Source: Candidatus Nealsonbacteria bacterium
GTDB taxonomy: Bacteria; Patescibacteriota; Minisyncoccia; Minisyncoccales; MHMH01
NCBI GenBank assembly: GCA_043813805.1
Contig: JBDRKR010000025.1
Coordinates: 1 to 62,277 of the forward strand
DNA: 62,277 nucleotides
Reading direction: 5' to 3'
Positions 1-62,277 of this stretch are shown here, piece after piece; position 1 is the stretch's first letter, and each line of letters begins with the position of its first letter. The notes under the pieces are model-generated. The model was not told the origin of the DNA. It was given only the letters and a program-made list of their open reading frames with translations, and searched no databases. The position numbers were made by a program, and so were the translations under genes.

Positions 1-16
1 TTTCTATATATAAAAG

Positions 17-490
17 CTAAAATTGAATCAAACATCGAAACACTACAGCAGCAATTAAAAAAATACCGAGAAGCACATAAACTAAGCCGAGAAGAGAGGC
101 TACGTCTCCTTCTATTTGATGTGTTTTAAGTTCCGAAGACATCGAACCAATATCCAAATCGCCTTCCTTTTTCTTAATAACATATATCCCATACCCTAAA
201 AAAATAAATCCGTCTAGAAACGCTAACCACCAAGGTATACCCATCACGACTCCTAAGCTCCCCCATATTTGAAAATACGATGTTTTATTAATAATACTTA
301 ATAAAAGTGCAACGATAATATCAACAATCGAAATAAATATTACAAGCTTCATGGGTCCGCTAAGTAAAGGTGGTGGTAAATGCGGGTCGGTTTCGTTCTT
401 TTTTAATTTAAGGAATAACTCTGGAGATTCTTGGGCTAAAATTTTATCAAACTCTCGCTGCTTATTGTTTTGTTTATTTTTTGATTTCAT
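17..490 (-). CDS. hypothetical integral membrane protein
   Basis: 157-aa ORF with a Lys-rich N-terminus and several hydrophobic helices. No family recognised. Confidence 0.45.
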   Translation of the reverse strand: MKSKNKQNNKQREFDKILAQESPELFLKLKKNETDPHLPPPLLSGPMKLVIFISIVDIIVALLLSIINKTSYFQIWGSLGVVMGIPWWLAFLDGFIFLGYGIYVIKKKEGDLDIGSMSSELKTHQIEGDVASLLGLVYVLLGIFLIAAVVFRCLIQF

Positions 491-571
491 TGCCTTACTC
501 TACCAAAAAACCGCCCAAAAGGCGATTTTCTGTTCACAACTAATTGCTGAATTTTATACGCTAGCATTTTA

Positions 572-1009
572 CTAAATTTGGCTTTCGGTCGTTTCGGTAT
601 TTTGAATATATTTTTTACTAATAATATAGAATAGAAAGGCTGCAATACTAAAATCGACGAAGGAATATATAATAGCTACACCAGCTGCCTTTCCCATGAA
701 AATCTGTAACAAAATATACCCTCCATTTAGAACAACAAGATACATTGTTGCTAAATTTATAATCTTAGCCTTATCTCCGATAATATAAGTCTTCTTAAGG
801 TAATTTGCAGAATATATTGTTCCAAGCCAAATAGATAGAATCCTTATCGCTAACAAAAATACCATTATTAAAAGTGGTGACCCAAATTTAATTAATGGTA
901 ATAAAATAAAACTTGCAATAAGGCCTATTATAAGTGGTATCACAAAGCCAGCTGTAAGATAATGAGTCGCTGCAATATACCAATTAGATGATTTCTTTTT
1001 TTCTTTCAT
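572..1009 (-). CDS. hypothetical integral membrane protein
   Basis: 145-aa ORF with about 4 hydrophobic helices. The upstream region shares GCGGTTTTTTGGTAGA(A/G)TAAG with the upstream region of ORF 17-490. Confidence 0.45.
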   Translation of the reverse strand: MKEKKKSSNWYIAATHYLTAGFVIPLIIGLIASFILLPLIKFGSPLLIMVFLLAIRILSIWLGTIYSANYLKKTYIIGDKAKIINLATMYLVVLNGGYILLQIFMGKAAGVAIIYSFVDFSIAAFLFYIISKKYIQNTETTESQI

Positions 1010-1265
1010 TTTATGTAAATGTAATTATCTTAATAATTAACCGACCTTTCTCTTATTCTACCAAAAAACCGCACGAATAAATAGGCGGGAATTAGCGGGG
1101 GCTGGTAGACGACGTTAGAACCTGCTTTAAGATAAATAGTGTCCCCTCTTCTATTTTAAATTATTAAGAGAACCCATAAAACATTAGAACTATTATGAAA
1201 GAAAAACCGCCTCAACTTTTCAGTAATATTGGCGGAAGCAGCTGGTCTGCTCGGTCCTTTTTTTG

Positions 1266-1541
1266 CTACGGATAGTCCTCTTCGGCGGCGATGAGAACGA
1301 TACATTTCTGTCCGCCTTCCTTGAGAACATCCTCTTTTGTATAGCCATCCTTAGCAAGCTTTCTGGTCAATCTTTCAAGTTTAACCGCCTCGGATGGTTC
1401 GTCTGCCGGCTGATATACAGCGTTATCAACCTGAACTGTATCAAGTTGAGCGTAGCTGTTACCCTCCGGGTCTTTTTGCAGAATAACGATTCTCTCCGGA
1501 TCTGCAGTTCGTAGTGATTCAATCAATTGCTTAACTTTCAT
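1266..1541 (-). CDS. hypothetical small acidic protein (91 aa)
   Basis: ORF with SD AAGGAGAGGG 5 nt upstream of the ATG and a consensus promoter upstream. Visibly GC-richer than its neighbours. No family recognised. Confidence 0.6.
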   Translation of the reverse strand: MKVKQLIESLRTADPERIVILQKDPEGNSYAQLDTVQVDNAVYQPADEPSEAVKLERLTRKLAKDGYTKEDVLKEGGQKCIVLIAAEEDYP

Positions 1542-1575
1542 TTTTCCCTCTCCTTATTCAATTTTCTATATTATA

Positions 1576-1604
1576 ATTATACCACTTCTCTGCGGTGTTG
1601 TCAA
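1576..1604 (-). promoter_or_regulatory. consensus sigma70-type promoter TTGACA-17-TATAAT with TGn extended -10
   Basis: Minus strand reads TTGACA (1599-1604), a 17-nt spacer ending in TGG, then TATAAT (1576-1581). Confidence 0.65.
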
Positions 1605-1611
1605 TAGCGCA

Positions 1612-1694
1612 CGGGGACGACGAGGCTCGCCCCACGCCTCTTCGGGCTGGGCACTGCCTCCGCCCCTTCGGGGCTCCGGCTTCGAGCCTCGTCC
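1612..1694. other. GC-rich structured element carrying an 18-nt copy of the tRNA-Asp 3' end
   Basis: 1612-1629 is identical to 1738-1755, which is the tRNA-Asp T-arm plus acceptor 3' strand. 1619-1629 pairs with 1683-1693 (11 bp) and encloses two GC hairpins. 62 of 82 nt are G or C. Confidence 0.4.
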
Positions 1695-1700
1695 ATCATA

Positions 1701-1726
1701 AAATTCAAAAGAGGCCAAATGGCCTC
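1701..1726 (-). terminator. rho-independent terminator after the tRNA cluster
   Basis: Hairpin GAGGCC-ATTT-GGCCTC followed by TTTTGAATTTT on the minus strand. Confidence 0.6.
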
Positions 1727-1737
1727 CTTGAATTTTG

Positions 1738-1811
1738 CGGGGACGACGAGGCTCGAACTCGCAACCCTCGGCTCGACAAGCCGATGCTCTAACCAATTGA
1801 GCTACGTCCCC
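1738..1811 (-). tRNA. tRNA-Asp (GTC)
   Basis: Hand-folded 74-nt cloverleaf. Acceptor is GGGGACG/CGTCCCC, anticodon loop TTGTCGA, T-loop TTCGAGC. No encoded CCA. Confidence 0.9.
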
Positions 1812-1814
1812 ATG

Positions 1815-1886
1815 TGCCGGAGGCGAGAGTCGAACTCGCAACCACTGGCTTATGATGCCATTGCTCTGCCATTGAGCTACCCCGGC
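1815..1886 (-). tRNA. tRNA with CAT anticodon (Met or Ile2)
   Basis: 72-nt cloverleaf. Acceptor is GCCGGGG/CTCCGGC, anticodon loop ATCATAA, T-arm GCGAG-TTCGACT-CTCGC. Confidence 0.8.
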
Positions 1887-1933
1887 CCTTCCTAAGCTAA
1901 AAACTACAAACTAATTGCTAGAAACTAACAGTG

Positions 1934-2004
1934 TTGCGGGGCCAGGAATTGCACCTGGGCTTCGGGCTTATGAGACCCGCGACCTACTACTGGTCCACCC
2001 CGCT
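1934..2004 (-). tRNA. non-canonical tRNA with CAT anticodon (possible initiator)
   Basis: 71-nt fold with anticodon arm CGGGT-CTCATAA-GCCCG. If U8 is kept, positions 1:72 form an apparent A:A mismatch. The D-loop AGTAGTA lacks GG and the T-loop is TGCAATT. Ends are uncertain by about 1 nt. Confidence 0.6.
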
Positions 2005-2051
2005 ATGTTATATACACCATCTTACTATACTGGAATTCTGTAAAAAATCAA

Positions 2052-2582
2052 CTACGTTAAAATCTGCAAAGAATTAAACGCCCTTTGATAGGCCCCCAGA
2101 GTGGCTTTGGCCTCGTCTTGGCTCAGCCGGTAATCGGGGTTATGGACGATATTGTTGCGGACCTTATGCGCCGCGTAAACGTCATCAAGGTTGCCCACGG
2201 TCGCCGATGTCAGTTTGCCCAGCTTTTCTTCAAGGGTCTGACCGATAAAACCCATTCTTTTTAAACTGGCGTCCAATAAATCATCCGCCTCAATGACAGC
2301 CATTTTCGATTCTGATTCTGCGCCGGTGCTAAGACGATTGATGATTTTGTTCCAGATTTTCGTAATTCTTTTAGCCCCAAACGGCCGGGTGGTGAGAAAC
2401 TCCCAAAAATCCTGCACGAACAGCCATTGATAATAATGGGTTTTAAAAATGAGGATAATAATGGCAATCAATAAAATTAAACCGATCGATAAAAATGTAA
2501 ACTGAACCCAGAGCAATTTTTGCTGGATTTCGGGAGAAATCAAGAATGAAATAATAGCGTCGAGATTAATATTAATGCTCAT
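2052..2582 (-). CDS. hypothetical membrane-anchored protein
   Basis: 176-aa ORF with N-terminal TM helices and a soluble C-terminal domain. No family recognised. Confidence 0.5.
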   Translation of the reverse strand: MSININLDAIISFLISPEIQQKLLWVQFTFLSIGLILLIAIIILIFKTHYYQWLFVQDFWEFLTTRPFGAKRITKIWNKIINRLSTGAESESKMAVIEADDLLDASLKRMGFIGQTLEEKLGKLTSATVGNLDDVYAAHKVRNNIVHNPDYRLSQDEAKATLGAYQRAFNSLQILT

Positions 2583-2590
2583 AATAAAGA

Positions 2591-4009
2591 TTATGCTGAA
2601 TTTTCAAAAAATGCGGCGGCTTCAAAAATCTGATTTTCCTTGAAAGATTGGCCGATGATTTGCAAACCTACCGGCAGATGCCCCACCTTACCGCAAGGCA
2701 CAGAAAGCGCCGGTAACCCGGCTAAATTTATCGAAACGGTGTAAACATCAACCAAATACATGGAAAGGGGGTCCTCTATCTTTTCACCGATTTTGAAGGG
2801 CAAAATAGGCGAGGTCGGAGTCATAATCATATCAACCTTCTTAAAAGCGTTGTTAAAGTCTTCAATAATCTTAGTTCTCACCCTCTGTGCTCTTTTGTAA
2901 TAAGCCTCGTAGTAGCCGGACGATAAGGCGTAAGTTCCCAGCATAATCCGTCTTCGTACTTCCGCCCCAAAGCCTTCTCCCCTGCTTTTTAAATAAACAT
3001 CCAGTAATGAATTCTCTTTTTTAGAGAAGCCGTATTTGATGCCGTCGTATCGAGCCAGATTTGCCGAGGCCTCCGAAGGGTTGATGATGTAATAGGCGGG
3101 CAGCGCATATTCGGTATGGGGTAGGTTTATCTCAATTATCTTCGCTCCGGCTTTTTCGTACCGATTAATGGCGCTTTTCACCAGTTTTTCAACTTCCGGA
3201 TCTATCCCTTTGACAAAATACTCTTTCGGTACGCCAACCCGTAATTTTCCAATTTCCAATTTACAATTTTCCAATTCCGGTACCGCAACACTAGTTGAAT
3301 CTAACGGATCTTTACCTTTAATGGCTTCAAATACTATTTTAGCATCTTCCACGGTTTTCGTAATGGGACCGATCTGGTCCAAAGAAGAGGCAAAAGCCAT
3401 TAATCCGAATCTTGAAACAGCGCCGTAGGTAGGTTTCAATCCGACGACTCCGCAGAAAGAAGCGGGCTGACGGATAGAACCGCCCGTGTCAGAACCTAGG
3501 GCATAGACGGTCATATTGGCGGCCACAGCCGCTGCCGATCCACCCGACGAACCGCCGGGGACTCTGGACGGGTCAAGAGGATTACGGGTGGGGCCAAACG
3601 CCGAATTCTCGGTGGAAGAGCCCATCGCAAACTCATCAAGATTGGTTTTACCTAAAATCACCGCTCCCTGTTTTTTTAATCTTTTGACAACCGTGGCGTC
3701 ATAGGGGGCTGTGTAGTTTTCGAGGATCTTCGAAGCCGTCGTGCACTTTGCGCCCTCAACCAAAATATTGTCTTTTATGGCCACAGGTATGCCTGCCAAC
3801 ATCGGAAGATCTTGGGTACGAGTAATCAAGTCGTCGGCTTTCTTGGCTTCATCTAAAGCGGCGTTTTCCCTTAAAGCCAAAAAGGCGAAAATTTCCTTAT
3901 TGCTGTTTTTAATGCTGTCGAAATGCGCCCTGCAAAGTTCCACGGCGGAAAACTCTTTTTTTTTCAAACCTTGATGCGCCTGGGCGATTGTTAAGTCGGT
4001 TAGAATCAT
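2591..4009 (-). CDS. gatA: Glu/Asp-tRNA amidotransferase subunit A
   Basis: 472 aa with amidase signature GGSSGGSAAAVA. Lies directly downstream of gatC. Confidence 0.95.
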   Translation of the reverse strand: MILTDLTIAQAHQGLKKKEFSAVELCRAHFDSIKNSNKEIFAFLALRENAALDEAKKADDLITRTQDLPMLAGIPVAIKDNILVEGAKCTTASKILENYTAPYDATVVKRLKKQGAVILGKTNLDEFAMGSSTENSAFGPTRNPLDPSRVPGGSSGGSAAAVAANMTVYALGSDTGGSIRQPASFCGVVGLKPTYGAVSRFGLMAFASSLDQIGPITKTVEDAKIVFEAIKGKDPLDSTSVAVPELENCKLEIGKLRVGVPKEYFVKGIDPEVEKLVKSAINRYEKAGAKIIEINLPHTEYALPAYYIINPSEASANLARYDGIKYGFSKKENSLLDVYLKSRGEGFGAEVRRRIMLGTYALSSGYYEAYYKRAQRVRTKIIEDFNNAFKKVDMIMTPTSPILPFKIGEKIEDPLSMYLVDVYTVSINLAGLPALSVPCGKVGHLPVGLQIIGQSFKENQIFEAAAFFENSA

Positions 4010-4288
4010 TTATTTGAGAATTGATTTCACTTTAATATAGTTATCTTTAGTTTCCGGCGCCAATCCCAATAAGTTTCCAGCACCTTTTTCGGCCTCATCT
4101 TTTCTAAAGACGTTCTTTATGGATAAAGGATGCGAAGTCTCTTTTGTTTCGGAAACATCCACCTTTTTTAATTTTTCTATGTAATCTAAAATTGCCGAGA
4201 GATCCTTTCCATACTTTTTAAGCTCTTTCTTAGCTAAACCAAGCCTCGCAAGCTTAGCGATATGTTGTACTTCTTTTTGAGTTATCAT
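4010..4288 (-). CDS. gatC: Glu/Asp-tRNA amidotransferase subunit C
   Basis: The MITQKEVQHIAKLARL start is typical of GatC. Start placed at Met9 of ORF 4010-4312. Confidence 0.85.
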   Translation of the reverse strand: MITQKEVQHIAKLARLGLAKKELKKYGKDLSAILDYIEKLKKVDVSETKETSHPLSIKNVFRKDEAEKGAGNLLGLAPETKDNYIKVKSILK

Positions 4289-4349
4289 ATAAACATATAA
4301 GCATTTAAACAATTTGTTCAGATGCTTAAATGTTAAAATGTTAAAATGA

Positions 4350-5402
4350 TTATTTGGGCGGTTCCAAATATTCGGTTTCAGTCAAAACCTCTCTTAATTC
4401 ATCGAGGTTTTCTAACACCAGGCCCGCGCCTCGGGCTACGGCCGTCACCGGATCTTCAACGATGCGGGTGGGAATTTTTGTTTCTTTGGTGATCAAAATA
4501 TCGATACCGTTAAGCAGGCTGCCGCCGCCCACGAGCGATATGCCGTTTCTCATCACATCCGATAAAAGCTCGGGCGGCGTTTCTTCCACCGCAGTTTTGA
4601 TGGTATTGACGATTTGCTTGATTGACTTTGACATGGCCTGGGCAATGCTGTTTTCGGAAACTAAAATTTCTTCCGGCAAACCCGTCACTAAGTTTCTCCC
4701 CCTCATCGGCATTTCCTTTTTTCCTTTCATGGGAAAGGCGCAACCAATCCCGATTTTAATTTCCTCAGCGGTCCTCTCTCCGATGAGAAGCTTGTATTCC
4801 TCTTGCGCGAACTGAATAATATCTTCATTAAGCTTGTCTCCGGCGATTCTCAGGCTTTTGGCTAAAACAATCCCTCCCAAAGAAATGACCACCACCTGAG
4901 TCGTGCCGCCGCCGATATCAACCACAAAGTTTCCTCCCGCTTCCTGAACGGCTAATCTCGCCCCAATGGCAGCCGCCATCGGCTGCTCAATCAGATAGAC
5001 TTCGCTCGCCCCTGCCGATAATCCCGCATCCCTGACTGATTTTTTTTCAACCTCCGTCACTTCGCAAGGCACTCCGATGATAACGCGAGGCCTGGGTTTG
5101 AAAAAGAATTTTCTTTGCTGAACTTTTTCAATAAAATAACGCAGCATCTGCTCGGTTACCTCAAAGTCGGAAATCACGCCGTTTACCAAAGGACGCGTAG
5201 CCACAATATGGGCCGGGGTTCTCCCGACCATCTTTTTAGCCTCATCTCCGATGGCTAAAACCTGTCCGGTTTTTTGATTGATGGCCACGACCGAAGGTTC
5301 AAAAATAACAATTCCCCGCCCTCTTAAATAAACGAGGGTTGTGGCGGTCCCCAAATCAATGGCAATATCCTGGAAAAAATGCGAAAAAAATTTATTAAAC
5401 AT
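4350..5402 (-). CDS. mreB: rod-shape/actin-like protein MreB
   Basis: 350 aa with actin-fold motifs DLGTATT and DIGGGTT. Confidence 0.9.
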   Translation of the reverse strand: MFNKFFSHFFQDIAIDLGTATTLVYLRGRGIVIFEPSVVAINQKTGQVLAIGDEAKKMVGRTPAHIVATRPLVNGVISDFEVTEQMLRYFIEKVQQRKFFFKPRPRVIIGVPCEVTEVEKKSVRDAGLSAGASEVYLIEQPMAAAIGARLAVQEAGGNFVVDIGGGTTQVVVISLGGIVLAKSLRIAGDKLNEDIIQFAQEEYKLLIGERTAEEIKIGIGCAFPMKGKKEMPMRGRNLVTGLPEEILVSENSIAQAMSKSIKQIVNTIKTAVEETPPELLSDVMRNGISLVGGGSLLNGIDILITKETKIPTRIVEDPVTAVARGAGLVLENLDELREVLTETEYLEPPK

Positions 5403-5407
5403 GATTA

Positions 5408-6691
5408 TTATCGCGATGTTGAACGATGTTGAAATCCGATTTCAACAAGTTTGTTGAAATCCGATTTCAACGAAACCAGTTTTGTTTTCTGCTCGTTACG
5501 TTTCTTAATTTCAATTGAATCTTGCTTCAGAGTCTTTTCGCTGACAACCATCCTTAAGGGAATACCTAATAAATCAGCTTCGGCAAATTTCTCACCGGCC
5601 GCTTTGCCCTCTCTGTCATCGTACAATACTTCAATGCCCTTCTTTTGTAAATCATCATAAATTTTTTGCGCGGTTTGTTTTACTTCAGAATTTTCGCCGA
5701 GCTGAATCAAGTGGATCTGAAACGGCGCCACGGCCTCAGGCCATAAAATTCCCCTTTCATCGTGGAAAATTTCGGCGATAGTGCCCATCAGGCGCCCCAA
5801 ACCGATCCCATAAGAACCCATAATAACGGGGTTATCTTTGCCGTTTTTATCTTTGAAAGTCAGCCCCAAAGCTGAAGAATATTTTGTCCCCAAGGGAAAA
5901 ATATTGCCTATTTCTATTGCCTTTTTTTCTTCCAGGTCAGCTTTTTTTAATCCTAATTCGTCTAAAACCTCGTCTTGATAAACCTCCTTGTTGATTGCTA
6001 TCTTCTTTTTTTGATCAATGTATATTATATCTTCACCGGCCTCGGAAATTGCCTGAAACTCGTCGCTGAATTTGCTGAAAGACCCGCCGCTGGCAAAAGT
6101 GCGGAAGGTATAATTTTTAAGCCCCACCCTGGAAAAAATCTTTAAATAAGCGGCTGCGCATTTTTCATAAAAATCCTTGAATTCTTCTTCTGTTCTGGAA
6201 AAAGAATAAAGATCTTTCATTAGAAACTCCCTTACCCTCATCAAACCGCTTTTAGCTCTGAGCTCGTTCCTAAACTTCGTCTGAAACTGATAAACATAGC
6301 GGGGTAAATCTCTCCAAGAATTCACATACTCTTTCATCAAATTGGCCAGGGGCTCCTCGTGAGTGTTGGCGATGCCTGCATCCGCGCCATTTGCGAGTTT
6401 TGTCTTAAACCAATTGTCCACCACTTTGTCATCCCACCTGCCGCTTTTCTTCCAAATCTCGGGATCTTGCAAAGAGGTCAGCAGAACCTGCTCTCCGCCC
6501 AGCTCGTCCATTTCCTCTTTAATGATTTGCTTTATTTTTTCTATCACTCTTAATCCCAGGGGCAAAAAAGCAAAAACTCCGGCCATTTCTTTATGAATAA
6601 AACCGGCTCGAATCAAAAGTTTGGCGTTCACCGAAACTTCTTCTTTGGGAGCTTCTTTTAAAAGCTTGGTAAAAAGTTGCGATTGCTTCAT
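5408..6691 (-). CDS. proS: prolyl-tRNA synthetase (short, no insertion/editing domain)
   Basis: 427 aa. Class II motifs FRNELRAKSGLMRVREF and a C-terminal anticodon-binding region. The last ~20 codons run through palindromic repeats. Confidence 0.9.
   Translation of the reverse strand: MKQSQLFTKLLKEAPKEEVSVNAKLLIRAGFIHKEMAGVFAFLPLGLRVIEKIKQIIKEEMDELGGEQVLLTSLQDPEIWKKSGRWDDKVVDNWFKTKLANGADAGIANTHEEPLANLMKEYVNSWRDLPRYVYQFQTKFRNELRAKSGLMRVREFLMKDLYSFSRTEEEFKDFYEKCAAAYLKIFSRVGLKNYTFRTFASGGSFSKFSDEFQAISEAGEDIIYIDQKKKIAINKEVYQDEVLDELGLKKADLEEKKAIEIGNIFPLGTKYSSALGLTFKDKNGKDNPVIMGSYGIGLGRLMGTIAEIFHDERGILWPEAVAPFQIHLIQLGENSEVKQTAQKIYDDLQKKGIEVLYDDREGKAAGEKFAEADLLGIPLRMVVSEKTLKQDSIEIKKRNEQKTKLVSLKSDFNKLVEIGFQHRSTSR
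5414..5471. repeat. short repeats at the proS 3' end
   Basis: cgatgttgaa occurs twice in tandem (5414-5433). The 19-nt palindrome gttgaaatccgatttcaac occurs at 5428-5446 and 5453-5471. Confidence 0.8.
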
Positions 6692-6692
6692 G

Positions 6693-7766
6693 TTAAAATA
6701 TTCTAGGGATATCGAATTTCACCGTGACGAAAATCATGAAGATAATCAAAAGCACAAAAAAGGTCGCGGTAATATTCTGCTCTATTTTGTAATTAAGCGG
6801 CTTGCCCCTTCTTAATCCTTCAATAGCCAAAAAAACTATCTTGCCGCCGTCCAAAGCCGGAATCGGCAGAATATTGGTTAAAGCCATGGCTACTGAAATG
6901 TAAGAAACCAGGAAGAAGAAATAACTTACCCCCATTTTGGAATATTGCCCCAATAAGTCTAAAATCCCTATCGGACCGAACATTTCCATTTTCAGGCCGC
7001 TTGGCAGTTTGGCTATGCCCAGGACGTTCTTTATGCCGGCTATCCACCCCCTAATAATATTGGCGGTCATCCCGGCCGAAATTGTTATCCCCTGCCAAGG
7101 AGCCGAAAACCAGGAATAATGCTTTAAAGCGATCCTGGCCAAGGCAACGCCCATGGGACCGGTTTCGGCCGGATAAGATTCCCGCGGCACGATTTTTTTC
7201 TCAAGAAAATCCTGTCCCCTTTTGACGGTCAAGGTAATTTCTTTTCCTTTATTAGCGGCGATGAAACTTTGAACATCGGCTACTTTTTCAAATCCGATGA
7301 TCACGTCTCCGGCTTGAAAATCGGCCGCTTGAGCCGGCGAATCAGACATAATCTGAGTAATCTGAATCTTCACTTCTTTAAGGTTGTAATTTTCCTCATC
7401 CGAAACAGCTTGAGGCAAACCCCAAGTCGCAGACGCTACCCCCAATAAGACCGCCGAAACTATCCAAAAGGAAACAACACCTCCGATGATGATAAGGAAT
7501 CTCTGCCAAAGGGGCTTATCTGTAAAACTGCGGTAATCTTCGACCCCTCCTGCCTCGCCATGAATTTTAACAAAGGCGCCGAAAGGAATCAGGTTCAAAG
7601 AATAAATTGTTTCACCGATTTTTTTGCCGATGATACGCGGCGGATAACCAACGCCGAATTCTTCGATTTTAGTACCGAATTTTTTGGCCAAAATAAAATG
7701 GCCGAACTCGTGGATAACCAAAAGGGCGATTAAGCTAAAAAGAGCGATAAGAATAGTTAATATCAT
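6693..7766 (-). CDS. rseP: RseP-like site-2 metalloprotease (M50 with PDZ)
   Basis: 357 aa with HEFGHF zinc motif, a central PDZ-like segment and NILPIPALDGG. Confidence 0.8.
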   Translation of the reverse strand: MILTILIALFSLIALLVIHEFGHFILAKKFGTKIEEFGVGYPPRIIGKKIGETIYSLNLIPFGAFVKIHGEAGGVEDYRSFTDKPLWQRFLIIIGGVVSFWIVSAVLLGVASATWGLPQAVSDEENYNLKEVKIQITQIMSDSPAQAADFQAGDVIIGFEKVADVQSFIAANKGKEITLTVKRGQDFLEKKIVPRESYPAETGPMGVALARIALKHYSWFSAPWQGITISAGMTANIIRGWIAGIKNVLGIAKLPSGLKMEMFGPIGILDLLGQYSKMGVSYFFFLVSYISVAMALTNILPIPALDGGKIVFLAIEGLRRGKPLNYKIEQNITATFFVLLIIFMIFVTVKFDIPRIF

Positions 7767-7775
7767 GAATTTTAT

Positions 7776-8336
7776 TTAGGACGCTATTTCTTGCTTTTTC
7801 TTTTCTCCCAACTCGTCGATTTTCTTTTGGTAATCATCAATCATTTTCTGAAGGTCGTCTTTCGCCCGGAACTTGTCGTCTTCCCTGACCTTGCCTTCTT
7901 TAAAACCGTCTTGAATGTTGCGCCACGCCTCTTCCCGCCACCTTCTCAAAACCTGCCTGGATTGCTCCTGTTTTTCAGACAGAAGTCGCAATAAATCCTT
8001 CCGATATTCTTCGGTTAAATCAGGTAAATTAATCCTGACCGCGTCCTTATCTACGATAGGAGAGGCCCCTACGCCCGTCCGCGATAAAGCCGCGACAATC
8101 CCTTCGATATACGACTTGTCCCAGGGCTGAATTAAAATCTGCCGGGGCGCCGGCGTAGAAATCGCGGCTAACTGTTTTAAGGCGAACTTCTGCCCGAAGC
8201 AGTCAACGACCACGTCTTCCACCAAAGATGGATTGGCCCGCGAAGTACGGATTTTGGCCAATTCTCCCTCAAAAAATTTAATCACCTTTTCGAATTCGGG
8301 TTTAGTTTTATCGATAATTTCTTTATAAGCTTCCAT
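7776..8336 (-). CDS. frr: ribosome recycling factor
   Basis: 186 aa with typical RRF sequence (KIRTSRANPSLVEDV). Confidence 0.95.
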   Translation of the reverse strand: MEAYKEIIDKTKPEFEKVIKFFEGELAKIRTSRANPSLVEDVVVDCFGQKFALKQLAAISTPAPRQILIQPWDKSYIEGIVAALSRTGVGASPIVDKDAVRINLPDLTEEYRKDLLRLLSEKQEQSRQVLRRWREEAWRNIQDGFKEGKVREDDKFRAKDDLQKMIDDYQKKIDELGEKKKQEIAS

Positions 8337-8388
8337 ATAAATGTCTATTTAAAATTTTCGTTTCACTCAAATTATAACAAAATTTTAT

Positions 8389-9195
8389 TTATAATTCCAG
8401 CATCAATATCTCTAAAGCAAGACGCTTATTCACGTTGGTCGTTGAAATCAAAAAACTGATGTTTTGAATGGCCTTAAGAATTTTCCTTAACTTCGCCACG
8501 GAGTAATCGCCGGATTTGCCGTTAATGACAGACAGAAGCACTTCTCGAAAATAGCTTAGCCAAATATCCAAGAGCCCTTTCAAATCGGGCGAATCTTCAG
8601 CCAGAGATTTGATATATTGAAAACGCGAAAGCAAATTTTGGCCGCTCAATCTGATAATTTCATCTATCGCCTCTTTTTCTTCCTTGCTTTTTTCGCGAGC
8701 CGCCGGAGAATAAAACCTCACGCGCTCAACGCGCGATAAAATAGTCGGCAGAAGCATCTCCGGGTATTCGCTAATCAAAATAAATAAGGAATTGCCCTTC
8801 GGCTCTTCCAGCATTTTCAGAAAAGCTGATTGCGCTTCTTGATTTAATAAATGAGCCTTGTCGATAATGGCCGTCTTAAACGGCGCCGAATAGGACTTCA
8901 AAGAAAGATTCTTCTGCAGTTCTCTAATTTGAAAGATTTTTATTTCTTTGCTTTCTTGCGGTTCGACAATAGTCAGGTCGGGGTGGGTGTTCTTTTCAAT
9001 ATCTAAGCAGGCGCGGCAAGTCCTACAGGGCCGAGCCTCAAAACTCTTCGACTCGCAATTCAAAAGCTTGATAAACTCTAGAGCCAAGGTACGCTTACCG
9101 CAAGCGCCCCGACCGTAAAACAACAGAGCATGGGGCGTTTTCCCAAGCTCGGCTGTTTTTTTTAAGAATTGCCACTGTTTTGGATTTCTTAGCAT
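8389..9195 (-). CDS. holB: DNA polymerase III delta-prime subunit
   Basis: 268 aa with P-loop-like GRGACGKRT and zinc module CRTCRAC. Confidence 0.75.
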   Translation of the reverse strand: MLRNPKQWQFLKKTAELGKTPHALLFYGRGACGKRTLALEFIKLLNCESKSFEARPCRTCRACLDIEKNTHPDLTIVEPQESKEIKIFQIRELQKNLSLKSYSAPFKTAIIDKAHLLNQEAQSAFLKMLEEPKGNSLFILISEYPEMLLPTILSRVERVRFYSPAAREKSKEEKEAIDEIIRLSGQNLLSRFQYIKSLAEDSPDLKGLLDIWLSYFREVLLSVINGKSGDYSVAKLRKILKAIQNISFLISTTNVNKRLALEILMLEL

Positions 9196-10202
9196 TACCT
9201 CTTGGCCATTATGCTCTTTTTGTAAACACTGAGATTTTCCAAGACAACGCCCGTACCCTTAGCCACGCACAGCATCGGCTCATCGGCGATGAAACAGGGC
9301 ACTCCCGTTTCTTTAGCAATCAATTTATCGATGTTATTCAATAAAGCCCCGCCGCCGGAAATCACCATGCCTTTATCCATTACATCAGAAGAAAGCTCCG
9401 GAGGCGTATCTCTCAAAACCTGTTTAATGGTATGGATAATCTCAGCTAAGATTTCCGAGATGGCTTCGCAAACTTCATTGGAAGAAATCTTGATCGTCTT
9501 AGGAAGCCCCGAAACCATGTCCCTGCCCCGGACACTCAATATTTTTTCTTCTTTCTCGGGCATAGCCGTGCCGATTTTAATTTTAACATCTTCGGTCGTC
9601 TGTTCGCCCAAGGCCACGTTGTGCTTATCTTTAATGTATTCCCCGATGGCCCTGTCCATTTTATCGCCCGCCACTCTGACAGAACTCGAAGTCACAATGC
9701 CTCCAAGCGAAATTACGGCAACTTCCGAAGTCCCGCCGCCGATATCCACGATCAAATTGCCGGAGCAGGCGTTAATGGGAATGCCTGCGCCAATGGCCGC
9801 CAAAATCGGCTCTTTGACGACGTATGCTTCTTTCGCCCCGGCGTTGATGGCTGCTTCTAAAACCGCTCTTTTTTCGGTACTTGTTATGCCGGCCGGCACG
9901 GAAATCATCAATTCCGGTTTGAAAAACCTGAAAGGACCTGTGGTTTTTTCAATAAGATGCCTGATCATCGCTTGCGTCACCCGAAAATCGGCGATAACGC
10001 CGTCTTTCATCGGCCGATAAACCCTGATCGTGTCAGGGGTTTTGCCGATCATTTCCTTGGCCGCTTCTCCAATGGCTAAAATCTTATTTTCCTGCAAAGA
10101 TACGGCCACGACCGAAGGCTCCATTAAAACCACTCCTTTTTTAGGAACGAAAACCAAAGAATTACATGTGCCCAAATCAATGCCGATTTTTCTGACAAAC
10201 AT
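9195..10202 (-). CDS. mreB: second MreB-family actin-like protein
   Basis: 335 aa with DLGTCNS and DIGGGTSEVAV. Confidence 0.9.
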   Translation of the reverse strand: MFVRKIGIDLGTCNSLVFVPKKGVVLMEPSVVAVSLQENKILAIGEAAKEMIGKTPDTIRVYRPMKDGVIADFRVTQAMIRHLIEKTTGPFRFFKPELMISVPAGITSTEKRAVLEAAINAGAKEAYVVKEPILAAIGAGIPINACSGNLIVDIGGGTSEVAVISLGGIVTSSSVRVAGDKMDRAIGEYIKDKHNVALGEQTTEDVKIKIGTAMPEKEEKILSVRGRDMVSGLPKTIKISSNEVCEAISEILAEIIHTIKQVLRDTPPELSSDVMDKGMVISGGGALLNNIDKLIAKETGVPCFIADEPMLCVAKGTGVVLENLSVYKKSIMAKR

Positions 10203-10209
10203 ATTTATT

Positions 10210-11475
10210 TTAAACTTTTACTCTTTTAATATCAGCACCCAATTTCTGTAATCTGGTTTCAATTCTTTCGTAACCCCGATCTACCTGATATATATTATTA
10301 ATGATTGTTTTACCTTTGGCAATAAGACCGGCAATGATTAAAGCCGCTCCCCCCCTCAGGTCAAAAGAATCGATATCTCTCCCAAATAGCCGAGTCGGTC
10401 CGTTGATGATTGCCCGATGGGGATCGGCAAAATAAATTTTGGCTCCCATCTTATTCAATTCTTCCAGATACTTCAATCTGCCCTCATAAAGCGGGTCGTG
10501 GATCAAGGTTGGTCCCTGGGCCTGAGTCGCCAAAACTCCGAAGGCCGATTGTAAATCAGAAGGGATGCCGGGATACGGCAAGCTTTGTATTTTATCAATT
10601 TTAAGATGCCGCCAGGGCATAACCTTCACAGAATTGCCTCCGATAATCTTGAAAGGCACGCCGAAGTCCTTGAGTTTTTTTAACGGCAATTCCAAATAAT
10701 CGACTTCCACATTTTTAACAAGCACATTGCCTCTGGTGGCCGCCGCAATTAAAATGAAAGTGCCCGCTTCCACCGGATCATTCATCAAACGATGCTTTGA
10801 CCCTTTTAATTTTTTACAACCGCGGACCACAACATCGTGGGTCCCGGCCCCTTCCACCCTTGCTCCCATTTTATTTAAAAACTTGGCCAACTCTCTCACC
10901 TGGTAATCGCCGTCAGCGATCTTAATAACGGTCTTTGTAGGAATAGAGCTCGCTAAAATCATCAAATTTTCGGTGGCGGTGACTGAGAATTCATTAAGAA
11001 CAATGGCGCCTCCTTTTTTATTTGCAAGCTTAATCTCATATTTTTTTCCGCTCTTTTTGACGGATGCTCCCAATTGCTCAAAGCCATCAAGATGCGTATC
11101 AATAGGACGCGCCCCGATAACACAACCTCCGGGATTGGGAAAACTTATCTTGTTGAATCTGGCCAATAACGGACCCATGAAAAGAACCGAACCGCGCAAT
11201 CGACTCACTAAATCTTTTTTGACGTTTTGCGGCTGAAGATTATCGTTTTTGATGCGCACGGTTCTTGCGCCGAGCCATTCGATTTTCGATCCCATGCTTT
11301 TCATGATTTCCAGCATCCGAAAGACATCTTCAATCAAAGGAAGGTTGGAAATCTCGCAAGCTTTTGGAGTCAAAAGAGTGGCGGCTAAAATCGGAAAAGC
11401 GGCATTTTTTGCCCCCCGGACTTCAATTTCGCCTTTTAAGGGTTTGCCGCCGTTGATGATGAATTTTTCTGCCAT
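10210..11475 (-). CDS. murA: UDP-N-acetylglucosamine 1-carboxyvinyltransferase
   Basis: 421 aa with KNAAFPILAATLL and the active-site Cys region NPGGCVIGARPID. Confidence 0.95.
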   Translation of the reverse strand: MAEKFIINGGKPLKGEIEVRGAKNAAFPILAATLLTPKACEISNLPLIEDVFRMLEIMKSMGSKIEWLGARTVRIKNDNLQPQNVKKDLVSRLRGSVLFMGPLLARFNKISFPNPGGCVIGARPIDTHLDGFEQLGASVKKSGKKYEIKLANKKGGAIVLNEFSVTATENLMILASSIPTKTVIKIADGDYQVRELAKFLNKMGARVEGAGTHDVVVRGCKKLKGSKHRLMNDPVEAGTFILIAAATRGNVLVKNVEVDYLELPLKKLKDFGVPFKIIGGNSVKVMPWRHLKIDKIQSLPYPGIPSDLQSAFGVLATQAQGPTLIHDPLYEGRLKYLEELNKMGAKIYFADPHRAIINGPTRLFGRDIDSFDLRGGAALIIAGLIAKGKTIINNIYQVDRGYERIETRLQKLGADIKRVKV

Positions 11476-11531
11476 GGCTTTATTATATCTCTTAATATCT
11501 TATCTCAAAATCACCCTTTTAGCAACCGCAA

Positions 11532-11579
11532 AAATGAAAGAGGCTAAACCTCTTTCATCGTTCATTGAGGTTTAGCCTC
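11532..11579. repeat. palindromic terminator-like repeat, copy 1 (compound)
   Basis: aaatgaaagaggctaaacctctttcat plus the inverted partner gaggtttagcctc. Confidence 0.8.
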
Positions 11580-11597
11580 GGCCATTTAAACTTCGAT

Positions 11598-11632
11598 AAA
11601 ACATAAAAGGCGTTCGTTTTCACGAACGCCTT
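11598..11632 (-). terminator. rho-independent terminator
   Basis: 10-bp stem AAGGCGTTCG/CGAACGCCTT followed by TTTTATGTTTTAT on the minus strand. Confidence 0.7.
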
Positions 11633-11651
11633 CTTTAATTACCCCTAAACA

Positions 11652-12308
11652 CTAAGGAGCTAATGCTTTCTTTCTTACTCCTGCGATATGGAATTCAGCG
11701 CTTTGTCCGGTAGCTTTTTCAAATTGCCGATAAAGAGCGATGGCTTCCAGATATTCGTCCATCGCCTCCCGATTCCGGCCCAACTCTTTCAGGGCGTCAG
11801 CTTTATTCTGTTTGGCATGACCGGCTGTCCGATAGTCGCCTTTGAGCAAAGCCTTTTCGTAGACCTTCTCGCAGACCTCCACGCTCCCCTTAAAATCTTT
11901 CGCCCAGCGAAAGAGAATGCTTCGGGTGTTCCAAACCGATGGTTCCTCCGGGAATTCCTTGATGGCTTTATCGCTGATTCTCCAGGCCTCTTCCTGCTCT
12001 TCCAAAATCCAAAGCGACAAAGGTAGGCCATTTAAAATCGAAATTTTCTTCTTACTGTCAGAAGTTCGATCCAGGGCTTGCTTAAAAGCCTCTTTCGACA
12101 TTTGGAGACCGATCTGCTTATCATGAAGACCCTTCGTGCCGATATAATACCAATTCCATCCTCTCAACCGACAAGCCTCGGCAATCTCTTCGTCGGTGGT
12201 TAAGCTACTTTCATTAAGATCGATGAGAGAATTCGAATCCCGCCATTTCCCCTCATCGTACAGTTTTTGAGCTTCCGCTAAGACCTTTCCAATATCTACC
12301 GTTGCCAT
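11652..12308 (-). CDS. hypothetical helical-repeat (TPR-like) protein
   Basis: 218 aa with repeated amphipathic helix pairs. SD GAGGAGG lies 7 nt upstream. Confidence 0.55.
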   Translation of the reverse strand: MATVDIGKVLAEAQKLYDEGKWRDSNSLIDLNESSLTTDEEIAEACRLRGWNWYYIGTKGLHDKQIGLQMSKEAFKQALDRTSDSKKKISILNGLPLSLWILEEQEEAWRISDKAIKEFPEEPSVWNTRSILFRWAKDFKGSVEVCEKVYEKALLKGDYRTAGHAKQNKADALKELGRNREAMDEYLEAIALYRQFEKATGQSAEFHIAGVRKKALAP

Positions 12309-12320
12309 CGCGACGCCTCC

Positions 12321-12530
12321 TCAATCCTTTTTGATTTCAACGACTCTGAATTTCCGACCGCAATTCCTGCACAAGTAATCTTTTTTAACCTCGGTCCCCA
12401 GATAGGTACGGCCCACTCCGCCGCCTTCCGTATCAAAACCGAACTGCTCGTCTTCCATTTTACCTTGGAACTCTACATTCTTGCTACCGCAAGAATCACA
12501 CTCCACCCTTTCCTCTTTTTGTATTACCAT
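12321..12530 (-). CDS. small zinc-ribbon protein
   Basis: 69 aa counted from Met20 of ORF 12321-12587. Two CxxC pairs (CDSCGS, CRNCGR). SD GGAGGTG lies upstream. Confidence 0.6.
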   Translation of the reverse strand: MVIQKEERVECDSCGSKNVEFQGKMEDEQFGFDTEGGGVGRTYLGTEVKKDYLCRNCGRKFRVVEIKKD

Positions 12531-12566
12531 CTCGACAACACCTCCATATTTAATTTTCAATGAATT

Positions 12567-12595
12567 ATCATAGCAGATTGATTTCAAGTTGTCAA
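12567..12595 (-). promoter_or_regulatory. promoter TTGACA-17-TATGAT
   Basis: -35 at 12590-12595, inside the left 21-bp duplication. -10 at 12567-12572. Confidence 0.55.
12575..12595. repeat. 21-bp direct duplication, left copy
   Basis: agattgatttcaagttgtcaa. 19 of 21 positions match 13356-13376. Confidence 0.8.
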
Positions 12596-12605
12596 CTATC
12601 GATAT

Positions 12606-12627
12606 AATCGACGTCGGACGTCCATTA
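12606..12627. repeat. REP1 palindrome copy
   Basis: aatcgacgtcggacgtccatta. Confidence 0.8.
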
Positions 12628-12628
12628 T

Positions 12629-13309
12629 TTATTCTAATTTAAAACCTTTAAGAGATTCGATATTTTTAGCATAATAACTCAGCCAATTTGTAAAAAATTC
12701 TCTGTATTCTTCCGAATTCTTAAAAAATCTAGCCATAAAGTCTTTATCTATCAGTGATGGGAAATTTTTAATCCCCCACCAATCTAAGTGGCTAGACCAA
12801 CGATATTGTTCTAAGAATCTCAAGGCATTTTGAATTTCTAAATTGGTTAAACCTTTTTCTTTCCAGTCGGGCTTCCATAAATCTAAAGGATTGGAGTGGA
12901 TATAACAAATTAACTGAATAGCTTGGGTGTCGTCCATTACTTGTACCTTTTTATATTTCCCCTGAAACAACGTTCCGTTCCTTTTATATTTAACATTAAA
13001 AAACTTAGCAAATCCGCCTCCGAATTTTTTATGAAAATTCGCGAGACCATTATCTGGAATAGGAGATGAAAATAAATGATAATGATTAGGCATCAAGCAC
13101 CAAACAAATAAATTCAACAGATTTTCTCTGGTCTTATTTAAATTAATCGACGTCAGACGTCCATTAATTCGCTGTTTGAGATTAAATACAGCATTACTGT
13201 CATTAAACTCATAAAGATCGTGAACACCACGAAAATAATCTCCTTCTTCTATAAATATTTTTCTTTTGTCTGTTCCTCGATTATAACTGTGATAAAACAA
13301 GCTTTCCAT
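12629..13309 (-). CDS. REP-associated tyrosine transposase (IS200-like Y1, HUH)
   Basis: 226 aa with HUH motif MPNHYHLF and catalytic Tyr region CYIHSNP. The -10 TGGTATAAT lies 8 nt upstream of the ATG. Confidence 0.8.
   Translation of the reverse strand: MESLFYHSYNRGTDKRKIFIEEGDYFRGVHDLYEFNDSNAVFNLKQRINGRLTSINLNKTRENLLNLFVWCLMPNHYHLFSSPIPDNGLANFHKKFGGGFAKFFNVKYKRNGTLFQGKYKKVQVMDDTQAIQLICYIHSNPLDLWKPDWKEKGLTNLEIQNALRFLEQYRWSSHLDWWGIKNFPSLIDKDFMARFFKNSEEYREFFTNWLSYYAKNIESLKGFKLE
13145..13166. repeat. REP1 copy inside the transposase CDS
   Basis: aatcgacgtcagacgtccatta, translated in frame as INGRLTSI. Confidence 0.75.
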
Positions 13310-13331
13310 ATTTTTAAATTATACCACAAAC

Positions 13332-13353
13332 AATCGACGTCGGACGTCGATTA
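13332..13353. repeat. REP1 palindrome copy
   Basis: aatcgacgtcggacgtcgatta, with 10-bp arms around a central g. Confidence 0.8.
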
Positions 13354-13355
13354 AT

Positions 13356-13376
13356 AGATTGATTTCAAAATGTCAA
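13356..13376. repeat. 21-bp direct duplication, right copy
   Basis: agattgatttcaaaatgtcaa. Confidence 0.8.
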
Positions 13377-13387
13377 TGAGATATGAT
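13359..13387 (+). promoter_or_regulatory. promoter TTGATT-17-TATGAT
   Basis: -35 lies inside the right duplication. The -10 lies 9 nt upstream of the ATG at 13397. Confidence 0.5.
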
Positions 13388-13396
13388 GGATAAAAC

Positions 13397-14152
13397 ATGA
13401 CTAAAAAAACAAGGACAATCCTCTTCGCTATCTGCGTTTTTTTGTTTTCGCTGACGGCCCCGTCAGTCATTTTTTATTCTCAAGGATACCGCTTTGATTT
13501 TGAAACAAGAAAAATCGTGCAAACCGGCGGTCTTTATTTTAAAGTGACGCCCAGGTCCGCTCAAGTGTATTTGAATGGCAAGCTAATAGAAACGACGTCT
13601 ATTTTTACGAGTTCATCTCTCGTCGAAAACCTGTTACCCAAAACATATTATGTTGAAATAAAAAAAGACGGTTTTAATTCTTGGCAAAAAAACATGGAAG
13701 TCAAAGAGAGGCAGGTCACTGAAGCTAAAAATATTACTTTGATTCCTCAAAACATTAATTTCGTCAAAAGCATAGAAACTCCCCTGCCCAAATACCTCGC
13801 CAATGCCACCTCTTCTGACGGCAATAAAGTTGTAAAATATGACGACCACGAAATTTGGATATCTTTCCCCGAGGAAGAGAAAGATATTTTTCTAATCCGC
13901 TTTTCGGAAAAAATCTGCCAAGTTTTTTGGCTCAACGATTATTATCTGATTTTTAACGTCGGTGGAAAAATAAACCTTGATTTCTCGCCCTGCTCAAAAT
14001 TAAAAGTCGCCGAAATCGACGACCGTGACAGATTAAACGTTATTGATATTGCGGAGTTTAAAACTCCTGAAATCTTTTGGGACAACGCCAACGGCAAGCT
14101 TTATGTTTCGAGCGAAAACACTCTCTATGTTTCAGAAGGGTTACTTCCCTAG
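13397..14152 (+). CDS. membrane-anchored PEGA-domain protein
   Basis: 251 aa with an N-terminal TM helix and a PEGA-like segment YFKVTPRSAQVYLNGK...YYVEIKKDGF. Confidence 0.6.
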   Translation: MTKKTRTILFAICVFLFSLTAPSVIFYSQGYRFDFETRKIVQTGGLYFKVTPRSAQVYLNGKLIETTSIFTSSSLVENLLPKTYYVEIKKDGFNSWQKNMEVKERQVTEAKNITLIPQNINFVKSIETPLPKYLANATSSDGNKVVKYDDHEIWISFPEEEKDIFLIRFSEKICQVFWLNDYYLIFNVGGKINLDFSPCSKLKVAEIDDRDRLNVIDIAEFKTPEIFWDNANGKLYVSSENTLYVSEGLLP

Positions 14153-14824
14153 TTTCTCAACCTTACTTTTAAATTCGTCCCATTTTAACTCGTCCTTGCC
14201 CGCGGAAATACAAATGTCTTTAAATTGGCAATAAACGCATTGCCTGTTCCGCGGAAAATCCAGCATCTGTTCCGGGATGATATTAGCTTTGATTTTTTTA
14301 TCAAGGCTTTCCAATCCCTTTAAAAGATTTTGGACCAAGTCGGTATTATACTGGATCGGAAAATCTTTCAATTCCGAAGTGTCCTTGCTCATATAGAGCA
14401 AAATTCCTTTGGGAATCTGGAAATAGTGCATATAAAGCTGAATTTGGTTGATGTTCTCTTCTTTCGGCTCTTGTAGCTTTCTGAAAATCATGCTGTTCAT
14501 GCTTTTAAAATCAACCACGTAAAGCTCGTTATTTAAAGTTACGATAGCGTCAGCCCGGCCAGAAATTAATGCCTGAGGGGGAATCTGAACCTCGGAAGCC
14601 CGCACAATCCCCAAGCTGAAAAGAGAGCTTAAAAGCTGCATCTGAATATAATCGCCGTGATCAAAGAGCCGCAACATCCGGGCTTCCATCTTTTCCCGCG
14701 GCATATTTTTAAACTTAAAAAAAATAGCGCGGGCGCATTTGCCGGCATCGGTAATGTAAAAATGATTTTGCTCTCTGTCTTCCTGCTTATCCAAATAAAG
14801 CTGATCGATGAGTTCCTTAAGCAT
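14141..14824 (-). CDS. PD-(D/E)XK nuclease, Cas4/RecB-like with 4-Cys cluster
   Basis: 227 aa with GKCARA, GRADAIV, VVDFKS, QLYMHY and C-terminal CVYCQFKDIC. Confidence 0.65.
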   Translation of the reverse strand: MLKELIDQLYLDKQEDREQNHFYITDAGKCARAIFFKFKNMPREKMEARMLRLFDHGDYIQMQLLSSLFSLGIVRASEVQIPPQALISGRADAIVTLNNELYVVDFKSMNSMIFRKLQEPKEENINQIQLYMHYFQIPKGILLYMSKDTSELKDFPIQYNTDLVQNLLKGLESLDKKIKANIIPEQMLDFPRNRQCVYCQFKDICISAGKDELKWDEFKSKVEKLGK

Positions 14825-14829
14825 AAACT

Positions 14830-14876
14830 AATGAAAGAGGCTAAACCTCAAATGAAAGAGGTTTAGCCTCTTTCAT
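14830..14876. repeat. palindromic terminator-like repeat, copy 2 (compound)
   Basis: aatgaaagaggctaaacctc, then aaatgaaa, then gaggtttagcctctttcat. Forms a 17-bp stem. Confidence 0.8.
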
Positions 14877-14894
14877 TTTAAAGATAAAGAATTG

Positions 14895-15371
14895 TTAACG
14901 TTTCGTCCACTGAGGAGCTCTTCGGGCACGCTTCAAACCGAACTTCTTGCGCTCCCTCATGCGGGAATCTCTGGTTAAAAAGCCTGCCTTTTTGAGCCTG
15001 GCACGAAATTCTGGATTAAATTCGGTTAAGGCTCTCGCTATCCCGTGCCTTAAAGCTTCTGACTGAGCATGCAATCCACCTCCATTAACCCTGGCCGTCA
15101 CGCTGAATTTACCAAGGCAGTCCATTTTTTCCAAAGAAGACAAAACAATCTGCTGCAGATCTTGCGCAGGAAAATATTTATCCAACGGCTTGCCGTTGAT
15201 CACAAACTCTCTGGAGTCCTGAGCTTGGAGATGAACGCGAGCTACGGCCGTTTTTCTTCGGCCGACCGCTTCAAAAAAATGAAGCGCTTTTGCTTCTTTG
15301 ACAATCTCGGGTTTCACTTTTTTCGTAATTTTTCTGGTTGTTTTAGCTACTGGCATATTTATAGTGAGCAT
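14895..15371 (-). CDS. rpsI: 30S ribosomal protein S9
   Basis: C-terminal RERKKFGLKRARRAPQWTKR. Has an N-terminal extension, so the start may be Met6. Confidence 0.9.
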   Translation of the reverse strand: MLTINMPVAKTTRKITKKVKPEIVKEAKALHFFEAVGRRKTAVARVHLQAQDSREFVINGKPLDKYFPAQDLQQIVLSSLEKMDCLGKFSVTARVNGGGLHAQSEALRHGIARALTEFNPEFRARLKKAGFLTRDSRMRERKKFGLKRARRAPQWTKR

Positions 15372-15715
15372 TTCAATCTTTTTATTTGCTCTGACCTCAA
15401 TTTATTTTTCGGCAACATTCCCCAAACTGCTTTTTTTAAAACTTCTCCAGGGTTCTCGGCAAAAAGCTTTTTCATGGGCACTTCCCTTAAACCTCCGGGA
15501 TAAGAAGTGTGATGATAATATTTCTTCTTTTCTAATTTCTTGCCGGTGAATTTAACTTTAGTAATGTTTTTCACCACCACGAAATCGCCCGAATCCTGAT
15601 TCGGTTGAAAATTCGCTCGGTGTTTACCTCTCAAAGCTAAGGCAATTTTAACAGCTAATCTGCCCACAGCCTGGTCCGTAGCGTCAATGGTTAAAGTTTG
15701 TCTTTTCATAATCAC
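15359..15715 (-). CDS. rplM: 50S ribosomal protein L13
   Basis: 118 aa with GRLAVKIALALRGKH. Confidence 0.9.
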   Translation of the reverse strand: MIMKRQTLTIDATDQAVGRLAVKIALALRGKHRANFQPNQDSGDFVVVKNITKVKFTGKKLEKKKYYHHTSYPGGLREVPMKKLFAENPGEVLKKAVWGMLPKNKLRSEQIKRLKCSL

Positions 15716-16062
15716 TTAATAAATTCGATTAAAGCCATCTTTGACCCGTCGCTGAACCTTTGGCCAAGCTTTATTACCCTGGTGTATCCTCCCTTCCTCG
15801 TTTGATAGCGCGGGGTTATTTCCTGCGTCAGTTTTTTAACAACCTTAGGAGCTAAAAACCGAAGAAGCCTTCTTTTCGAATTCAAGTCTCCCCTTTTAGC
15901 AATAGTCACGAATCTTTCAACATAAGGAGAAACCTCCTTGGCTTTCGCCTCGGTAGTTTGGATTCTTTCTTTCAAAATAAGAGCGGCAGCTAAACCTTTT
16001 AAAAGCGCTGTCCGCTGGCCGCTTTCCCTGTTAAACTTTCTTCCGCTTTGTCTTTTTCTCAT
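15712..16062 (-). CDS. rplQ: 50S ribosomal protein L17
   Basis: Start moved to MRKRQSGRKFNR (Met21 of the ORF), which matches the usual L17 N-terminus. Confidence 0.85.
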   Translation of the reverse strand: MRKRQSGRKFNRESGQRTALLKGLAAALILKERIQTTEAKAKEVSPYVERFVTIAKRGDLNSKRRLLRFLAPKVVKKLTQEITPRYQTRKGGYTRVIKLGQRFSDGSKMALIEFIK

Positions 16063-16819
16063 GTTTTTTGTTTTTGACTGGATTTTTTTTGATTTTCTTT
16101 TCGGCAAGAGATGGCTCCTCAAACGGTTTTTCCACTTCTTTGAATGATTCTTGCAGCAAAACGAAATGCTTTACTAAAATATCGGCTGCCTGGGAAAAAA
16201 CTTCCTCGGGGGTCAAGGTGCCGTCGGTTTCCAATTCCAAGATCAATTTATCGAAATCGGTTTTTTCTCCCACCCTCATGTTTTCAACCCGATAACTCAC
16301 CTTTCTGACCGGTGTGAAAATGGCGTCAACGGCAATAGTTCCGATTTCCAGCTTGCCTATTTTTCTCGCTTCCACCGGTTCATAGCCCAAACCCTTTTCC
16401 ACCAAAATTTCTATTTCGAGCGAAGAGGACTTCGCCGTTAAAGTGGCCAGATGAGCTTCCTTATTAATTAATTCAAGCTGGCTGGGCGCTTCAAAGGCCG
16501 AGGCTTTCACGATTTTAATTCCCTTACAGGAAAGAGTAGCCCTTTGAGGCTCATCGGTATGTAATTTAAATCTGAACTGTTTAATGTTTAAAAGAATCGT
16601 AATGACGTCTTCCATTACTCCGGGAATGGTTGAAAACTCGTGCTGCACCCCTTTGATTTTAACTTGGGTAACGGCAGCTCCCGGTAACGAAGAAAGCAAA
16701 ACTCGGCGAAGACTGTTGCCGATAGTAGCTCCGTAGCCCGGGTAAAGACCGGCTATTTCAAAAACAGCTAAGCAGTCTTGCTTTTGAACGATTTTTGGTT
16801 GAGACGGTAAAGGAATCAT
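16031..16819 (-). CDS. rpoA: RNA polymerase alpha subunit, N-terminal domain only
   Basis: 262 aa. The alpha NTD is followed by a Lys-rich tail. No alpha-CTD sequence is visible. Overlaps rplQ by 32 nt. Confidence 0.85.
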   Translation of the reverse strand: MIPLPSQPKIVQKQDCLAVFEIAGLYPGYGATIGNSLRRVLLSSLPGAAVTQVKIKGVQHEFSTIPGVMEDVITILLNIKQFRFKLHTDEPQRATLSCKGIKIVKASAFEAPSQLELINKEAHLATLTAKSSSLEIEILVEKGLGYEPVEARKIGKLEIGTIAVDAIFTPVRKVSYRVENMRVGEKTDFDKLILELETDGTLTPEEVFSQAADILVKHFVLLQESFKEVEKPFEEPSLAEKKIKKNPVKNKKHEKKTKRKKV

Positions 16820-16849
16820 ACTCTTAAATAATAATTAATAATAAATATT

Positions 16850-17479
16850 TTAGCGCGAATAAAATTCAAAAATAGTTGAGAGTTCCGCCGGCGGAGCGGC
16901 TTCAATTAAATTTGGAGCTCCCACCACCTCGACTTCTAACGTTTCCGGATTCAATTTTAACCAAACGGGCGGCTGGTATTTTTTAAGCAAGGATGCCATT
17001 TTTTCGATGTTTTTCTTTTTCCGCGAAACCGGATTTACAGCCACCTTGTCTCCTTTTTCCAGCTGATAAGAGGGCGCGTTGACCGCTTTGCCGTTAATCT
17101 TAAAATGACCGTGAGAAACGAATTGGCGGGCCTGAACCCTAGAACTCGCAAAACCTGATCGAAAAACGACATTATCAAAACGGCTTTCCAGTTTCTGAAT
17201 TAGAGTACTTGAGGCATCTTCAATCTTGCTCCCTCTCTTTAAAATATCTTTGACATATTTCGAAAACTGCCTTTCTCTCAAATTATACCAATTTTTGAGT
17301 TTTTGCTTCTCCTGCAACTCCTTACCGTATTCCGACATCTGCTTAAATCTCCCCTTTCTTTTGGGTCCGGGAGGATACGGTTTTCTGATCACAGCGCATT
17401 TGGGCCCAGAACATCGCTCTCCCTTAAGAAAAAGCTTCGTACCCATTCTGCGACAAATTTTACATGTATTGGTTTGCAT
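16850..17479 (-). CDS. rpsD: 30S ribosomal protein S4
   Basis: 209 aa with an N-terminal Cys cluster CKICRR...CSGPKC and an S4 domain. Confidence 0.95.
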   Translation of the reverse strand: MQTNTCKICRRMGTKLFLKGERCSGPKCAVIRKPYPPGPKRKGRFKQMSEYGKELQEKQKLKNWYNLRERQFSKYVKDILKRGSKIEDASSTLIQKLESRFDNVVFRSGFASSRVQARQFVSHGHFKINGKAVNAPSYQLEKGDKVAVNPVSRKKKNIEKMASLLKKYQPPVWLKLNPETLEVEVVGAPNLIEAAPPAELSTIFEFYSR

Positions 17480-17482
17480 AAT

Positions 17483-17941
17483 TTAGACTCTGCGAGCTTT
17501 ACGCGGTCGGCAACCGTTGTGAGGAATCGGAGTTACGTCGGTAATGACGGTAATGTCAAAACCTCGTCCGGCCAAAGACCTGATGGCCGATTCCCTTCCA
17601 GAACCTACGCCTTTAACGAAAACGGCGATCTTCTGAATTCCGATTTTCTTAATAGTTTGCGTCAATCCTTCAGCCACTTTAGAGGCGGCAAAAGGAGTGG
17701 ATTTTTTAGCTCCTTTAAAACCGATGGCACCGGCTGATGCCCAGGCTAAAACATTTCCTTTAGCATCCGTCAGTGTCATGACTGTATTGTTGTAAGAAGA
17801 AGAAACATAAATCCTCCCCTCTTTAATTTGTCCCGAAAAGGGGGCCGCAACTGGCGTTTCTTTTTGAACCTTAGCTTCCATCTTCTCATTTTCTGCAATC
17901 AGCTCTTTTTCAGTTTTTTGAATAATATGCTTTTTTCCCAT
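17483..17941 (-). CDS. rpsK: 30S ribosomal protein S11
   Basis: S11 core with about a 40-aa N-terminal extension. Ends in HNGCRPRKARRV. Confidence 0.9.
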   Translation of the reverse strand: MGKKHIIQKTEKELIAENEKMEAKVQKETPVAAPFSGQIKEGRIYVSSSYNNTVMTLTDAKGNVLAWASAGAIGFKGAKKSTPFAASKVAEGLTQTIKKIGIQKIAVFVKGVGSGRESAIRSLAGRGFDITVITDVTPIPHNGCRPRKARRV

Positions 17942-17953
17942 GTAAATTAAGTT

Positions 17954-18343
17954 TTACGTCGGTTCGCCTGCCGGTTTGCGACCCGAACCCACGGTCTTTC
18001 TGACGTTATGTCGGACGGTTCTGGTATTAGTTCTGGTCTGTTGTCCCCGCACCGGCAATCCCTTGATATGGCGAATACCTCTCCAACAGCCGATGTCTTT
18101 CAGTCTTTTTATTCCCATCATGCGTTCGCGTCTTAATTCTCCTTCGATTTTATAATTCTTTTCAATAAAATCCTTCAGTTTTCCGACTTCCACGGCCGTC
18201 AAAGCCGAAGCCTTAGTTTCGGGATTGATTTTTACTTGAGTTAAAATCTTACCACTCAAAGGACGACCTATCCCGCAAATATAGGTTAAAGCGATTAATA
18301 TCTGTTTATTTTCCGGAATGTTAATTCCCGCAATGCGTGGCAT
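17954..18343 (-). CDS. rpsM: 30S ribosomal protein S13
   Basis: MPRIAGINIPENK start. Confidence 0.95.
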   Translation of the reverse strand: MPRIAGINIPENKQILIALTYICGIGRPLSGKILTQVKINPETKASALTAVEVGKLKDFIEKNYKIEGELRRERMMGIKRLKDIGCWRGIRHIKGLPVRGQQTRTNTRTVRHNVRKTVGSGRKPAGEPT

Positions 18344-18355
18344 AATAAAAAAGTT

Positions 18356-18383
18356 AAGAACCTTGTCTTCGTCAAGAACCTTG
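18356..18383 (+). repeat. direct repeat AAGAACCTTG-N8-AAGAACCTTG
   Basis: Two identical 10-mers with an 18-nt period, in the rpmJ-rpsM spacer. Confidence 0.7.
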
Positions 18384-18396
18384 ATTTAAAAATAAA

Positions 18397-18510
18397 TTAA
18401 CCCTGACGTTGCTTATGTTTGGGGTTTTTGCAAATGACGTATAATTTTCCCTGCCGTCGAACTATTTTGCAATTATTGCAAATTGTTTTAATTGATGGTC
18501 TTACTTTCAT
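18397..18510 (-). CDS. rpmJ: 50S ribosomal protein L36
   Basis: Hand translation gives [37 protein letters not shown] (37 aa). Below the length cutoff of the ORF track. Confidence 0.9.
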
Positions 18511-18517
18511 TGATTTG

Positions 18518-18736
18518 TCACTTTCCGCGATAAACTATTCTTCCCTTCGTTTCGTCATAAGGGCTCATCTCCACCGTCACCCTGTCTCCCGGCAATATTT
18601 TGATGCGGAACATCCGCAACTTGCCGGCCAAATGCGCCATTATCTCCTTACCTTCGTCGAGCTTCACCTTAAAGTGGGTACTGGGAAGCGTTTCTAGAAT
18701 AGTACCGCTTTTCCTTATAATATTTTTATTTACCAT
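18518..18736 (-). CDS. infA: translation initiation factor IF-1
   Basis: 72 aa, S1-like fold sequence. Confidence 0.95.
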
Positions 18737-18782
18737 AATACAACTAAGAATACAATTATGTATGATATCAGACCCTATTTAA

Positions 18783-20039
18783 TTAGTCAAGCCTTAACTT
18801 GATTGAAATATCGTCGACCTCAAAGGGAGCCCTATCGGCCCAAAAGGGCCAAATTCTTAATTGGAACTTGTCGACCTCGGAAAACTGCCTTAGGGATGCG
18901 GTAATTTCTTCCGGCCGCCGCGACCTTACCGACTCTTTAACGCTGTTTTCATCGATGGTCTGATAAATTTCGGCGGAAATCTCGACGCTTAAAACAATCT
19001 TTCCCTTACTTAAATCAACATCTTGGGGCAAATAACTGATGGCGACGGAATTGTCGTCCAATTGCTTGCCTTCGGGCACCTTGCCCGTAATATACGTTTT
19101 CGCAAAATCTTCCAAATCTATTTTTTTAAAAACCAGGGCTGTGGCCTTAGTTTTAATACTTAAGGTGAATTTATCAACCCCCTGCCCAACTTTGGTGAGC
19201 GGATTGACTTCGACGATCTCAGACTCAAGCGCTTCTTCGTTAATAACCTGTTCTTCCGGCGACAGAGAAGTTTGCAACGCCTTTCGGCAATTATCCAAAG
19301 CGATCGGGGTAAAAGAGTCTTCGGCCGAAGACAAATCTTCATCGGTTACCTGAGTTGTCTGTTTTTTTAAACCGCCGGTCATGGAACCCGAAGATCTCGC
19401 ATAGAAAGCGGTATAACGCGATGTCCCCGCTAAAGCAGGGAGAGAAAAAGTGGAAGGACCGATATTGTATTCTTCCCCCGCCTCTCCCGCTTCTACTGTT
19501 ATATCCAGCTCGCCCGGAATTAATTTACTTCCTTCGTAATGAGCGCCGGGAATGACTATTTTTTGAGGAGTTTTAAATAATTTACCGTCATCGGAAACGA
19601 AACGAGTATTAGCGATCAAAGCTTGCGGCGCAGTGGAATAAGCATTGTAAACCCGGATTGTGCCCGAGGCTTTGACGCTAAGCGTTTTTACGCCCGTAGC
19701 CGGAAATTCTTGAGTAAAAGAACACTCCCGGGTCTTGATCTCTCCGGCAATGTCGTTTCCGACCACAATTTGAGTTTTAACGGCTAACGGACTTTTTTGA
19801 GGCCAAATCGATATTTCAGCCTCAGGCTTGATCAAAAAATAACTTGCACAGGCTGCACAAACTAACGTCAAAATGGTCAAAATCGGCCACCAAACTACTT
19901 TCTTCTTTACTCTGATACTCGTTTTGCCCGGCAACCCCAATTTCTCGGAAAAAGCCTGCTTTTGAGGCGGCTTAACCGGAAACGCGATTTCCTTATGGTC
20001 TTTGGGCGGAATAATATCAAAAACTTTTCTGTTTGACAT
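18783..20039 (-). CDS. hypothetical membrane-anchored extracytoplasmic protein
   Basis: 418 aa with a single N-terminal TM helix followed by a beta-rich region. The -10 TGGTATAAT overlaps the alaS stop codon. Confidence 0.55.
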   Translation of the reverse strand: MSNRKVFDIIPPKDHKEIAFPVKPPQKQAFSEKLGLPGKTSIRVKKKVVWWPILTILTLVCAACASYFLIKPEAEISIWPQKSPLAVKTQIVVGNDIAGEIKTRECSFTQEFPATGVKTLSVKASGTIRVYNAYSTAPQALIANTRFVSDDGKLFKTPQKIVIPGAHYEGSKLIPGELDITVEAGEAGEEYNIGPSTFSLPALAGTSRYTAFYARSSGSMTGGLKKQTTQVTDEDLSSAEDSFTPIALDNCRKALQTSLSPEEQVINEEALESEIVEVNPLTKVGQGVDKFTLSIKTKATALVFKKIDLEDFAKTYITGKVPEGKQLDDNSVAISYLPQDVDLSKGKIVLSVEISAEIYQTIDENSVKESVRSRRPEEITASLRQFSEVDKFQLRIWPFWADRAPFEVDDISIKLRLD

Positions 20040-20052
20040 ATGACTAAGTATA

Positions 20053-21723
20053 TTATACCACTTCTCTTGACTCTAAGATTGCTCTGATGCGCCTGACGCC
20101 GGCGCTTGATGATTCTTCTTTGGTAATTTTAAAAACTCCTAATTCAGAAGTTCTTTTAACGTGTGGACCTGCGCAAAGCTCAATGCTGAAATCGCCGATC
20201 TGATAAACCTTAACGGTTTCGCCGTATTTTTCAGGATCAAAAGAAACTTTGGCGATTTTCAGGGCTTCGTTCTTGGGCATTTCCTTTATTTCCACCAAAA
20301 TATCTTCTTTGATTTTTTGATTGACCATTTCTTCAACTTTTTTAATCTGAACATCGGTCATCTTTTGAGGATAATTAAAATCAAATCTCAATCTTTCAGC
20401 CGTGATATTACTGCCCTTCTGATAAATTTCGGGTCCCAAAACTTCGCGCAAGGCAGCCAGCAATAAGTGGGTGGCCGTATGATATTTGACGGCTTCTACG
20501 CCATCGTCGGCCAATCCCCCTTTGAATTTCTTTTCAGCTCCCGCCCGCGAAACCTCTTGATGTAATACCAGCTCTTTTTCGAAATCTTCTCGCGTCAATG
20601 CTGCCGCCCTTGAACCGCCCGTTTCTTTGATAACCTCGTATGGTAATCCGAAACTTTCGTAAATCTTAAATGCATTTCTTGCGTCAATCTCCTTCATTTT
20701 TCCGAGTTCTTCAACCCCCCTGTTAAGCGCTTGATCAAATTTCTTATATTCTTCATCAAAAACGGCATTAATTGTAGCTTTATCTAGGTTGGTATAGAAG
20801 TCTTTATATTTTTCAACAACTAAATCAAACAGTTTTTGAGGCATTACTCCATCTTTTGTCAAAATAATCAATCGGCGCAAAAGCCGCCGGAGAATATACC
20901 CCGCTTCTTTATTAAAGGGCCGTACGCCATCGGAAACCAAAAAGACAATTCCGCGAGAATGGTCGGCGGCAATTCTTTTTTTGCGTTCCGATAAACCGGC
21001 CGGCATGGCCGCCATAAGGGGTTCAAATAAATCTGCTTCAAAAATGCTTTTTTTACCTTGGGCGATCATTGCTACTCTTTCAAGTCCCCACCCAACATCA
21101 ACTCCTTTCTGTGCCAAAGGCGTCAGCGAACCATCTTCGGCGCAAAAATATTCCACAAAAACTAGGGTCGCCACCTCAAGCCCGTCCACATAAACTTCAT
21201 TTGCCGCGCCACAGGGCCCTTCGTCTCCGACAGGCCCCCATACATTATCCTTCCTCGGATTCTTTTTGATCTGCTTCTCCGGTAAAAACTTTAGCCACGT
21301 TTTGTATGATTCTTCATCAAAAGGAATTTTCCCGTCTCCCTCAAAAACCGTTACTGTTATCCTATCGGTAGAAATTTTTAAAACTTTGGCGAGAAATTCA
21401 AAAGTCCACTCTATTGTTTCTTTCTTAAAATAATCTCCGAAAGAAAAATGACCCAGCATCTCAAAAAATGTATCATGGGTTTCATCTCCCACTTCGTCAA
21501 TATCCGAAGTTCTGAAAGATTTTTGGATTGAAGCCGTTCTCTGTGCGCCAAAGTCTTTTTTTGGGTCTGCTTCTCCTAAAAAGTATTTCTTAAATTGTTG
21601 CATACCGGCGGTGGTCAAAAGCACCGAAGGATCATCGGGAATTAAAGAAGAGGAGGGCACGATTTTGTGTCCCTTATCTTTAAAGAAATTTAAAAACTCA
21701 CTTCTTAGTTGCTGCGAAGTCAT
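20053..21723 (-). CDS. alaS: alanyl-tRNA synthetase (short form)
   Basis: Start placed at MTSQQLRSEFLNFF (Met22). Editing motifs HTATHLL and CAGPHV are present. No long C-terminal domain. Confidence 0.9.
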   Translation of the reverse strand: MTSQQLRSEFLNFFKDKGHKIVPSSSLIPDDPSVLLTTAGMQQFKKYFLGEADPKKDFGAQRTASIQKSFRTSDIDEVGDETHDTFFEMLGHFSFGDYFKKETIEWTFEFLAKVLKISTDRITVTVFEGDGKIPFDEESYKTWLKFLPEKQIKKNPRKDNVWGPVGDEGPCGAANEVYVDGLEVATLVFVEYFCAEDGSLTPLAQKGVDVGWGLERVAMIAQGKKSIFEADLFEPLMAAMPAGLSERKKRIAADHSRGIVFLVSDGVRPFNKEAGYILRRLLRRLIILTKDGVMPQKLFDLVVEKYKDFYTNLDKATINAVFDEEYKKFDQALNRGVEELGKMKEIDARNAFKIYESFGLPYEVIKETGGSRAAALTREDFEKELVLHQEVSRAGAEKKFKGGLADDGVEAVKYHTATHLLLAALREVLGPEIYQKGSNITAERLRFDFNYPQKMTDVQIKKVEEMVNQKIKEDILVEIKEMPKNEALKIAKVSFDPEKYGETVKVYQIGDFSIELCAGPHVKRTSELGVFKITKEESSSAGVRRIRAILESREVV

Positions 21724-21816
21724 AGCTATCTTAAATACTATCAAAAACCGTCCAAAAACAAAAGACCCATGCTTTTTGTAAAACATGGATCTTCTTCGAC
21801 GAGGAAACTCGAGGAC

Positions 21817-22059
21817 CTAGGAAACCGTGATCTCGGTAACCACCGCTTTCCCGAAGGTCTCTCCGACGATCGTCTCGCCCTTCCGAATCACGAACCTGCT
21901 GTCCAGGAAATGTAGCCGATCACCACGATAAACCTCCCTCTTTACCGGCTTTCCGTCAGCTCCCTTGGTCCGGCGCATGACGACCCCGCTCGGATCGACC
22001 GCGATCTTGAAAATGTTACCCAGTTCAGTCCTTGCTTTAATTGAAATGTTCATTACCAT
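21817..22059 (-). CDS. hypothetical small protein (78-80 aa)
   Basis: SD AAGGAG upstream, GC-rich sequence, no family recognised. Confidence 0.5.
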   Translation of the reverse strand: MVMNISIKARTELGNIFKIAVDPSGVVMRRTKGADGKPVKREVYRGDRLHFLDSRFVIRKGETIVGETFGKAVVTEITVS

Positions 22060-22247
22060 CTCCTTAAATTTATTTCTTCATAACGCCGAGCTGGCTACAA
22101 TCTATTTGATTAACACTATCGTCTAATCTACGTAAAAATACATATTTATTGTAACCACTTCGCCGCTATGAAGCGTAAAAAGAACTTCTTCCTTCCGCAA
22201 ATTATTAATCCCGAGTCACACCGAGGGACTGCTAATCTCTGGAAGGA

Positions 22248-22273
22248 GGAGGTTGTATAATGGCACAACCTCC
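22248..22273. other. 9-bp hairpin GGAGGTTGT/ACAACCTCC
   Basis: On the plus strand it sequesters an SD and the ATG at 22260, and it is followed by TTTTCG. Confidence 0.5.
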
Positions 22274-22454
22274 TTTTCGTCGCCTACTTGCCTGCTTTAT
22301 AGGCGATGGCTTCATCCTTCTTCAGGATGACAACGTTGTTAATGACATAATACGCCATTACTGCGCCTCCTTTTTATTCTTTCTACCTGCATTATACCAT
22401 ACCATCTCAAATTTGTCAATGGTTTCTGCAACCCTTCAGCGTGGTTCAGAATAA
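22260..22454 (+). CDS. possible small hydrophobic protein (64 aa)
   Basis: SD GGAGGAGG lies 7 nt upstream. Overlaps the antisense 24-aa ORF. Confidence 0.25.
   Translation: MAQPPFRRLLACFIGDGFILLQDDNVVNDIIRHYCASFLFFLPALYHTISNLSMVSATLQRGSE
22284..22358 (-). CDS. possible 24-aa peptide MAYYVINNVVILKKDEAIAYKAGK
   Basis: SD AAGGAGG lies 7 nt upstream of the ATG. Confidence 0.25.
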   Translation of the reverse strand: MAYYVINNVVILKKDEAIAYKAGK

Positions 22455-22485
22455 ACAAAAAGGGAGGGCTTATAACAGCTCTCCC
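22451..22485 (-). terminator. rho-independent terminator
   Basis: Hairpin GGGAGAGC-N8-GCCCTCCC followed by TTTTTGTTTATT on the minus strand. Confidence 0.65.
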
Positions 22486-22496
22486 TTCAAACTTAA

Positions 22497-23705
22497 TTAG
22501 AGTACAACGTGAGAAAGGAAAAAATGGCATCGCGACATGGCCATATTTCTCCTCTTCATAATGTGCTGCCATATCGAGGCGGCATCTTTCGTCTGCAATT
22601 TCAACGGATCTAGCGCCAGAATCGAAACAATCATTCTGCCCGGCAGAATAAATGGCTCTATGTGACGAATAATCTCCGAAGAGACGACGGGTCGAAGTTC
22701 AACAGTCCTGCCCACAGACGACTCCGCTCTTTGTTTCAAAAACCACAGCCCGGTCTGCAGATCAACGCTACCCAGTAAAAAAAGAGTATTGCCGTCAACT
22801 GCATCACCGGTGATAAAACGGTCATCGGGTAACGCGATTTTCTCCGGAGCGAAAAATAAGCTTACCACGCGCATACTGCCCAGCTCTTTAGAAATCTGGT
22901 CAAAAATCATTCGATACCTCTCTGAGGCAGAATCGTTAAGAACGGCTGTTTCCTGCAACATCGGGGCTCGACAGCTAGCGGCTCTCGGGAACCCCAATTC
23001 GCATGCCGCCACGTCAAAATTCCATCGTATCAGCGGAGCACGCCAGCCCGAAATTTTAGCGCGCTCAATCAATCGGCCGATTGTCTCCGTATCGAGGAAG
23101 TTGCTTCTTATCCCTCCCCGTGCATCGCCTAAAGCTATTTTTCCGAACGAATTTTTGGCTGCCCGGTCGTAAAGGACTTTTGCTTTATCCAGGCCATTTT
23201 GGGTCGGCACATCCGAGATAGGAACAAAAGAAAGACCCAAAGAAATAACAGTAAGAATATTCTTATCGATTTGATCGAAAGCAATCCTTATAGCTCGACC
23301 GACCAAATAATCTTGGGCCCACCGGCTAAAACTATTTTCTCCTGCTGCTTCCTCTTCCGCCCTCCTGAGTTTTTTCTCCAATTCCTCTTTCTGCGATATT
23401 AGGGCTCTTTCGCCCGGCTGAAGATAAACACTCCATTGCCGAAATTCGGCAATGGCCCGGTCGAAAACCTCCCGTTTCTTCAGAAGATCAAGCACTGCTG
23501 AAAATCGTCTGGCCGCCTCCGTCTCCTTCTTAATTTTGTCAGGATGGACACGAGCGGCCAGACCACGGGCAAATTGCTCACATTGGGCGTAAAGCTCGTC
23601 ATCGCTCAACCCCAATTGCAGAATAGCCGGAGAAAGGCCGATAAGTTCGAGAGGGTTCGGCTCTTTGGTAATTCCACCCAATTTGTCGCTGAACGAATCA
23701 CTCAC
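22497..23705 (-). CDS. orphan J-domain protein with an unknown C-terminal domain
   Basis: 402 aa with a GTG start. HPD motif context is LAARVHPDKIKKETEAARRFSAVLDLL. No DnaJ Zn-finger or CTD. Confidence 0.65.
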   Translation of the reverse strand: MSDSFSDKLGGITKEPNPLELIGLSPAILQLGLSDDELYAQCEQFARGLAARVHPDKIKKETEAARRFSAVLDLLKKREVFDRAIAEFRQWSVYLQPGERALISQKEELEKKLRRAEEEAAGENSFSRWAQDYLVGRAIRIAFDQIDKNILTVISLGLSFVPISDVPTQNGLDKAKVLYDRAAKNSFGKIALGDARGGIRSNFLDTETIGRLIERAKISGWRAPLIRWNFDVAACELGFPRAASCRAPMLQETAVLNDSASERYRMIFDQISKELGSMRVVSLFFAPEKIALPDDRFITGDAVDGNTLFLLGSVDLQTGLWFLKQRAESSVGRTVELRPVVSSEIIRHIEPFILPGRMIVSILALDPLKLQTKDAASIWQHIMKRRNMAMSRCHFFLSHVVL

Positions 23706-24315
23706 TCGCCTCTACCTCCCCTTCAATGATTTTATACCCCTCTGGATTAGGAAAGGATTTAAGCAGGATAATGACGTCACGACTCGTCAAAATATTAGGT
23801 ATCCCCCTTTTTCCTTCGCCCGCGCAATGCCGAGCAATCTCTCTTAAAAATATGCCCGCTGCCGCAGTTTCATTGATGCGCAAACCGAGCCGCTCAACTA
23901 TCAGGAAAGATTCGCCAATCACCAACTCAACGACGCTTTCGACATCAATTCCGTACGCCAGAGCAAGCTGAGCCGCGGTTTTCCAGCTGATACTGACATC
24001 GTTGTCCTTACAAATGTCAAAAACCGTGCAAACTCGCTCCAGTTTTCGTCCCACTTCGTCTACCCTGTCGCGAGGGATATTCTGATTGCTAATCAGCACT
24101 CTCAAGACCATATTAAACGTTTCGGGCCTCATCCCCAGCGGCCAATCTTCAGACACGACCAGATACATTCTTTGCTCAAGAACCGCCGGTAAACTTCTCT
24201 GGATACGGGCGAGGACCGTTTCCGGCCGCCAACCGAAACGATTAGCCAAAGAGCCGACTGTCGGATTTGCGGGAGTTAATTGTTGCTTGTCGACAATGAC
24301 AATTATGTTTCCCAT
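23698..24315 (-). CDS. hypothetical protein with HTH-like segments
   Basis: 205 aa. SD AGGAGG lies 10 nt upstream. Has an 8-nt overlap with the downstream gene. Confidence 0.55.
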   Translation of the reverse strand: MGNIIVIVDKQQLTPANPTVGSLANRFGWRPETVLARIQRSLPAVLEQRMYLVVSEDWPLGMRPETFNMVLRVLISNQNIPRDRVDEVGRKLERVCTVFDICKDNDVSISWKTAAQLALAYGIDVESVVELVIGESFLIVERLGLRINETAAAGIFLREIARHCAGEGKRGIPNILTSRDVIILLKSFPNPEGYKIIEGEVEASE

Positions 24316-24379
24316 TACGCTTATTCCTCCTATTTCCTTTCTGTTTTATTTTCAAAGGACCGTCAAATTACCTAAAAAG

Positions 24380-24407
24380 ATTATACTACATTTTGTCGTT
24401 TAGTCAA
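24380..24407 (-). promoter_or_regulatory. promoter TTGACT-16-TATAAT
   Basis: -35 at 24402-24407 and -10 at 24380-24385, read on the minus strand. Confidence 0.55.
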
Positions 24408-24427
24408 GGATTAAACCTTCCCAAGCC

Positions 24428-24457
24428 AAAATGAAAGAGGCTAAACCTCTTTCATTT
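24428..24457. repeat. palindromic terminator-like repeat, copy 3
   Basis: aaatgaaagaggctaaacctctttcatttt, directly downstream of mnmA. Confidence 0.8.
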
Positions 24458-24463
24458 TAAATC

Positions 24464-25513
24464 TTACTTAATTATGCCTCCGCCTAAAAGTTCCTCGTCT
24501 TTATAGAAAACGACCGACTGGCCGGGGGTAATTGCCCGCTGCGGTTCGCGAAAAATTAGTTTGTAGTTTGTAGTTTTTAGTTTATAGATTACTGCTGACG
24601 ATAATTTGGAACGGTACCTTATTTTGGCTTTAACTTTCATCGGCAATTTGGGAGTTTTACCCGATAGCCAATTGACGTCCGCAGCTATAAGTTCTTTCTC
24701 TAATAAATCCTTTTCGTTTTTGGTGACGATTAAAAGATTTTTCTTGAAATCCTTGCCTTTCACCCAATATGGTCCCTGGGGCAAACCAATCCCCTTTCTT
24801 TGACCGATAGTATAGAAAATCAATCCCTGATGCTTACCTAAAATCTTTCCGGAGACATCAACGATATTTCCTGTTGTGGGTTTAAAATACCTCTGCAAAA
24901 ATTCGTTAATGGCGCCGGGCACAAAACAAATTTCCTGGGATTCGGGAGTTTCGGCTACCGGTAATTTGAACTTTTGGGCTAATTTCCTCACTTCCGGCTT
25001 GGTATAACCACCCACAGGGAATAAGACGCGAGACAACTGCTGCTGACTGAGCTTCCATAAAAAATAACTCTGATCCTTTTCCGGATCTGTCCCCTGTAGC
25101 GTTTTTTTGCCTTGACGCCGTACATAATGGCCCGTGGCGATGAAATCGACGCCCAGCGACAAGGCCTTCTCCAACAAAAGACCGAACTTGATCTCTTTAT
25201 TGCAAACCACGCAGGGATTAGGGGTAACTCCGGCGCGGTATTCTTCCAAAAAACGGTCAACGATTCTTTTTTTAAACTCTTTTTCAAAATTAAACACGTA
25301 AAAAGGAATGCCCAGGATCCTGGCCACTTCTTTGGCTCTTTGCTGCGATTCAAGAGAACAGCATCTGTTCCATCTTTCAACCTTTTTATCCGAAGGAGAA
25401 AACCAAAACCTCATAAAAACCCCGCTGACTTGAAAACCCTGCTTTTTAAGCAGGGCAGCGGCTACGGAAGAATCGACTCCGCCGGACATGGCAACAATCA
25501 CCTTTTTAGGCAT
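24464..25513 (-). CDS. mnmA: tRNA 2-thiouridine synthase
   Basis: 349 aa with PP-loop SGGVDSS. Confidence 0.9.
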   Translation of the reverse strand: MPKKVIVAMSGGVDSSVAAALLKKQGFQVSGVFMRFWFSPSDKKVERWNRCCSLESQQRAKEVARILGIPFYVFNFEKEFKKRIVDRFLEEYRAGVTPNPCVVCNKEIKFGLLLEKALSLGVDFIATGHYVRRQGKKTLQGTDPEKDQSYFLWKLSQQQLSRVLFPVGGYTKPEVRKLAQKFKLPVAETPESQEICFVPGAINEFLQRYFKPTTGNIVDVSGKILGKHQGLIFYTIGQRKGIGLPQGPYWVKGKDFKKNLLIVTKNEKDLLEKELIAADVNWLSGKTPKLPMKVKAKIRYRSKLSSAVIYKLKTTNYKLIFREPQRAITPGQSVVFYKDEELLGGGIIK

Positions 25514-26027
25514 AACGGTCAGCCACCACCGACGCGGCGAAAGACGAGGGCTTGATCATCGGCTCAAAACCGTTGCCGCGGATGAGTCCAACGACCTCTT
25601 TAATCATATCTCTTGTCACGCCCTTCTCACCGACATCCGCGTGGATATAACGGAACTCGTAATTCGAAGAGTCAATGGAGGCTTTTTGAGCGGCTTTGGC
25701 TATTTTTTCTCTTAGGGTCAGGGCGAGCTGACACGAAAGCAAAACCTCATTTAAAATTCTTTGCTTCCAGCCGTAGAATTTCCGGCCCTCGGGATATTTG
25801 ATTCGCTTCAAGAAAAATCTGCCGCCCTCACCCTTTCTTAAAACAACGATGGCTAGGGGGAAATGCGGTTCTTCGTTTGATGACGAATCGCACCCGACAA
25901 CGATATCGTAAAACTTCTCCTTATCTTCAGCAATATATTTAAAAATCTCTTTGACCGACCCGTCCAAAGTCAAATTGCCGCACGTGGGATTAAAAAAATG
26001 ACCGTTGAGAATAATATCGTCTTCCAT
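25506..26027 (-). CDS. YkuK/DUF458-like RNase H-fold protein
   Basis: 173 aa. Family recalled from the VVGCDSS and PLAIVVLRKGEGGRFF pattern. Confidence 0.5.
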   Translation of the reverse strand: MEDDIILNGHFFNPTCGNLTLDGSVKEIFKYIAEDKEKFYDIVVGCDSSSNEEPHFPLAIVVLRKGEGGRFFLKRIKYPEGRKFYGWKQRILNEVLLSCQLALTLREKIAKAAQKASIDSSNYEFRYIHADVGEKGVTRDMIKEVVGLIRGNGFEPMIKPSSFAASVVADRYA

Positions 26028-26039
26028 AACAAATGATCG

Positions 26040-26702
26040 CTAACAATAGCAACTATTTTTAACAATGTCAATGAATTCTTTGGGATTCAGGGAAGCCCCG
26101 CCGACGAGCAGTCCTTGAAAACCTGACTTACAAATATAATCCCCTGCATTCTGCGAATTAACACTGCCGCCGTATAAAACCGGAGTTTTGGTGCCGATAG
26201 CGCGCTCGATAGCCAACCTCATTTTTTCCGCCCTCTCCAGACTGCAGGGCTTACCCGTGCCAACGGCAAAAAGCGGCTCGTAGGCCACAATTAAGCCGGG
26301 TAGCGCTGATTTGGGCAGTTGAGACAGCTTATCAACACAAAGGATCGGCTTTAGACCTGCAGTCAAAACGGCTTTCAGCTTCTTTGCGATCATTTCATTA
26401 CTTTCGTTTTGATATTTTCTTCTTTCTGAATGACCCAAAATAACGTATTCAACGCCCATGTTTTTAAGCATCAATGCTGAAACTTCGCCAGTGAAAGGTC
26501 CTCCGCCAGTTGGCGGATTCTCCCAAAAACAATCCTGCGCCCCTAAAGGAGCTAAGCTCCTCCTAAAGGAGCTAAGCTCCTTTAGGTAAATAAATGGCGG
26601 GCAAATTATTGCTCCGGTATCTTTAACCTGATCAAAGAGAATCTTGGCTTCTCCTGAGGTTGCCGGATTCATTTTCCAATTAGCGACGATTAAAGATTTC
26701 AT
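26040..26702 (-). CDS. tpiA: triosephosphate isomerase
   Basis: 220 aa with ANWKMN, GHSERR, AYEPLFAVGTG and YGGSV. Confidence 0.9.
   Translation of the reverse strand: MKSLIVANWKMNPATSGEAKILFDQVKDTGAIICPPFIYLKELSSFRRSLAPLGAQDCFWENPPTGGGPFTGEVSALMLKNMGVEYVILGHSERRKYQNESNEMIAKKLKAVLTAGLKPILCVDKLSQLPKSALPGLIVAYEPLFAVGTGKPCSLERAEKMRLAIERAIGTKTPVLYGGSVNSQNAGDYICKSGFQGLLVGGASLNPKEFIDIVKNSCYC
26542..26581. repeat. perfect 2 x 20-nt tandem repeat inside tpiA
   Basis: cctaaaggagctaagctcct occurs twice. Each unit holds the palindrome aggagct-a-agctcct. Confidence 0.85.
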
Positions 26703-27157
26703 ATGATTTTAATTACTCCTAAAGTAGTTAAAGTAACGATGATGCCCGCGATAATAACGCCGAAAGAAATCAGGGGAAAAGCTCTTTTAAAAGGAATGCC
26801 GAAAACAAACGCGCATAAGGCTCCGGTCCAGGCGCCGGTAAATGGCATCGGAATGGCGACAAAAAGTATTAAAGCCAGATCTTTTCCGCGCTCAAAGATT
26901 TTCGCGTGTTTTTTTCTCGTTCTTTCAAAAAGCCAGGCAAAAAAACGATTGAACAACCGCGAACGGCGGCTTAAATATCCGGAGACCGATTCAAGCAGTA
27001 AAAGAACGAAAACGATGGGCACTATATTGCCGATTACGGAAATGAGGTAAGCCGACCAAACCGGCAAATGGTAAGCTCCCAAAGCCATGGGGATGGAACC
27101 TCTTAATTCTAAAATCGGCGACATCGCGATTAAAAAAACCTTGAGCTCGGCAATCAT
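26699..27157 (-). CDS. small membrane protein (putative small multidrug-export family)
   Basis: 152 aa with 4 TM helices and the ELRGSIP motif. Confidence 0.5.
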   Translation of the reverse strand: MIAELKVFLIAMSPILELRGSIPMALGAYHLPVWSAYLISVIGNIVPIVFVLLLLESVSGYLSRRSRLFNRFFAWLFERTRKKHAKIFERGKDLALILFVAIPMPFTGAWTGALCAFVFGIPFKRAFPLISFGVIIAGIIVTLTTLGVIKII

Positions 27158-27163
27158 TTCTTA

Positions 27164-27192
27164 ATTATAATTCCATACACATGAAAAATCAA
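27164..27192 (-). promoter_or_regulatory. promoter TTGATT-17-TATAAT, 6 nt from the ATG
   Basis: -10 at 27164-27169 and -35 at 27187-27192. Confidence 0.55.
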
Positions 27193-27209
27193 TGAGGAAA
27201 TTTCAAGGT

Positions 27210-27956
27210 TTATATTACAGTAATCACCTTTACTCCATTTTTGGTGGCAACCATGGTGTGCTCAAAATGAGCCGATAAAGAACCGTCGGCCGTTTCGTAG
27301 GCATGCCCGTCTTTGGCCTTCTTAATTTCTCCCCTCCCCATAGCTATCATTGGTTCTAAACAAAAAACCATGCCCGGCTCGATGTCGGGTCCGGAATGCC
27401 TGGTACCGTAGTTCAAAATTTCAGGATCTTCATGAAGCTCTTTGCCAATGCCGTGTCCGCAAAGATCTTTAACCGCTGAAAAACCCTGATCTTCAATGTA
27501 TCTTTGAATGGTATTGGAGATATCGCCAAAAGTATTACCCGGCCCAACTTTTTTAATGCCTCGCTTCAAGGCTTTTTTAGTCACCCGGATAAGCCTGCTT
27601 GTTTCGGGCGAAACTTTGCCGCAAGGCACGGTCACCGCCATATCCGTATGAAAACCTTTATATAAAATGCCCAAATCAAGTGAAATAATATCGCCTTCTT
27701 TCAAAACCCTGGCCGAAGGGACAGCATGAACGATTTCTTCGTTAATTGAGGCGCACAGACACGCCGGATAGCCGTTGTAGCCCAAAAAAGAGCACTTAGC
27801 ACCCGATTTTAAAACAAGGGCTTGGGCAGCCCTGTTAAGTTCTTCCGTGCTGATGCCCGGCCTCACCATCTTCTCTAATTCTTTGACGATTTGAGCTAGA
27901 ATCTTGCCGCCTTCCCGCATTACCGCAATTTCTTCTTTGGTTTTAATTGTAATCAT
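27210..27956 (-). CDS. map: methionine aminopeptidase type I
   Basis: 248 aa, M24A-type sequence. Confidence 0.9.
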   Translation of the reverse strand: MITIKTKEEIAVMREGGKILAQIVKELEKMVRPGISTEELNRAAQALVLKSGAKCSFLGYNGYPACLCASINEEIVHAVPSARVLKEGDIISLDLGILYKGFHTDMAVTVPCGKVSPETSRLIRVTKKALKRGIKKVGPGNTFGDISNTIQRYIEDQGFSAVKDLCGHGIGKELHEDPEILNYGTRHSGPDIEPGMVFCLEPMIAMGRGEIKKAKDGHAYETADGSLSAHFEHTMVATKNGVKVITVI

Positions 27957-28525
27957 TTTATTTGCGACAGAACTTCGCCGATATTTTCTTTTAATTGATC
28001 AAGGGAACCCGTGTTAACGATGGTAAAATCGGCCATAACGATGGGACCGCCCTTTTCCAGATTTTCAATTTCAGCGTAATCGCGAGACCTCGCCTCTTCT
28101 TTGGTAAAATTTCTGAAACGCTGGGCCATGTCGTCTTTAACGCTCCGGCCGGTTAATCTTCCGTATCTTAATTTCGGCGGAGCGAAAACCGCTATAACGC
28201 TCATTAAATCGCCGTATTTTTCTTTAAGAACTTTGTACTCCGACCAGCTGTAAAGCCCGTCAACCGCGACATCGGATTTCTCCAGCAATTCGTCTATTTT
28301 GGGGATATTAAGAATGGCGAAAGCGGCCATGCCGTGCTCTTTTCTTAAACCCTCCCTGACTTCTCTTTCGTTTTTTTCAACGGGTGCAAGTCCCCTTTCT
28401 TTCACTATATCAAGCGTAATCTGACCAAACCTTAAAAAGGCGAAACCCTCTCTGACAAGTTCATCGGCCACCACGCTTTTGCCGGAGCCGGGCATGCCAA
28501 CAATACAAATAATTTTGTTGGGCAT
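27953..28525 (-). CDS. P-loop nucleotide kinase-like protein
   Basis: 190 aa with GMPGSGKS. Confidence 0.5.
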   Translation of the reverse strand: MPNKIICIVGMPGSGKSVVADELVREGFAFLRFGQITLDIVKERGLAPVEKNEREVREGLRKEHGMAAFAILNIPKIDELLEKSDVAVDGLYSWSEYKVLKEKYGDLMSVIAVFAPPKLRYGRLTGRSVKDDMAQRFRNFTKEEARSRDYAEIENLEKGGPIVMADFTIVNTGSLDQLKENIGEVLSQIK

Positions 28526-28532
28526 AAAAGAG

Positions 28533-29210
28533 TTATCTGATTACCCTTAAGATGTCTTTAAAAACGTCTTCAATCGGCTGCTCGCCGTTAATTTTAACCA
28601 ATCGGCCGCTTTTTTTGTAATAATCAATGATCGGCTGAACGTCGGTTTTAAACCATTTCAATCTGTTTTTGGCTGATTTAACCGTATCGTCGGCTCTGGT
28701 TATTAATTTACCGCCACATTTCGGGCATTTCTTCATGTTTCTGAATTCTCCGACAAAAGGAATAAGCTCTTTGCAGTCTTGACACATTCTCCTTTTCGTC
28801 AGCCGCCAAATCGCTTCCTTATCCGAAATATCAACCAATATCGCTTTTACGTTTTTATCCCATTTATACCATTCAAAAGCCTGATCAATTAAATGAGCTT
28901 CCAATAACCTCCTCGGATTTCCATCCATGACTAAGCCCTTAAAATTCTTATTCTTATTTTTAATTTCTTCAACTTTATCCAACCATAATTTAAAAATAAC
29001 GCACATGGGGGTCAAAAGACCCTTTAACATTTGCTCTCTTTGCTTTCTTCCGGTGAAATCATTCTTTTTTGCCCTCGCACGGAGCAAGTCGCCCGAAACG
29101 ATTCGATTCAAACCGAATTTTTTCACCAAAAAATCGCCCTGCGTTCCCTTGCCCGAACCAGACTTTCCCATTAAGATTACGACTAAAGGATTTTTTTTAG
29201 AAAGTATCAT
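28533..29210 (-). CDS. adk: adenylate kinase (Zn lid)
   Basis: GKSGSGKGTQ P-loop and lid Cys pairs CQDC and CPKCG. Confidence 0.85.
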   Translation of the reverse strand: MILSKKNPLVVILMGKSGSGKGTQGDFLVKKFGLNRIVSGDLLRARAKKNDFTGRKQREQMLKGLLTPMCVIFKLWLDKVEEIKNKNKNFKGLVMDGNPRRLLEAHLIDQAFEWYKWDKNVKAILVDISDKEAIWRLTKRRMCQDCKELIPFVGEFRNMKKCPKCGGKLITRADDTVKSAKNRLKWFKTDVQPIIDYYKKSGRLVKINGEQPIEDVFKDILRVIR

Positions 29211-30477
29211 ACTCTCTCATTTGCAGTTGGGAATTGACCTGACGCATGGTTTCTAAAACGACCGAAACCACGATTAATAATGACGTACCTCCGATTAAAA
29301 ATGAAAACGAAGTGATGCCGGTGACTCCTCCGATAATGGAAGGCAAAACAGCAATCGATCCCAAGAAGAGGGCACCCAACATCAAAACGCGGTTCAAAAT
29401 ATAATAAAGGAAGTTCGCGGTGGATTCCCCCGGCCTGATGCCCGGAACAAAACCGCCCATTTTCTGAAGATTTTGAGATATGGCTTTGGGGTCAAAAGTA
29501 ACGGCCGTGTAAAAGTAAGTGAAAACGCAAACCAAAAGAAAATACAAAATGCCGTAAACCCACTGATTTTGGAAAAGATCGCCCACGTTTTGAGCAAGAC
29601 TGCCGACAAGTCCTCCGGCCCCCGACAGGAAGCTCGCGATCATACCGGGGAAAAGCATAATCGATAAGGCAAAGATGATCGGAATAACGCCGGCCGGATT
29701 GATGTTTAAGGGCAGATAAGTGGAAACTCCCCCGTACATACGCCCGCCCCGGACACGTTTCGCGTAAGACACCGGAATATTACGCCGGCCCTCGTTGACC
29801 ATAACTACTCCGGCGATAATAAATAACGCCATGGCAAAAAAGAGGAAATAAGCGGGTAATTGAGACGGATCCCATTTCGCGGCAATTTGTAAAATATTTT
29901 CGGGGACGGAAGCCACAATGCCGGCAAAGATTAAAAGAGAAACGCCGTTGCCGATGCCACGCTCGGTAATCAATTCGCCCAGCCACATCAATAAAACGCA
30001 ACCGGCTGCCACCGAAACAATTGAAACCAAAGTGGTTACGGTAGAAAGTTCGCCGATAGCTCCCTGCCTTTGAAATAAATTCAGCATGGCGTAAGCTTGC
30101 AGCATTCCCAAAGGAACGGTTAAAATCCTGCCGTATTGATTGAACTTTTGCCTACCCTGCTCTCCCTCTTCTTTATATAATTTTTCCAACGGAGGAAAAA
30201 TCATGGTTAACAACTGCATGATAATGGTGGCTGTAATATAGGGACCCAAACCCAACATGGCGATGGAAAGATTAGAAAGCGTACCGCCGGTAAAAAGGTT
30301 TAAAAGCCCGAACATCTGGAACTGATCAAAAAACGCCTTAAGGTTTTCCGCTTCAATACCCGGCATCGGGATACTGGCCATCAACCTGAAAATAACAAAA
30401 ACCCCAAGCACAAAAAGAATTTTTTTGCGCAGATCGGGAATTTTGAAAACTTGGATGATTTTATTGAGCCATTGCAT
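29197..30477 (-). CDS. secY: preprotein translocase SecY
   Basis: 10-TM SecY pattern. Start placed at Met11, right after the rplO stop. Confidence 0.9.
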   Translation of the reverse strand: MQWLNKIIQVFKIPDLRKKILFVLGVFVIFRLMASIPMPGIEAENLKAFFDQFQMFGLLNLFTGGTLSNLSIAMLGLGPYITATIIMQLLTMIFPPLEKLYKEEGEQGRQKFNQYGRILTVPLGMLQAYAMLNLFQRQGAIGELSTVTTLVSIVSVAAGCVLLMWLGELITERGIGNGVSLLIFAGIVASVPENILQIAAKWDPSQLPAYFLFFAMALFIIAGVVMVNEGRRNIPVSYAKRVRGGRMYGGVSTYLPLNINPAGVIPIIFALSIMLFPGMIASFLSGAGGLVGSLAQNVGDLFQNQWVYGILYFLLVCVFTYFYTAVTFDPKAISQNLQKMGGFVPGIRPGESTANFLYYILNRVLMLGALFLGSIAVLPSIIGGVTGITSFSFLIGGTSLLIVVSVVLETMRQVNSQLQMREYDTF

Positions 30478-30478
30478 A

Positions 30479-30910
30479 TTACTTGATGGTGCCGCCGGCT
30501 TTCTCAATCAATTCTCGAGCCTTCCCGGACAATTGGCTGTTTTCTATGACTAAAGCTTTGGTCACTTTTCCTTTAGCTAAAATTTTGACATGCGGCGTTA
30601 CTCCTTTTATTCTACGGATTAATTTTTGTTTGAGCAATGTTTCCGGGTTGACGATGTCGCCAGCCTTGAATTTCTTTTCCAAAGCCTCAATATTGACGAC
30701 GGCAATCTCCCCCGTCCTTGACTTAAACCGGTAACCGCGCAATTTGGGATACCTTTTGATCAAACTTCTAATCACCGGAACAAAGTTGTAACTTTCTCTG
30801 GCTTTTTGTCCTTTCTTGCCACGGCCGCAATACTTGCCTCGTTTGCCTCCCCTGCCCACCCTCTGTTTTTTTTGGCGAGAATATTTTGATTTAATTTCGT
30901 GAAGTTGCAT
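30479..30910 (-). CDS. rplO: 50S ribosomal protein L15
   Basis: 143 aa with RVGRGGKRGK. Confidence 0.9.
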   Translation of the reverse strand: MQLHEIKSKYSRQKKQRVGRGGKRGKYCGRGKKGQKARESYNFVPVIRSLIKRYPKLRGYRFKSRTGEIAVVNIEALEKKFKAGDIVNPETLLKQKLIRRIKGVTPHVKILAKGKVTKALVIENSQLSGKARELIEKAGGTIK

Positions 30911-30922
30911 GGAAGTGAAGTG

Positions 30923-31417
30923 CTATTTTTTATTCTTAAGCTGCTTTAAAGCTTCAATGGTCGCTCGGGCGTTATTAATTTTATTGCCGCTCTTGCTGAG
31001 AATTTTTGAGGAAATATTTTTTACTCCGGCCAAAGCGCAAACGACTCTGACCGTACCCCCGGCCACCAAACCGCGGCCGGTCCTTTGGGGTCTCAACAAA
31101 ATACGAGCCGAGCCCACCTTAGCAATCACTTCGTGGGGAATGGTTTCGCCGGACATTGGCACTATAATGATATTCTTCTTAGCGAGCCTGGTTGCCTTTT
31201 CTACGGCGAAAGCGACATCGTGTCCTTTAGCTATACCTAAACCAACCTTGCCCATTTTATTTCCGACAATTATTAATGCCCTGAATCTCATTTTCTTACC
31301 GCCGGCCCTGGTGTGCGAAACCCTGGCCAAATCCAAAAGCTTGGACTCGAACTCGTCTTTAATTCGAGTCGGCTCCTGCCTTCTAAATCTTGAGTTTGAT
31401 GGTTCTCTTTGTATCAT
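30923..31417 (-). CDS. rpsE: 30S ribosomal protein S5
   Basis: 164 aa. Position and sequence fit S5. rplO follows directly, with no L30 gene between. Confidence 0.9.
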   Translation of the reverse strand: MIQREPSNSRFRRQEPTRIKDEFESKLLDLARVSHTRAGGKKMRFRALIIVGNKMGKVGLGIAKGHDVAFAVEKATRLAKKNIIIVPMSGETIPHEVIAKVGSARILLRPQRTGRGLVAGGTVRVVCALAGVKNISSKILSKSGNKINNARATIEALKQLKNKK

Positions 31418-31424
31418 ATTAAAG

Positions 31425-31778
31425 TCAAAATTTTAAACCTCCCTCTCTTGCTCCTTCGGCCACGGCCTTAACCCGACCATGATATTTATAAGGCCCGCGG
31501 TCGAAAATTACTTTTTCAATTTTCTTCTCCAAAGCGGCCTTAGCAACCGTCTTGCCGATTTCTTTAGAAACATCAACTTTGGTCTTTTTGCCTTTTTTAA
31601 GTTTCTCGTCGCTTACCGACAAAATCGTCTTCTTTAAAATATCATCGATCAACTGAACGTAAATGTGTTTATTGGATCGGAAAACGCAAAGGCGAGGCTT
31701 TTTTAAAGAGCCCAAAATTTTAGCCCTGACCCTCCTCTGACGTCTCAATTTTCTTTCTTTGTTCGCTGTTAATGACAT
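31425..31778 (-). CDS. rplR: 50S ribosomal protein L18
   Basis: 117 aa. Called from spc operon order. Confidence 0.9.
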
Positions 31779-31789
31779 ATTAGTTTAAA

Positions 31790-32335
31790 TTACGAACCTG
31801 TTGTAGCGGTCGCCGCTCTTTTACCTTCTTTTAATTTAATCTCTTCGCCGAAATACCTGATTCCCTTGCCCTTGTAGGGTTCGGGCGGCCTGACCTTTCT
31901 GATATCAGCCGCTGCTTGTCCGACCAGTCCCTTGTCGGTTCCCTGTACTGTGATAATATTTTTTTCCACTGAAAAAACAATGCCCTGGGGAGGCGACATC
32001 TTGACCGGGTGGGAAAAACCGACGCTCAAAACGAGTGTCTCGCCCTCCATAACGGCCCGGTTGCCGACGCCGATAATTTCCAATTTTTTCTCAAAATTCT
32101 TAACCACCCCCTGGATCATATTGGCTAATAAAGCCCTGGTTAACCCCCAGAAGGCTTTAGCCTCGGGGTTCACGGCAGAAACCGCGACCTTACCGTCTTT
32201 CATTTCAACCTTAATTTCAGGCCGGACTTTTATAGAAAGCTCGCCTTTAGGTCCTTTGACCTGTACTTTTTGGCCGGTGATTTTCACTTCAACGCCAGCC
32301 GGTATTTCAATTGGTTTTTTGCCTATGCGTGACAT
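31790..32335 (-). CDS. rplF: 50S ribosomal protein L6
   Basis: MSRIGKKPIEIP start. Confidence 0.95.
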   Translation of the reverse strand: MSRIGKKPIEIPAGVEVKITGQKVQVKGPKGELSIKVRPEIKVEMKDGKVAVSAVNPEAKAFWGLTRALLANMIQGVVKNFEKKLEIIGVGNRAVMEGETLVLSVGFSHPVKMSPPQGIVFSVEKNIITVQGTDKGLVGQAAADIRKVRPPEPYKGKGIRYFGEEIKLKEGKRAATATTGS

Positions 32336-32344
32336 ATAAGTATT

Positions 32345-32734
32345 TTACCAAATTTCGCAAATCATCTCCCCTCCCAAGTTCTGCTTTTTGGCTTCAGAAC
32401 CCGTCATTAATCCCTTTGAGGTGGAAATGATGGAAAATCCGTAACCGCCCCTAACCGACTTGATTTTTTGTGCGGCGAGATAAATCCGCTGCCCCGGCCT
32501 AGAAACTCTTTTTATCCCCGAAATAGCCGGAACTTTATTATCATATTTCAAAACGATCTCAAGGGTCTTGTTGGATGCGCCCTTGCCCGTTCTCGCCACC
32601 TTCCCGACAAAACCTCTTCTTTCCAAAAGTTTAGCAATTTCATATTTCAAATTAGAAAAATCCACTTCAATTTGAGGAAGTAAAACGACCTGGGCATTCT
32701 TTATTGAATTGAACATATTATTGATTTGATCCAT
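32345..32734 (-). CDS. rpsH: 30S ribosomal protein S8
   Basis: 129 aa. Called from operon order. Confidence 0.9.
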   Translation of the reverse strand: MDQINNMFNSIKNAQVVLLPQIEVDFSNLKYEIAKLLERRGFVGKVARTGKGASNKTLEIVLKYDNKVPAISGIKRVSRPGQRIYLAAQKIKSVRGGYGFSIISTSKGLMTGSEAKKQNLGGEMICEIW

Positions 32735-32789
32735 GTAATTGCAATTTATTCTTCGACTGGCTCAGAGTAATCCTGAGCTTACCGAAGGA

Positions 32790-32975
32790 TTACCAACTTG
32801 ATTTTTTAACACCGGGAATTAAAGCTTCATTAGCCATTTCTCTGAAACAGATGCGGCACAATCCGAATTCTCCCATATAGCCCCGAGGCCTGCCGCAACG
32901 AAAACAGCGTCTCACGATCCTTGTTGAAAATTTCGGTTTTCTTTTAGCTTTAGCGATTAAAGATTTCTTTGCCAT
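32790..32975 (-). CDS. rpsN: 30S ribosomal protein S14 type Z
   Basis: 61 aa with CFRCG...CRIC zinc motif. Confidence 0.9.
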
Positions 32976-32979
32976 GTTA

Positions 32980-33561
32980 TTAAGACTTATTTTTGATAGG
33001 AAAACCCATTAATTTAAGTAATTCCAATCCTTCTTTTTGGTTCTTGGCTGTGGTGACGACCGTAATTTCGAAGCTGAAAATAGCTTTCGTTTTTTCCGGC
33101 GAAATTTCCGGAAAAGCGATGTGCTCTTTAAGAGCCACTGTTAAATTGCCGCTTTGATCGATTGACTTTGGATCAATGCCTTGAAAATCGCGCGATCTGG
33201 GCAAGGCGACATTAATCAGTCTCTCTAAAAAGTCGTACATTCTCTGCCCCCTTAAAGTGCAGCAAGCGCCGATCAGCATGCCTTGCCTGGTTTTGAAGGC
33301 GGCAATCGCTTTTTTAGCTTTGGTCGGCATAACCTTCTGCCCGGCGATCAAAGTCAAATCCCCGACAATCGCGTCAATAATTTTCTTTGGTTCATCGCCG
33401 GTTTTGCCAACGATCAATCTGCCAAACCCGGTATTTAACACCACTTTTTCAATCTTGGGCACAGCCATACTGGATTTATAACCTAATTTCTCCCGCATAA
33501 CGGGAATAACTTCTTTGATAAATTTTTCCTTTAATCTCATCATGTTAGTTTGAAAAACCAA
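32980..33561 (-). CDS. rplE: 50S ribosomal protein L5
   Basis: The true start is probably Met7 or Met8 (MRLKEKF). Confidence 0.9.
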
Positions 33562-33586
33562 GGTTCTCGTGAAAACGAGGTTCTTA
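33558..33586 (-). repeat. direct repeat AAGAACCTCG-N8-AGAACCTTGG
   Basis: Related to 18356-18383 but on the opposite strand. Lies in the rplX-rplE spacer. Confidence 0.6.
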
Positions 33587-33889
33587 AATTTCTGATTGGC
33601 ATTTTTTACAAATGCGATATTTCTTTTTATCTAAAATCTTATAACCGACCCTGGTGGGTTTCGAGCATTTCGGACAAATTAAAACGGCGTTAGCGACCGA
33701 AAAAGCGGCCGGCACATGCACCAATTGTCCCTTTTCGCCGGATTTTTTGGGCTTCATGTTCTTTTTCCTCACACTGACGCCCTCAACGACAATCTTGCTT
33801 TCTTGAGAAAAAACATCTAAAACCTTGCCCTTTTTGCCGCGATCCTTGCCCGATATTATTAAAACCTGGTCGTTTTTGTGTATTTTCAT
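33584..33889 (-). CDS. rplX: 50S ribosomal protein L24
   Basis: Start placed at MKIHKNDQVLIISGKDRGK. Has a C-terminal Cys pair extension. Confidence 0.9.
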   Translation of the reverse strand: MKIHKNDQVLIISGKDRGKKGKVLDVFSQESKIVVEGVSVRKKNMKPKKSGEKGQLVHVPAAFSVANAVLICPKCSKPTRVGYKILDKKKYRICKKCQSEI

Positions 33890-33893
33890 ATAA

Positions 33894-34265
33894 TTACACC
33901 AATTCTTCGGCCATGCCGGCGATTTTATCAAAACCCCTTTCCTTTAATTCCTTGGCAATCGGCCCGAAAAGCCTGCCTCCCTTGGGCTCTTTCGTTTTCG
34001 CATCCAGAATAACACAGGCGTTATCGTCAAAACGGATATAAACGCCGCTGGACCTGCGGAAAGCCTTCCTCTGTCTGACCACGACCGCTCTTACCACTTC
34101 GTGCTTTTTAACGATCTTGCGCGGTTCGGCTTTTTTGACGACGCCTACAAAAATATCGCCCAGCTGCGCGTAGCGATGCTTGCTTCCTCCTAAGACTATA
34201 AAAGCCTGGACGATTTTCGCCCCGGAATTATCCGCCACTTTTAACATGGTTCTTAATTGAATCAT
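33894..34265 (-). CDS. rplN: 50S ribosomal protein L14
   Basis: MIQLRTMLKVADNSGAK start. Confidence 0.95.
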   Translation of the reverse strand: MIQLRTMLKVADNSGAKIVQAFIVLGGSKHRYAQLGDIFVGVVKKAEPRKIVKKHEVVRAVVVRQRKAFRRSSGVYIRFDDNACVILDAKTKEPKGGRLFGPIAKELKERGFDKIAGMAEELV

Positions 34266-34274
34266 AAACTAAAA

Positions 34275-34508
34275 CTAAACCTTTTTTAAAACTATCCATC
34301 TTTTATCCTTGCTCATGGGACGGCACTCTTCAATCATTACCCGATCGCCAATCGAATAATCCCCGCTTTCTGTGTGAGCTTTGTATTTCTTGTGCATCTT
34401 GTAAGTCCTCAGATATTTCGGGTGGTGCTTGATGCTTTCCACTTGGACGACCACGGTCTTTTGCATTTTATTGGAAGTGATAAAGCCGGTAAGTTGTTTC
34501 TTTGGCAT
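34275..34508 (-). CDS. rpsQ: 30S ribosomal protein S17
   Basis: 77 aa. Called from operon order. Confidence 0.9.
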   Translation of the reverse strand: MPKKQLTGFITSNKMQKTVVVQVESIKHHPKYLRTYKMHKKYKAHTESGDYSIGDRVMIEECRPMSKDKRWIVLKKV

Positions 34509-34516
34509 AATTTTAA

Positions 34517-34696
34517 TTAATGCAATAGGGTTAGAACCCTGGCAATTTCTTTTTTTAATTCCCTGATCTCTCTGACATTTTTTACCTTACCCGAAGCCAA
34601 ATCAAACCTCAATCTCCTTAAATGCTCCCTTCTTTCCAATAACATACTTTCTAACTCTTTTTTCGTTTTTTGTCTAATCTCACTGAACTTGTTCAT
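34517..34696 (-). CDS. rpmC: 50S ribosomal protein L29
   Basis: Hand translation gives MNKFSEIRQKTKKELESMLLERREHLRRLRFDLASGKVKNVREIRELKKEIARVLTLLH (59 aa). Not in the ORF track. Confidence 0.85.
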   Translation of the reverse strand: MNKFSEIRQKTKKELESMLLERREHLRRLRFDLASGKVKNVREIRELKKEIARVLTLLH

Positions 34697-34754
34697 ATTA
34701 TCTGATTTTCATATTAATTTAATTTATTAAATCAAGGTCCTGCGAAGCAGATTC

Positions 34755-35174
34755 TTATTTGGTATGTCTCACAATAAATTTGGTCTTCAACGACAATTTT
34801 TTACCCGCTTTTGTAAAAGCTTCTTTAGCTAATTCCTCTTTAATGCCCTCCAGCTCAAAAATAATCCGGCCGGGCTTTACCGAGAAAACATAATGATCGA
34901 CGCCTCCCTTTCCGCCGCCCATAGGAACTTCCGTTCCCTTCTTGGTAACGGGTTTGTCGGGAAAAATCCTCACCCAGAGCTTTCCTCCTTTCTTCAGATA
35001 TCTGATAATGGAACGCCGCGCGGCTTCAATCTGACGAGCCGTTATCCATTGGGACTCTTGAGCTTTCAAACCGAAACTGCCGAAATTCAACTCCGTGCCT
35101 CGGAAATCCATCCCCAGGTGCCTTCGACGGCCCTTGTGCCATTTTCGATGTTTTACTTTTTTCGGCATTAACAT
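34755..35174 (-). CDS. rplP: 50S ribosomal protein L16
   Basis: [16 protein letters not shown] start. Confidence 0.95.
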
Positions 35175-35185
35175 ATTAATTCAAG

Positions 35186-35213
35186 ATTTTATATTTATTC
35201 ATCAGCGAATCAA
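35186..35213 (-). promoter_or_regulatory. internal promoter TTGATT-16-TAAAAT, 11 nt from the rplP ATG
   Basis: Paralogous to the spacer upstream of rpsG (45132-45172). Confidence 0.5.
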
Positions 35214-35235
35214 CGTTCTCGCGATAGCGAATTTT

Positions 35236-35874
35236 TTAGTCAAACTTTTCTCCTTTATAAATCCAGACCTTGATACCGATAATGCCGTAAGTGCATAAAG
35301 CTTCGGTCAAGGCGTAGTCAATTATCGCTCTGAAAGTTTGCAGAGGCAGTCTCCCCTTTCTGAGCCATTCACGTCTTGCAATCTCATTGCCTCCCAACCT
35401 GCCCGACATTTCGATTTTCGCTCCCTTCACGTCTTTGCTGGCCATAATTTTTTCCATAGCCTGTTTCATAACCCGGCGGTGAGGCATTCTTTTTTCAATT
35501 TGCTGAGCAACCCACTGGCCGGACAAAGGAGCCGAAGCCCAAACGTTCTTGATTTCCCGGATTTCAATCCGTAATTCTTTTTTTTCTTTACCTAAAACTT
35601 TCTCGATTTCTTTTTTTAAATCTTCCGCGCCCTTGCCGCCCCGGCCGATTATCAATCCGGGTCTCGCACTGTTAACGATCACGTTGGTTTTGCCGGCGAA
35701 TCTCTCTATTTCAATTGATTCAATTGAACACTCTTTCAGCTTCTTTTTAAGAAACGTTCTAATCTTAAAATCTTCCTCCAAAAGCTGAGGAATGTTTTTT
35801 TTGCTTAACCAGCGCGACATCCAGTCTGCTGAATCTCTTACTCTAAACGCTTTTGGGTGAACTTTATGAGTCAT
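35236..35874 (-). CDS. rpsC: 30S ribosomal protein S3
   Basis: 212 aa with a KH domain. Confidence 0.95.
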   Translation of the reverse strand: MTHKVHPKAFRVRDSADWMSRWLSKKNIPQLLEEDFKIRTFLKKKLKECSIESIEIERFAGKTNVIVNSARPGLIIGRGGKGAEDLKKEIEKVLGKEKKELRIEIREIKNVWASAPLSGQWVAQQIEKRMPHRRVMKQAMEKIMASKDVKGAKIEMSGRLGGNEIARREWLRKGRLPLQTFRAIIDYALTEALCTYGIIGIKVWIYKGEKFD

Positions 35875-36212
35875 ATTTTTTTCTCGTTTGAAAGAACGAG
35901 GATAATTTGAGATGTTTTCTTTTGGATTTCAAACCCCTGGCCTTTTGCCCGGGGACGCATTCTTTTATATTTCGGACCGTCATTAACTTCAATTTTCTCC
36001 ACAAAAAGCTTGGCAGGATCTAATTTTAAGTTATTCTTCGCGTTGGCCACGGCCGAATTCAAAAGCTTCAAAATGGGCTTAGCAGCTTTTTTAGTGGTAA
36101 AACTTAAAATAGCGGCGGCTTGCGCTTGGGACTTGCCGCGAATCATGTCGGCTACCAATCTCACCTTTCTTGCTGATATTCTTAATTTGCTTAATTTAGC
36201 TTTGACAATCAT
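35871..36212 (-). CDS. rplV: 50S ribosomal protein L22
   Basis: 113 aa. Called from operon order. Confidence 0.9.
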   Translation of the reverse strand: MIVKAKLSKLRISARKVRLVADMIRGKSQAQAAAILSFTTKKAAKPILKLLNSAVANAKNNLKLDPAKLFVEKIEVNDGPKYKRMRPRAKGQGFEIQKKTSQIILVLSNEKKI

Positions 36213-36228
36213 AGTGAAAAATCAAGGT

Positions 36229-36570
36229 TTATTTCTTCTTTGGCACTGCTACCGGCGCCGGGGCTGATTTAACCGCTTCTTTTTCAGTAGCAGTCGCTTC
36301 CAAATCGCGCTGCATCCTGCCGCCGTGCCTGCCGAATTTAGTCGTCGGAGAGAATTCGCCAAGCTTATGGCCCACCATATCTTCTGTCACGAAAACCGGC
36401 ACGTGCTCTTTGCCGTTGTGCACCCCAAAGGTAAATCCCACCATTTCCGGGCTGATAGCACAGGACCTTGACCAAGTTTTGATGATGGACTTCGTCCCCT
36501 GTTTCAAATCTTTCAACTTCTTCAGCACCCGAATGTCAATATATGGACCTTTTTTAAGACTTCTTGCCAT
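36229..36570 (-). CDS. rpsS: 30S ribosomal protein S19
   Basis: [12 protein letters not shown] start. Confidence 0.95.
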
Positions 36571-37366
36571 GTTTTTGTCTTCTTTGAATTATATATTTAT
36601 TCGTCCAACTTCTTTTTCTGGTCTTGACGCCACGGGCGGGTTTTCCCCAAGGGGTCTTGGGGGTAGCCATACCGATCGGCGTTTTACCGTTACCGCCTCC
36701 GTGAGGATGGTCGCACGGATTCATCGCTGAACCCCTGACATGGGGTCTTTTGCCCCGATAACGCGAAGCTCCCGCTTTCCCTAATTTAATATAAATATGC
36801 TCGCCTCTTGAAAGGGCCCCCACCGAAGCGAAACAATCTCCTAGAATCTGCCTGATTTCACTGGACGGCATTTTCAAATGAGTATACTTCCCCTCTTGAG
36901 CTAAAACTTGAGCCGATGTTCCGGCCCCCCTGACCATCTTGCCGCCTCGGTTAGGAGTAACCTCAATATTATAAACCTGCGCGCCTACCGAAATATTTTT
37001 CAAACGCATGCGATTGCCGGGCAAAAGCTCTGTTTTTTCTTCGCAAATAACGCTGTCGCCCACTTTCAATCCCTGAGGAGCGAGCACATATCGCTTTTCT
37101 TTGTCGTTATGTTCCAAAAGAGCGATAAAAGAAGTGCGATAAGGATCGTATTCAAAAGCCAAGACTTTGGCCGGCATACCCAATTTATCCTGACTAAAAT
37201 CAATCATACGGTAAGTTTTTTTGACTCCGCCGCCTCGGTGGCGCGAAGTAATGCGACCAGAGTTTCCTCGGCCGCTGCTCCTAACCCAGTTCAAAAGCAA
37301 CCCCTTTTCCGGCGCCTTCTTCGACAATAAACTGAAGTCTTCTTTTGTGGTATTTTTCTTTAACAT
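36554..37366 (-). CDS. rplB: 50S ribosomal protein L2
   Basis: 270 aa with [11 protein letters not shown]. Confidence 0.95.
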
Positions 37367-37392
37367 GGATTCTTACCTCGGAATCTTACCCC

Positions 37393-37824
37393 TTACCGTG
37401 GTAAGATTTCTATCTGCTGACCTTGGGCCAACTTGACGATAGCTTTTTTATAAGCTTTGCGCCAGCCCTCAATCCTACCCAGCCTTCTTTTTTTGGGATG
37501 AATATTGATTATCTTTATAGACACCACTTTTACTCCATAAACATCTTCGACAGCTTTCTTGATTTCCGGCTTATTGGCTCTTTCATAAACATTAAAAATA
37601 TACTGGCCAATCTTGGCAAAGTCCGTGGCTTTTTCAGTCACGTGCGGCCACTTCAAAATACGACAGGCTGTTTCTGAATCTTTCTTTGGGGTTTGAGGAA
37701 CAGCTGCAACCTCTTTCTTGGCTTCTTTTTTCACCTCCTTTGAAGCGGCTTTCCTAACCACCTTTCTTGGAGCAACTTTCTTTTCTCCCTTTTTCTTATT
37801 TTTAAAAATATTAAATAAGGCCAT
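37393..37824 (-). CDS. rplW: 50S ribosomal protein L23 with a Lys-rich N-terminal extension
   Basis: L23 core preceded by about 50 aa of K/A/E-rich sequence. Confidence 0.85.
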   Translation of the reverse strand: MALFNIFKNKKKGEKKVAPRKVVRKAASKEVKKEAKKEVAAVPQTPKKDSETACRILKWPHVTEKATDFAKIGQYIFNVYERANKPEIKKAVEDVYGVKVVSIKIINIHPKKRRLGRIEGWRKAYKKAIVKLAQGQQIEILPR

Positions 37825-37831
37825 ATTATTC

Positions 37832-38464
37832 TTATTCTTTAACGACCATATCTTTTAAAACCTTAATCGACTCTTTCGGCATGATTAAATATTTAAAACT
37901 AAGCAAATCCAGGGCATTTAAGTCCTTGACCTGACTCGGCTTCGCATTTTCAAGATTTCTTGACGCTAAAATAAGATCTTTGTCCATGCCGGGCAAAACA
38001 ATCAAGACGCTTTCGTTCTTGCAGGGAAGTTTTTGAAGAAGCCCGGCGATAATTTTTGTTTTAATTTTTTCCAGCTTAAGCGTTTCCAAAACTACCAAAA
38101 AGTTACCTTTAGCCTTGGCCGACAAAACCATCAATAAGGCCGCCCGCTTCATTTTCCGATTGATCTTTTTCTTGAAATCTCTGTCTTTGGTCGGACCGAA
38201 GGCAATCCCGCCATGTCTCCAAATCGGGGACCTCGTAGATCCATGTCTGGCACGGCCTGTACCCTTCTGCCTCCAGGGTTTTTTACCGCCACCCGAAACC
38301 TGACCCCTGCCCTTGGTGTGGGCAGAAACCTGCCGGCGATTGGACGTCTGTGAGACAACGACCTGATGAATCAATTCTTGATTAACAGTCAAACCGAAAA
38401 TTTCCTTAGGCAGTAAGGTCTGGCTGACTTCTTTTCCTTCTTGATCGTAAACAGCTGCTTTCAT
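37832..38464 (-). CDS. rplD: 50S ribosomal protein L4
   Basis: 210 aa with GGGKKPWRQKGTGRAR. Confidence 0.95.
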   Translation of the reverse strand: MKAAVYDQEGKEVSQTLLPKEIFGLTVNQELIHQVVVSQTSNRRQVSAHTKGRGQVSGGGKKPWRQKGTGRARHGSTRSPIWRHGGIAFGPTKDRDFKKKINRKMKRAALLMVLSAKAKGNFLVVLETLKLEKIKTKIIAGLLQKLPCKNESVLIVLPGMDKDLILASRNLENAKPSQVKDLNALDLLSFKYLIMPKESIKVLKDMVVKE

Positions 38465-38473
38465 ATAAATAAA

Positions 38474-39085
38474 TTAAGCTCTGATTTCCACTAAGGTCCC
38501 GGGATGACCCGGCACAGCTCCCCGTATGGCCAATAAATTATTTTCCTTATCAACCTTTATTACCTGCAAATTTTTAACAGTAGTTCTTTCACCGCCCATG
38601 CGTCCCGGCATTTTTTTACCCTTCCAAACTCTTTGTAAACCGGTAGAGCCGATGGAACCAACAGTGCGCGCTTCGTGCTTAACACCGTGAGTGGCCTTCT
38701 TGCCGTGAAAACCCCAGCGCCTCACGGCGCCCTGAAATCCTTTGCCTTTTGAAACCCCGGCCACTTTAACAATATCCCCTTCTTGAAAAATACTCACATC
38801 AATCTTATCGCCCACGTTTCCGCTCAAAGCGGACGCTCTGTCGGCTGACGGATTTCGAAATTCGCGGATAAAACGGAAAGGCTTGTTCTGCATCGGTTTT
38901 TTAATTTTCTTTTTCTTTTCGATCTCTTTAAAGCCGATCTGCAAAGATTCGTAACCATCGGATTTTTTATTTTTCACTTGAGTAATTTGACAAGGTCCCG
39001 CTTCAATCAAAGTCAAAGGCACAACGTTGCCGTCTTTGTCAAAAATCTGCGACATGCCTAATTTTAAACCTAGTATAAACTTCAT
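38474..39085 (-). CDS. rplC: 50S ribosomal protein L3
   Basis: 203 aa with KGKGFQG. Confidence 0.95.
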   Translation of the reverse strand: MKFILGLKLGMSQIFDKDGNVVPLTLIEAGPCQITQVKNKKSDGYESLQIGFKEIEKKKKIKKPMQNKPFRFIREFRNPSADRASALSGNVGDKIDVSIFQEGDIVKVAGVSKGKGFQGAVRRWGFHGKKATHGVKHEARTVGSIGSTGLQRVWKGKKMPGRMGGERTTVKNLQVIKVDKENNLLAIRGAVPGHPGTLVEIRA

Positions 39086-39089
39086 TTTA

Positions 39090-39117
39090 TCAATAAAAGA
39101 CGGGGCACTAACCCCGT
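39090..39117 (-). terminator. terminator-like hairpin in the rplC leader
   Basis: ACGGGG-TTAGTG-CCCCGT followed by CTTTTATTG. Ends 5 nt before the rplC ATG. Confidence 0.45.
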
Positions 39118-39184
39118 GAATTACATTCGGTTAGTACTTATGCTATGCGGCAAGATGCTGCACAGACAGTATACTTATACAGCC

Positions 39185-39213
39185 ACTATATACCAAGCCC
39201 GTTTAACTGTCAA
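39185..39213 (-). promoter_or_regulatory. promoter TTGACA-17-TATAGT
   Basis: -35 at 39208-39213 and -10 at 39185-39190. Confidence 0.55.
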
Positions 39214-39226
39214 TATATCAAATAAA

Positions 39227-39270
39227 GGATTTACGAAATCCACTCTAATTTGAGAGGATTTCGTAAATCC
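39227..39270. repeat. REP2 palindromes, inverted pair
   Basis: ggatttacgaaatcc (39227-39241) and ggatttcgtaaatcc (39256-39270). Confidence 0.8.
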
Positions 39271-39286
39271 CAAATATCCGACGTAC

Positions 39287-39308
39287 AATCGATGTCGGAC
39301 ATCCATTA
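39287..39308. repeat. degenerate REP1 copy
   Basis: aatcgatgtcggacatccatta. 20 of 22 positions match 12606-12627. Confidence 0.7.
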
Positions 39309-39359
39309 TTTTAGTTATTTGTATAAATTACTGTGCGTATCAATATCAATAAATAATAC

Positions 39360-39545
39360 TTAGAGCTTGTTGAGGTACGCGTCCATTTCTTCAGGGGTGG
39401 AAAACGGACCACTGATATTTCTCTTGTTTTTAAAATCTTCTTCCACTTTTCCGATAAGCCTCTCCAACTCGGGAGTCATTTGAGGAGCATGGACATTTGT
39501 TCTCCCCTCTTTGTCGGTCTTAATATTGATAATAACTTTTGCCAT
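39360..39545 (-). CDS. hypothetical small protein (61 aa), possibly antitoxin-like
   Basis: Short ORF directly downstream of the dinD-like gene. No family recognised. Confidence 0.45.
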   Translation of the reverse strand: MAKVIINIKTDKEGRTNVHAPQMTPELERLIGKVEEDFKNKRNISGPFSTPEEMDAYLNKL

Positions 39546-39589
39546 ATATATTAAGTATATACGACGTATCTTTCTTATTGATAATTAAA

Positions 39590-40426
39590 TTATTCTGATT
39601 TTTTAAGTTTCTTTGTTTCTGTTTTCCCTAAATGCTTTAATCCGCCCTTCAACTCCCTGATATGTTTTTCGGTAGGCAAATTTTCTGGTAGCTCACCGCC
39701 AATATCTTTTATTGTTTGCCGAACCTTGCCACCAACCATAAAGTGCGTATTCGTAGCGGCGTTCTCGTCTCTAGTACCATCCTTTTTAAGCTTTTCATCG
39801 GTTTGAGTAATACGAAAAAGATTAGCGGCCAATTCGGTAGAACCAGCCCTGTCTAATAATTCTCTTTTCTTAATACCTTTTTTCTTTTCTACGTCAGCGA
39901 CAGGCATTCCATAGAGACCCTTATATCCAGCGTCATTAAATAATCCGAAATTGCTTACTCCCGCTTGCCGGGCGGTCTTAAAAAGTCTCTTATTGTGGTC
40001 TACGACTTCCTCACGGATAAATAATCGCTTTGCCGCATCCGGTAATTGCTCAAAAACCTCTTGCTTCCTTGTCTGTATGGCAAAATAAGTCTGAGCAAGA
40101 GCTATTTCGGACTTATTAGGGTCTCCATTTTGGGCTATTAAATAACAAGCATACCTATCCAATTTATAGTCCTTAACCTCTCTGACTGAGTTAGAACCAA
40201 TCTTGACCATTTTGCTGATTTTAGCAAAATGGTTATCCACATCTTGACCGCTCTTTAGACACGCCCGCGCAGCTTTACCGACAACTTCTTCAAAATTCCT
40301 CCACTGCGAATAACCCAATAAAAACATAAGCTCACGTGCCATCCAATACTCAACCCCATTTTTATCAATTTTTTTGATATCCTCAAATTTTCTATGAGGA
40401 GCAGATGGTATCATCTCGTCTGTCAT
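39590..40426 (-). CDS. dinD: DNA-damage-inducible protein D-like (Bro-N/DinD family)
   Basis: 278 aa. Long colinear similarity to E. coli DinD as I recall it: KIGSNSVREVKDYKLDRYACYLIAQNGDP, QTYFAIQTRKQE, GSTELAANLFR.TQT.EKLK. Confidence 0.75.
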   Translation of the reverse strand: MTDEMIPSAPHRKFEDIKKIDKNGVEYWMARELMFLLGYSQWRNFEEVVGKAARACLKSGQDVDNHFAKISKMVKIGSNSVREVKDYKLDRYACYLIAQNGDPNKSEIALAQTYFAIQTRKQEVFEQLPDAAKRLFIREEVVDHNKRLFKTARQAGVSNFGLFNDAGYKGLYGMPVADVEKKKGIKKRELLDRAGSTELAANLFRITQTDEKLKKDGTRDENAATNTHFMVGGKVRQTIKDIGGELPENLPTEKHIRELKGGLKHLGKTETKKLKKSE

Positions 40427-40432
40427 AAATCC

Positions 40433-40461
40433 ATCTTAGCTATTAAAAAGAGAAATGACAA
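40433..40461 (-). promoter_or_regulatory. promoter TTGTCA-17-TAAGAT, 6 nt from the ATG
   Basis: -10 at 40433-40438 and -35 at 40456-40461. Confidence 0.5.
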
Positions 40462-40540
40462 ATATCTTACACCTGTTCAACACCGAGTGTTTAACAATAA
40501 CCGAACGGATATTTGGGGTTTCCGAGATCCTATCAGATAT

Positions 40541-40561
40541 GTTGGATTTCGTAAATCCAAC
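40541..40561. repeat. REP2 palindrome
   Basis: gttggatttcgtaaatccaac. Confidence 0.8.
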
Positions 40562-40580
40562 AATCAGAAAACTCCGCTTT

Positions 40581-40605
40581 GGCAAAACCGCCCCGAGAGG
40601 GGCGG
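40581..40605 (-). terminator. rho-independent terminator directly after rpsJ
   Basis: CCGCCCC-TCTC-GGGGCGG followed by TTTTGCC. T-runs are present on both strands. Confidence 0.7.
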
Positions 40606-40615
40606 TTTTCCTAAT

Positions 40616-40954
40616 TTACATTTTAATTTCGATGTCAACACCAGCCGGCAAGGTTAAACTCATCAAAGCATCTATGACCCGGGAATTCGGACTCAAAACA
40701 TCAATCAATCTTTTATGAATCCTCATCTCGAATTGTTCTCTCGCATCTTTATGGACAAAGCTCGACCGGTTCACCGTATATTTTCTGGTCTCGGTCGGTA
40801 AAGGTACCGGCCCCGAAATTTCAGAACCATATCGCAAAGCCGTCTCACAAATCTCGCGAGCGCTCTTGTCAATCACTTTGTGATCGTAAGCCCGAAGCTT
40901 AATGCGGATCTTGGACTTAACCGGATTTTCAACTGCGACTATCTTTTTTGGCAT
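40616..40954 (-). CDS. rpsJ: 30S ribosomal protein S10
   Basis: 112 aa with [13 protein letters not shown]. Confidence 0.95.
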
Positions 40955-40979
40955 TGTCTTAAAAGGTGCAAATCAAAAT

Positions 40980-42179
40980 TTATTTAATGATCTTGGTCAC
41001 AACTCCGGCACCCACGGTCTTACCACCTTCCCTGATGGCGAATCTTTGCTGCTCTTCTAGGGCCACCGGAACGATTAATTTAACCTTTAAGTTAACCGTG
41101 TCTCCGGGCATAACCATCTCAGTTCCTTCTGGCAAGGTTACGTCTCCGGTCACATCGGTTGTTCTGATATAAAATTGGGGTTTATAACCCGGGAAGAACG
41201 GCGTATGTCTGCCACCCTCCTCCTTGGTCAAAACGTAAATCTCGCAATCAAATTCGGTATGAGGAGTAACGCTCCCTGATTTAGCCAGAACTTGTCCGCG
41301 CTGGACATCTTCTTTCTTTAAACCTCTGAGTAAAATACCAACGTTGTCTCCGGCCCGGCCTTCGTCCAAAATCTTGTTGAACATTTCTACGCTGACCGCC
41401 GTAGTTTTCATCGTCGGCTTGATACCGATCAATTCCACCTCTTCGTTGGATTTAATGATTCCCCTTTCAATTCTGCCGGTAGCAACAGTTCCTCTTCCTT
41501 CAATCGAGAAAACGTCTTCCACCGCCATCAAGAAAGGCTTATCAATGTCTCTTTTCGGTTCGGGAATAAATTCATCAACCGCTTTCATTAATTCCAGAAT
41601 AGGCTTAACCGCTTCGTCATCAATAGACTTGGCAGCCAAAGCTTTCATTGCCGAACCGCGGATAATGGGCGTTGTGTCTCCGGGAAATTTGTATTTATTC
41701 AAGAGCTCTCTGACTTCTGATTCAACTAAATCAATGATTTCCGGATCGTCAACAGCGTCGCATTTGTTCAAAAATACCACAATTGACGGAAGCCCTACCT
41801 GGTGAGCAAGCAAAATGTGCTCCCTCGTCTGAGGCATTGGGCCGTCTGGAGCCGAAACCACGAGAATTCCGCCGTCCATCTGCGCAGCACCGGTGATCAT
41901 ATTCTTAATGTAGTCCGCGTGTCCGGGACAATCAATGTGGGCATAGTGGCGTTTATCGGTTTCGTATTCAATATGAGTAACGGTAATAGTAAGACCTCTG
42001 GCTTTCTCTTCCGGAGAAGCGTTAATGTCATCAACCGACCACTCTTTAGACACATTACCCTTTAAATTTAAAACGTGGGTAATAGCCGCGGTCGTGGTAG
42101 TCTTACCGTGAGCGACGTGGCCAATTGTACCAATATTGACGTGGGGCTTGCCCCTTACAAATTTTTCTTTCTCAGCCAT
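40980..42179 (-). CDS. tuf: elongation factor Tu
   Basis: [17 protein letters not shown] and NKCD. Confidence 0.97.
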
Positions 42180-42243
42180 AAGTTTATTTTTATGCTTTTT
42201 TAATTAATTATTTTTATTAATGATATTACAAAACGCTAATACT

Positions 42244-42272
42244 ATCTTAGACAAGTAATGGGAAAATGTCAA
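42244..42272 (-). promoter_or_regulatory. promoter TTGACA-17-TAAGAT upstream of tuf
   Basis: -35 at 42267-42272 and -10 at 42244-42249. Confidence 0.6.
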
Positions 42273-42274
42273 TA

Positions 42275-42508
42275 CTAGAAAGGCAAGTCTTCGATCTTCA
42301 ACTCCTCGCTGCTCAACTCCACAGGCAATGCCCGTCTGTCGACAGACGGGGGTTTAGGATTATTTTCCTTGGGCCTTGACTCCGATTTTCCCCTCCCCTT
42401 CTTGTAATCGGCAAAAGAAACCACCACCATTACGGGCTCGCCATTTTCTACAATAATAATTCTTCCGCCATCTTCTTCAATTAATTTTTTAATTTCGTTT
42501 AAGTCCAC
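42275..42508 (-). CDS. Phd/YefM-like antitoxin-type small protein (solo)
   Basis: 77 aa with a GTG start. N-terminal GGRIIIVENGEPVMVVVSFADYKK resembles the Phd/YefM fold sequence. Confidence 0.5.
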   Translation of the reverse strand: MDLNEIKKLIEEDGGRIIIVENGEPVMVVVSFADYKKGRGKSESRPKENNPKPPSVDRRALPVELSSEELKIEDLPF

Positions 42509-42514
42509 GGATTT

Positions 42515-42558
42515 GTGGATTTACGAAATCCAACATATATGATGGGATTTCGTAAATC
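42515..42558. repeat. REP2 palindromes (two copies)
   Basis: gtggatttacgaaatccaac (42515-42534) and gggatttcgtaaatc (42544-42558). Confidence 0.8.
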
Positions 42559-42567
42559 AATTAAGGT

Positions 42568-44658
42568 TTATTTACGCTTGCCTTCGACTATTTCTTGAGC
42601 GATATTCTGAGGCACTTCTGCATAATGATCAAACTCCATAGTAAATGTTCCTCGACCCTGGCTCGTTGAACGGATGGCTGTCGCATAGCCGAACATTTCC
42701 GATAAGGGAACCTTGGAATTAATAATTTTAAGACCGCCCGCCCTGTCTTTAGTCTCTTCAATTTTACCTCTCCGCGAAGCCAAATCTCCGATAGCGTCGC
42801 CAAAATATTCTTCGGGCACCGTAACTTCCAGCTTCATAATAGGCTCAAGTAAAATAGGTTTCGCTTTTTTGCAAGCCGCCTGAAATGCCATGGCTCCGGC
42901 AAGCTTAAAAGCAATTTCTGAAGAATCAACCTCGTGATAAGAACCGTCGTATAATGTCGCCTCGATATCAACCAGAGGATACCCGGCAACAATTCCCTTA
43001 TCCATTGACTCTTTAACTCCTTTTTCCGTAGCCGGAATGTATTCTTGAGGAATAACGCCTCCTTTAATTTCATCAACAAATTCAAAACCCGTGCCTCTTT
43101 CTTTGGGTTTCACCCTCAAGTAAACATGGCCGTATTGTCCCTTACCGCCGGACTGTTTGATATATTTGCCCTCAGCTTCCGCCTCAGCTTTAATGGTTTC
43201 CTTATAAGCAACTTGAGGCTGGCCGACATTGGCATCAACCTTAAACTCTCTTTTCATTCTGTCGATAATAATTTCCAAATGCAGTTCTCCCATGCCCGAA
43301 ATAATCATTTCGCCCGTTTCCTGATCGCTCTTCATTTTAAAGGTGGGGTCTTCTTCCGCCAATTTCTTAATGGCCGTGCCCATCTTTTCCTGATCGGCTT
43401 TGGTTTTAGGTTCGATTCTGATACCGATGACCGGCTCGGGAAATACAATTTTTTCCAAAACAACGGGCTTCGCTTCGTCGCATAAGGTATTGCCCGTCGC
43501 AGTGTTTTTCAAACCGACGGTCGCTAAAATATCACCGGCAAACCCCTCATCCAAGTCCTGTCTTTCATCAGCGTGCATTCTTAAAATTCGGCCGATTCTT
43601 TCTCTCTCTCCTGTGATTGAATTTAAAACATAAGAACCCCTGACAAGGGTGCCTGAATAAATACGGAAAAAAGTTAAAGTGCCGACAAACGGGTCGGTCA
43701 TGATTTTAAAAGCTAAGGCCGCAAAGGGCTCCGTATCTTGAGGTTTCCTTTCAACTTCTTCGCCGGTTTTTAAGTCGTGGCATTTCACCGGAGGCACATC
43801 AAGAGGATTGGGCAAATATAAAATCGCTCCGTCCAGTAAGGGCTGTACTCCGATTCTCTTGAATAAAGAGCCCCAGAAAACCGGGAAAATTTTACATGCA
43901 ATGGTCGCTTTTCTCAAACCCTTTCTTAATTCATCAAGCGACAATTCTTCACCGGCTAAATATTTTTCGATCAACGCGTCGTCTTCAGCCGCAATTTTTT
44001 CCACAAGCTTTGACCGCCACTCTTTAGCTTGCTCCATCATTTCCTCGGGAACATCCGTTTCTTGGATGATCTCGCCTTCTACTCCTTCAAATTTCAGCGC
44101 CTTCATTCTTAAAAGATCAATAACACCCGAAAACCCGACTTCCGCTCCGATGGGAATCTGTAAGGGCATAGCCAAGGGCGTCAATCTTTTTCTGATGGAA
44201 TCGAGGTTTGATTCGAAGCTCGCCCCCATTTTGTCCATCTTGTTAACAAAACAAATTCTCGGAACATTGAAGCTGTCCGCTTGGCGCCAAACGGTTTCGG
44301 ATTGGGACTGAACTCCCGCTCCGCCGTCAAAAACTACGATAGCTCCGTCCAAAACCCTTAACGAGCGTTGAACCTCGGCCGTAAAATCAATGTGACCCGG
44401 AGTATCAATAATATTGATCTGGTAACCCTCGCCGTCCACTTTCCAGTACGTGGTAGTCGCAGCCGCCATAATCGTCATGGCTCTTTCCTGCGATTGCACC
44501 ATCCAATCCAAGGGAGTCGTACCTTTTTCCAAAGTGCCGATTTTATGGACTTTGCCCGTATGATATAAAATGCAGGTGCTTGTGGTCGTTTTACCCGCTG
44601 AGATATGGGCAATAATGCCGATGTTGCGATATTTTTCTAGAGGATATTGTCTTGGCAT
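42568..44658 (-). CDS. fusA: elongation factor G
   Basis: AHISAGKTT, DTPGHIDF and NKMD. 696 aa. Confidence 0.97.
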   Translation of the reverse strand: MPRQYPLEKYRNIGIIAHISAGKTTTSTCILYHTGKVHKIGTLEKGTTPLDWMVQSQERAMTIMAAATTTYWKVDGEGYQINIIDTPGHIDFTAEVQRSLRVLDGAIVVFDGGAGVQSQSETVWRQADSFNVPRICFVNKMDKMGASFESNLDSIRKRLTPLAMPLQIPIGAEVGFSGVIDLLRMKALKFEGVEGEIIQETDVPEEMMEQAKEWRSKLVEKIAAEDDALIEKYLAGEELSLDELRKGLRKATIACKIFPVFWGSLFKRIGVQPLLDGAILYLPNPLDVPPVKCHDLKTGEEVERKPQDTEPFAALAFKIMTDPFVGTLTFFRIYSGTLVRGSYVLNSITGERERIGRILRMHADERQDLDEGFAGDILATVGLKNTATGNTLCDEAKPVVLEKIVFPEPVIGIRIEPKTKADQEKMGTAIKKLAEEDPTFKMKSDQETGEMIISGMGELHLEIIIDRMKREFKVDANVGQPQVAYKETIKAEAEAEGKYIKQSGGKGQYGHVYLRVKPKERGTGFEFVDEIKGGVIPQEYIPATEKGVKESMDKGIVAGYPLVDIEATLYDGSYHEVDSSEIAFKLAGAMAFQAACKKAKPILLEPIMKLEVTVPEEYFGDAIGDLASRRGKIEETKDRAGGLKIINSKVPLSEMFGYATAIRSTSQGRGTFTMEFDHYAEVPQNIAQEIVEGKRK

Positions 44659-44663
44659 AAGGA

Positions 44664-45131
44664 TTACCAGGCGAAATGGGCAAAAGCTCGGTTAGCTTCG
44701 GCCATGCGGTGAGTATCATCTTTTTTCTTGATGGCCGAGCCCTCGTTTTTAGCGGCGAGCATCAGCTCTTCGGCTAATTTTTCATGCATCGGCTTGCCTT
44801 TTTTTGATCGGGCGGCGTTAATAATCCACCTGAAAGCCAAAGCAAGTTTTCTCTCTCCCCTGACTTCCCGAGGGACCTGATAAGTCGCCCCACCGACTCT
44901 TTTCGGTTTGATTTCCAATAAAGGAGAGGCGTTTTGAATAGCTAACTCAAAAACTTCTAAAGGTTCTTTCTTAGTTTTTTCTTTAATAATATTAAAAGCC
45001 CGGTAAACGATTTTTTTGGCAATAGTTTTTTTGCCGCGCCTCATGATGTGGTTGATAAGCTTAGACACCATGACGCTCTGGTAAATCGCGTCGGGATTAA
45101 GAATTCTTTTTGTTGTTTTACCTCTAGCCAT
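44664..45131 (-). CDS. rpsG: 30S ribosomal protein S7
   Basis: 155 aa. Called from str operon order. Confidence 0.95.
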
Positions 45132-45142
45132 ATTAATTCAAG

Positions 45143-45170
45143 ATTATATATTTATACTTTAGCGAATCAA
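45143..45170 (-). promoter_or_regulatory. internal promoter TTGATT-16-TATAAT, 11 nt from the rpsG ATG
   Basis: -10 at 45143-45148 and -35 at 45165-45170. Confidence 0.5.
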
Positions 45171-45173
45171 GGT

Positions 45174-45590
45174 TTATTTTTCTTTAGGTCTCTTAACTCC
45201 GTATCTTGATCTTTCTTGTTTGCGTCCCTCGACTCCCGCCGCATCCAGCATTCCCCTGACAATATGATAACGGACGCCGGGCAAATCCTTGACTCTGCCT
45301 CCCCTGATAACTACCATTGAGTGTTCCTGCAAATTATGGCCTTCACCGGGAATGTAAGCGGTCACCTCCATGCCGTTAGTAAGTCTCACCCTGGCTACTT
45401 TTCTTAAGGCCGAGTTAGGTTTTTTGGGAGTGGTTGTAAAAACTTTCAAACAAACGCCTCTTTTAAAAGGAGAATCGCAATCTTTGGGCGCATTTTTTAA
45501 AACGTTAAAACCAAAACTTAAGGCCGGAGTTTTGTCGGTCCTTATTTTTATCGGTCTTCTTTTTTTCATTAATTGACGAATCGTCGGCAT
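45174..45590 (-). CDS. rpsL: 30S ribosomal protein S12
   Basis: MPTIRQL start and [13 protein letters not shown]. Confidence 0.97.
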
Positions 45591-45607
45591 ATGCGAATAA
45601 TATGAGC

Positions 45608-45659
45608 ACCCCGCCCTCTAAGCTTAAGTAATTTGTACATTTAGCATAGAGGGCGGGGT
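45608..45659 (-). other. 13-bp GC-rich stem-loop in the rpsL leader
   Basis: ACCCCGCCCTCTA (45608-45620) pairs with TAGAGGGCGGGGT (45647-45659) around a 26-nt loop. Confidence 0.6.
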
Positions 45660-45743
45660 TCTCGTTGATACTCGAACTTTGTGCTTACGTTATGAGTTTA
45701 ACAAACTCCAAAACAAAAGTCAATATGAAATCATCAACCCCTC

Positions 45744-45769
45744 AAATGAAAGAGACTAAACCTCTTTCA
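45744..45769. repeat. palindromic terminator-like repeat, copy 4 (degenerate)
   Basis: aaatgaaagagactaaacctctttca. Confidence 0.7.
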
Positions 45770-45789
45770 CTTACACTGTTGAGTCTGTT

Positions 45790-46467
45790 TTATATTACGG
45801 TGAGGAGATAATACAAATAGGCAGCGGCTTGAAAAATGTAATTAATGCCGCCCAGAAACATAAGAGCCAAAAGAATAAAAAGGCCGTACTGATGCAAAAA
45901 CAGTTTAAGGCTGCCGAACTGCTCCGGCAAAAAAGTAAAAAGAATATGCGAGCCGTCAAACGGCGGAATCGGCAGTAAATTAAATAATGCCCAAGCGAAA
46001 TTATAAATCACAATAATGCTGAAAAGCGCCAGGGTTGTTTCGGGTAAGGTTACAAATCTTATTAAAAGGCCAAAAATCACAGCCAAGGAAAAATTAGCCA
46101 GAGGCCCGGCTAAAGAAACCTTGAGCATCCCCCATTTCTGGTCCCGCAGATTATAGGGATTTATAGGCACGGGCTTAGCCCAGCCGATAATAAACGGGCT
46201 TCTCATTAAAACCAATAAACAGGGTAAAATAATTGTTCCGAAAAGATCAATGTGTTTTAAGGGATTTAACGTCAGACGGCCGGCATATTTTGCCGTACTA
46301 TCCCCTAGCCTTAAAGCCATGCTGCCGTGGGCAACCTCGTGCAGAATAACTGAAAAAAGAAGAACGATCAAAGAAAAAATAGTAATTGACATCAAGATAA
46401 TTCTATCATGGCTTGAAAAAATAAGGAAACGTGCTAAGATATCGTTATATGTCAAGAATTTGTTCAA
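45790..46467 (-). CDS. site-2 protease family (M50) membrane metalloprotease
   Basis: HEVAHG motif and multiple TM helices. The start may be Met26 (46392). Confidence 0.75.
   Translation of the reverse strand: MNKFLTYNDILARFLIFSSHDRIILMSITIFSLIVLLFSVILHEVAHGSMALRLGDSTAKYAGRLTLNPLKHIDLFGTIILPCLLVLMRSPFIIGWAKPVPINPYNLRDQKWGMLKVSLAGPLANFSLAVIFGLLIRFVTLPETTLALFSIIVIYNFAWALFNLLPIPPFDGSHILFTFLPEQFGSLKLFLHQYGLFILLALMFLGGINYIFQAAAYLYYLLTVI
46413..46440 (+). promoter_or_regulatory. promoter TTGAAA-16-TAAGAT, 8 nt from the rpmB ATG
   Basis: -35 at 46413-46418 and -10 at 46435-46440. Confidence 0.45.
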
Positions 46468-46637
46468 TTTGCGGGAAAACCGGCATAATGGTTCAGAAGC
46501 TGGTAAAGCTTCGTGGAAAATTCAATCCGACCATTAAAAAAAGAAAACACCCAAATCTTCAATTGGTGACTTTGGTTTCGGGCAAAAAAGTTAAAGCCTG
46601 CGCTAAATGCATCAAGGCAATGGGAAAAAATAAATAA
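46449..46637 (+). CDS. rpmB: 50S ribosomal protein L28
   Basis: MSRICSICGKTG...KRKHPNLQ. Start placed at Met7 of the ORF. Confidence 0.8.
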   Translation: MSRICSICGKTGIMVQKLVKLRGKFNPTIKKRKHPNLQLVTLVSGKKVKACAKCIKAMGKNK

Positions 46638-46642
46638 TTTCC

Positions 46643-46714
46643 CGGAGTGTAGTATAACGGCCATTATGCAGGGCTGGGGGTCCTGTGACCTGGGTTCAAC
46701 TCCCAGCACTCCGA
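46643..46714 (+). tRNA. tRNA-Pro (GGG)
   Basis: 72-nt cloverleaf. Acceptor is CGGAGTG/CACTCCG, anticodon loop CTGGGGG, T-arm CTGGG-TTCAACT-CCCAG. Confidence 0.85.
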
Positions 46715-46727
46715 ATTTGAGCGTAAA

Positions 46728-46757
46728 ACAAAAAAACCGAATTACTCGGTTTTTTTG
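46728..46757. terminator. bidirectional terminator
   Basis: AAAAAACCGA-ATTAC-TCGGTTTTTT. Confidence 0.65.
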
Positions 46758-46772
46758 TTCGCCCTGCGCCGC

Positions 46773-47780
46773 TTAAAGATGCAAAACGTCAACCATCTGT
46801 TTGATCAAAGAAACCACCACGGGCGGCGGCATCAAACTGTAAGCCGCTCTCTTTTGATCATCCCAAACTATCCAGCGCTTTTCTTTGACCATAACTTTTT
46901 GGCCGTCCCATTCGTAATCGTATTCCGGCGTAATTTCGTAATCATCGAGGTAATCATCGGCAACGGACTTGGGCACAGAATTCCTTAAAAAAACCTTGGG
47001 AATCCCGTAAAGTGCGGCAGCCTGCTCGAGTAGCTGGCCGTCTTTTTGCAATCTTTCTTTAATGGGGGCAATCCCCTTCTCGTCACCCTCTTTTGGTACC
47101 ATACGGGGACCGGTACAGGCCGGATTGTCGCAATTCAAATAAAATTCTTTTTTCTTCGGATCATAGCCCACTTTGGAAGTCGGCAATAATTTAACACTGC
47201 GCGAGGTCTGACATTTGGGACAGACCCTCCGATATTTTATCCTCTCATCAATTACCGCCTCGGGCACGTCAATTAAAACGAAAACGTCGGGGTCATCTCT
47301 ATAGCCGACCAGATCACGGAAAAACAAGGTAAGATTCATCTGGTCCAAATCTCTCGGAAATCCATCGATGAAAATAGTTTTCTTGGGACGCTTCGCAATC
47401 TCTCTTTTGACCAAAAGTAAAATTAATTCGGTCGGCAAAAGATTCTTGGTGCTTCTTTTTTCCAGACCCGCCATAATTTCGCGGGAAGAGGTCCAGCCGC
47501 GATAATTCTTTTCTAAAAATTTAACCAGCTCTATTTTCTTTTTTCTATCCTTAAGCTCCTGGTCAATATTCCTGATCATGTCGCCGATGGAAAAATGCTC
47601 GATGGACTTTGGGTCAACGATTTCGGCAAACATTTTAGCGTACGTCCCCTTGCCCGAGTTCTTCTTGCCCAATAAGTATGCGATGAAAGTATTGCCTTTT
47701 TCAAAATAATTCCTGAGCTTTGCTATTTCCTTGCCCGCCTTCAATTCAAAATACTTTTTGCGCACTTCGGGATCATTCAT
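46773..47780 (-). CDS. adenylate-kinase-family protein with an N-terminal extension and Cys-rich lid
   Basis: P-loop GKKNSGKGTYA and lid CPKCQ...CDNPAC. Start placed at Met19 to avoid overlapping the upstream gene. Confidence 0.6.
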   Translation of the reverse strand: MNDPEVRKKYFELKAGKEIAKLRNYFEKGNTFIAYLLGKKNSGKGTYAKMFAEIVDPKSIEHFSIGDMIRNIDQELKDRKKKIELVKFLEKNYRGWTSSREIMAGLEKRSTKNLLPTELILLLVKREIAKRPKKTIFIDGFPRDLDQMNLTLFFRDLVGYRDDPDVFVLIDVPEAVIDERIKYRRVCPKCQTSRSVKLLPTSKVGYDPKKKEFYLNCDNPACTGPRMVPKEGDEKGIAPIKERLQKDGQLLEQAAALYGIPKVFLRNSVPKSVADDYLDDYEITPEYDYEWDGQKVMVKEKRWIVWDDQKRAAYSLMPPPVVVSLIKQMVDVLHL

Positions 47781-47794
47781 GTCGAATTTCTGAT

Positions 47795-48667
47795 TCAGTC
47801 CCCGGATTTTAGTTTTAAAGATTGGGAATTGCATAAAATTTTAATATCGCCGTTAAGATCGGTTCTAAGAATACTTGTACCATAATTTTCCAGAATAGCC
47901 AAAGTTTCAGCGTGAGGATGGCCGTATTTATTGTCTTTTCCCGCGGAAATTACGGCCACTGAAGGCGAGACTGCCCCGATAAACTCCTGGGAATTAGAAT
48001 TCTTACTGCCATGATGGCCGACCTTTAAAACATCTGAATCGACTTCTGCTCCCCCTTTAACCAATTCTCGCTCAACTGATTGGTAAGCATCGCCGGTAAA
48101 TAAGAAGCTGTTTTCACCGTAAACCAAACGGGCGACGATCGAAGTATTGTTGGTATTGCTTACTTCTCTGCCTTCTAAACTCTCAAACGGATACAGTATA
48201 TTGAGGTCGTACCTCCCGCTGGAGGTCCGACCTCCAGAAATCCGTAATCCAGTTTGGGCAAGATAGATATTGGCACCTTCAGCGGCAATCAGCTTCTGCC
48301 ACTCTTGGCATTCGGCGGTCTCGCACAAAACTCCGGTCCATAAGATGTTTTGAACCTCGTATCTTTTTAAAACTTCGATCAATCCGGCAATGTGGTCAAA
48401 ATCCGGATGAGTTAAAACAATTAAATCCAACGTTCTGTCCCAAAAAGGCATCTCATTGCCCAACTTCTCCAAAATGACAGAGGATAACCCTCCGTCGATC
48501 AAAATCTGGTGGCCTTCTGGCGTCTCAATAAAAATTGCGTCTCCCTGGCCCACGTCAAAAAAAGTAACCTCAAGATTCGCGTGGCTTAATTGAAAAACCC
48601 CAATCCACGCCAAAACATTCAAACCAATCAAAACTCCCAGAACGATAAAAACGAAGTTCTTCTGCAT
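47795..48667 (-). CDS. ComEC-type metallo-beta-lactamase domain protein
   Basis: FFDVGQGDA and THPDFDHIAG. Has an N-terminal TM helix. Confidence 0.75.
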   Translation of the reverse strand: MQKNFVFIVLGVLIGLNVLAWIGVFQLSHANLEVTFFDVGQGDAIFIETPEGHQILIDGGLSSVILEKLGNEMPFWDRTLDLIVLTHPDFDHIAGLIEVLKRYEVQNILWTGVLCETAECQEWQKLIAAEGANIYLAQTGLRISGGRTSSGRYDLNILYPFESLEGREVSNTNNTSIVARLVYGENSFLFTGDAYQSVERELVKGGAEVDSDVLKVGHHGSKNSNSQEFIGAVSPSVAVISAGKDNKYGHPHAETLAILENYGTSILRTDLNGDIKILCNSQSLKLKSGD

Positions 48668-48702
48668 AAACTTAGCTTACCATGATATAGCTCCATAAAA
48701 AC

Positions 48703-48730
48703 TTGACAAATCGTTATAATGTAATAAAAT
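48703..48730 (+). promoter_or_regulatory. promoter TTGACA-16-TAAAAT
   Basis: SD AGGAGGG follows at 48758-48764. Confidence 0.5.
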
Positions 48731-48768
48731 ATGGAATTACGCAGTTGTTTTAAAATTAGGAGGGATAG

Positions 48769-49341
48769 ATGTTCAGAGGAATAGGAGAAGCTAACGAGAG
48801 GGGTTTCGTTATTGTCGACACTAAAAGGTATATTACACTGCAAACAGAACACTATTCTGATGGTAAAATAAAGGGGAAAACGGTAGTATCCACTTACGAT
48901 CTACGACTTGTTTACGGCGGCATGTTTTTCTGGGGACTGATCACGGGCCTTCTTTTGCGCCATTTCATCGGGCCACTGCCATTAATACAATCTGTAAGTA
49001 TTATCGCTTTTTCGAATTTAATTTTCTGCTTATCGATTACCCGCGGACCGATTTACTACCACGATTTAATATTTGTGCTGCAAACTTTAAGAAATAAAGA
49101 ATTATTGGAATGGCACGGTTGCGAACATAAAGTAGTTATATTGCTTCGTTGTGGGTTAGACCCGACGATTGAAAATCTCCGGCAGATTTCCCGAATTCAA
49201 CCTGGCTGCGGATTCGTCAAATTATGGCCCAACATAACCCAGCGTTTTTTCACCACGAGAGAACCGGACTCCTGCAAACTTGAAGCGGGACTCAGGTTAG
49301 CCAGAGAATACTACAAAATTACAAAAGGCTCAGTCAAATAG
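48769..49341 (+). CDS. membrane protein with a DUF1385-like HGxEHK...PxCG motif
   Basis: 190 aa with WHGCEHKVV...ENLRQISRIQPGCG. Confidence 0.45.
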   Translation: MFRGIGEANERGFVIVDTKRYITLQTEHYSDGKIKGKTVVSTYDLRLVYGGMFFWGLITGLLLRHFIGPLPLIQSVSIIAFSNLIFCLSITRGPIYYHDLIFVLQTLRNKELLEWHGCEHKVVILLRCGLDPTIENLRQISRIQPGCGFVKLWPNITQRFFTTREPDSCKLEAGLRLAREYYKITKGSVK

Positions 49342-49386
49342 GACTGGGCCTTTCTGTTTGCATAAAGAGTTCCGGAAACCTTCAAA

Positions 49387-49542
49387 CTACGCCTTGCCCA
49401 TGATGCGGAACATTTTGGTGCCGCATTTGGGGCAAGTGCCGGTCATGGCTTTTCTCGCCACTCCCCCCTTGCCCTTCATTTCCACCTCTTTCGCATTAGA
49501 TATTTCTTGCTTCTGCTTACATTTGACGCAATATCCTTCCAT
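49387..49542 (-). CDS. small zinc-ribbon protein (DUF5679-like)
   Basis: Hand translation gives MEGYCVKCKQKQEISNAKEVEMKGKGGVARKAMTGTCPKCGTKMFRIMGKA (51 aa). Not in the ORF track. Confidence 0.6.
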   Translation of the reverse strand: MEGYCVKCKQKQEISNAKEVEMKGKGGVARKAMTGTCPKCGTKMFRIMGKA

Positions 49543-49617
49543 AATAATGTTTTTGGTTAAAACTCTGTTAACCGACCTTTGGCTGGTTCCTATTGTCTTA
49601 TCCTATCGCAATTTCCC

Positions 49618-49893
49618 CTATGAAGCAAACAGGCTCATCAGCCCTTTCAATCCAACGAGTCCGGCGACGATAAAAAGAAGAATGGGCGGCAAGCTGAAAA
49701 ATAAGCTCAAAATCAATAAAATCCCTCCAATGATATCAAATAAGCTCCCGATATCCATTAAAAAGATCAGGGATTTTAAAATGAGATAAACTGCGATACC
49801 AATAATCAATCCTTGGGGAAGAGGCAGATTGTAAGCTATACCCACCAAAAGCCCGGCGCCCAAAAGATCTAATATTCCTAAAATTTGAATCAT
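49618..49893 (-). CDS. small hydrophobic membrane protein
   Basis: 91 aa with 3 TM helices. Confidence 0.5.
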   Translation of the reverse strand: MIQILGILDLLGAGLLVGIAYNLPLPQGLIIGIAVYLILKSLIFLMDIGSLFDIIGGILLILSLFFSLPPILLFIVAGLVGLKGLMSLFAS

Positions 49894-49894
49894 T

Positions 49895-51046
49895 TTAATG
49901 AAAAACCAATAATTCCGGCTTAAAAATTAATACGGCCCCTAAAATCAAAATCAAGACTCCGGCGACCAAAGTCGAATAGCGGTTGTACTTATCGGAGAAA
50001 TGAAAATGACTGAGCGTGAAAAAAGCAAAACCGAAAACGATCAAATCGTCGAGCATGTAAAATAAGTTGTAAAAAGCGAGGTAAAGATAATATTGGAGGG
50101 TACCGATGCCCTGAGCGGACAAAATCCTGGTATAAATTACCGGGAAGCCGGCCGAACAGAAAAACTCAATAAGGTTGACGCCAAAAGCCAAAATCACGAC
50201 TCCTAAAACTGTGGTAGGTATGGCCGATGGTTTTAAAATATTCTTCATCCGCTGCATAATCTTCCCCTCCTTTTTCTCATCAACAACCTTGCAAACCCCG
50301 GGCTTCCAGGTGATAAAATCGCGGATCCGCCAAACTCCGAAGGCAATGCCAAAAACTCCTATTAAAATCCTGCTCAAAGAAACGAAACTCATCATTAAGA
50401 GCGCATTCAGCCAGGCGGCCATAAAAAGGAAATAAAGCAGTCCTTCGACGAAAATGAAAATTCCGCCCACTAATGCTATCTTTTTGCGAGATTTGGTTGC
50501 AAGCAGCAGGGAAATCAAAACAACCAGAACCCACATAGCGCAAGGATTAAATCCGTCCAATGTCCCTAAAACCGCAGTCAAAAGGGGCAAAGAAATATTT
50601 TGAGCGTCGATCTCGCCTAAAAGAGGAACTTTAAATTTCGGAGAAGTCGCCTCTCCCCCGGCCAAACACGCAACCAAACAGCTTTCGATATCCTGACCGA
50701 TTTGTTCGTTAAAACCGATGAAATATCTGGTCTGCGTGAAAGTGGCGGGCACAAAACCCTGCTCTCTTTCGGGCACGCTGTATTTTTGATAAAAATCCCG
50801 CAGGAGCGCTTGGTTTTCCGCAGATCCGGTGACTTCGTATGATTTAATTTCAATCGCCGGATATCTTTCTTGAAGATTCTCTAGAAATTCTTTTTCAGCA
50901 GCGCAGTGCGGGCAGGTCGAACTGTAAAAAAAATCAATCTGAGCCGCAATAGGAGCTATTGAGGTGGCTGAAACCTCGCTGAAGCCAAAAACGCCCGAAA
51001 CCAGGCATAAAACAAAAATGGGAATAATCCATTTTTTCATATTCAT
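49895..51046 (-). CDS. thioredoxin-like (CPHC) domain fused to a CcdA/DsbD-like membrane domain
   Basis: Signal peptide, STCPHC, then 6 TM helices with the FNPCA motif. Confidence 0.6.
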   Translation of the reverse strand: MNMKKWIIPIFVLCLVSGVFGFSEVSATSIAPIAAQIDFFYSSTCPHCAAEKEFLENLQERYPAIEIKSYEVTGSAENQALLRDFYQKYSVPEREQGFVPATFTQTRYFIGFNEQIGQDIESCLVACLAGGEATSPKFKVPLLGEIDAQNISLPLLTAVLGTLDGFNPCAMWVLVVLISLLLATKSRKKIALVGGIFIFVEGLLYFLFMAAWLNALLMMSFVSLSRILIGVFGIAFGVWRIRDFITWKPGVCKVVDEKKEGKIMQRMKNILKPSAIPTTVLGVVILAFGVNLIEFFCSAGFPVIYTRILSAQGIGTLQYYLYLAFYNLFYMLDDLIVFGFAFFTLSHFHFSDKYNRYSTLVAGVLILILGAVLIFKPELLVFH

Positions 51047-51088
51047 AAACTATTTTACCTTAATTATTAAAAAGAGTATAGCGCTTCC

Positions 51089-53305
51089 TCAACGAAAGTT
51101 GGAAGCGCTTGAAAATACATAGCGCTTCATCAAAAGAGCGTTCGAAATCACGCTGACCGATGAAAAAGCCATGGCTAAAGCAGCAATGGCCGGATTTAAG
51201 AGAAATCCGGTGAAAGGATATAAAATGCCGGCGGCAATGGGAATGCCCACAATATTATAGAAGAAAGCCCAGAAAAGATTCTGTTTGATTTTCTTTAAGG
51301 TGTACTTGCTCAAATCAATTGATTTTACGACGTCACGCAAATCGTCTTTAATTAAAACAATCTCGCCGGTCTCCATGGCGACATCAGTGCCCGACCCCAA
51401 AGCAATCCCCAAATCAGCTTGAGCTAAGGCGGGAGCATCATTGATGCCATCCCCCACCATGGCCACAACATTGCCTTCTTTTTGCAGTTTTTTGATTTCT
51501 TCCGATTTCCCTTGAGGCAAAACTTCGGCTAAAACCCGATCAATCCCCAACTCTTTGGCAATCGCTTGCCCAACACGCTCGTTATCGCCGGTAATAATAG
51601 CAACCTTCTTCCCCATCCGATGAAGAAGCTCGACCGCTTCTTTGGAATATTTTTTTAAGGTATCGGCGACTGCGATAATACCGACAATCTCTCCCCTGTA
51701 AGCTAAAATCATCGCTGTTTTGCCTTGATTCTCCAGGGCCATCAGCTCGTCTTTAAGGGGGTTTGTGTTAATACCATTTTCCCGCATCAATTTCCTTGTG
51801 CCCAACAGAATCTTTCCGTTATCGAACTCCGCCGTAACTCCGTGGCCGGGGACAGCCTGAAACCCTTCGACTTCGCTCAGGGTAAGATTTTCTTCTTTCG
51901 CTTTATTGACAATAGCTTGGGCCAAAGGATGTTCAGAATTTTTTTCTAGAGAGGCGGCCAATTGCAAAACCTTGCCCCTATCGCCTGAAACATCGGTCAC
52001 GACCGGCTCGCCCTTAGTAAGGGTGCCTGTTTTATCAAAAATTACCATATTAACATTACGGGCAATTTCCAGGGCCTTGCCGCTTTTGATTAAAATGCCG
52101 CTCTGAGCAGCCAAGCCCGTGCCCATCATTACGGCCGTCGGAGTCGCCAATCCCAAAGCGCAAGGACAGGCAATAATCAAAACAGTCACGAAAATCGTTA
52201 TAGCAAAAGCGAAGGGCTGGCCCAGAATCAACCAAGTGGCTGCAGCTAAAATAGCGATACAGATAACCGTCGGGACGAAATAGAAAGAAACCCTATCAGC
52301 TAAAAGTTGGATGGGAGCTTTAGAGCCCATAGCCGTTTCAACTATTTTAATAATTTGAGCCAGCATCGTATCTTTACCAACTCTGGTTGCTTTAAATTTC
52401 AAAACGCCGGTCTTGTTGATGGTGGCTCCAATCACTTCATCTCCTTTATTTTTCTCTACGGGAATGCTCTCGCCCGTTATCGCCTTCTCATCAACTCCCG
52501 AATAACCATCAACAACAATACCGTCAACGGGAATTTTCTCACCCGGTTTCACCAAAATAATATCACCAATCTGAACTTCCAAAATAGGTATTTTTATCTC
52601 CTCCCCGCCCTTAATGACAGTCGCTTCTTTCGGCTGAAGGCCGATTAATTTCTTAATCGCGGCTCCCGTTTTACCCTTGGTCAGTTCTTCCAAGTAATGA
52701 CCCAGGGAAATAAAAATCAAAATAAAAACCGCGCTTTCGTAATATAGGCTTTGATTCAGAGATAAAATTGAGATAATTAAACTGTAAAAATAAGCCGTGG
52801 CTGTCCCGATAAAAATCAAGGAATTCATATTGGGGTGCAGTCTTCGCAGACCCTTAAGGCCGTCGGTCCAGATATTGAAAGTGGCTAAAATTACAGCTGT
52901 TGCTAAAACAAACTGTATGGGCGTGGCATATTTTTCCAGAATCATCGGTATTGGTAAGCCGATCATCTCCCCCATCACCATATAAATGATGGGCAAACCG
53001 CACATCAGGGCGATAATAAATCGTCCTTTTAATTCCCGAGCTCTACCGTGATGATCGTCGTGTTCTTCACGAGACACCTCCCCCTCGTCACCCCCCTCCT
53101 CTATAATTTTGTAGCCTAATTTATCAACCGCGCTTTTTATTTTTTCTAAGGTGGTTTGCGCAAGATCGTATTCCAAATAAAGTTTTTCTAAGGCAAAATT
53201 AACATTGGCCGATTTGACGCCCGTTTCCTTACCAAGCGCGTGTTCGATGTTGGCTGAGCAGGAGGCGCAATGCATGCCGCGAATTTTAAAAGTTATTTTT
53301 TCCAT
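51089..53305 (-). CDS. copA: copper-translocating P1B-type ATPase
   Basis: HMA motif GMHCASC, plus CPC, DKTGTLT and GDGINDAP. Confidence 0.92.
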
Positions 53306-53832
53306 TAGAATAAATCTGAAACTTGCTCCAGATCTGATTGATTAATAACAATTTCTCCGTTTTCAACCTCTAAATTGGGGCTAATCGGCCCCGGATTGCA
53401 GCCCCCTTTTTCGGTGGCAACCTTCTCAATCGGATAACGGTTCCCGCAATTGTTACAGACAATCTCGTTGCCTTCCTGGCGAAACCCCTTATAGGTTTTG
53501 AAACAAACCGCGCAGGCGTTGGCCGCGGCCCGATAAATTCCGTTTTTATCCTTAACGACGAAAAAATAAATTATTTGCCCCGATGACATTTTTACATTGT
53601 AGAAGCGCGCCTGGTTATCGTCGAAAATTGAAGATGCTAATCTTATTTCTTTGTTGCCAAAGCTTACGTTTTCGCCCTTTTCCCCAAGAAAATTAATGCT
53701 ATTTAGGGCTAGAATGGGCAAAGAGGCTTGATTAATCGGAGCTTGAGACGGCTTCTTTGACACCCAAATTCCTCCGCCAATCAGCGCCAAAACACCAGTT
53801 AAAAGTAAAACGATGAAAAAAATTTTAGACAT
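53305..53832 (-). CDS. DUF2318-like Cys-rich membrane-anchored protein
   Basis: CAVCF...CNNCG motifs and an N-terminal TM helix. Confidence 0.55.
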
Positions 53833-53843
53833 AATTTTTATAT

Positions 53844-55325
53844 TTATTTAGCGCCGCAACCGCACCCTTGAGCGCCCGAAGAAATAATATTATCGCCGGA
53901 ACTTAAATTGTTTGGAGCAACCGATGTTTGCACTGAATTATTCTGGTCGGTGACTTCGATAATTCCCGAAACCATGCCCATCCAGCAACTGAATTTGTAT
54001 TTTCCCACTTTAGTGGGTGTAAATTCTTTAATACTGGTTTGACCAGGCGTCAACGAAATACTTCCGCTGAATAAACTGTTGGAAATAATGGCGTTAGTAC
54101 AACCGCTTGTCCCGACATCAGCAATTTCCCATCTTACAGGCGTATTAACTTCCACTTTAAAATAATTCGGTTTGTAGCCGGAACTCGAGGCCGTCATTTT
54201 TAAAACTTGTTTCCCGTCAACAATCAGCGCTAAACCGTTCGCATCGACCGTTCCACCGCTGGTTTGAGATGGTTTAATTATGATATCGTCAAGGCTGATA
54301 AATCCCAAAACGTTCATTTGGCTGTTGATATTAAAGAGAGCGAAAAACAAAATTACCAAAGCGGCAACCCTGGAAAATTGGAAAGCCAAATGAGGACGGC
54401 TTGAAAATTTTACAGACGAAAACCCAATAAGTAACAGCGCAGGGACTGTTCCCAGGGCAAAAAGAGCCATAATCAGTCCGCCCTGAATGGGATTGCCGGA
54501 TATCAGGGCCAACCCTTGGGCAGTAATCGTAAAACCGCAGGGCAGGAAAAAAGTTAACCCGCCCATTACAAACGGCATGTAGCGTCCTTTAAAATTAGTT
54601 TCATTAGCAATGTACCTTGTAGCGAATTTAGGCAAGGTTGGCTGAAATCTACGTAAACTTTTAACGCCGAGCATTTGAAGGGCTAAAATCAACATAACAA
54701 CAGAAATGGCCACAATTAAAAATGAAGTAAACTGCAAAGAAATTTGCAGCTTGCTCCCGACAGCTCCGAGCACCGTTCCCAAAACAGCGTAAGTTAAGAT
54801 TCTCCCGATATTAAACATCAAATGCGGCTGGAGTTTCTGGAAAGTTGATTTTTGATCGGAATATATCGTCAGCCACTGTTTTGACATGGAAAGTATCAAT
54901 CCCCCCACCAAAGCGGCGCAACTCGAAATACCCGCAATAAGTCCTAGGGCGAAAAAAGCGAATAAAGACGATTTCGTATTAACGCTAACTAGCCCCGACA
55001 ATCCTGATTTAGTTAGGTATAAAAATCCGCCAATCAGCAGTAGGGCGATAACCACGCTGTTAAAAATACCCTTACCCTTAAAATCATCTCCGGCTTCGAA
55101 CGGCTCGTCAAAAAATACGTAATTTTCTTTTTTAAAAATAGAATTTAAGAATTCTGTTTCCGGTCGTTTTCCTGCGTATTCAATCAAAACTTCGCCCTTA
55201 GCCATTTTAGCCTCTACTGATTTGACTCCCTTTAATTCGAGTAATTTTTTTTCAATTAAAATTTCGCAGGAGGCGCAATGCATTCCTTTTACAAAGTAGA
55301 CATATTCTTTTATTTTTTCCGGCAT
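53844..55325 (-). CDS. HMA domain, TauE/CcdA-like permease and cupredoxin-like domain fusion
   Basis: GMHCASC at the N-terminus, about 6 TM helices, a C-terminal beta domain with FSCWMGM, and a GCGCG tail. Confidence 0.6.
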   Translation of the reverse strand: MPEKIKEYVYFVKGMHCASCEILIEKKLLELKGVKSVEAKMAKGEVLIEYAGKRPETEFLNSIFKKENYVFFDEPFEAGDDFKGKGIFNSVVIALLLIGGFLYLTKSGLSGLVSVNTKSSLFAFFALGLIAGISSCAALVGGLILSMSKQWLTIYSDQKSTFQKLQPHLMFNIGRILTYAVLGTVLGAVGSKLQISLQFTSFLIVAISVVMLILALQMLGVKSLRRFQPTLPKFATRYIANETNFKGRYMPFVMGGLTFFLPCGFTITAQGLALISGNPIQGGLIMALFALGTVPALLLIGFSSVKFSSRPHLAFQFSRVAALVILFFALFNINSQMNVLGFISLDDIIIKPSQTSGGTVDANGLALIVDGKQVLKMTASSSGYKPNYFKVEVNTPVRWEIADVGTSGCTNAIISNSLFSGSISLTPGQTSIKEFTPTKVGKYKFSCWMGMVSGIIEVTDQNNSVQTSVAPNNLSSGDNIISSGAQGCGCGAK

Positions 55326-55337
55326 ATTTTCTGAAAT

Positions 55338-55613
55338 TTATTTTTTGTAATTTTCGAAAATCTCCAGCAACTCCTGGATCTTCTTTTGCCGCTCTCGGAC
55401 GCTCTCTCCTCTAATCGCCGTAGTCACACAGGTGTCCAGGTGATTCTTTAAAATCAAAAGGTTTAACTTTTGGATAGCGGCGATGACGGCCTCGTTCTGC
55501 CTGATAATATCGATGCAATACTTTTCTTCAGCCACCATTTTTTTGACGCCTTCCAAGTGCCCGATCAGATAATTCATTCTATTTAAAATTTGCTGCCGGG
55601 TATTTTTTTTCAT
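55338..55613 (-). CDS. csoR: CsoR/RcnR-family metal-sensing repressor
   Basis: 91 aa with the DUF156 pattern: Cys in YCIDII and His-x3-Cys in HLDTC. Confidence 0.8.
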   Translation of the reverse strand: MKKNTRQQILNRMNYLIGHLEGVKKMVAEEKYCIDIIRQNEAVIAAIQKLNLLILKNHLDTCVTTAIRGESVRERQKKIQELLEIFENYKK

Positions 55614-55623
55614 ATTTGTTTTG

Positions 55624-55642
55624 TACCCCCCATACGGGGGTA
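55624..55642. promoter_or_regulatory. CsoR-type operator
   Basis: G/C-tract palindrome TACCCCCC-ATA-CGGGGGTA, just downstream of the putative -10. Confidence 0.6.
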
Positions 55643-55649
55643 TGTATTA

Positions 55650-55678
55650 AGATTATCCCTGTCAAGAATCCTTGTCAA
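55650..55678 (-). promoter_or_regulatory. promoter TTGACA-17-TAATCT
   Basis: Two CTTGACA(A/G)GG boxes. The distal one is spaced 17 nt from TAATCT. Confidence 0.45.
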
Positions 55679-55684
55679 GGCCAA

Positions 55685-55717
55685 AACAAAAACCGCCCGA
55701 TGAAGGGCGGTTTTTTG
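55685..55717. terminator. bidirectional rho-independent terminator
   Basis: AAAAACCGCCC-GATGAA-GGGCGGTTTTTT. Confidence 0.75.
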
Positions 55718-55721
55718 TTGA

Positions 55722-55922
55722 CTAAACGCGGGATACATTCGTAGCGGCCGGACCTTTCTCAGTCTCGGTGACTTCAAAGGTAACGGCATCGCCGACCTTC
55801 AACTCATCAAATGTAACTCCCTGCAATTCCTTGGAATGAAAGAACAGATCCTTTACTTCGCCTTCGCGAGCAATGAATCCGAATCCTTTTTCCGATATAA
55901 GGGTTTTAATAGTTCCTTGCAT
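55722..55922 (-). CDS. cold-shock protein (CspA family)
   Basis: 66 aa with KGFGFI and the FFHS RNP motifs. Confidence 0.92.
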   Translation of the reverse strand: MQGTIKTLISEKGFGFIAREGEVKDLFFHSKELQGVTFDELKVGDAVTFEVTETEKGPAATNVSRV

Positions 55923-55991
55923 GTGATTATTTTTAAAATTACTTCTTAAGAGAAACTCGACTTATTTCCGTACTTTAAGTAGTACCGCCTC

Positions 55992-56020
55992 ATTGTAGCA
56001 TATTAAGAGAGTTTCTGCAA
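55992..56020 (-). promoter_or_regulatory. promoter TTGCAG-17-TACAAT with a roughly 60-nt leader
   Basis: -10 at 55992-55997 and -35 at 56015-56020. Confidence 0.5.
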
Positions 56021-56052
56021 GTACCCCTTCCCGTCTCAGAAGACATTAGGAC

Positions 56053-56550
56053 CTATTCCCTAAACCAATCTTTAAAAAATATGTAAACCAGAGAACCCGT
56101 AAGAAGCAGGGCAAATAAGGAATACCCGGCCATTAATACGTCGCCGAGGAAATTAACATCAATCGAAGACTTTAAACTATGCGACAAATCATTCAAAATA
56201 ATCAAAACAATCAGGGCCGAAAGAAAAATCACCATCCCGATTAAGAAAAAACGGCCGAGGGCATATTTGGCCCGCCCGTAAGTCTTGGGTTTAGGTGCGG
56301 GTTCGCCGGCTTCAACGGGGGCAATCCCCAGATCATTGCGAATTTTTTCCACTCGTTGAAAATCGCAAACCCGGATTAAAAGTTTGTAAGCCGTCCGATA
56401 TGCGCCGACCGCAACCTCCTTTCCGGCCCCTGTCTCGGGATAAAGAGTTTTAACCGGTATTCTGGCTCCTTCCAATTCTTTTCTTAAAATATCGGCATCT
56501 GAGGTTTTATAAGTCCCGTAATTAAAAAAGTTGGTTGACATTTTTTCCAT
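56053..56550 (-). CDS. hypothetical protein with C-terminal TM helices
   Basis: 165-aa ORF. No family recognised. Confidence 0.45.
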   Translation of the reverse strand: MEKMSTNFFNYGTYKTSDADILRKELEGARIPVKTLYPETGAGKEVAVGAYRTAYKLLIRVCDFQRVEKIRNDLGIAPVEAGEPAPKPKTYGRAKYALGRFFLIGMVIFLSALIVLIILNDLSHSLKSSIDVNFLGDVLMAGYSLFALLLTGSLVYIFFKDWFRE

Positions 56551-56561
56551 TTTTATTCACA

Positions 56562-57128
56562 TTATAATATTTCTCTTAGTAGCTCTTCTGCGCCGATCTT
56601 CTTTTTTGCTGAATAAGGAATAATTTGATGGGCCCCGATAATCTTTCCGATTGTTTTGAATTGCTCTTCGTATTCCGTCTTCTTTATCTTGTCTGTCTTA
56701 TTCGCCACAACAATAATGTCTTTCTTATAATCTTCCAGGCTGTGAAGCATGTCTAAATCGTCTTCGGTCGGACCGACGCTGGCATCAATTATCAAAACCA
56801 CTTTTTTTTGTTCATAATTAGAAACGAAAAAATACCAGTTTACCATGGCCCTAAGGCTATTTTTTAATTCGCCGGAAAGCTTGGCATAGCCATAGCCCGG
56901 CAAATCAACAAAATATAAAGAATTATTAATCAAAAATAGGTTTATTTTCTGGGTGCGCCCCGGGAAAGAACTGGTCTTGGCCAAATCATTCCGATTGACC
57001 AAAGAATTGATGACGCTGGACTTCCCCACGTTTGAACGGCCGATAAAGGCGACTTGGGGAATGTCATTCTCCAATATGCTGTCGCTGCCAAGCACGCTTT
57101 TTACAAATTGAGCAGATTCTATTTTCAT
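56562..57128 (-). CDS. engB: ribosome-biogenesis GTPase YsxC/EngB
   Basis: GRSNVGKSS, DLPGYG and NKTD. Confidence 0.88.
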   Translation of the reverse strand: MKIESAQFVKSVLGSDSILENDIPQVAFIGRSNVGKSSVINSLVNRNDLAKTSSFPGRTQKINLFLINNSLYFVDLPGYGYAKLSGELKNSLRAMVNWYFFVSNYEQKKVVLIIDASVGPTEDDLDMLHSLEDYKKDIIVVANKTDKIKKTEYEEQFKTIGKIIGAHQIIPYSAKKKIGAEELLREIL

Positions 57129-59797
57129 ATCTCAATTCTATTAAAAATTCTCTTTTTGAAAAATTCAATCAATAAGATCTCCGCCAAACCAACGCCTAAT
57201 ACGATCAGCCATTCGGTTAACATTAACGGCTGGGTAAATAAAAACTTCTGCAAAAACGGAAGATAAATAGCTCCGGCAAGCAGAACAGCTGAAACAAATA
57301 CCGCCCCCGCTAAATAGCGGTTTGAAAATATGTCTTTCCTGAAAATCGTCCGCTTGAAAGAACGGACGCTGAAGGCAAAAAACAAAGAATCGATACACAC
57401 TAAAGCAAATACTATTGTCCGTGTTTTTTGCAAATCCCCGGTCAATTTCCAAAAAAAGAAAAATAACAGAAACGCTGCGAATCCCGCAATAAAGAAAATA
57501 GCGGTCATCCAGAGCTTAAGGGATTTATTTAATATCGGCTCTTTGGGATTTCTTGGTTTTTCATCCATCACTCCTATTGTTTCCTGCTCGGCAGTAAGAG
57601 CGATGTCGGGAAAGCCATTTTCGACAAGATTCATCCAAAGAATTTGAGCGGGCAGCAACGGGAGCGGAAGACCCATTGCCATGCTTGCTAAAAATAAAAA
57701 AAGCTCGGAAAAAGAATCGGCTACCAGATATACAAACACCTTGCGGATGTTTCCGAAAATCACCCTGCCCTGCTCAACCGCTTTAATTACGGTTTTAAAA
57801 TTATCGTCCAGCAATACCAAATCAGCGACTTCTTTTGTGACATCCGTACCCGAACCGACGGCCACTCCGATATCGGCGGATTTGAGGGCCGGAGCATCGT
57901 TAACGCCGTCCCCCAGCATGGCAACCACTTCTCCATCAGCTTGCAGCGCATCAATAATTTGCAGCTTATGGCGCGGAGACACGCGGGCGTAAATAGAAAT
58001 ATTTTTTGCTTTCTCACGCAACTCGTCATCGCTCATTGTTTCCAATTCTTTCCCCTCAATAATGTTTTCATCTTTCGCCTCGAGGCCTATCTCTTCAGCA
58101 ATAGCTTTAGCGGTAAGCTTATGATCTCCCGTAACGATAACAGTGCGAATCCCCGCTTTTTTAGTAATGGCAATAGATTCCTTGGCGTCTCGGCGCAGAT
58201 GGTCCTTAAGCGCTATAAACCCGACGAATGAAAGTTCTTGCACTAATTCTTTAAAATCTTGATACTTCGTCTCGGCGTTATAATCCTTATAAGCGCAAGC
58301 AAGAACCCGCAGCCCTTTTTGGGTAAGCGTTTCCAATTTCGCTATCAATTTGTCTGTTTCTGGTGCCCCTAATTTTTCTTTTCGACCGTCAAAATCCAAA
58401 TTAACGGAACGTTTAATGATTTCTTCCGGCGCTCCGACAGCATAAAGCACATTATGCTTCTTGTCCTTGCGATGATACGTGGCGGCGAACTTATAATCCG
58501 ATTCAAAACTGATTCTATCCAATACGGGATATTGTTTCTCGAGATCATGTTTATTCAAACCGGCCTGCATCCCCGCCATAAGCAGCGCCCGCTCGGTTGA
58601 TCTGCCCCGCACCACCCACTTCTGCAATTCCGCCTCTGGATTTTCCAAGAAGGCATCGTTGGCTAAGGTGGCAATTTTCAATGCTAAAATGTGAGACTCA
58701 ATACCGTTCGCACTTTCACCCTTGGCAAGGCCGTTAATATCGTTGCTCATTAATTCTCTTGTACTTGTTAAAATATGGCTTACTTGCATTTTGCCCTCTG
58801 TAAGAGTGCCTGTTTTATCGGTGCAGATGACGGTTACGCTCCCCAGGGTTTCTGTGGCGGCAAGTTTTCTTACGAGCCCCCGTTGTTTGAAAATACGCCG
58901 CATGCCTAAAACCAATATGACGGTGATGGCGGGGAGCAATCCTTCGGGTATCGCCGAAACGGCCAGCGCCAAAGAAGTGATAAAAATCTCGGCAAAAGAC
59001 TTTCCGGCAAAATAACCCATAATAATAATGGCAAAGATAACAGAAAGAATAAATAATCCGGTAATCTTTGAAAGCGAAATGATTTTATACTGAAGGGGTG
59101 TTTTGCGTTCTTTTGTTTTTTTAAGGAGCGATACAATTTCGCCGATTTGCGTATTGATTCCCGTAGCGACAATAACTATCGTCGCCCGTCCTTCTTCTAC
59201 AACCGTGCCCATAAAGACCATGTTGATTTGATCGGAAAGCGATATTTTCTCTGGCAAAATATCAATTGGCTCTTTTTTTGCTCCCACCCATTCACCGGTG
59301 AGGCTTGCTTCGTTTATTTTTAATCCTTTTGATTCGATAATACGTCCGTCGGCCGGCACTTTGTCTCCGGCCCTTAAAAGCACCACGTCTCCTACAACTA
59401 ATTCTTCGCTGTCTATTTCTTTCTCGTAACCGTCCCGCAAAACTATCGCTCTGACTTTCACCATTTTCTTCAGGGCCAGAAGCGACTGATTGGCCTTGTT
59501 CTCTTGATAAAAACCGACGGTGGTATTAATAAGGAGAACAATAATAATAAAGATCGTGTCCGAGTAGCGCTTAAGAAGAAACGCGGTAACAACGGTCGCA
59601 AGCAAAATATACATCAGAGGATTACTGAATTGACTTAAAAAGAGGCGTATTTTTGAATACGGCCTTTCTTGAGGAAGAACGTTGCGTCCGAACTCTTTTC
59701 TTTTTTGATCCGCTTCCGGACCGGTCAGTCCTTCTTTATTGCTTTTTATTCCGGAAAAAGCTTCGGCAAGTGAAATTGCGTGCCAATTCTTTTGCAT
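57125..59797 (-). CDS. cation-transporting P-type ATPase (type II, Ca/Mg-like)
   Basis: 890 aa with CTDKTGTLT, VTGDH and GDGVNDAPALK. Confidence 0.88.
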   Translation of the reverse strand: MQKNWHAISLAEAFSGIKSNKEGLTGPEADQKRKEFGRNVLPQERPYSKIRLFLSQFSNPLMYILLATVVTAFLLKRYSDTIFIIIVLLINTTVGFYQENKANQSLLALKKMVKVRAIVLRDGYEKEIDSEELVVGDVVLLRAGDKVPADGRIIESKGLKINEASLTGEWVGAKKEPIDILPEKISLSDQINMVFMGTVVEEGRATIVIVATGINTQIGEIVSLLKKTKERKTPLQYKIISLSKITGLFILSVIFAIIIMGYFAGKSFAEIFITSLALAVSAIPEGLLPAITVILVLGMRRIFKQRGLVRKLAATETLGSVTVICTDKTGTLTEGKMQVSHILTSTRELMSNDINGLAKGESANGIESHILALKIATLANDAFLENPEAELQKWVVRGRSTERALLMAGMQAGLNKHDLEKQYPVLDRISFESDYKFAATYHRKDKKHNVLYAVGAPEEIIKRSVNLDFDGRKEKLGAPETDKLIAKLETLTQKGLRVLACAYKDYNAETKYQDFKELVQELSFVGFIALKDHLRRDAKESIAITKKAGIRTVIVTGDHKLTAKAIAEEIGLEAKDENIIEGKELETMSDDELREKAKNISIYARVSPRHKLQIIDALQADGEVVAMLGDGVNDAPALKSADIGVAVGSGTDVTKEVADLVLLDDNFKTVIKAVEQGRVIFGNIRKVFVYLVADSFSELFLFLASMAMGLPLPLLPAQILWMNLVENGFPDIALTAEQETIGVMDEKPRNPKEPILNKSLKLWMTAIFFIAGFAAFLLFFFFWKLTGDLQKTRTIVFALVCIDSLFFAFSVRSFKRTIFRKDIFSNRYLAGAVFVSAVLLAGAIYLPFLQKFLFTQPLMLTEWLIVLGVGLAEILLIEFFKKRIFNRIEI

Positions 59798-59801
59798 ATG
59801 T

Positions 59802-61523
59802 TTATTTTACCTTCAAAACCGCCGTTTTGAAATTTCGCGGCTTTTGACGGAGAATAGGAATATAAAATTCCTCAATATATTGTTTTAGCGCGCGCGATGT
59901 TGAAAATTGCCCGGTAATAAGCTTGCGGCCATTTTGCATCCGGGTAAGCCACTTCGATCTGTTTGGATTTGCAATATGATCATAATAGGCGGGAATGATT
60001 TCCTTTTCTGCAATATCAAGCATTTTAACCCCGACATTCGGCTCATCAACGACCCAGCCGATGGTAGAAAGATTAACCTCGTCAACCCAGCCATCCCGCG
60101 TTGAAAGCGGGAGTACACCATTAAGCGCCGCCTTCATGCCGCTGGTGCCGCAGGCTTCAGAACCAACCACGGGAGTGTTAAGCCAGACGTCGCAGCCGGC
60201 GGTAATAAGTTTGGCGAGTTCAACGTTGTAGTTCGGCAAGAATACTCCGATGCCTTTTAATTTTTCTTTGAGTATTTTCCTAAGCTGCACCAAAAGATCG
60301 TTATCTGTTTCGTTTTCATTATTAGTGGGTCCGGCGAAAACAATCCGCATCGGTTTATCCGCGTTTTTGGCAAGCGTCAAAAGTTTATCTGAAGATTCCA
60401 GAAACACAAGCGGCCGCTTATAGGGAACAATTCGACGCGCCCAGCCGAAAAGAAGAGTGTTTTCGTTCCACGTCTCGCCGGTCTCATCTTTAATATAATT
60501 CAAAAGCTTCTTTTTGTTTTCCTGATGCTTTTTCCAAAAATCCGGGTTGCCGGAATTGCCGATCTTGTCCCATTGCTGTAGATAAATACCGTTGGTAACG
60601 TTTTTCATCGGACGTCCCGGCCAAATCTCAAGCGCTTTGGCTGCGTGAAGTTTACTCACCATATTTATTCTGGACGCCAAGCGGAAAGAAAACGTCGTCA
60701 TCGAAAAAAGATTAGAACCCTTAATGGTGCCCAATCCGACGATATCAGCAACGTTCACCTCTATTTCTTCGGCATACTTGCTCATTATTGCCGAGACGAG
60801 ATCCACGGTAAATTGCTCCATTCCGGCGGCCATGAGAGTGTGGTTGGTAAAAACAATGCGTTTGCGGGCGTATTCAATAGCGGTATAAAAATCAACGTGC
60901 TGATGTCCCATTTCATGACGTATTAATTCCAAAGCAAGAAATGCAGAATGCCCCTCGTTTAAGTGATAAACCGAACAGTGATAACCTAGCCGCTCGAGAA
61001 AACGAAAGCCTCCGATACCAAGAAGCATTTCTTGCTTCAGGCGCATTCCGCGATCATTGGTATAAAGCCGCGTGGTAATGCCGCGATCAGACGGTTGATT
61101 TTCTTCGACATTAGTATCAAGAAGGTATACCGTTGCGCCCTCTTTATCCCATCGCCAAGCCTGTGCGCTGACCATCCGATCGTGGATGGGGAAAGTAATA
61201 AGAAGACGCTCCTTGCGGCTATCTTTAACCAACGAGAGTCCGGCTTCCTCTAAAAAAACCTTGTTTGAATATTCGGGCGGGGTAAGGCTATTTTGCGCCT
61301 CACGATAGTAAAGACCGACGGAGACCATGGGAAATTGCCGAGCGCCGGCTTCTCGGACATAATCACCCGCCAAAACTCCCAATCCCCCGGCATAAGTGGG
61401 CAGATAAGGAAAAAGCGCATATTCCGCACAAAAATATGCGACCGGTTTTTTAAAAAATCCTTCGTACTCCGGGCTCGTCTTAAAATCATCAAACCAGTTA
61501 TTGTAATAAGTTTGCGTTTCCAT
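59802..61523 (-). CDS. glgP: alpha-glucan phosphorylase (GT35)
   Basis: NEGHSAF and the PLP-Lys motif EACGTSGMKAALNG. Start placed at Met34. Confidence 0.85.
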   Translation of the reverse strand: METQTYYNNWFDDFKTSPEYEGFFKKPVAYFCAEYALFPYLPTYAGGLGVLAGDYVREAGARQFPMVSVGLYYREAQNSLTPPEYSNKVFLEEAGLSLVKDSRKERLLITFPIHDRMVSAQAWRWDKEGATVYLLDTNVEENQPSDRGITTRLYTNDRGMRLKQEMLLGIGGFRFLERLGYHCSVYHLNEGHSAFLALELIRHEMGHQHVDFYTAIEYARKRIVFTNHTLMAAGMEQFTVDLVSAIMSKYAEEIEVNVADIVGLGTIKGSNLFSMTTFSFRLASRINMVSKLHAAKALEIWPGRPMKNVTNGIYLQQWDKIGNSGNPDFWKKHQENKKKLLNYIKDETGETWNENTLLFGWARRIVPYKRPLVFLESSDKLLTLAKNADKPMRIVFAGPTNNENETDNDLLVQLRKILKEKLKGIGVFLPNYNVELAKLITAGCDVWLNTPVVGSEACGTSGMKAALNGVLPLSTRDGWVDEVNLSTIGWVVDEPNVGVKMLDIAEKEIIPAYYDHIANPNRSKWLTRMQNGRKLITGQFSTSRALKQYIEEFYIPILRQKPRNFKTAVLKVK

Positions 61524-61557
61524 GGGTATATTCTTGCGAACAAAGCGAGTCGGGTTC

Positions 61558-62277
61558 TTATGCGCCGCGCTGTTCAGGCTGACCCCCTCGGATTTTATAA
61601 TATTTTGCTTTGTATTTTTCAATCGTTTTTTCCACCTCGTTGTGGGGAATTGAAACCCGCAAAAGATCGATGGCGTTGATGGTATCGTAAATATCCAATT
61701 TATTTTGCAGTTTGTAAATCGCGTCCCGCCATAAAATCGCTTTTTCGTATTCTCCCTTCTCCGCCGCTTCTTTTTCTGATCTTTTCATCATCTCCATGAA
61801 AGCGTAATAGACCCCCTTTTCCGCTCCGCCCCGGCCGATCGTCCTGTCTTTGAAGGGAATGCGCAAAATAGATTTTTGTTCTTTCATCATTTGCCGGATG
61901 CGGCCGGTTCTCTGCCAGTTAAAAGCCGTGGAAATAATCTTGGTATAAAAATCGCGGGCTCTCTCAATCTTGTCTTTGGCAATATCGGGAATCGCCAGCG
62001 TCGCCTCCAAAAGCCGCCAAGCGCCCACCTCAATCATTTCCAAGCTCCACCAGGGCTTGGCCGAAGCCCACCAAAAAGAATCGCTGGCCAGAGCCACATC
62101 AATTATATTTCTTAAAATAGGATAAGCGGGCGTATTAATCGGCACTTTATAAAACTCCTGCAAAACCATATTCAAAAAATCCCACTGGAATTTGTGAATC
62201 AGATTCTCGGGATCGTCCCAGGAAAGAAATTGAATATTATTTTTAATATCTTCAACGCTTGAAGCCCAGGTCGATTT
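61558..62277 (-). CDS. GH57-family glycoside hydrolase, C-terminal part (5' end outside the window)
   Basis: The reading frame stays open to the window edge. SDSFWWAS...PWW resembles the GH57 C-terminal region. Confidence 0.55.
   Translation of the reverse strand, partial: KSTWASSVEDIKNNIQFLSWDDPENLIHKFQWDFLNMVLQEFYKVPINTPAYPILRNIIDVALASDSFWWASAKPWWSLEMIEVGAWRLLEATLAIPDIAKDKIERARDFYTKIISTAFNWQRTGRIRQMMKEQKSILRIPFKDRTIGRGGAEKGVYYAFMEMMKRSEKEAAEKGEYEKAILWRDAIYKLQNKLDIYDTINAIDLLRVSIPHNEVEKTIEKYKAKYYKIRGGQPEQRGA

What the first reader, a model, noticed from the sequence alone, without database searches (positions are those of the whole stretch)
12575..13376. The RAYT cassette is flanked by a 21-bp duplication that splits a bidirectional promoter
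An IS200-like Y1 transposase (HUH motif NHYH, Tyr in YIHSNP) is flanked by REP1 palindromes (12606-12627 and 13332-13353). Outside those lie 21-bp direct repeats, agattgatttcaaNNtgtcaa (12575-12595 and 13356-13376, 19 of 21 identical). The 21-mer carries TTGATT on the plus strand and TTGACA on the minus strand, which are back-to-back -35 boxes. After duplication, the left copy provides the -35 for the Zn-ribbon/TPR operon (17 nt from TATGAT). The right copy provides the -35 for the PEGA gene (17 nt from TATGAT). IS200/IS605 and RAYT elements are not known to make target duplications, so a 21-bp duplication is unexpected. It suggests a different insertion route, or selection to keep both promoters.
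Basis: partly seen in the sequence, partly recalled or inferred. Interest (0 to 1): 0.65.

Follow-up and report, generated by a model that had tools for sequence, protein, structure and literature searches.

The report
RAYT cassette splitting a duplicated divergent promoter
A small transposase-like gene with its hairpin repeats sits in the middle of a compact two-way promoter in a Nealsonbacteria (CPR) genome, and the 21-bp promoter core is present on both sides so both neighbouring genes keep a promoter; the duplication appears tied to this site and to selection, not to the transposase's chemistry.

Summary
AGATTGATTTCAA(GT/AA)TGTCAA occurs at 12575-12595 and 13356-13376 (19/21) and nowhere else in the window. 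The two copies bracket a REP-RAYT-REP cassette.

The 21-mer is the core of a divergent promoter conserved upstream of the PEGA gene in about 40 related Nealsonbacteria loci. The closest relatives (L086, L077, L081) have one core and no RAYT. L086 reads exactly as window left flank + one 21-mer + window right flank, between the Zn-ribbon and PEGA genes.

In occupied relatives the left copy keeps only the leftward promoter parts and the right copy only the rightward parts. This supports the promoter reading.

The duplication is unlikely to be a transposase footprint:
- Its length varies between lineages, from 21 to about 70 bp.
- A non-RAYT (PaaX-like) hairpin-flanked cassette sits in the same duplicated core in another clade.
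- Paralogous RAYTs at a second locus lack flanking repeats.
- The whole allele, core to core, has moved between distant lineages (RAYT 91% identical, ribosomal proteins 57-69%).

How the duplication first arose is unresolved.

Separately, every RAYT of this family carries three cognate palindromes, one of them inside the ORF, with compensatory changes across loci.

The parts
11652..12308 (-). TPR-repeat protein gene, second gene of the leftward operon
   Evidence: ORF list. Weak Pfam TPR hits, below cut-off. Orthologues 60-72% identical in L077, L086, L081 and L044.
12321..12530 (-). Zn-ribbon protein gene, first gene of the leftward operon. Likely start is the ATG at 12530 with GGAGGTG 8 nt upstream.
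   Evidence: Orthologue 68% identical in the empty-site locus L086. The leader is conserved with relatives (alignment A1).
12567..12572 (-). -10 box TATGAT of the leftward promoter, preceded by TG
   Evidence: The equivalent TAAGAT/TAGCA... element is conserved in relatives.
12575..12595 (.). Left copy of the 21-bp promoter core. It carries TTGACA on the minus strand at 12595-12590.
   Evidence: PWM scores: leftward part 22.9, rightward part -0.1.
12606..12626 (.). REP palindrome just downstream of the RAYT stop codon
   Evidence: Folds as a DNA hairpin at -4.8 kcal/mol.
12629..13309 (-). RAYT-like Y1 HUH transposase gene, 226 aa
   Evidence: Pfam Y1_Tnp above cut-off. NCBIfam REP_Tyr_transpos 36.9 bits, below the cut-off of 80. 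1600 homologues, mostly Nealsonbacteria.
13145..13165 (.). Third REP palindrome, inside the RAYT ORF. It encodes INGRLTSIN, about aa 48-56.
   Evidence: DNA hairpin -6.7 kcal/mol, z = -4.7. Conserved position with compensatory changes in 17 loci. Also present in a 35%-identical paralogue.
13318..13326 (-). Extended -10 (TGGTATAAT on the minus strand), 8 nt before the RAYT ATG. Likely the gene's own promoter, giving a nearly leaderless mRNA.
   Evidence: Read from the sequence. TGnTATAAT / TGTTATCAT occurs at the same place in L032, L037 and L038. The promoter function is inferred.
13332..13352 (.). REP palindrome upstream of RAYT (perfect 10+1+10)
   Evidence: DNA hairpin -8.7 kcal/mol, z = -4.7.
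13356..13376 (.). Right copy of the 21-bp promoter core. It carries TTGATT on the plus strand at 13359-13364. It is identical to the single core of the empty allele L077.
   Evidence: PWM scores: rightward part 26.7, leftward part 12.5.
13382..13387 (+). -10 box TATGAT of the rightward (PEGA) promoter, 9 nt before the ATG
   Evidence: Conserved in relatives.
13397..14152 (+). PEGA-domain protein gene, driven by the right promoter copy
   Evidence: Pfam PEGA 22 bits, cut-off 20.8. Syntenic in more than 100 loci.

Best explanation
The MurA-side genes (here Zn-ribbon and TPR) and the PEGA gene of Nealsonbacteria are transcribed from one compact divergent promoter. Its two -35 boxes cross each other inside a roughly 21-bp core (plus-strand TTGATT on the left, minus-strand TTGACA on the right), and the two -10 boxes lie outside the core.

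In this genome a 760-bp cassette lies inside that core, and the core is present on both sides of it. The cassette consists of REP, a RAYT gene with its own extended -10, and a second REP.
- The left copy plus the old left -10 still drives the Zn-ribbon/TPR operon.
- The right copy plus the old right -10 still drives PEGA.
- The right copy's TTGACA may also feed RAYT.

An insertion into this core without a duplication would destroy at least one promoter, so only duplicated arrangements persist.

The duplication is a property of the site and the allele. It is not a footprint of Y1/HUH transposition. Once formed, the whole block (core, cassette, core) is inherited. It can be lost by recombination between the repeats. 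It is also passed between lineages by homologous recombination through the conserved leader/promoter on one side and the promoter/PEGA 5' end on the other.

Shown: the repeat, the empty alleles, promoter conservation, subfunctionalisation of the two copies, lateral movement of the block, and absence of repeats at the other RAYT locus.

Inferred: promoter activity (no TSS data), the selective filter, and recombination as the transfer route. How the first duplication arose is unresolved. Candidates are a short tandem duplication that created a permissive landing pad, break repair, or integration of a circle carrying one core.
For: Repeat and significance.

Empty alleles in the nearest relatives (MreB 93-94% identical):
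- L086 has TPR, Zn-ribbon, then one core ('tcatagcaGATTGATTTTAAAATGTCAAtgagatatgatgg'), then PEGA.
- L077 and L081 also have one core.

The core is specific to this position. At up to 1 mismatch it occurs only upstream of PEGA, or to the left of a cassette that lies upstream of PEGA, in about 547 kb of related loci.

Promoter geometry.

Subfunctionalisation:
- Left copies keep the left -10 and TGTCAA but lose TTGATT (L085, L158).
- Right copies keep TTGATT and the right -10 but lose TGTCAA (L080, L084, L093, L157).

Site-linked, not enzyme-linked:
- A PaaX_M cassette lies between duplicated cores in L041, L097 and L099. L039 and L098 have two cores with only a hairpin between them. The sister locus L042 has one core.
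- RAYTs at locus B show no flanking repeat (p 0.25-0.55, against p < 0.005 for the window).
- The extent of the duplication varies between lineages.

Lateral movement of the block:
- L080 versus L093: RAYT 91% aa identical, but RpsI 69%, RplM 57%, PEGA 67%.
- The 84-100% nt identity block starts at the left -10/core and ends about 20 nt after the right -10.
- RAYT presence is patchy on the species tree.

IS200/IS605 elements are not known to make larger target duplications (PMC2817692).
Against: - No transcription start data exist for either gene; no RNA runs could be listed. Both promoters are therefore predictions, although they are conserved.
- In the window the cassette fits very tightly between the cores (10 nt and 3 nt of spacer). 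That is what a true target duplication looks like.
- Within a genome the left and right cores share clade-specific spacer bases (2-3 differences within a genome against 4-6 between clades). This points to repeated young duplications or to conversion, and simple selection does not explain it.
- Homologous recombination over arms of a few tens of bp is inefficient.
- The locus-B insertions may simply be too old for repeats to be visible.
- The NJ trees are poorly resolved.
Confidence: 0.6

Rival explanations
1. This is a genuine target-site duplication. The RAYT/IS200-like element, or a helper, inserts by staggered cleavage of this promoter and duplicates about 21 bp at each insertion.
For: - The direct repeats abut the cassette, and empty alleles have exactly one copy.
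- At least five different RAYT/REP types occupy the same site in different lineages.
- Left and right copies resemble the local clade's promoter.
Against: - The HUH Y1 chemistry of IS200/IS605 makes no such duplication (PMC2817692).
- The duplicated length is not fixed: 21 bp, at least 26 bp, about 70 bp.
- A non-transposase PaaX cassette shows the same pattern.
- RAYTs at locus B have no flanking repeats.
- The L080-type allele, with its degenerate right core, was clearly copied as a whole block and not re-created.
Confidence: 0.1
2. The core acts as an attachment site. A circular cassette carrying one core copy integrates by site-specific or short-homology recombination with the chromosomal core (Campbell type). 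This gives attL/attR-like repeats, and excision restores the empty site. It would amount to an integron-like landing site for hairpin-flanked cassettes.
For: - Different cassettes (several RAYT types, PaaX) lie between duplicated cores at one site.
- The laterally shared block is bounded by the cores.
- Empty, occupied and scar states all occur within single clades.
Against: - No integrase or recombinase other than the Y1 protein lies in or next to the cassette.
- The shared L080/L093 block contains both cores plus the right -10, not one core.
- The core does not fold as a hairpin, unlike the REPs.
- No circle or empty-site joint was seen in the reads, although depth was only about 3x.
Confidence: 0.15
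3. One ancient insertion and duplication occurred in the ancestor of these Nealsonbacteria. It was then inherited strictly vertically with many precise losses, and both copies were kept by purifying selection.
For: - RAYT-like genes lie at the same site across deep clades, with divergence similar to MurA (WIN versus L038: RAYT 72%, MurA 71%).
- Subfunctionalised copies imply long residence.
- RAYTs are typically inherited vertically (PMC5581495).
Against: - Within the window's own clade (MreB 93-94% identical), three RAYT types only 65-77% identical occupy the site, while four sister lineages are empty.
- L080 and L093 RAYTs are 91% identical against 57-69% for ribosomal proteins.
- Left and right copies share clade-specific spacers.
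Confidence: 0.12
4. The similarity is due to chance, or the 21-mer is a common intergenic or regulatory motif unrelated to the cassette.
For: The region is AT-rich, and -35-like hexamers are common.
Against: - Expected 0.07 matches, observed 2; no shuffle reached 2.
- The motif occurs nowhere else in the window or in about 547 kb of related loci, except at this promoter.
Confidence: 0.01

Closest known systems
REP-associated tyrosine transposases (RAYT / TnpA_REP) with flanking REPs (Nunvar 2010; Bertels & Rainey 2011)
   Same: - Y1 HUH protein with HUH and Tyr motifs, plus a C-terminal extension containing RWSS.
- The gene is flanked by cognate palindromes whose stems co-vary with the protein lineage.
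- Dispersed orphan hairpins, including inverted doublets, occur in intergenic DNA. In the window these are the B-type hairpins at 39227/39256, 40544 and 42517/42545.
- Long residence at a fixed chromosomal position.
   Different: - Below the NCBIfam equivalog cut-off (36.9 bits against 80).
- 2-3 paralogues per genome, not a single copy.
- Clear lateral transfer of the cassette between lineages.
- The gene's own REP type is nearly confined to the gene (3 copies plus 1 orphan in 62 kb).
- A third cognate palindrome lies inside the ORF.
- The gene is bracketed by a duplicated promoter core.
- The host is a CPR bacterium. No paper in the held library links RAYTs with CPR.
IS200/IS605 insertion sequences (IS200, IS608, ISDra2)
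   Same: - A small element of about 0.7 kb encoding only a Y1 TnpA, with subterminal hairpins at both ends and no terminal inverted repeats.
- The best PDB sequence match is ISDra2 TnpA (E = 0.03).
   Different: - IS200/IS605 elements make no target duplication and occur as near-identical multicopy elements.
- Here there is a single copy in the window, paralogues are only about 70% identical, there are 21-bp flanking repeats, and the protein is longer (226 aa against about 140).
Bacterial divergent or bidirectional promoters
   Same: Two outward-facing sigma-70-type promoters share one short stretch of DNA.
   Different: In this promoter the two -35 boxes cross within a 21-bp core and the -10 boxes lie outside it. 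The core has been duplicated and the two copies have each specialised for one direction. As far as I recall, described bidirectional promoters share the -10 region; this comparison rests on my own knowledge and was not checked against a paper.
Integron attI/attC cassette insertion next to a resident promoter
   Same: Different hairpin-bearing gene cassettes are found at one promoter-proximal site, and occupied, empty and scar states are all seen.
   Different: - There is no tyrosine-recombinase integrase.
- The cassettes are flanked by two hairpins and by duplicated promoter cores.
- There is no evidence of site-specific recombination.
- The resemblance is only by analogy.

Membership tests
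RAYT (REP-associated tyrosine transposase) | Y1 HUH transposase domain with HUH motif and catalytic Tyr | tested here: met
   Pfam Y1_Tnp 27.1 bits, cut-off 23. PNHYHLF and CYIHSNP align to the HUH and Tyr of ISDra2 TnpA.
RAYT (REP-associated tyrosine transposase) | Scores above the curated family model (NCBIfam NF047646 equivalog) | tested here: not met
   36.9 bits against a cut-off of 80, E = 3e-9. This is a divergent relative.
RAYT (REP-associated tyrosine transposase) | Gene flanked by two cognate REP palindromes | tested here: met
   12606-12626 and 13332-13352. The same layout occurs in 18 related loci, with lineage-specific stems.
RAYT (REP-associated tyrosine transposase) | The cognate REPs/REPINs are dispersed in many copies over the genome | tested here: inconclusive
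   Only 62 kb is available. The gene's own REP type has 3 copies at the gene and 1 diverged orphan. A second hairpin type, cognate to the paralogous locus-B RAYTs, has 5 intergenic copies including two inverted doublets.
RAYT (REP-associated tyrosine transposase) | Single copy per genome with vertical inheritance | tested here: not met
   2-3 paralogues occur in several MAGs. L080/L093 RAYTs are 91% identical against 57-69% for ribosomal proteins.
IS200/IS605 insertion sequence | No target-site duplication; inserted seamlessly next to a short target | tested here: not met
   21-bp direct repeats flank the cassette. I attribute them to the site, not to the element.
IS200/IS605 insertion sequence | Several near-identical copies in a genome (recent transposition) | tested here: not met
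   One copy in the window. Paralogues in related MAGs are about 65-75% identical.
Transposase-made target-site duplication | Fixed duplication length at all insertions of the element family | tested here: not met
   The duplication is 21 bp in the window, at least 26 bp in L038, and about 70 bp in L095/L085. There is none at locus B.
Sigma-70-type divergent promoter | -35 and -10 hexamers with 16-18 nt spacing on each strand | tested here: met
   minus strand 11/12 matches with TG; plus strand 9/12; both spacers are 17 nt.
Sigma-70-type divergent promoter | Conservation of the elements in relatives at the same position | tested here: met
   There are 17 single-copy promoters from RAYT-free loci with high information content at both -35 and both -10 boxes. 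Elements not needed for the outward gene are lost in a direction-specific way in split copies.
Sigma-70-type divergent promoter | Mapped transcription start sites | not testable with these tools
   No RNA run could be listed for this sequence.

The most novel reading that the evidence does not exclude
The crossed -35 core upstream of the PEGA gene may be a dedicated landing site for hairpin-flanked gene cassettes in Nealsonbacteria. Several RAYT types and a PaaX-like gene have been seen there so far. Under this reading, cassettes integrate with duplication of the core and can excise again, in an integron-like, promoter-coupled exchange driven by the Y1 HUH protein or by host recombination. The conserved palindrome inside the RAYT ORF would then be a third functional recognition site, for example for self-regulation or for excision of the gene's 5' part.
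Probability: 0.12. Interest if true: 0.8.

Novelty: new variant of a known kind. Interest (0 to 1): 0.55.

Why it matters
This locus is a clean natural example of how a compact bacterial promoter tolerates an insertion. The shared core is duplicated, and each copy then decays to serve only one direction. The series of alleles recovered here (empty, occupied, degenerate, scar) documents those steps.

The evidence points away from a new transposition chemistry as the origin of the repeat flanking an IS200-like gene. It points instead to the site, to selection on the two promoters, and to recombination.

It extends RAYT/REP-type systems to CPR bacteria, where they behave differently from the proteobacterial model: they are multi-copy, they are exchanged laterally as promoter-bounded blocks, and they carry a cognate palindrome inside the coding sequence. 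That in-ORF palindrome is a testable handle on how these enzymes recognise their hairpins and regulate themselves.

Tried and rejected
- My first motif search used NNN where NN was intended and found nothing. It was repeated correctly.
- An exact 21-mer scan of genome contigs gave only unrelated chance hits, mostly Microcoleus; none came from the PEGA locus of a relative.
- Exact-sequence look-ups of three window proteins found nothing on record.
- Laying public contigs on the region confirmed both occupied junctions. It gave no empty-site joint or circle. Depth was about 3x and the contigs were only about 200 bp, so this says little.
- No RNA runs were available for TSS mapping.
- I considered that the core mimics a REP hairpin and so attracts the enzyme, because several REP types share ATTGA...TCAAT ends with the core. 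The core does not fold better than shuffled sequence (z = 0.3-0.5). The idea is not supported, though it is not excluded for double-stranded recognition.
- I looked for an extension of the window duplication to the right -10 (left copy ...TGTCAActatcGATATAAT, right copy ...TGTCAAtgaGATATGAT). The match is possible, giving up to 34 bp with a 2-bp indel. However, it overlaps the REP and could be chance, so I did not rely on it.
- The NJ trees of RAYT are star-like and cannot give the number of independent insertions.
- The window does not contain the second RAYT locus (next to FtsH), so no within-genome comparison was possible.
Full report
**1. Checking the observation**

12575-12595 reads AGATTGATTTCAAGTTGTCAA and 13356-13376 reads AGATTGATTTCAAAATGTCAA. 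They are 19/21 identical. With up to 3 mismatches allowed they are the only two matches in the 62,277-base window; the expected count is 0.07 and no shuffle reached 2.

They bracket a minus-strand ORF (12629-13309, 226 aa). The ORF scores above the Pfam cut-off for Y1_Tnp. It carries PNHYHLF and CYIHSNP, which align to the HUH motif and catalytic Tyr of ISDra2 TnpA.

The REP palindrome AATCGACGTCnGACGTC(G/C)ATT lies at 12606-12626 and 13332-13352, as reported. A third copy lies at 13145-13165 inside the ORF, and a diverged orphan lies at 39287.

The consensus scan gives TTGACA-17-TATGAT (11/12, with TG) on the minus strand ending at 12567. It gives TTGATT-17-TATGAT on the plus strand ending at 13387. 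Short contigs identical to the window, from three public groundwater and biofilm runs, cross both junctions.

**2. What the 21-mer is**

The window comes from a Candidatus Nealsonbacteria (CPR) genome. The gene order MreB-MurA-[variable]-PEGA-PD(D/E)XK-RpsI-RplM is conserved in more than 100 related loci.

Directly upstream of PEGA, most relatives carry cTTAGCA-GATTGATTTnnnnnnGTCAAT-nAGATAnnAT. On the plus strand this reads TTGATT-N17-TAnnAT. On the minus strand it reads TTGACA-N17-TAAGAT. It is therefore a compact divergent promoter whose two -35 boxes cross inside the 21-bp core, with the -10 boxes outside it.

At up to 1 mismatch the core occurs only at this position in about 547 kb of related DNA. 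The leftward leader, including the ribosome-binding site, is also conserved, whichever gene follows it: Zn-ribbon, TPR or NUDIX-like.

**3. Empty-site alleles**

The nearest relatives by flanking proteins (MreB 93-94% identical, MurA 81-85%) have no RAYT and one core.
- L086 has TPR (72% identical), Zn-ribbon (68%), then 'tcatagcaGATTGATTTTAAAATGTCAAtgagatatgatgg', then PEGA. This is the window's left flank, one 21-mer and the window's right flank.
- L077 and L081 are likewise single-core.

The window's right copy is identical to L077's single core. The left copy differs by the dinucleotide AA>GT in the spacer between the two -35 boxes.

Relative to these alleles, the window has gained 781 bp: a 760-bp cassette plus a second core.

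**4. Evidence that the halves are functional promoters**

In other occupied loci the two copies have decayed in a direction-specific way.
- Left copies always keep the left -10 and TGTCAA, but some have lost TTGATT (L085, L158).
- Right copies always keep TTGATT and the right -10, but several have lost TGTCAA (L080, L084, L093, L157).

This pattern is expected if each copy is maintained only for its outward gene. No RNA data could be found, so promoter activity remains inferred.

**5. Is the repeat a transposition footprint?**

Four results argue against it.
- (a) The duplicated stretch is not constant. It is 21 bp here, at least 26 bp including TAGC(A/C) in L038, and about 70 bp including the leader and ribosome-binding site in L095 and L085. 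In those loci the insert also contains a NUDIX gene or a small ORF.
- (b) In another clade, a 193-aa PaaX_M-domain gene flanked by unrelated hairpins (ctatcgcc...ggcgatag) lies between a left core and a degenerate right core (L041, L097, L099). L039 and L098 keep the two cores with a single hairpin between them. The sister locus L042 has one core.
- (c) Paralogous RAYTs sit at a second conserved locus next to a 633-aa membrane-protein gene that I take, from memory, to be FtsH; this was not tested with any tool. They have cognate hairpins but no significant flanking repeat (p 0.25-0.55, against p < 0.005 for the window).
- (d) HUH Y1 elements are not known to make larger duplications (PMC2817692).

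The duplication therefore goes with the site, not with the enzyme.

**6. History of the cassette**

RAYT presence at the site is patchy on a four-protein NJ tree. Within the window's own clade, WIN and L080 are occupied, whereas L077, L081, L086 and L028 are not.

At least five RAYT/REP types occupy the site in different lineages. The window's RAYT is only 65-72% identical to the others at this site. Its closest relatives are 82% (L157) and 77% (L158) identical.

L080 and L093 RAYTs are 91% identical, although the flanking RpsI, RplM and PEGA are 69%, 57% and 67% identical. The 84-100% nucleotide-identity block begins at the left -10/core and ends about 20 nt after the right -10. The left flanks are unrelated genes.

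The whole core-to-core allele has therefore moved between distant lineages. The most likely route is recombination in the conserved promoter/leader on one side and the promoter/PEGA 5' region on the other.

Left and right cores within a genome differ at 2-3 positions, against 4-6 for same-side copies between clades. This means either that duplications arose more than once, or that the cores travel with the allele or are converted. I cannot distinguish these possibilities.

**7. Most likely mechanism**

An insertion into the crossed -35 core is tolerated only if the core ends up on both sides. Such arrangements are then kept by selection on the Zn-ribbon/TPR (or equivalent) operon and on PEGA, and they spread or are lost by recombination. 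The physical origin of the first duplication is open: a short tandem duplication providing a landing pad, break repair, or integration of a circle carrying one core.

My confidence is as follows:
- about 0.6 in the site/selection/recombination reading;
- about 0.1 in a true transposase-made target duplication;
- about 0.15 in an att-like cassette-integration mechanism;
- about 0.12 in purely vertical descent from one event.

**8. Comparison with known systems**

The protein is a divergent RAYT-like Y1 enzyme. NCBIfam REP_Tyr_transpos scores 36.9 bits against a cut-off of 80, and the best PDB sequence hit is ISDra2 TnpA at E = 0.03.

It has flanking cognate palindromes, as RAYTs do. The window also holds dispersed intergenic hairpins of a second type: GGATTTCGTAAATCC at 39227, 39256, 40544, 42517 and 42545, including two inverted doublets.

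It departs from the proteobacterial RAYT model in copy number, in lateral transfer, and in a feature I found no description of. Every member examined has three cognate palindromes: one at about -50..-20, one inside the ORF at about +140..+165, and one just after the stop codon. This holds for 17 loci at both chromosomal sites plus a 35%-identical paralogue. The stems differ between genomes but match within a gene. RNAalifold on the internal palindrome gives 9 pairs, 7 of them with compensatory double changes. The encoded peptide varies (INGRLTSIN, IDGNRISIN, IEGSPTPLN and others).

No paper in the held library mentions RAYTs together with CPR or Patescibacteria.

**9. Verdict**

I class this as a new variant of a known kind, of moderate interest. 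The in-ORF palindrome and the promoter-bounded cassette exchange are the most promising leads.

Noticed in passing
window 13145-13165; also L080, L084, L093, L085, L038, L095, L032, L157, L158, L073, L070-L076, L140, L151: Every RAYT gene of this family has a third copy of its own palindrome inside the ORF, about nt +140..+165. The stems co-vary with the two flanking copies and differ between genomes. The encoded peptide is variable. 7 of 9 predicted pairs show compensatory changes. The function is unknown.
   Followed up: yes
window 39227-39307, 40544-40558, 42517-42559: Orphan intergenic hairpins. Five copies of GGATTTCGTAAATCC are present, two of them as inverted doublets that look REPIN-like; this is the type cognate to the locus-B RAYTs of relatives. 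One diverged copy of the gene's own REP lies at 39287. No second RAYT gene is in the window.
   Followed up: partly
L041 1975-2740; L097; L099; L039 5874-6000; L098; L042: In another Nealsonbacteria clade the same promoter core is duplicated around a PaaX_M-domain gene flanked by unrelated hairpins. L039 and L098 keep two cores with one hairpin and no gene, which looks like a scar. L042 has a single core.
   Followed up: partly
L157 (Logan contig, RAYT 82% identical to the window's): This is a chimeric cassette. The upstream and in-ORF palindromes are of the window's type. The downstream palindrome and the terminator beyond it are of the locus-B type. Either the two paralogous RAYT loci recombined or the assembly is chimeric.
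   Followed up: partly
L080 887-1722 versus L093 4106-4953: The core-to-core block is 84-100% identical in nucleotides between two lineages whose ribosomal proteins are only 57-69% identical. The boundaries are sharp at the left -10/core and about 20 nt past the right -10.
   Followed up: yes
window 11476-13396 and the MurA-PEGA interval of L028-L156: The interval between MurA and PEGA is a variable zone. Unrelated minus-strand genes (Zn-ribbon, TPR, two NUDIX-like types, small ORFs, PaaX, RAYT) follow the same conserved promoter-plus-leader module. In some genomes that module occurs twice, leader included.
   Followed up: partly
window 13382-13399 and 13307-13326: Both PEGA and RAYT have their predicted -10 box only 9 and 8 nt before the ATG, with no Shine-Dalgarno sequence. 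This suggests leaderless or nearly leaderless mRNAs. The same spacing is seen in relatives.
   Followed up: no
window 12578-12608: The left core's TTGATT is followed after 19 nt by TATAAT, which overlaps the start of the REP. This is a weak plus-strand promoter-like site that would read antisense into the 3' end of RAYT.
   Followed up: no
L028 / L079 5870-6000: One of the closest relatives (MreB 94% identical) has lost the conserved core upstream of PEGA. It has a different promoter-like site (TTGGCA-17-TAAGAT) preceded by the hairpin gaaagaggccgaacctctttc, and about 2 kb of other genes after MurA.
   Followed up: no
window 4404-5378: A second MreB paralogue, 47% identical to the one at 9195-10202, lies a few kb upstream. 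Several relatives also have two copies.
   Followed up: no

Follow-up and report, generated by a model that had tools for sequence, protein, structure and literature searches.

The stretch of DNA analysed here (the window) is the 62,277-nt contig JBDRKR010000025.1 of Candidatus Nealsonbacteria bacterium (GCA_043813805.1), an uncultured Parcubacteria (CPR) bacterium in which a two-gene cassette, designated A-B, lies between the housekeeping genes alaS and mnmA. The segment under study spans positions 21817-24427, and its open reading frames (ORFs) lie on the minus strand at the coordinates stated at first pass. The cassette comprises the following features.

24380-24407, minus strand: promoter P1 of the A-B operon, TTGACT-16-TATAAT
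24316-24379, minus strand: operon 5' UTR, with the Shine-Dalgarno (SD) sequence AGGAGG about 10 nt before the ATG
23698-24315, minus strand: gene A, 205 aa
22497-23705, minus strand: gene B, 402 aa, GTG start, class-C J-domain protein
22451-22485, minus strand: intrinsic terminator closing A-B, GGGAGAGCT-loop-AGCCCTCCC then TTTTTGTTT

The operon and the alaS leader

The description of A-B as self-contained is borne out: the unit has a promoter and a terminator of its own, and its two genes overlap by 8 nt at the stop and start codons. The promoter (24407-24380) agrees with the consensus at 11 of 12 positions and is kept in the relative L001, and a sigma-70-like promoter lies upstream of A-B at every A-B locus examined. 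The terminator hairpin and its T-run (22485-22451) are readable directly and likewise kept in L001; the stem contains one mismatch and was not called by a simple scanner, and terminators are found 3' of B at other A-B loci as well. The GTG start of B overlaps the stop of A by 8 nt (GTGAGTGA), which supports the proposed translational coupling of B to A. This start is backed by an N-terminal alignment with L001, which reads ATGAGTAG there and has the same 8-nt overlap, and the codons of the gene A tail, encoding an acidic, disordered C-terminus, are the source of the gene B SD.

Between the cassette and alaS, whose start we correct to 21723 (MTSQQL, as in relatives) rather than 21786, lie a second promoter, a micro-ORF, several RNA structures and a small gene:

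22391-22419, minus strand: promoter P2, TTGACA-17-TATAAT with a TG extension, matching at 12/12 positions; part of the alaS leader, not of the cassette
22284-22358, minus strand: micro-ORF, 24 aa (MAYYVINNVVILKKDEAIAYKAGK), SD AAAGGAGG
22191-22273, minus strand: two hairpins, fold z = -3.65
22273-22248, minus strand: first hairpin, GGAGGTTGT...ACAACCTCC
22246-22191, minus strand: conserved 'CCTTCC hairpin', CCTTCCAGAGATTA...GGAAGG
22077-22172, minus strand: M6 structured element, about 100 nt, a long closing stem sequestering an AUG plus two inner hairpins
21817-22059, minus strand: ORF80, small beta-rich protein gene, SD AAGGAG

The small-ORF/hairpin locus had been counted as part of the cassette, but it belongs to a conserved leader upstream of alaS that is common to relatives without A-B. 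Homologs of P2 occur in L001, L013, L014, L018 and L039, directly after mnmA in L014, and the micro-ORF, also found in relatives lacking A-B, is conserved as a peptide, with synonymous codon changes, in L001, L013/L039 and L034. The CCTTCC hairpin recurs in seven related loci (RNAalifold, 24 pairs, five with compensatory changes) and M6 in L013, L014, L016, L018, L034 and L039 (35 pairs, five compensatory); M6 is present in a single copy in the window, and no extra copies of the RNA motifs were found elsewhere in it. Rfam gave no credible match over the region, only chance sRNA/miRNA and terminator-like partial matches. A T-box leader for alaS was considered, but no T-box stood among the Rfam matches listed. 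An integron attC identity was rejected for the hairpins, which end in CCTTCC/GGAAGG, presumably not attC R''/R' core sites, and are accompanied by no integrase. The 80-aa beta-rich ORF is a real gene, but its likely start is 22053, giving 78 aa. A homolog at the same position in L016 has 79 aa and 71% identity (dN/dS 0.16). ORF80 has a GC content of 0.53 (GC3 0.67) and no family in Pfam, PHROGs, PADLOC or NCBIfam. It is variable cargo of the mnmA-alaS spacer.

The spacer, the A-B family and the question of origin

The mnmA-alaS junction was compared across 27 loci, obtained by querying with the neighbouring 418-aa protein. The idea that the junction is otherwise empty holds for distant relatives (L028, 50 nt; L029, 100 nt; L025, 490 nt) but not for the close relatives L013, where the spacer contains an IS110/Tas-like gene, and L014 and L016, where it contains other ORFs, with a serine recombinase adjacent in L016. 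A-B occupies the spacer in the window and in one close relative, L001, and its presence is incongruent with flanking-gene similarity. The spacer is a variable hotspot, and at this one fixed site A-B is present in some relatives and absent from others, as is expected of a genomic island; its behaviour as an accessory insertion is supported.

Word-indexed homolog searches returned one relative for B, none for A and three for a profile of alignment A1, and related-locus searches with B, wider alignments or the B+L001 pair retrieved nothing from genome, metagenome and viral collections; the family was found by exhaustive phmmer search. An exact-match search with infA yielded only a 2.8-kb contig. 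The pair travels together: in nine of nine contexts examined the B homolog is immediately preceded by an A-like gene, on the same strand and usually abutting or overlapping it, with a promoter and a terminator of its own at each locus. All nine contexts are chromosomal, in housekeeping neighbourhoods, with no recombinase or phage gene adjoining A-B. The three relatives with source names all derive from Parcubacteria-group genomes, the window holds no A or B paralogs elsewhere, and no published work on the pair came to light. Between the window and L001, dN/dS is 0.24 for A and 0.22 for B, indicating purifying selection, and dS is 1.2-1.4 for A/B against 1.2-1.9 for the neighbours. Because divergence approximates that of the neighbours and selection has been purifying, the insertion is old and maintained.

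The segment had been described as a GC-richer island, and at 47.2% GC it does rank at the top of 120 windows of 2.6 kb (mean 43.2%, sd 1.6), but the rise is modest; the two 60-nt lines quoted in support were given their right values (51.7% and 26.7% GC) and are unrepresentative. The tetranucleotide distance of the segment (z = 1.5-1.6) ranks 12-14 of 120, and A and B have a GC content of 0.49 compared with 0.436 +/- 0.037 for all genes (+1.4 sd). The contrast in SD usage is confirmed. All four ORFs of the segment have a strong SD (A, AGGAGG; B, GGAGG; micro-ORF, AAAGGAGG; ORF80, AAGGAG), whereas of the window's 61 other genes just three are preceded by an SD core of at least 5 nt. The SD sites are no sign of foreignness peculiar to this locus, since several Parcubacteria loci show the same split, A/B homologs and other small hypothetical genes being SD-led there and housekeeping genes lacking an SD. 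An anti-SD motif has been detected in only 48% of Parcubacteria (PMC9297842), and the 16S rRNA 3' end was not found in any fetched DNA. Strong SD sites in a genome with SD-less core genes suggest a separate translation mode for this class of accessory genes.

These data bear on the first-pass proposal of a laterally acquired phage or plasmid module for host takeover, replication or defence, which would hijack DnaK like Rki of phage RB43 or a toxin-antitoxin/abortive-infection pair. Several features are in keeping with such an origin: the IS110/Tas-like gene in the hotspot and the serine recombinase adjoining it, the patchy distribution of A-B among close relatives, the compact layout of two overlapping genes with a promoter and a terminator of their own, a GC content higher than elsewhere on the contig, the SD-led genes set among core genes of another kind, and the short TTGAC repeats that bound the cassette and double as -35 boxes. 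However, A and B have no homologs in PHROGs, PADLOC (no match for A, B or ORF80 at E <= 1), INPHARED, PLSDB or IMG/VR, a search that took in 50,697 phage records and 72,556 plasmids; the nine contexts are chromosomal and without adjoining recombinases or phage genes, divergence from L001 equals that of the flanks under purifying selection, and the source-named relatives are all Parcubacteria-group genomes. Absence from the phage and plasmid sets is weak evidence, because CPR phages and plasmids are poorly sampled, and on balance we consider a phage or plasmid origin unlikely. A more speculative scenario, to which we give no greater credence, would make A-B a mobile cassette devoid of recombinase, one that moves between Parcubacteria through homologous recombination at conserved hotspots between genes and redirects the host's DnaK to a part in conflict (defence, addiction or host-cell interaction); its two folds would be ones not yet represented among solved structures, and its perfect SD sites would single out a distinct set of translated accessory genes, in lineages that start core-gene translation without SD and about half of which are without the anti-SD motif.

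Predicted structures of A and B

The AlphaFold2 model of A (pLDDT 83) is all-alpha, with 11 helices and the disordered acidic C-terminal tail. The A family is alignable across nine sequences and has no counterpart in Pfam, PHROGs, PADLOC or NCBIfam. The first-pass annotation had read A as a DNA-binding protein with two helix-turn-helix (HTH) stretches, a reading that could place A as a regulator of the operon or of other genes, itself remodelled or activated by B and DnaK in the manner of P1 RepA or sigma-32. Residues 18-41 do form a helix-turn-helix-shaped helix pair in the model, and single family members give weak Pfam matches to HHH_RecD2 (0.0011) and HTH_38 (0.045). Furthermore, the 5' UTR is near-identical over its first ~45 nt between the window and L001 despite saturated synonymous sites in the coding regions (dS 1.2-1.4), from which we infer a possible regulatory role, perhaps as an operator. 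Set against this, the second proposed HTH (residues 113-129) lies inside one continuous helix (111-134), no significant HTH family was found in Pfam or NCBIfam, Foldseek against the PDB returned neither a match nor a DNA-binding fold for A (best E 1.5), and the conserved UTR is seen in just the two genomes, being unrecognisable upstream of A at the other loci. The HTH assignment is therefore not upheld, and a regulatory function for A seems decidedly improbable.

Gene B encodes three regions, all on the minus strand.

23436-23663, minus strand: J-domain, approximately residues 15-90; HPD codons 23546-23538
23292-23474, minus strand: single long helix, residues 78-138, about 60 residues, from AlphaFold2 secondary structure
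22500-23258, minus strand: C-terminal alpha/beta domain, residues 150-402, about 250 aa, pLDDT mostly >90

The HPD/J-domain signature noticed at first pass proves real by motif conservation and by fold and profile comparisons. HPD occupies residues 54-56, and all 29 aligned sequences share H54 and D56. Among the roughly 150 relatives listed, 118 have HPD, 27 (~18%) have HED, HSD or HTD, variants that may weaken DnaK stimulation, and five have no motif, so that HPD or H-x-D is present in 145. In the AlphaFold2 model (pLDDT 89.9), helices II and III form an antiparallel hairpin (helix 35-52, loop, helix 63-75), and the top PDB matches in Foldseek are 2lo1, 2och, 6d6x and 5nro_B, the last of which is DnaJ bound to DnaK (probability 0.75-0.98, target TM 0.49-0.61, E-values 0.16 or higher); at a probability of at least 0.6, J-domains were the only credible matches for B in PDB and BFVD. 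Nearly all matches of a B profile to the PDB are J-domains (E = 0.003-0.5, with Sis1 at 0.003), hhalign against approximate sequences of six canonical J-domains gave 94%, and one relative is titled 'J domain-containing protein' in UniRef. Pfam DnaJ (PF00226) scored below its curated threshold in B (14.6 versus 27.8 bits, E = 0.037), matches of any kind to this model were obtained in 4 of 29 family members, and helix II has a less basic character than that of DnaJ. The domain is, in sum, genuine but divergent. A degenerate 'J-like' domain doing no Hsp70 work, its HPD a relic within a structural or scaffolding pair, would accommodate the sub-threshold Pfam score, the replaced Pro and missing motifs, and an Ala in place of the conserved helix II aromatic (in comparison with an approximate E. 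coli DnaJ sequence), but is highly improbable, as the His and Asp needed to stimulate DnaK never vary within the aligned set and are present in most relatives despite 20-30% identity elsewhere, which argues for retained function.

The designation of B as an orphan class-C J-domain protein, devoid of Gly/Phe region, zinc finger and DnaJ C-terminal domain, also stands: B has no Pfam match to DnaJ_C or DnaJ_CXXCXGXG, and in the model the J-domain is followed by the long helix and then by the alpha/beta domain. The helix is charged and varies in length among homologs, with ~40-aa insertions in P0009 and P0015, and is a putative stalk or coiled coil as modelled. The C-terminal domain, recognisable in ~17 full-length relatives, has no credible Foldseek match in PDB or BFVD and no Pfam or NCBIfam family. 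Enzymatic motifs were sought in it and rejected, E350 and H399 being kept in close relatives and not in distant ones, for which reason a binding role seems likelier than catalysis.

A J-protein and its proposed partner

J-domain proteins decide where Hsp70 acts. In our preferred interpretation, to which we assign a probability of roughly 0.55, A-B is a lineage-specific accessory operon of Parcubacteria encoding a class-C J-domain co-chaperone (B) and a dedicated partner (A) that direct DnaK to a client. Translational coupling would deliver A and B in fixed proportion for assembly into a predicted complex, the J-domain of B would dock on the host DnaK (Hsp70) and trigger ATP hydrolysis, and the 60-residue helix would form a stalk or mediate dimerisation. 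The choice of client or site for DnaK could then fall to the novel C-terminal domain of B, acting with or through A; A may itself be a client or modulator, by analogy with CbpA-CbpM or with the activation of RepA by DnaJ/DnaK. No dnaK occurs on the 62-kb contig or at any fetched locus, so the Hsp70 partner is assumed, DnaK being presumed present in the host from general knowledge of CPR genomes.

The known systems that come closest differ from A-B in informative ways. The class C (type III) proteins DjlA, DjlB and DjlC of E. coli resemble B in having an N-terminal or isolated HPD J-domain, in lacking the Gly/Phe region, zinc finger and DnaJ-type C-terminal domains, and in that the remainder of the protein is presumed to confer client or site specificity. 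B has no membrane anchor, unlike DjlA, and departs from the Djl proteins in joining a cytosolic J-domain to a 60-residue helix and a 250-aa alpha/beta domain that matches no solved structure, in the constant presence of an upstream partner gene, and in having source-named relatives exclusively of the Parcubacteria group. In CbpA-CbpM of E. coli, as in A-B, adjacent and coupled genes specify a J-protein together with a helical partner of small size, and A could modulate B as CbpM does CbpA. However, CbpA belongs to the class-B paralogs of DnaJ and has the DnaJ C-terminal domains, and CbpM, MerR-like and ~100 aa long, is encoded downstream of it, whereas A has 205 aa, is encoded upstream, is not MerR-like and shows no similarity in sequence or fold. 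DafA, of the Thermus thermophilus DnaJ-DafA system, is similarly a lineage-specific small protein and a stoichiometric J-protein partner, but at ~8 kDa, and encoded in the dnaK operon, it contrasts with the much larger A and with the location of A-B apart from any dnaK seen. Finally, Rki, an ORFan J-domain protein of phage RB43, combines an orphan J-domain with an uncharacterised C-terminal part and has been proposed to steer the DnaK of its host towards one particular target (PMC3486835). Unlike B, Rki is encoded by a phage, lacks a partner gene dedicated to it and acts on sigma-32; the two showed no detectable relation in sequence, and A and B are without phage homologs.

The A-B locus thus presents a conserved and apparently obligatory pair of J-protein and partner, so far seen only in Parcubacteria-group (CPR) genomes, in which A and the C-terminal domain of B have confident AlphaFold2 models that match no solved structure and no curated family. 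The locus is also a clean test case for the split between SD-led accessory genes and core genes without SD, and for an intergenic hotspot in which several RNA structures, conserved but unclassified, precede alaS. The discovery of a new class-C J-protein is usually a sign of a further process that depends on Hsp70. Since the genomes of CPR bacteria are tiny and these organisms rely on other cells, an accessory chaperone module that is maintained in them probably meets a lineage-specific need.

The mnmA-alaS segment and its composition

The window reads like a contig from the Parcubacteria (Candidate Phyla Radiation). Its GC content is about 43%, the minus strand carries nearly all of its genes, and a ribosomal-protein superoperon is broken up by other housekeeping genes. 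The segment at 21817-24413 holds a two-gene operon (A and B, together the A-B cassette) with its promoter P1, and a leader before alaS with the promoter P2. In 5' to 3' order the features are:

25513-24464, minus: mnmA
between mnmA and P1, minus: hairpin after mnmA
24407-24380, minus: promoter P1, TTGACT-16-TATAAT
24379-24316, minus: 5' UTR of the A-B operon, Shine-Dalgarno (SD) AGGAGG
24315-23698, minus: gene A, 205 aa
23705-22497, minus: gene B, 402 aa, GTG start within GTGAGTGA, 8-nt overlap with gene A
22485-22451, minus: intrinsic terminator after gene B
22419-22391, minus: promoter P2, perfect TTGACA-17-TATAAT
22358-22284, minus: micro-ORF, 24 aa
22273-22191, minus: two hairpins
22172-22077, minus: M6, structured element of about 100 nt
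22059 or 22053 to 21817, minus: ORF80
21795-21760, minus: terminator-like hairpin before alaS
21723, minus: true start of alaS (MTSQQL)

The alaS start was set by homology; the mechanically called ORF begins 63 nt too early, at 21786. A TAAGAT -10-like box about 7 nt before the start suggests, by its closeness, that the alaS leader is very short or absent, and further core genes of the window may have similarly short or absent leaders.

The first-pass annotation described a GC-richer island. The two sequence lines it quoted do have the stated GC (51.7% and 26.7%) but are unrepresentative. The segment reaches 47.2%, the highest among 120 windows of 2.6 kb, whose mean is 43.2% (sd 1.6). In tetranucleotide usage it departs only modestly from the contig (z = 1.5-1.6, rank 12-14 of 120), and the GC of genes A and B (0.49) and of ORF80 (0.53) compares with 0.436 +/- 0.037 across 65 genes. 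Two other regions, an IS200-like Y1 transposase gene and a Bro-N domain protein (12629-13309 and 39590-40426, minus strand), deviate more in composition than the A-B segment; the transposase gene lies in a low-GC (0.32) stretch whose tetranucleotide usage ranks among the most deviant on the contig.

A divergent class C J-domain protein and its paired gene

Gene B matches Pfam DnaJ only weakly (E = 0.037, 14.6 bits; cut-off 27.8). Its AlphaFold2 model (pLDDT 89.9) comprises a helix (35-52), the HPD loop, a second helix (63-75), a long helix (78-138) and an alpha/beta domain (150-402). In Foldseek searches of the PDB, J-domains are the only matches of meaningful probability (2lo1, 2och, 6d6x and 5nro_B, the last being DnaJ bound to DnaK; probability 0.75-0.98, target TM-scores 0.49-0.61), and from PDB sequences the family profile retrieves almost nothing but J-domains (Sis1, E = 0.003). 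Alignment by hhalign with six canonical J-domain sequences entered by hand gave 94% probability. The best BFVD matches are mostly giant-virus and phage J-domain proteins, all at E >= 0.18. At E <= 0.001, an exhaustive phmmer search returned 149 relatives. Full length (385-468 aa) is reached by about 17 of them; most of the remainder, many of similar size, share residues ~15-120 only. One relative is named 'J domain-containing protein' in UniRef. Across a 29-sequence alignment the HPD motif never varies at H54 or D56, and among ~150 listed relatives of gene B the motif reads HPD in 118, HED, HSD or HTD in 27, and is missing from 5. Gene B thus encodes a divergent J-domain protein, and because the Gly/Phe region, the zinc finger and the DnaJ C-terminal domain are all missing, it belongs to class C. 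For its own C-terminal domain, neither Foldseek (PDB and BFVD) nor Pfam and NCBIfam gave a credible match. Within that domain, E350 and H399 are kept in close relatives and lost in distant ones of the 29-sequence alignment, which favours a binding role over catalysis.

Pfam, PHROGs, PADLOC and NCBIfam offer no family for gene A. Its model (pLDDT 83), for which nine homologs were used, consists of alpha helices and a disordered acidic tail, and Foldseek finds no PDB match for it (best E = 1.5). In several genomes the tail codons (GAG GAG G...) also provide gene B with its SD.

In all nine contexts compared (L001, L002, L003-5, L006/7, L008, the P0024 contig, L009, L010 and L011, all related loci or contigs), a same-strand gene of 183-225 aa abuts or overlaps the B homolog upstream, and the eight products with available sequence are 19-53% identical to gene A. 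At each of these loci the pair is preceded by a sigma-70-like promoter of its own and gene B is followed by a terminator. The neighbourhoods are mutually unrelated and of housekeeping character (aminoacyl-tRNA synthetases, ribosomal proteins, FtsZ/FtsA, DnaB, RecG, FtsH). Named gene B relatives are Parcubacteria metagenome-assembled genomes, and the named sources are Parcubacteria bacterium Gr01-1014_33, Candidatus Nealsonbacteria, GW2011_GWB1_43_6 and Candidatus Pacebacteria. On these comparisons the pair is conserved across Parcubacteria. A-B is a real, conserved and previously uncharacterised J-protein operon; our literature search turned up no publication describing such a J-protein from the CPR.

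An accessory cassette in a variable spacer

The cassette extends from P1 to the terminator, with TTGAC bounding both sides. The close relative L001, a contig from a JGI metagenome, shares the gene order (mnmA, A, B, micro-ORF, alaS), with 63% identity in gene B and ~54% in gene A. The promoter, gene overlap and terminator recognized in the first-pass annotation are all present in the window and kept in L001, as are the first ~45 nt of the UTR and P2. Between the window and L001, A and B show a dS of 1.2-1.4 and most flanking genes one of 1.2-1.9 (mnmA is saturated); dN/dS of A and B is 0.22-0.24. Because the divergence equals that of the flanks and dN/dS is this low, the insertion is old and maintained under purifying selection.

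A search with the neighbouring 418-aa protein yielded 27 further loci, among which spacer content differs. The junction is empty in L028 (50 nt), L029 (100 nt) and L025 (490 nt). In L014 the mnmA stop lies within the P2 -35 box (the 'unoccupied' state), followed by unrelated ORFs. The close relative L013 carries, at the A-B site, a 369-aa IS110-type gene flanked by CTCTTGACA (Transposase_20, 5e-7; NCBIfam TIGR-Tas RNA-guided endonuclease, 1e-15, below cut-off); in L013 (3676-4785) and L039 this gene occupies the exact site and precedes ~190 nt of hairpin-rich non-coding DNA. L016 has other ORFs and an ORF80 homolog, and a large serine recombinase (4052-5800; Resolvase, Recombinase and Zn_ribbon_recom) directly upstream of mnmA, its ORF running into mnmA; this is further evidence of a neighbourhood attracting mobile DNA. 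In L001 (9300-9310), and equivalently in L013, L014 and L016, the promoter that follows mnmA has the gene's stop codon TGA inside its -35 hexamer (TCTTGAC), and spacer inserts in relatives start exactly at that hexamer, whatever their content.

The flanks of the window are nearest to those of L013 (mnmA 76%, RNase H-like 93%) and L018 (alaS 89%), and those of L001 to L016 (mnmA 79%). Since all three nearest loci lack A-B, the pair is an accessory cassette in a recombination hotspot, with a history of either repeated loss or exchange between lineages. The proposed island is partly borne out, as an accessory cassette in a variable spacer, but as an old one that has diverged from L001 like its flanks.

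The small-ORF and hairpin locus, earlier grouped with the cassette, is separate and native: P2, the micro-ORF, the CCTTCC hairpin (CCTTCC...GGAAGG) and M6 recur before alaS both in relatives that have A-B and in those that lack it. At the protein level the micro-ORF (M[AP]YYV[IV]N...DA[IV]AYKA) is kept, and it shows synonymous changes; compensatory changes affect 5 of 24 predicted pairs in the hairpin and 5 of 35 in M6, whose long closing stem sequesters an AUG. This conserved mosaic of non-coding modules (22077-22419, minus strand; also in L001, L013, L014, L016, L018, L034 and L039) has no Rfam match and could be an unclassified alaS leader or regulator, or an sRNA locus. ORF80, 71% identical to its L016 homolog with dN/dS of 0.16, is a real gene and variable cargo of the spacer. 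At its position L001 has a 97-aa predicted membrane ORF (11759-12052; 62% GC in a 42% GC locus) with the SD AAGGAGG and two flanking copies of the CCTTCC hairpin.

Proposed function and two possible classes of translation initiation

We consider it somewhat better than even (roughly 0.55) that A-B encodes a class C co-chaperone system. The J-domain of gene B would recruit and activate DnaK, the long helix would act as a stalk or dimeriser, and the novel C-terminal domain, with co-translated A, would specify the client; gene A may itself be client or modulator. The analysis shows the fold, the conserved motif, the linkage of the two genes, purifying selection and accessory status; that A and B form a complex, that DnaK is used and what the client would be are inferred. 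A phage- or plasmid-derived conflict module, as first proposed, is unlikely: searches of PHROGs, PADLOC, phage records, plasmids and IMG/VR gave no homolog of A or B, and with no phage link and a modest compositional signal the cassette is less exotic than had been suggested. Slightly less probable still is that gene A is a DNA-binding regulator remodelled by gene B and DnaK. Of its two reported helix-turn-helix-like stretches, residues 23-39 do fall on two short helices with a turn, but residues 113-129 lie inside a continuous helix (111-134), which leaves DNA binding unsupported. Least probable is a degenerate J-like scaffold.

The contrast in SD usage between the segment and the other genes is real and strong: a 5-8 nt SD core at canonical spacing precedes 4/4 segment ORFs and 3/61 other genes of the window (those for TIM, with its SD at -13, for a TPR protein and for a DUF1385 protein). 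Gene B is led by AGGAGG or GGAGG in L001, L006, L008, L009 and L010 and by AGGAG in L002 and L011; for gene A, L001 and L006 have a strong SD and L009 the weaker GAGG. All Pfam-annotated housekeeping neighbours in the A-B loci checked (L001, L002, L006, L008-L011) lack an SD, and the remaining SD-bearing genes there are small hypothetical ORFs, so that the contrast is general across these A-B loci. Among Parcubacteria, only 48% had a detectable anti-SD motif in the study of Tsurumaki et al. (PMC9297842); the DNA analysed here held no 16S gene. The A-B pair draws its interest from two folds without a match, from its behaviour at a hotspot and from this SD contrast. The contrast points to two translation-initiation classes within one genome: core housekeeping genes, almost all lacking an SD, and A, B and small hypothetical ORFs led by a perfect AGGAGG.

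Follow-up and report, generated by a model that had tools for sequence, protein, structure and literature searches.

The genes for ribosomal proteins S10 (rpsJ) and L3 (rplC) are separated by 1,530 nt in the window, by which we mean the whole 62,277-nt stretch of DNA that was analyzed, and all of the genes at this junction are on the minus strand. The spacer contains a DinD gene, a 61-aa open reading frame (orf61), two families of small repeats (REP1 and REP2), a hairpin after rpsJ, and a near-consensus promoter for rplC (Table 1). The classical S10 layout, in which rpsJ is followed directly by rplC in a single unit, was therefore not found; the two genes are parted by a spacer in which a terminator hairpin is followed by the rplC promoter and its leader. 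Identity of rpsJ to its counterparts in relatives L001, L099, and L104 was 94 to 96%, and RplC was 87% identical to that of L001/Ca. Nealsonbacteria MHMD01. The DNA is assigned to a member of the ultra-small Patescibacteria (CPR) that is close to Candidatus Nealsonbacteria. All of the elements listed in a first-pass annotation of this DNA were recovered, either where it had placed them or a few nucleotides away.

Table 1. Features in and near the rpsJ-rplC spacer, in window coordinates
Feature	Position	Strand	Remarks
rplC (ribosomal protein L3)	38474-39085	minus	downstream slot border; Pfam Ribosomal_L3
Structured rplC leader, ~95 nt	39086-39178	minus	first hairpin, then terminator-like hairpin
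rplC-operon promoter, TTGACA-17-TATAGT	39185-39213	minus	11/12 matches
REP2 composite palindrome, second flanking copy	39227-39280		hairpin -28.3 kcal/mol, z = -6.9
REP1 small dispersed repeat	39287-39310		further copies at 12606, 13145, 13329/13332
YafQ/RelE/ParE-type toxin, 3' end	39315-39359	minus	last 14 codons (VLFIDIDTHSNLYK) and stop; rest deleted
orf61, RelB-type antitoxin remnant, 61 aa	39360-39545	minus	alignment to L001:4846-5133; blastn blocks
dinD, intact 278-aa ORF	39590-40426	minus	N-terminal Bro-N domain and helical C-terminal half
dinD promoter, TTGTCA-17-TAAGAT	40433-40461	minus	-10 element ends 6 nt before ATG
REP2 composite palindrome, REPIN/MITE-like	40505-40559		second half degenerate; fold -19.4 kcal/mol
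Terminator-like hairpin directly past rpsJ stop	40581-40611	minus	AAAACCGCCCC-UCUC-GGGGCGGUUUU; -23.1 kcal/mol, z = -3.5
rpsJ (ribosomal protein S10)	40616-40954	minus	upstream slot border; Pfam Ribosomal_S10 3e-35
REP2 composite palindrome, third copy	42517-42559		built from GGATTTCGTAAATCC copies

The 278-aa protein matched the NCBIfam DinD equivalog NF008573 with 343.8 bits (cutoff, 242), and its residues 9 to 274 covered profile positions 8 to 284 of 288, a full-length match. Residues 17 to 114 matched the Pfam Bro-N domain (PF02498; 42.4 bits against a cutoff of 25.6; 1e-10), residues 8 to 274 matched the PADLOC model PDC-S13 (HMM PDLC04919; 2.4e-108), and a further match was to phrog_8036 (4e-94). 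All invariant columns of the DinD alignment were retained. By these sequence criteria the gene is intact and encodes a strongly conserved DinD-family protein, and the HMM search bore out the DinD-like assignment of the first-pass annotation. An AF2 model had a mean pLDDT of 58, with an alpha/beta domain at residues 12 to 100 (pLDDT, 70 to 84) and a poorly modeled C-terminal half (~50). Sequence searches found no relative in the PDB, and the best Foldseek hit of this low-confidence model against the PDB (E, 0.74) was meaningless. An exact-protein lookup found the 278-aa protein on record on no other contig.

The protein resembles E. coli DinD (PcsA; NF008573/PRK11525) in its full-length equivalog match, N-terminal Bro-N domain, and similar length, and was ~51 to 53% identical to E. 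coli copies. DinD of E. coli is an SOS-regulon protein (PMC6590174) that is reported to inhibit post-synaptic RecA filaments (Uranga et al. 2011, as cited in PMC4457935). By analogy within the family, the protein in the window may be a Bro-N DNA-binding protein that acts on RecA/DNA transactions. The genes differ in their setting, the one here lying among the r-protein genes of a CPR bacterium, and in their control, as dinD in the window has no LexA-box-like operator upstream and a promoter that abuts the ATG. A pattern search only, of the 194 nt upstream of dinD, found neither CTGT-N8-ACAG nor GAAC-N4-GTTC with at most one mismatch, and other LexA-type patterns gave weak matches only. Without a canonical LexA box upstream, the term "damage-inducible" may not apply to dinD in this organism.

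The first-pass annotation had also proposed that dinD is served by a promoter of its own close to the ATG, and this was corroborated by comparison with other DinD genes. In unrelated contexts, too, DinD genes were preceded by homologous promoter sequence in the same arrangement, and a TAnnnT motif ended 6 to 7 nt from the ATG in 26 of the 51 unique DinD upstream regions, with counts of 0 to 9 at every other distance. No Shine-Dalgarno sequence was seen by eye in the 6 nt preceding the dinD ATG. A promoter this close to the start codon, conserved across unrelated DinD loci, implies a leaderless transcript, and dinD is very probably translated from one.

Comparison with other DinD loci indicated that the gene travels alone. 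The nearest homologs (82 to 83% identical in nucleotide sequence) shared only positions 40448 to 39577 with the window, and the homology of the dinD region to L230 began at 40469. The neighbors of these nearest homologs were Mrr, Type III-like RM, an N6/N4 Mtase, an RHH/YafQ toxin-antitoxin (TA) pair, and ClpP or Fpg; Mrr, RM, or TA genes adjoined DinD in four of the seven distinct contexts sampled in relatives. In a sister MAG the dinD copy adjoins recG, and none of 78 other DinD loci had r-protein genes nearby. DinD homologs also occur in Streptococcus phage satellites beside an integrase, in Campylobacter phages, and on plasmids. DinD evolves slowly everywhere, as its identity to the E. coli copies indicates, so high identity between CPR lineages is by itself no proof of recent transfer, and a reading of it as proof of recent horizontal transfer was toned down for this reason.

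Judging from these neighborhoods, DinD probably serves as cargo of mobile elements or defense islands. A role in defense is suggested by the same neighborhoods and by the candidate PADLOC model PDC-S13, which the protein in the window matches strongly; CPR homologs of this protein have Mrr, Type III-like RM, DNA methyltransferases, and TA pairs as neighbors. DinD-like N-terminal modules are also present in Type I HsdS (PDLC03083) and PDC-S05. However, PDC-S13 is itself a predicted system, on which the literature searched yielded no paper, and dinD in the window is solitary, with no RM neighbor; the sole defense-type neighbor is a dead TA module.

That module consists of orf61 and the 3' end of a toxin gene. 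An intact TA module occupies the same rpsJ-rplC site in L001, the closest relative, where the antitoxin matched Pfam RelB/RHH_1 and the toxin matched Pfam YafQ_toxin (1.9e-7), both above cutoffs. Over aligned columns orf61 was 69% identical to the L001 antitoxin, from which it differs by a 31-codon in-frame deletion that removes the ribbon-helix-helix (RHH) core, and a Pfam search with orf61 gave no match, to the RHH domain or any other. The 14-aa toxin remnant was 100% identical to the C terminus of the L001 toxin, and there was no other copy of the toxin gene in the window. Only the -10 part of the orf61 promoter is left (about 39550 to 39569), the -35 element having been deleted. The remnant keeps the canonical order of type II TA systems of the RelB(RHH)/RelE-YafQ-ParE kind, antitoxin then toxin in overlapping genes, as in L001; what it has lost is the -35 element, the RHH core of the antitoxin, and all of the toxin gene except the 3' end. 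Its sequence thus marks the module as decayed and not a working TA system; orf61, which is still an open frame, could retain some function.

Transcription signals on either side of the cargo were conserved in relatives. In L001, L003, L008, L099, and L104 there is also a hairpin behind rpsJ, equivalent to the one in the window although its stem differs in sequence; because only four U residues lie behind the hairpin in the window, a terminator scanner made no call. The rplC promoter is conserved in L001, L099, L100, L102, L103, L104, and L008. Homology to L001 extended to 40608 and restarted at 39216, exactly at this promoter. Within the rplC leader, a terminator-like hairpin at 39100 to 39117 is followed by a U-tract 14 nt before the ATG. 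A hairpin with a U-tract was present just upstream of rplC in 21 of 21 relatives, even those with spacers of 90 to 200 nt, and all five pairs of this rplC-proximal hairpin covaried across 19 sequences. For the leader as a whole, 3 of 21 predicted pairs had compensatory changes. The combination of a TTGACA-17-TATA(G/C)T promoter, post-rpsJ hairpin, and rplC leader was kept in L001, L099, L100, L102, L103, and L104. As these signals are present in all genus-level relatives whatever the cargo, they were not brought by DinD. By their distribution, the predicted post-rpsJ hairpin is ancestral to the clade and the rplC promoter to the genus-level clade.

The rplC leader resembles the L4-controlled leader attenuator of the E. 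coli S10 operon in having a terminator-like hairpin and U-tract before the first gene, in its position just ahead of a long r-protein operon, and in its conservation with covariation, and may likewise be an attenuator. It differs in that it precedes rplC rather than rpsJ, which is grouped with tuf here, and in having no Rfam similarity: an Rfam search over positions 30000 to 50000 found no known leader or riboswitch, the sole matches being chance miRNA-like ones to the palindrome. The conserved elements also suggest that transcription terminates after rpsJ and that the rplC and dinD promoters are used.

The spacer was variable in relatives. Among 68 rpsJ-rplC junctions most gaps were 6 to 360 nt, and about 10 were at least 500 nt. 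DinD was found between rpsJ and rplC at none of these 68 assessable junctions, in agreement with the earlier proposal that it is an insertion without a counterpart in relatives. The cargo differed between close relatives: orf95, relB, and relE in L001; relE in L102; a 91-aa Cys-rich ORF in L099; a 114-aa ORF in L104; and a 105-aa ORF in L003. The claims of the first-pass annotation on DinD identity, the dinD promoter, the insertion, and the repeats thus stand, and three others do not. The insertion did not import a terminator and promoter that rewired r-protein transcription, since the hairpin, promoter, and leader are conserved in relatives with different cargo; orf61 is not a partner of DinD but a deletion derivative of a RelB-type antitoxin that is paired with a YafQ/RelE toxin in L001; and the presence of an accessory gene in the genome's most conserved operon, described as unusual, is not so in this clade, where the junction repeatedly serves as a slot for cargo.

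Both repeat families exceeded chance expectation. The REP2 sequence GGATTTCGTAAATCC was found at 5 places in the window where 0.34 would be expected, and REP1 gave five matches at four sites against 0 expected. Exact copies of the REP2 composite were found in four other Nealsonbacteria-type MAGs, and REP2 also occurs singly at unrelated sites, for example after fusA. REP1 alone folds weakly (z = -1.4). Like REP/REPIN (BIME) and MITE elements, REP2 forms nearly perfect palindromes of 44 to 54 nt built from two inverted 15-mers, and like REP/REPIN it is multi-copy (copy number was sampled), mostly intergenic, lineage-specific, and able to form stable hairpins (z, -5.6 to -6.9). Unlike REP/REPIN, some REP2 copies lie inside ORFs. 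One copy abuts the start codon of a Phd/YefM-like gene, orf77, for which it was considered as an operator; this was rejected, as orf77 of L099 and L003 has an ATG start and no such element, and the palindrome there is thus an insertion. The idea that REP1 derives by decay from a duplicated rpsJ 3' end, of the sort present in L001, was also discarded, because REP1 is a repeat family of its own with copies elsewhere (Table 1). No copy of the rpsJ end was detectable in the window.

Taken together, it is likely that the junction is an insulated hypervariable slot in which TA decay, dinD arrival, and repeat colonization were independent events. The tuf-rpsJ genes and those from rplC onward would already have been separate insulated units in the lineage. 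With a terminator after rpsJ and rplC under its own promoter and leader, the DNA between them could accept genes while r-protein expression was left undisturbed. An older relBE/yafQ-type TA cassette, common to L001 and L102, would then have decayed in the window. The dinD gene would have arrived as a unit by itself, about 0.9 kb long (40469 to 39577) and with its own promoter, where L001 has an unrelated 95-aa gene, and two lineage-specific families of small palindromic repeats would have colonized the slot. We infer this order of events from the comparisons above.

It could be argued instead that dinD works together with orf61 as a two-gene system, either toxin and antitoxin or effector and regulator. 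The two genes are adjacent, co-oriented, and 44 nt apart, and a loose association of DinD with the RHH/YafQ family of TA modules does exist: in L089 the DinD gene is directly preceded by an RHH antitoxin and a YafQ-like toxin, and the similarity of this toxin to that of L001 is detectable. However, the TA pair of L089 is intact and upstream of DinD, an architecture that differs from that in the window. The full-length homolog of orf61 in L001 pairs at the same site with a RelE/YafQ toxin rather than with DinD, and the final 14 codons of that toxin are still present behind orf61, which itself has no RHH core and no Pfam match. Furthermore, tblastn with probes that included orf61 and the L001 RelB gave no antitoxin-like match in the 66 DinD loci covered. 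Thus, it seems very unlikely that orf61 is a functional partner of DinD.

The palindromes could also be terminal inverted repeats of one composite mobile unit, from 40559 to 39227, that carried dinD, the TA remnant, and REP1 together. REP2 elements do bracket this cargo, forming an inverted repeat of 33 nt with 85% complementarity; they are absent from those positions (40505 to 40559 included) in L001, L099, and L104, and the element is multi-copy in related MAGs. Yet the TA remnant is syntenic with the intact TA genes that L001 and L102 have in this slot and so did not arrive with dinD, the palindrome was present at 0 of 78 other DinD loci, and it is found alone at unrelated sites, which together leave a composite unit quite improbable. 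The dinD/TA junction has no repeat, which speaks against a composite unit and equally against an assembly chimera made at the ~50-nt palindromes. Such a chimera might be suspected from palindromes that are about the size of assembler k-mers and flank the cargo, and from the failure to find this exact DinD protein on any other recorded contig. However, the gene order of relatives is kept to either side of each palindrome, with tuf-rpsJ-terminator in one direction and TA remnant-promoter-rplC in the other, and a faulty join would hardly be expected to rebuild the str/S10 order. We regard this explanation as extremely unlikely; at worst, the contig would mix strains of one population. The insulated slot with independent events is therefore the reading we prefer. 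The rpsJ-rplC observation is real but largely ordinary: the locus is a mobile dinD in an insertion hotspot, both of kinds already known, and current concepts stand, with nothing here that overturns one.

A more specific role for the slot is suggested by L001 and L102, in which the last 12 to 24 nt of rpsJ and the terminator recur after successive cassettes. Such repeats are reminiscent of integron-like arrays or tRNA-targeting islands, although an integrase is missing from the vicinity, and no integrase or transposase was seen near the rpsJ-rplC slot. It is conceivable, but rather unlikely, that the rpsJ 3' end and terminator act as an att-like capture site for small promoter-bearing cassettes in Nealsonbacteria-type CPR. 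If they do, dinD would belong to a set of one-gene defense cassettes, leaderless and self-promoted, that circulate among CPR, and the r-protein cluster would at the same time be a mini defense/accessory islet, protected from loss by strong constitutive transcription next to it and by its essential context.

These results indicate that even the str/S10 gene cluster, a textbook case of conservation, can be interrupted in CPR bacteria. In the Nealsonbacteria-like clade the rpsJ/rplC junction appears to be pre-insulated by a terminator, a promoter, and a putative attenuator leader, and its accessory genes turn over rapidly. Blocks of r-protein genes serve CPR phylogenomics, binning, and the calling of genomic islands, and inserts in this slot can mislead such tools. 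DinD stands out as an unusually well-conserved and widely scattered single-gene cargo in genome-reduced bacteria. As such bacteria keep very few accessory genes, its retention argues that DinD is valuable to them, in a role that may be RecA/DNA-directed or anti-phage, and the CPR orthologs are reasonable candidates for functional tests.

The RplC protein encoded in the window was 87% identical to that of Candidatus Nealsonbacteria RIFCSPHIGHO2_02_FULL_43_13 (L001, the MHMD01 relative among the L-numbered comparison loci) and 82 to 86% identical to RplC from a handful of metagenome contigs; the genome belongs to the Patescibacteria/CPR. The interval from 39086 to 40615, in which the first-pass annotation had placed an insertion of a DinD-like gene (dinD) and a 61-aa ORF (orf61), corresponds exactly to the rpsJ-rplC spacer, and all of the sequence features listed for it (the hairpin, both promoters, and both repeats) were found there. 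That annotation also proposed that the insertion had brought its own terminator and promoter, splitting and rewiring the S10 operon. However, the same frame was present with other cargo in every genus-level relative: rpsJ, a GC-rich hairpin, variable DNA, 'ATATTGACAG…TATA(G/C)T', a ~95-nt conserved leader, and rplC. Homology between the window and L001 extended up to 40608 and resumed from 39216, exactly at the rplC promoter. A frame common to all genus-level relatives argues that dinD imported none of the terminator, promoter, and leader, all three being ancestral. The proposed splitting and rewiring does not hold: in this clade the operon appears to have been divided and insulated beforehand. 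In the 68 loci in which both genes were found, the rpsJ-rplC gap was mostly 6 to 360 nt and spanned 500 to 1,630 nt in about 10. At ~45 loci within L024 to L077, mostly labelled Saccharibacteria or Nanosyncoccus, an rpsJ homolog was absent upstream of rplC (fetched flank of ≤6 kb, shorter in some), and rpsJ seems to be altogether detached from the S10 cluster in that lineage.

Features of the fusA-rplC region and their counterparts in related loci
Feature	Window position	Strand	Remarks
fusA	42568-44658	minus	
orf77, Phd/YefM-like	42275-42508	minus	77 aa; L001 2534-2746; L003 3476-3676 (listed ORF 3410-3676); L099 from 2659
tuf	40980-42179	minus	
rpsJ	40616-40954	minus	
Hairpin 3' of rpsJ	40581-40611		fold, -23.1 kcal/mol; z = -3.5
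dinD promoter	40461-40433		TTGTCA-17-TAAGAT; end 6 nt from ATG
dinD	39590-40426	minus	278 aa
orf61	39360-39545	minus	61 aa
rplC promoter	39213-39185		TTGACA-17-TATAGT
rplC leader	39086-39178	minus	conserved, structured, ~95 nt; L001 5904-6000; L099 4904-5000; L104 2285-2379; L008 2322-2424
rplC	38474-39085	minus	
rplD, rplW, rplB	downstream of rplC	minus	

The slot between rpsJ and rplC is a hypervariable, recurrent landing pad. It contained dinD and orf61 in the window; a 95-aa coiled-coil ORF, relB, relE, and ~480 nt in L001; relE in L102; a 91-aa Cys-rich ORF in L099; a 114-aa ORF in L104; a 105-aa ORF in L003 and L105; and other ORFs in L008, L013, L058, and L136. Cargo ORFs were co-oriented with the ribosomal genes in those loci that were read (the window, L001, L003, L099, and L104). 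In L001 and L102, the final 12 to 24 nt of rpsJ and parts of its terminator recurred after the cassettes (21/24 identical at L001 5382-5405), a pattern that points to insertion at the rpsJ stop codon or terminator with duplication. No such copy was found in the window.

The DinD-like assignment of the 278-aa protein was borne out by a score of 343.8 bits against the NCBIfam DinD equivalog (cutoff, 242), and the protein also matched Pfam Bro-N, PADLOC PDC-S13 (2e-108), and phrog_8036. DinD is an already known family. More than 8,000 homologs were retrieved; the best 120 were 72 to 88% identical, and wherever a source was named, the annotation was a Patescibacteria-group MAG or an unclassified bacterial one. 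Identity to the E. coli copies was ~51 to 53%, indicating a very slowly evolving family, which would fit a target that is conserved universally, for example RecA-DNA filaments. DinD biochemistry is known for the E. coli protein only (cited in PMC4457935). A sequence search of the PDB detected no relative of DinD, structure prediction and fold search of its C-terminal half gave nothing usable, and a literature search on PDC-S13 found nothing.

The dinD gene is mobile. Its nearest homologs (82 to 83% nucleotide identity) had only 40448-39577 in common with the window, and their neighbors were, depending on the locus, an Mrr endonuclease, a Type III-like methyltransferase and helicase, an N6/N4 methyltransferase, an RHH/YafQ pair, ClpP, or Fpg. 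In 78 DinD loci, neither the palindrome nor any of rpsJ, rplC, and tuf lay close by. Full-length homologs adjoined the integrase of Streptococcus phage satellites and were present in Campylobacter phages and on plasmids. In the sister MAG of L001, dinD lay next to recG and was disrupted by an intervening ORF. This copy (L230, 1385-2603; MHMD01000018, same MAG as L001) was split, with residues ~68 to 144 replaced by a 180-aa ORF that has a Bro-N-like N terminus (33% identity to DinD residues 23 to 121) and an uncharacterized C-terminal half; assembly Ns also occur in this region.

The promoter moves together with the gene. A shared 'TTTGCCAtttttctttttaa…TAAAAT' motif was visible in DinD upstream regions. 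Of 51 unique upstream regions, 26 had a spacing of 6 to 7 nt between the end of its -10 element and the ATG, and each other distance accounted for 0 to 9. This spacing implies that the dinD mRNA is apparently leaderless. No canonical LexA box was found upstream of dinD in the window. The motif GGTTCTAACATYRTYCAC recurred 40 to 100 nt downstream of DinD in unrelated contexts (L087, ~4020-4050; L093, ~6930-6960; L096, ~6880-6900), and TCGGYATRYAAATATMT, which is similar to the L001 relB promoter region, followed the dinD stop codon in the window, L088, L089, and L093.

It had been suggested that orf61 might encode a partner of DinD. However, orf61 aligned to a 95-aa L001 protein of the RelB antitoxin type (Pfam RelB/RHH_1) and lacked 31 codons of its interior, corresponding to the ribbon-helix-helix core. 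Directly 3' of orf61 the window encodes VLFIDIDTHSNLYK and a stop. This peptide exactly matches the C-terminal 14 residues of the YafQ/RelE/ParE-type toxin of L001; ~217 nt of that gene are missing. The -35 element of the toxin-antitoxin promoter, TTGACA in L001, has been replaced in the window. The missing core, toxin remnant, and replaced -35 element argue that orf61 is a dead or decaying antitoxin, not a DinD partner. Homology to L001 began at 39569, 8 nt from the end of DinD-unit homology at 39577.

REP2, one of two small repeat families, is a 44- to 54-nt near-perfect palindrome consisting of two inverted 15-mers and a palindromic spacer (hairpin z, -5.6 to -6.9). The GGATTTCGTAAATCC palindrome occurred 5 times in the window (0.34 expected). 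The three REP2 copies in the window were all within the str/S10 region, and exact copies were found in four other Nealsonbacteria-type MAGs. Neither the corresponding sites in L099 and L003 nor the L001 slot contained REP2, which indicates a REPIN/MITE-like element that colonized the slot independently. The third copy of this composite palindrome (42517-42559, between fusA and orf77) was also present in L001 and L242 and absent from L099 and L003. The start codon of orf77 was GTG, not ATG, in the window and L001, where the palindrome is present, as if its insertion overwrote the original start context. The other family, REP1, had four sites in the window (0 expected). Those outside the rpsJ-rplC spacer (AATAATGGAYGTCCGACRTCGATT; 12606-12629, 13145-13168, and 13329-13355) were clustered around the ORF at 12629-13309, one of them inside it, and none of the fetched loci contained them.

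A 70- to 88-aa ORF between fusA and tuf, orf77 in the window, was conserved in several relatives and had a Phd/YefM-antitoxin-like N terminus (Pfam, 26.2 bits, just below the cutoff of 29.8). A C-terminal EELKIEDLPF motif was common to L001, L003, and the window, and no toxin gene adjoined the ORF. The ORF possibly encodes a small regulator that was domesticated within the str operon. Between orf77 and tuf, a near-consensus promoter-like site read from the sequence (TTGACA-17-TAAGAT, 42244-42272, minus strand) suggests that tuf-rpsJ has its own promoter.

The rplC leader, flanked by GAGUAUACU…AAGUACUAACC, had no match to any Rfam family. It folded into two hairpins with some covariation, including in the first. 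The second, a terminator-like hairpin with a U-tract, lay 14 nt before the ATG in the window and 14 to 20 nt before it across loci, and compensatory changes were present at 5/5 consensus pairs. An equivalent was found in 21/21 Parcubacteria relatives examined, including genomes with 90- to 200-nt spacers. Because such short spacers leave no room for a promoter downstream, the hairpin must be read through, from which we infer a putative attenuator. Functionally it would resemble the S10 leader that L4 controls in E. coli, although here it precedes rplC; the leader may be an autoregulatory attenuator for an r-protein, possibly L4 or L3.

The self-promoted dinD unit is scattered through CPR genomes. 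Together with the hotspot, the rpsJ-end duplications in relatives, and the conserved rplC leader, it is what remains of mild interest at this junction.
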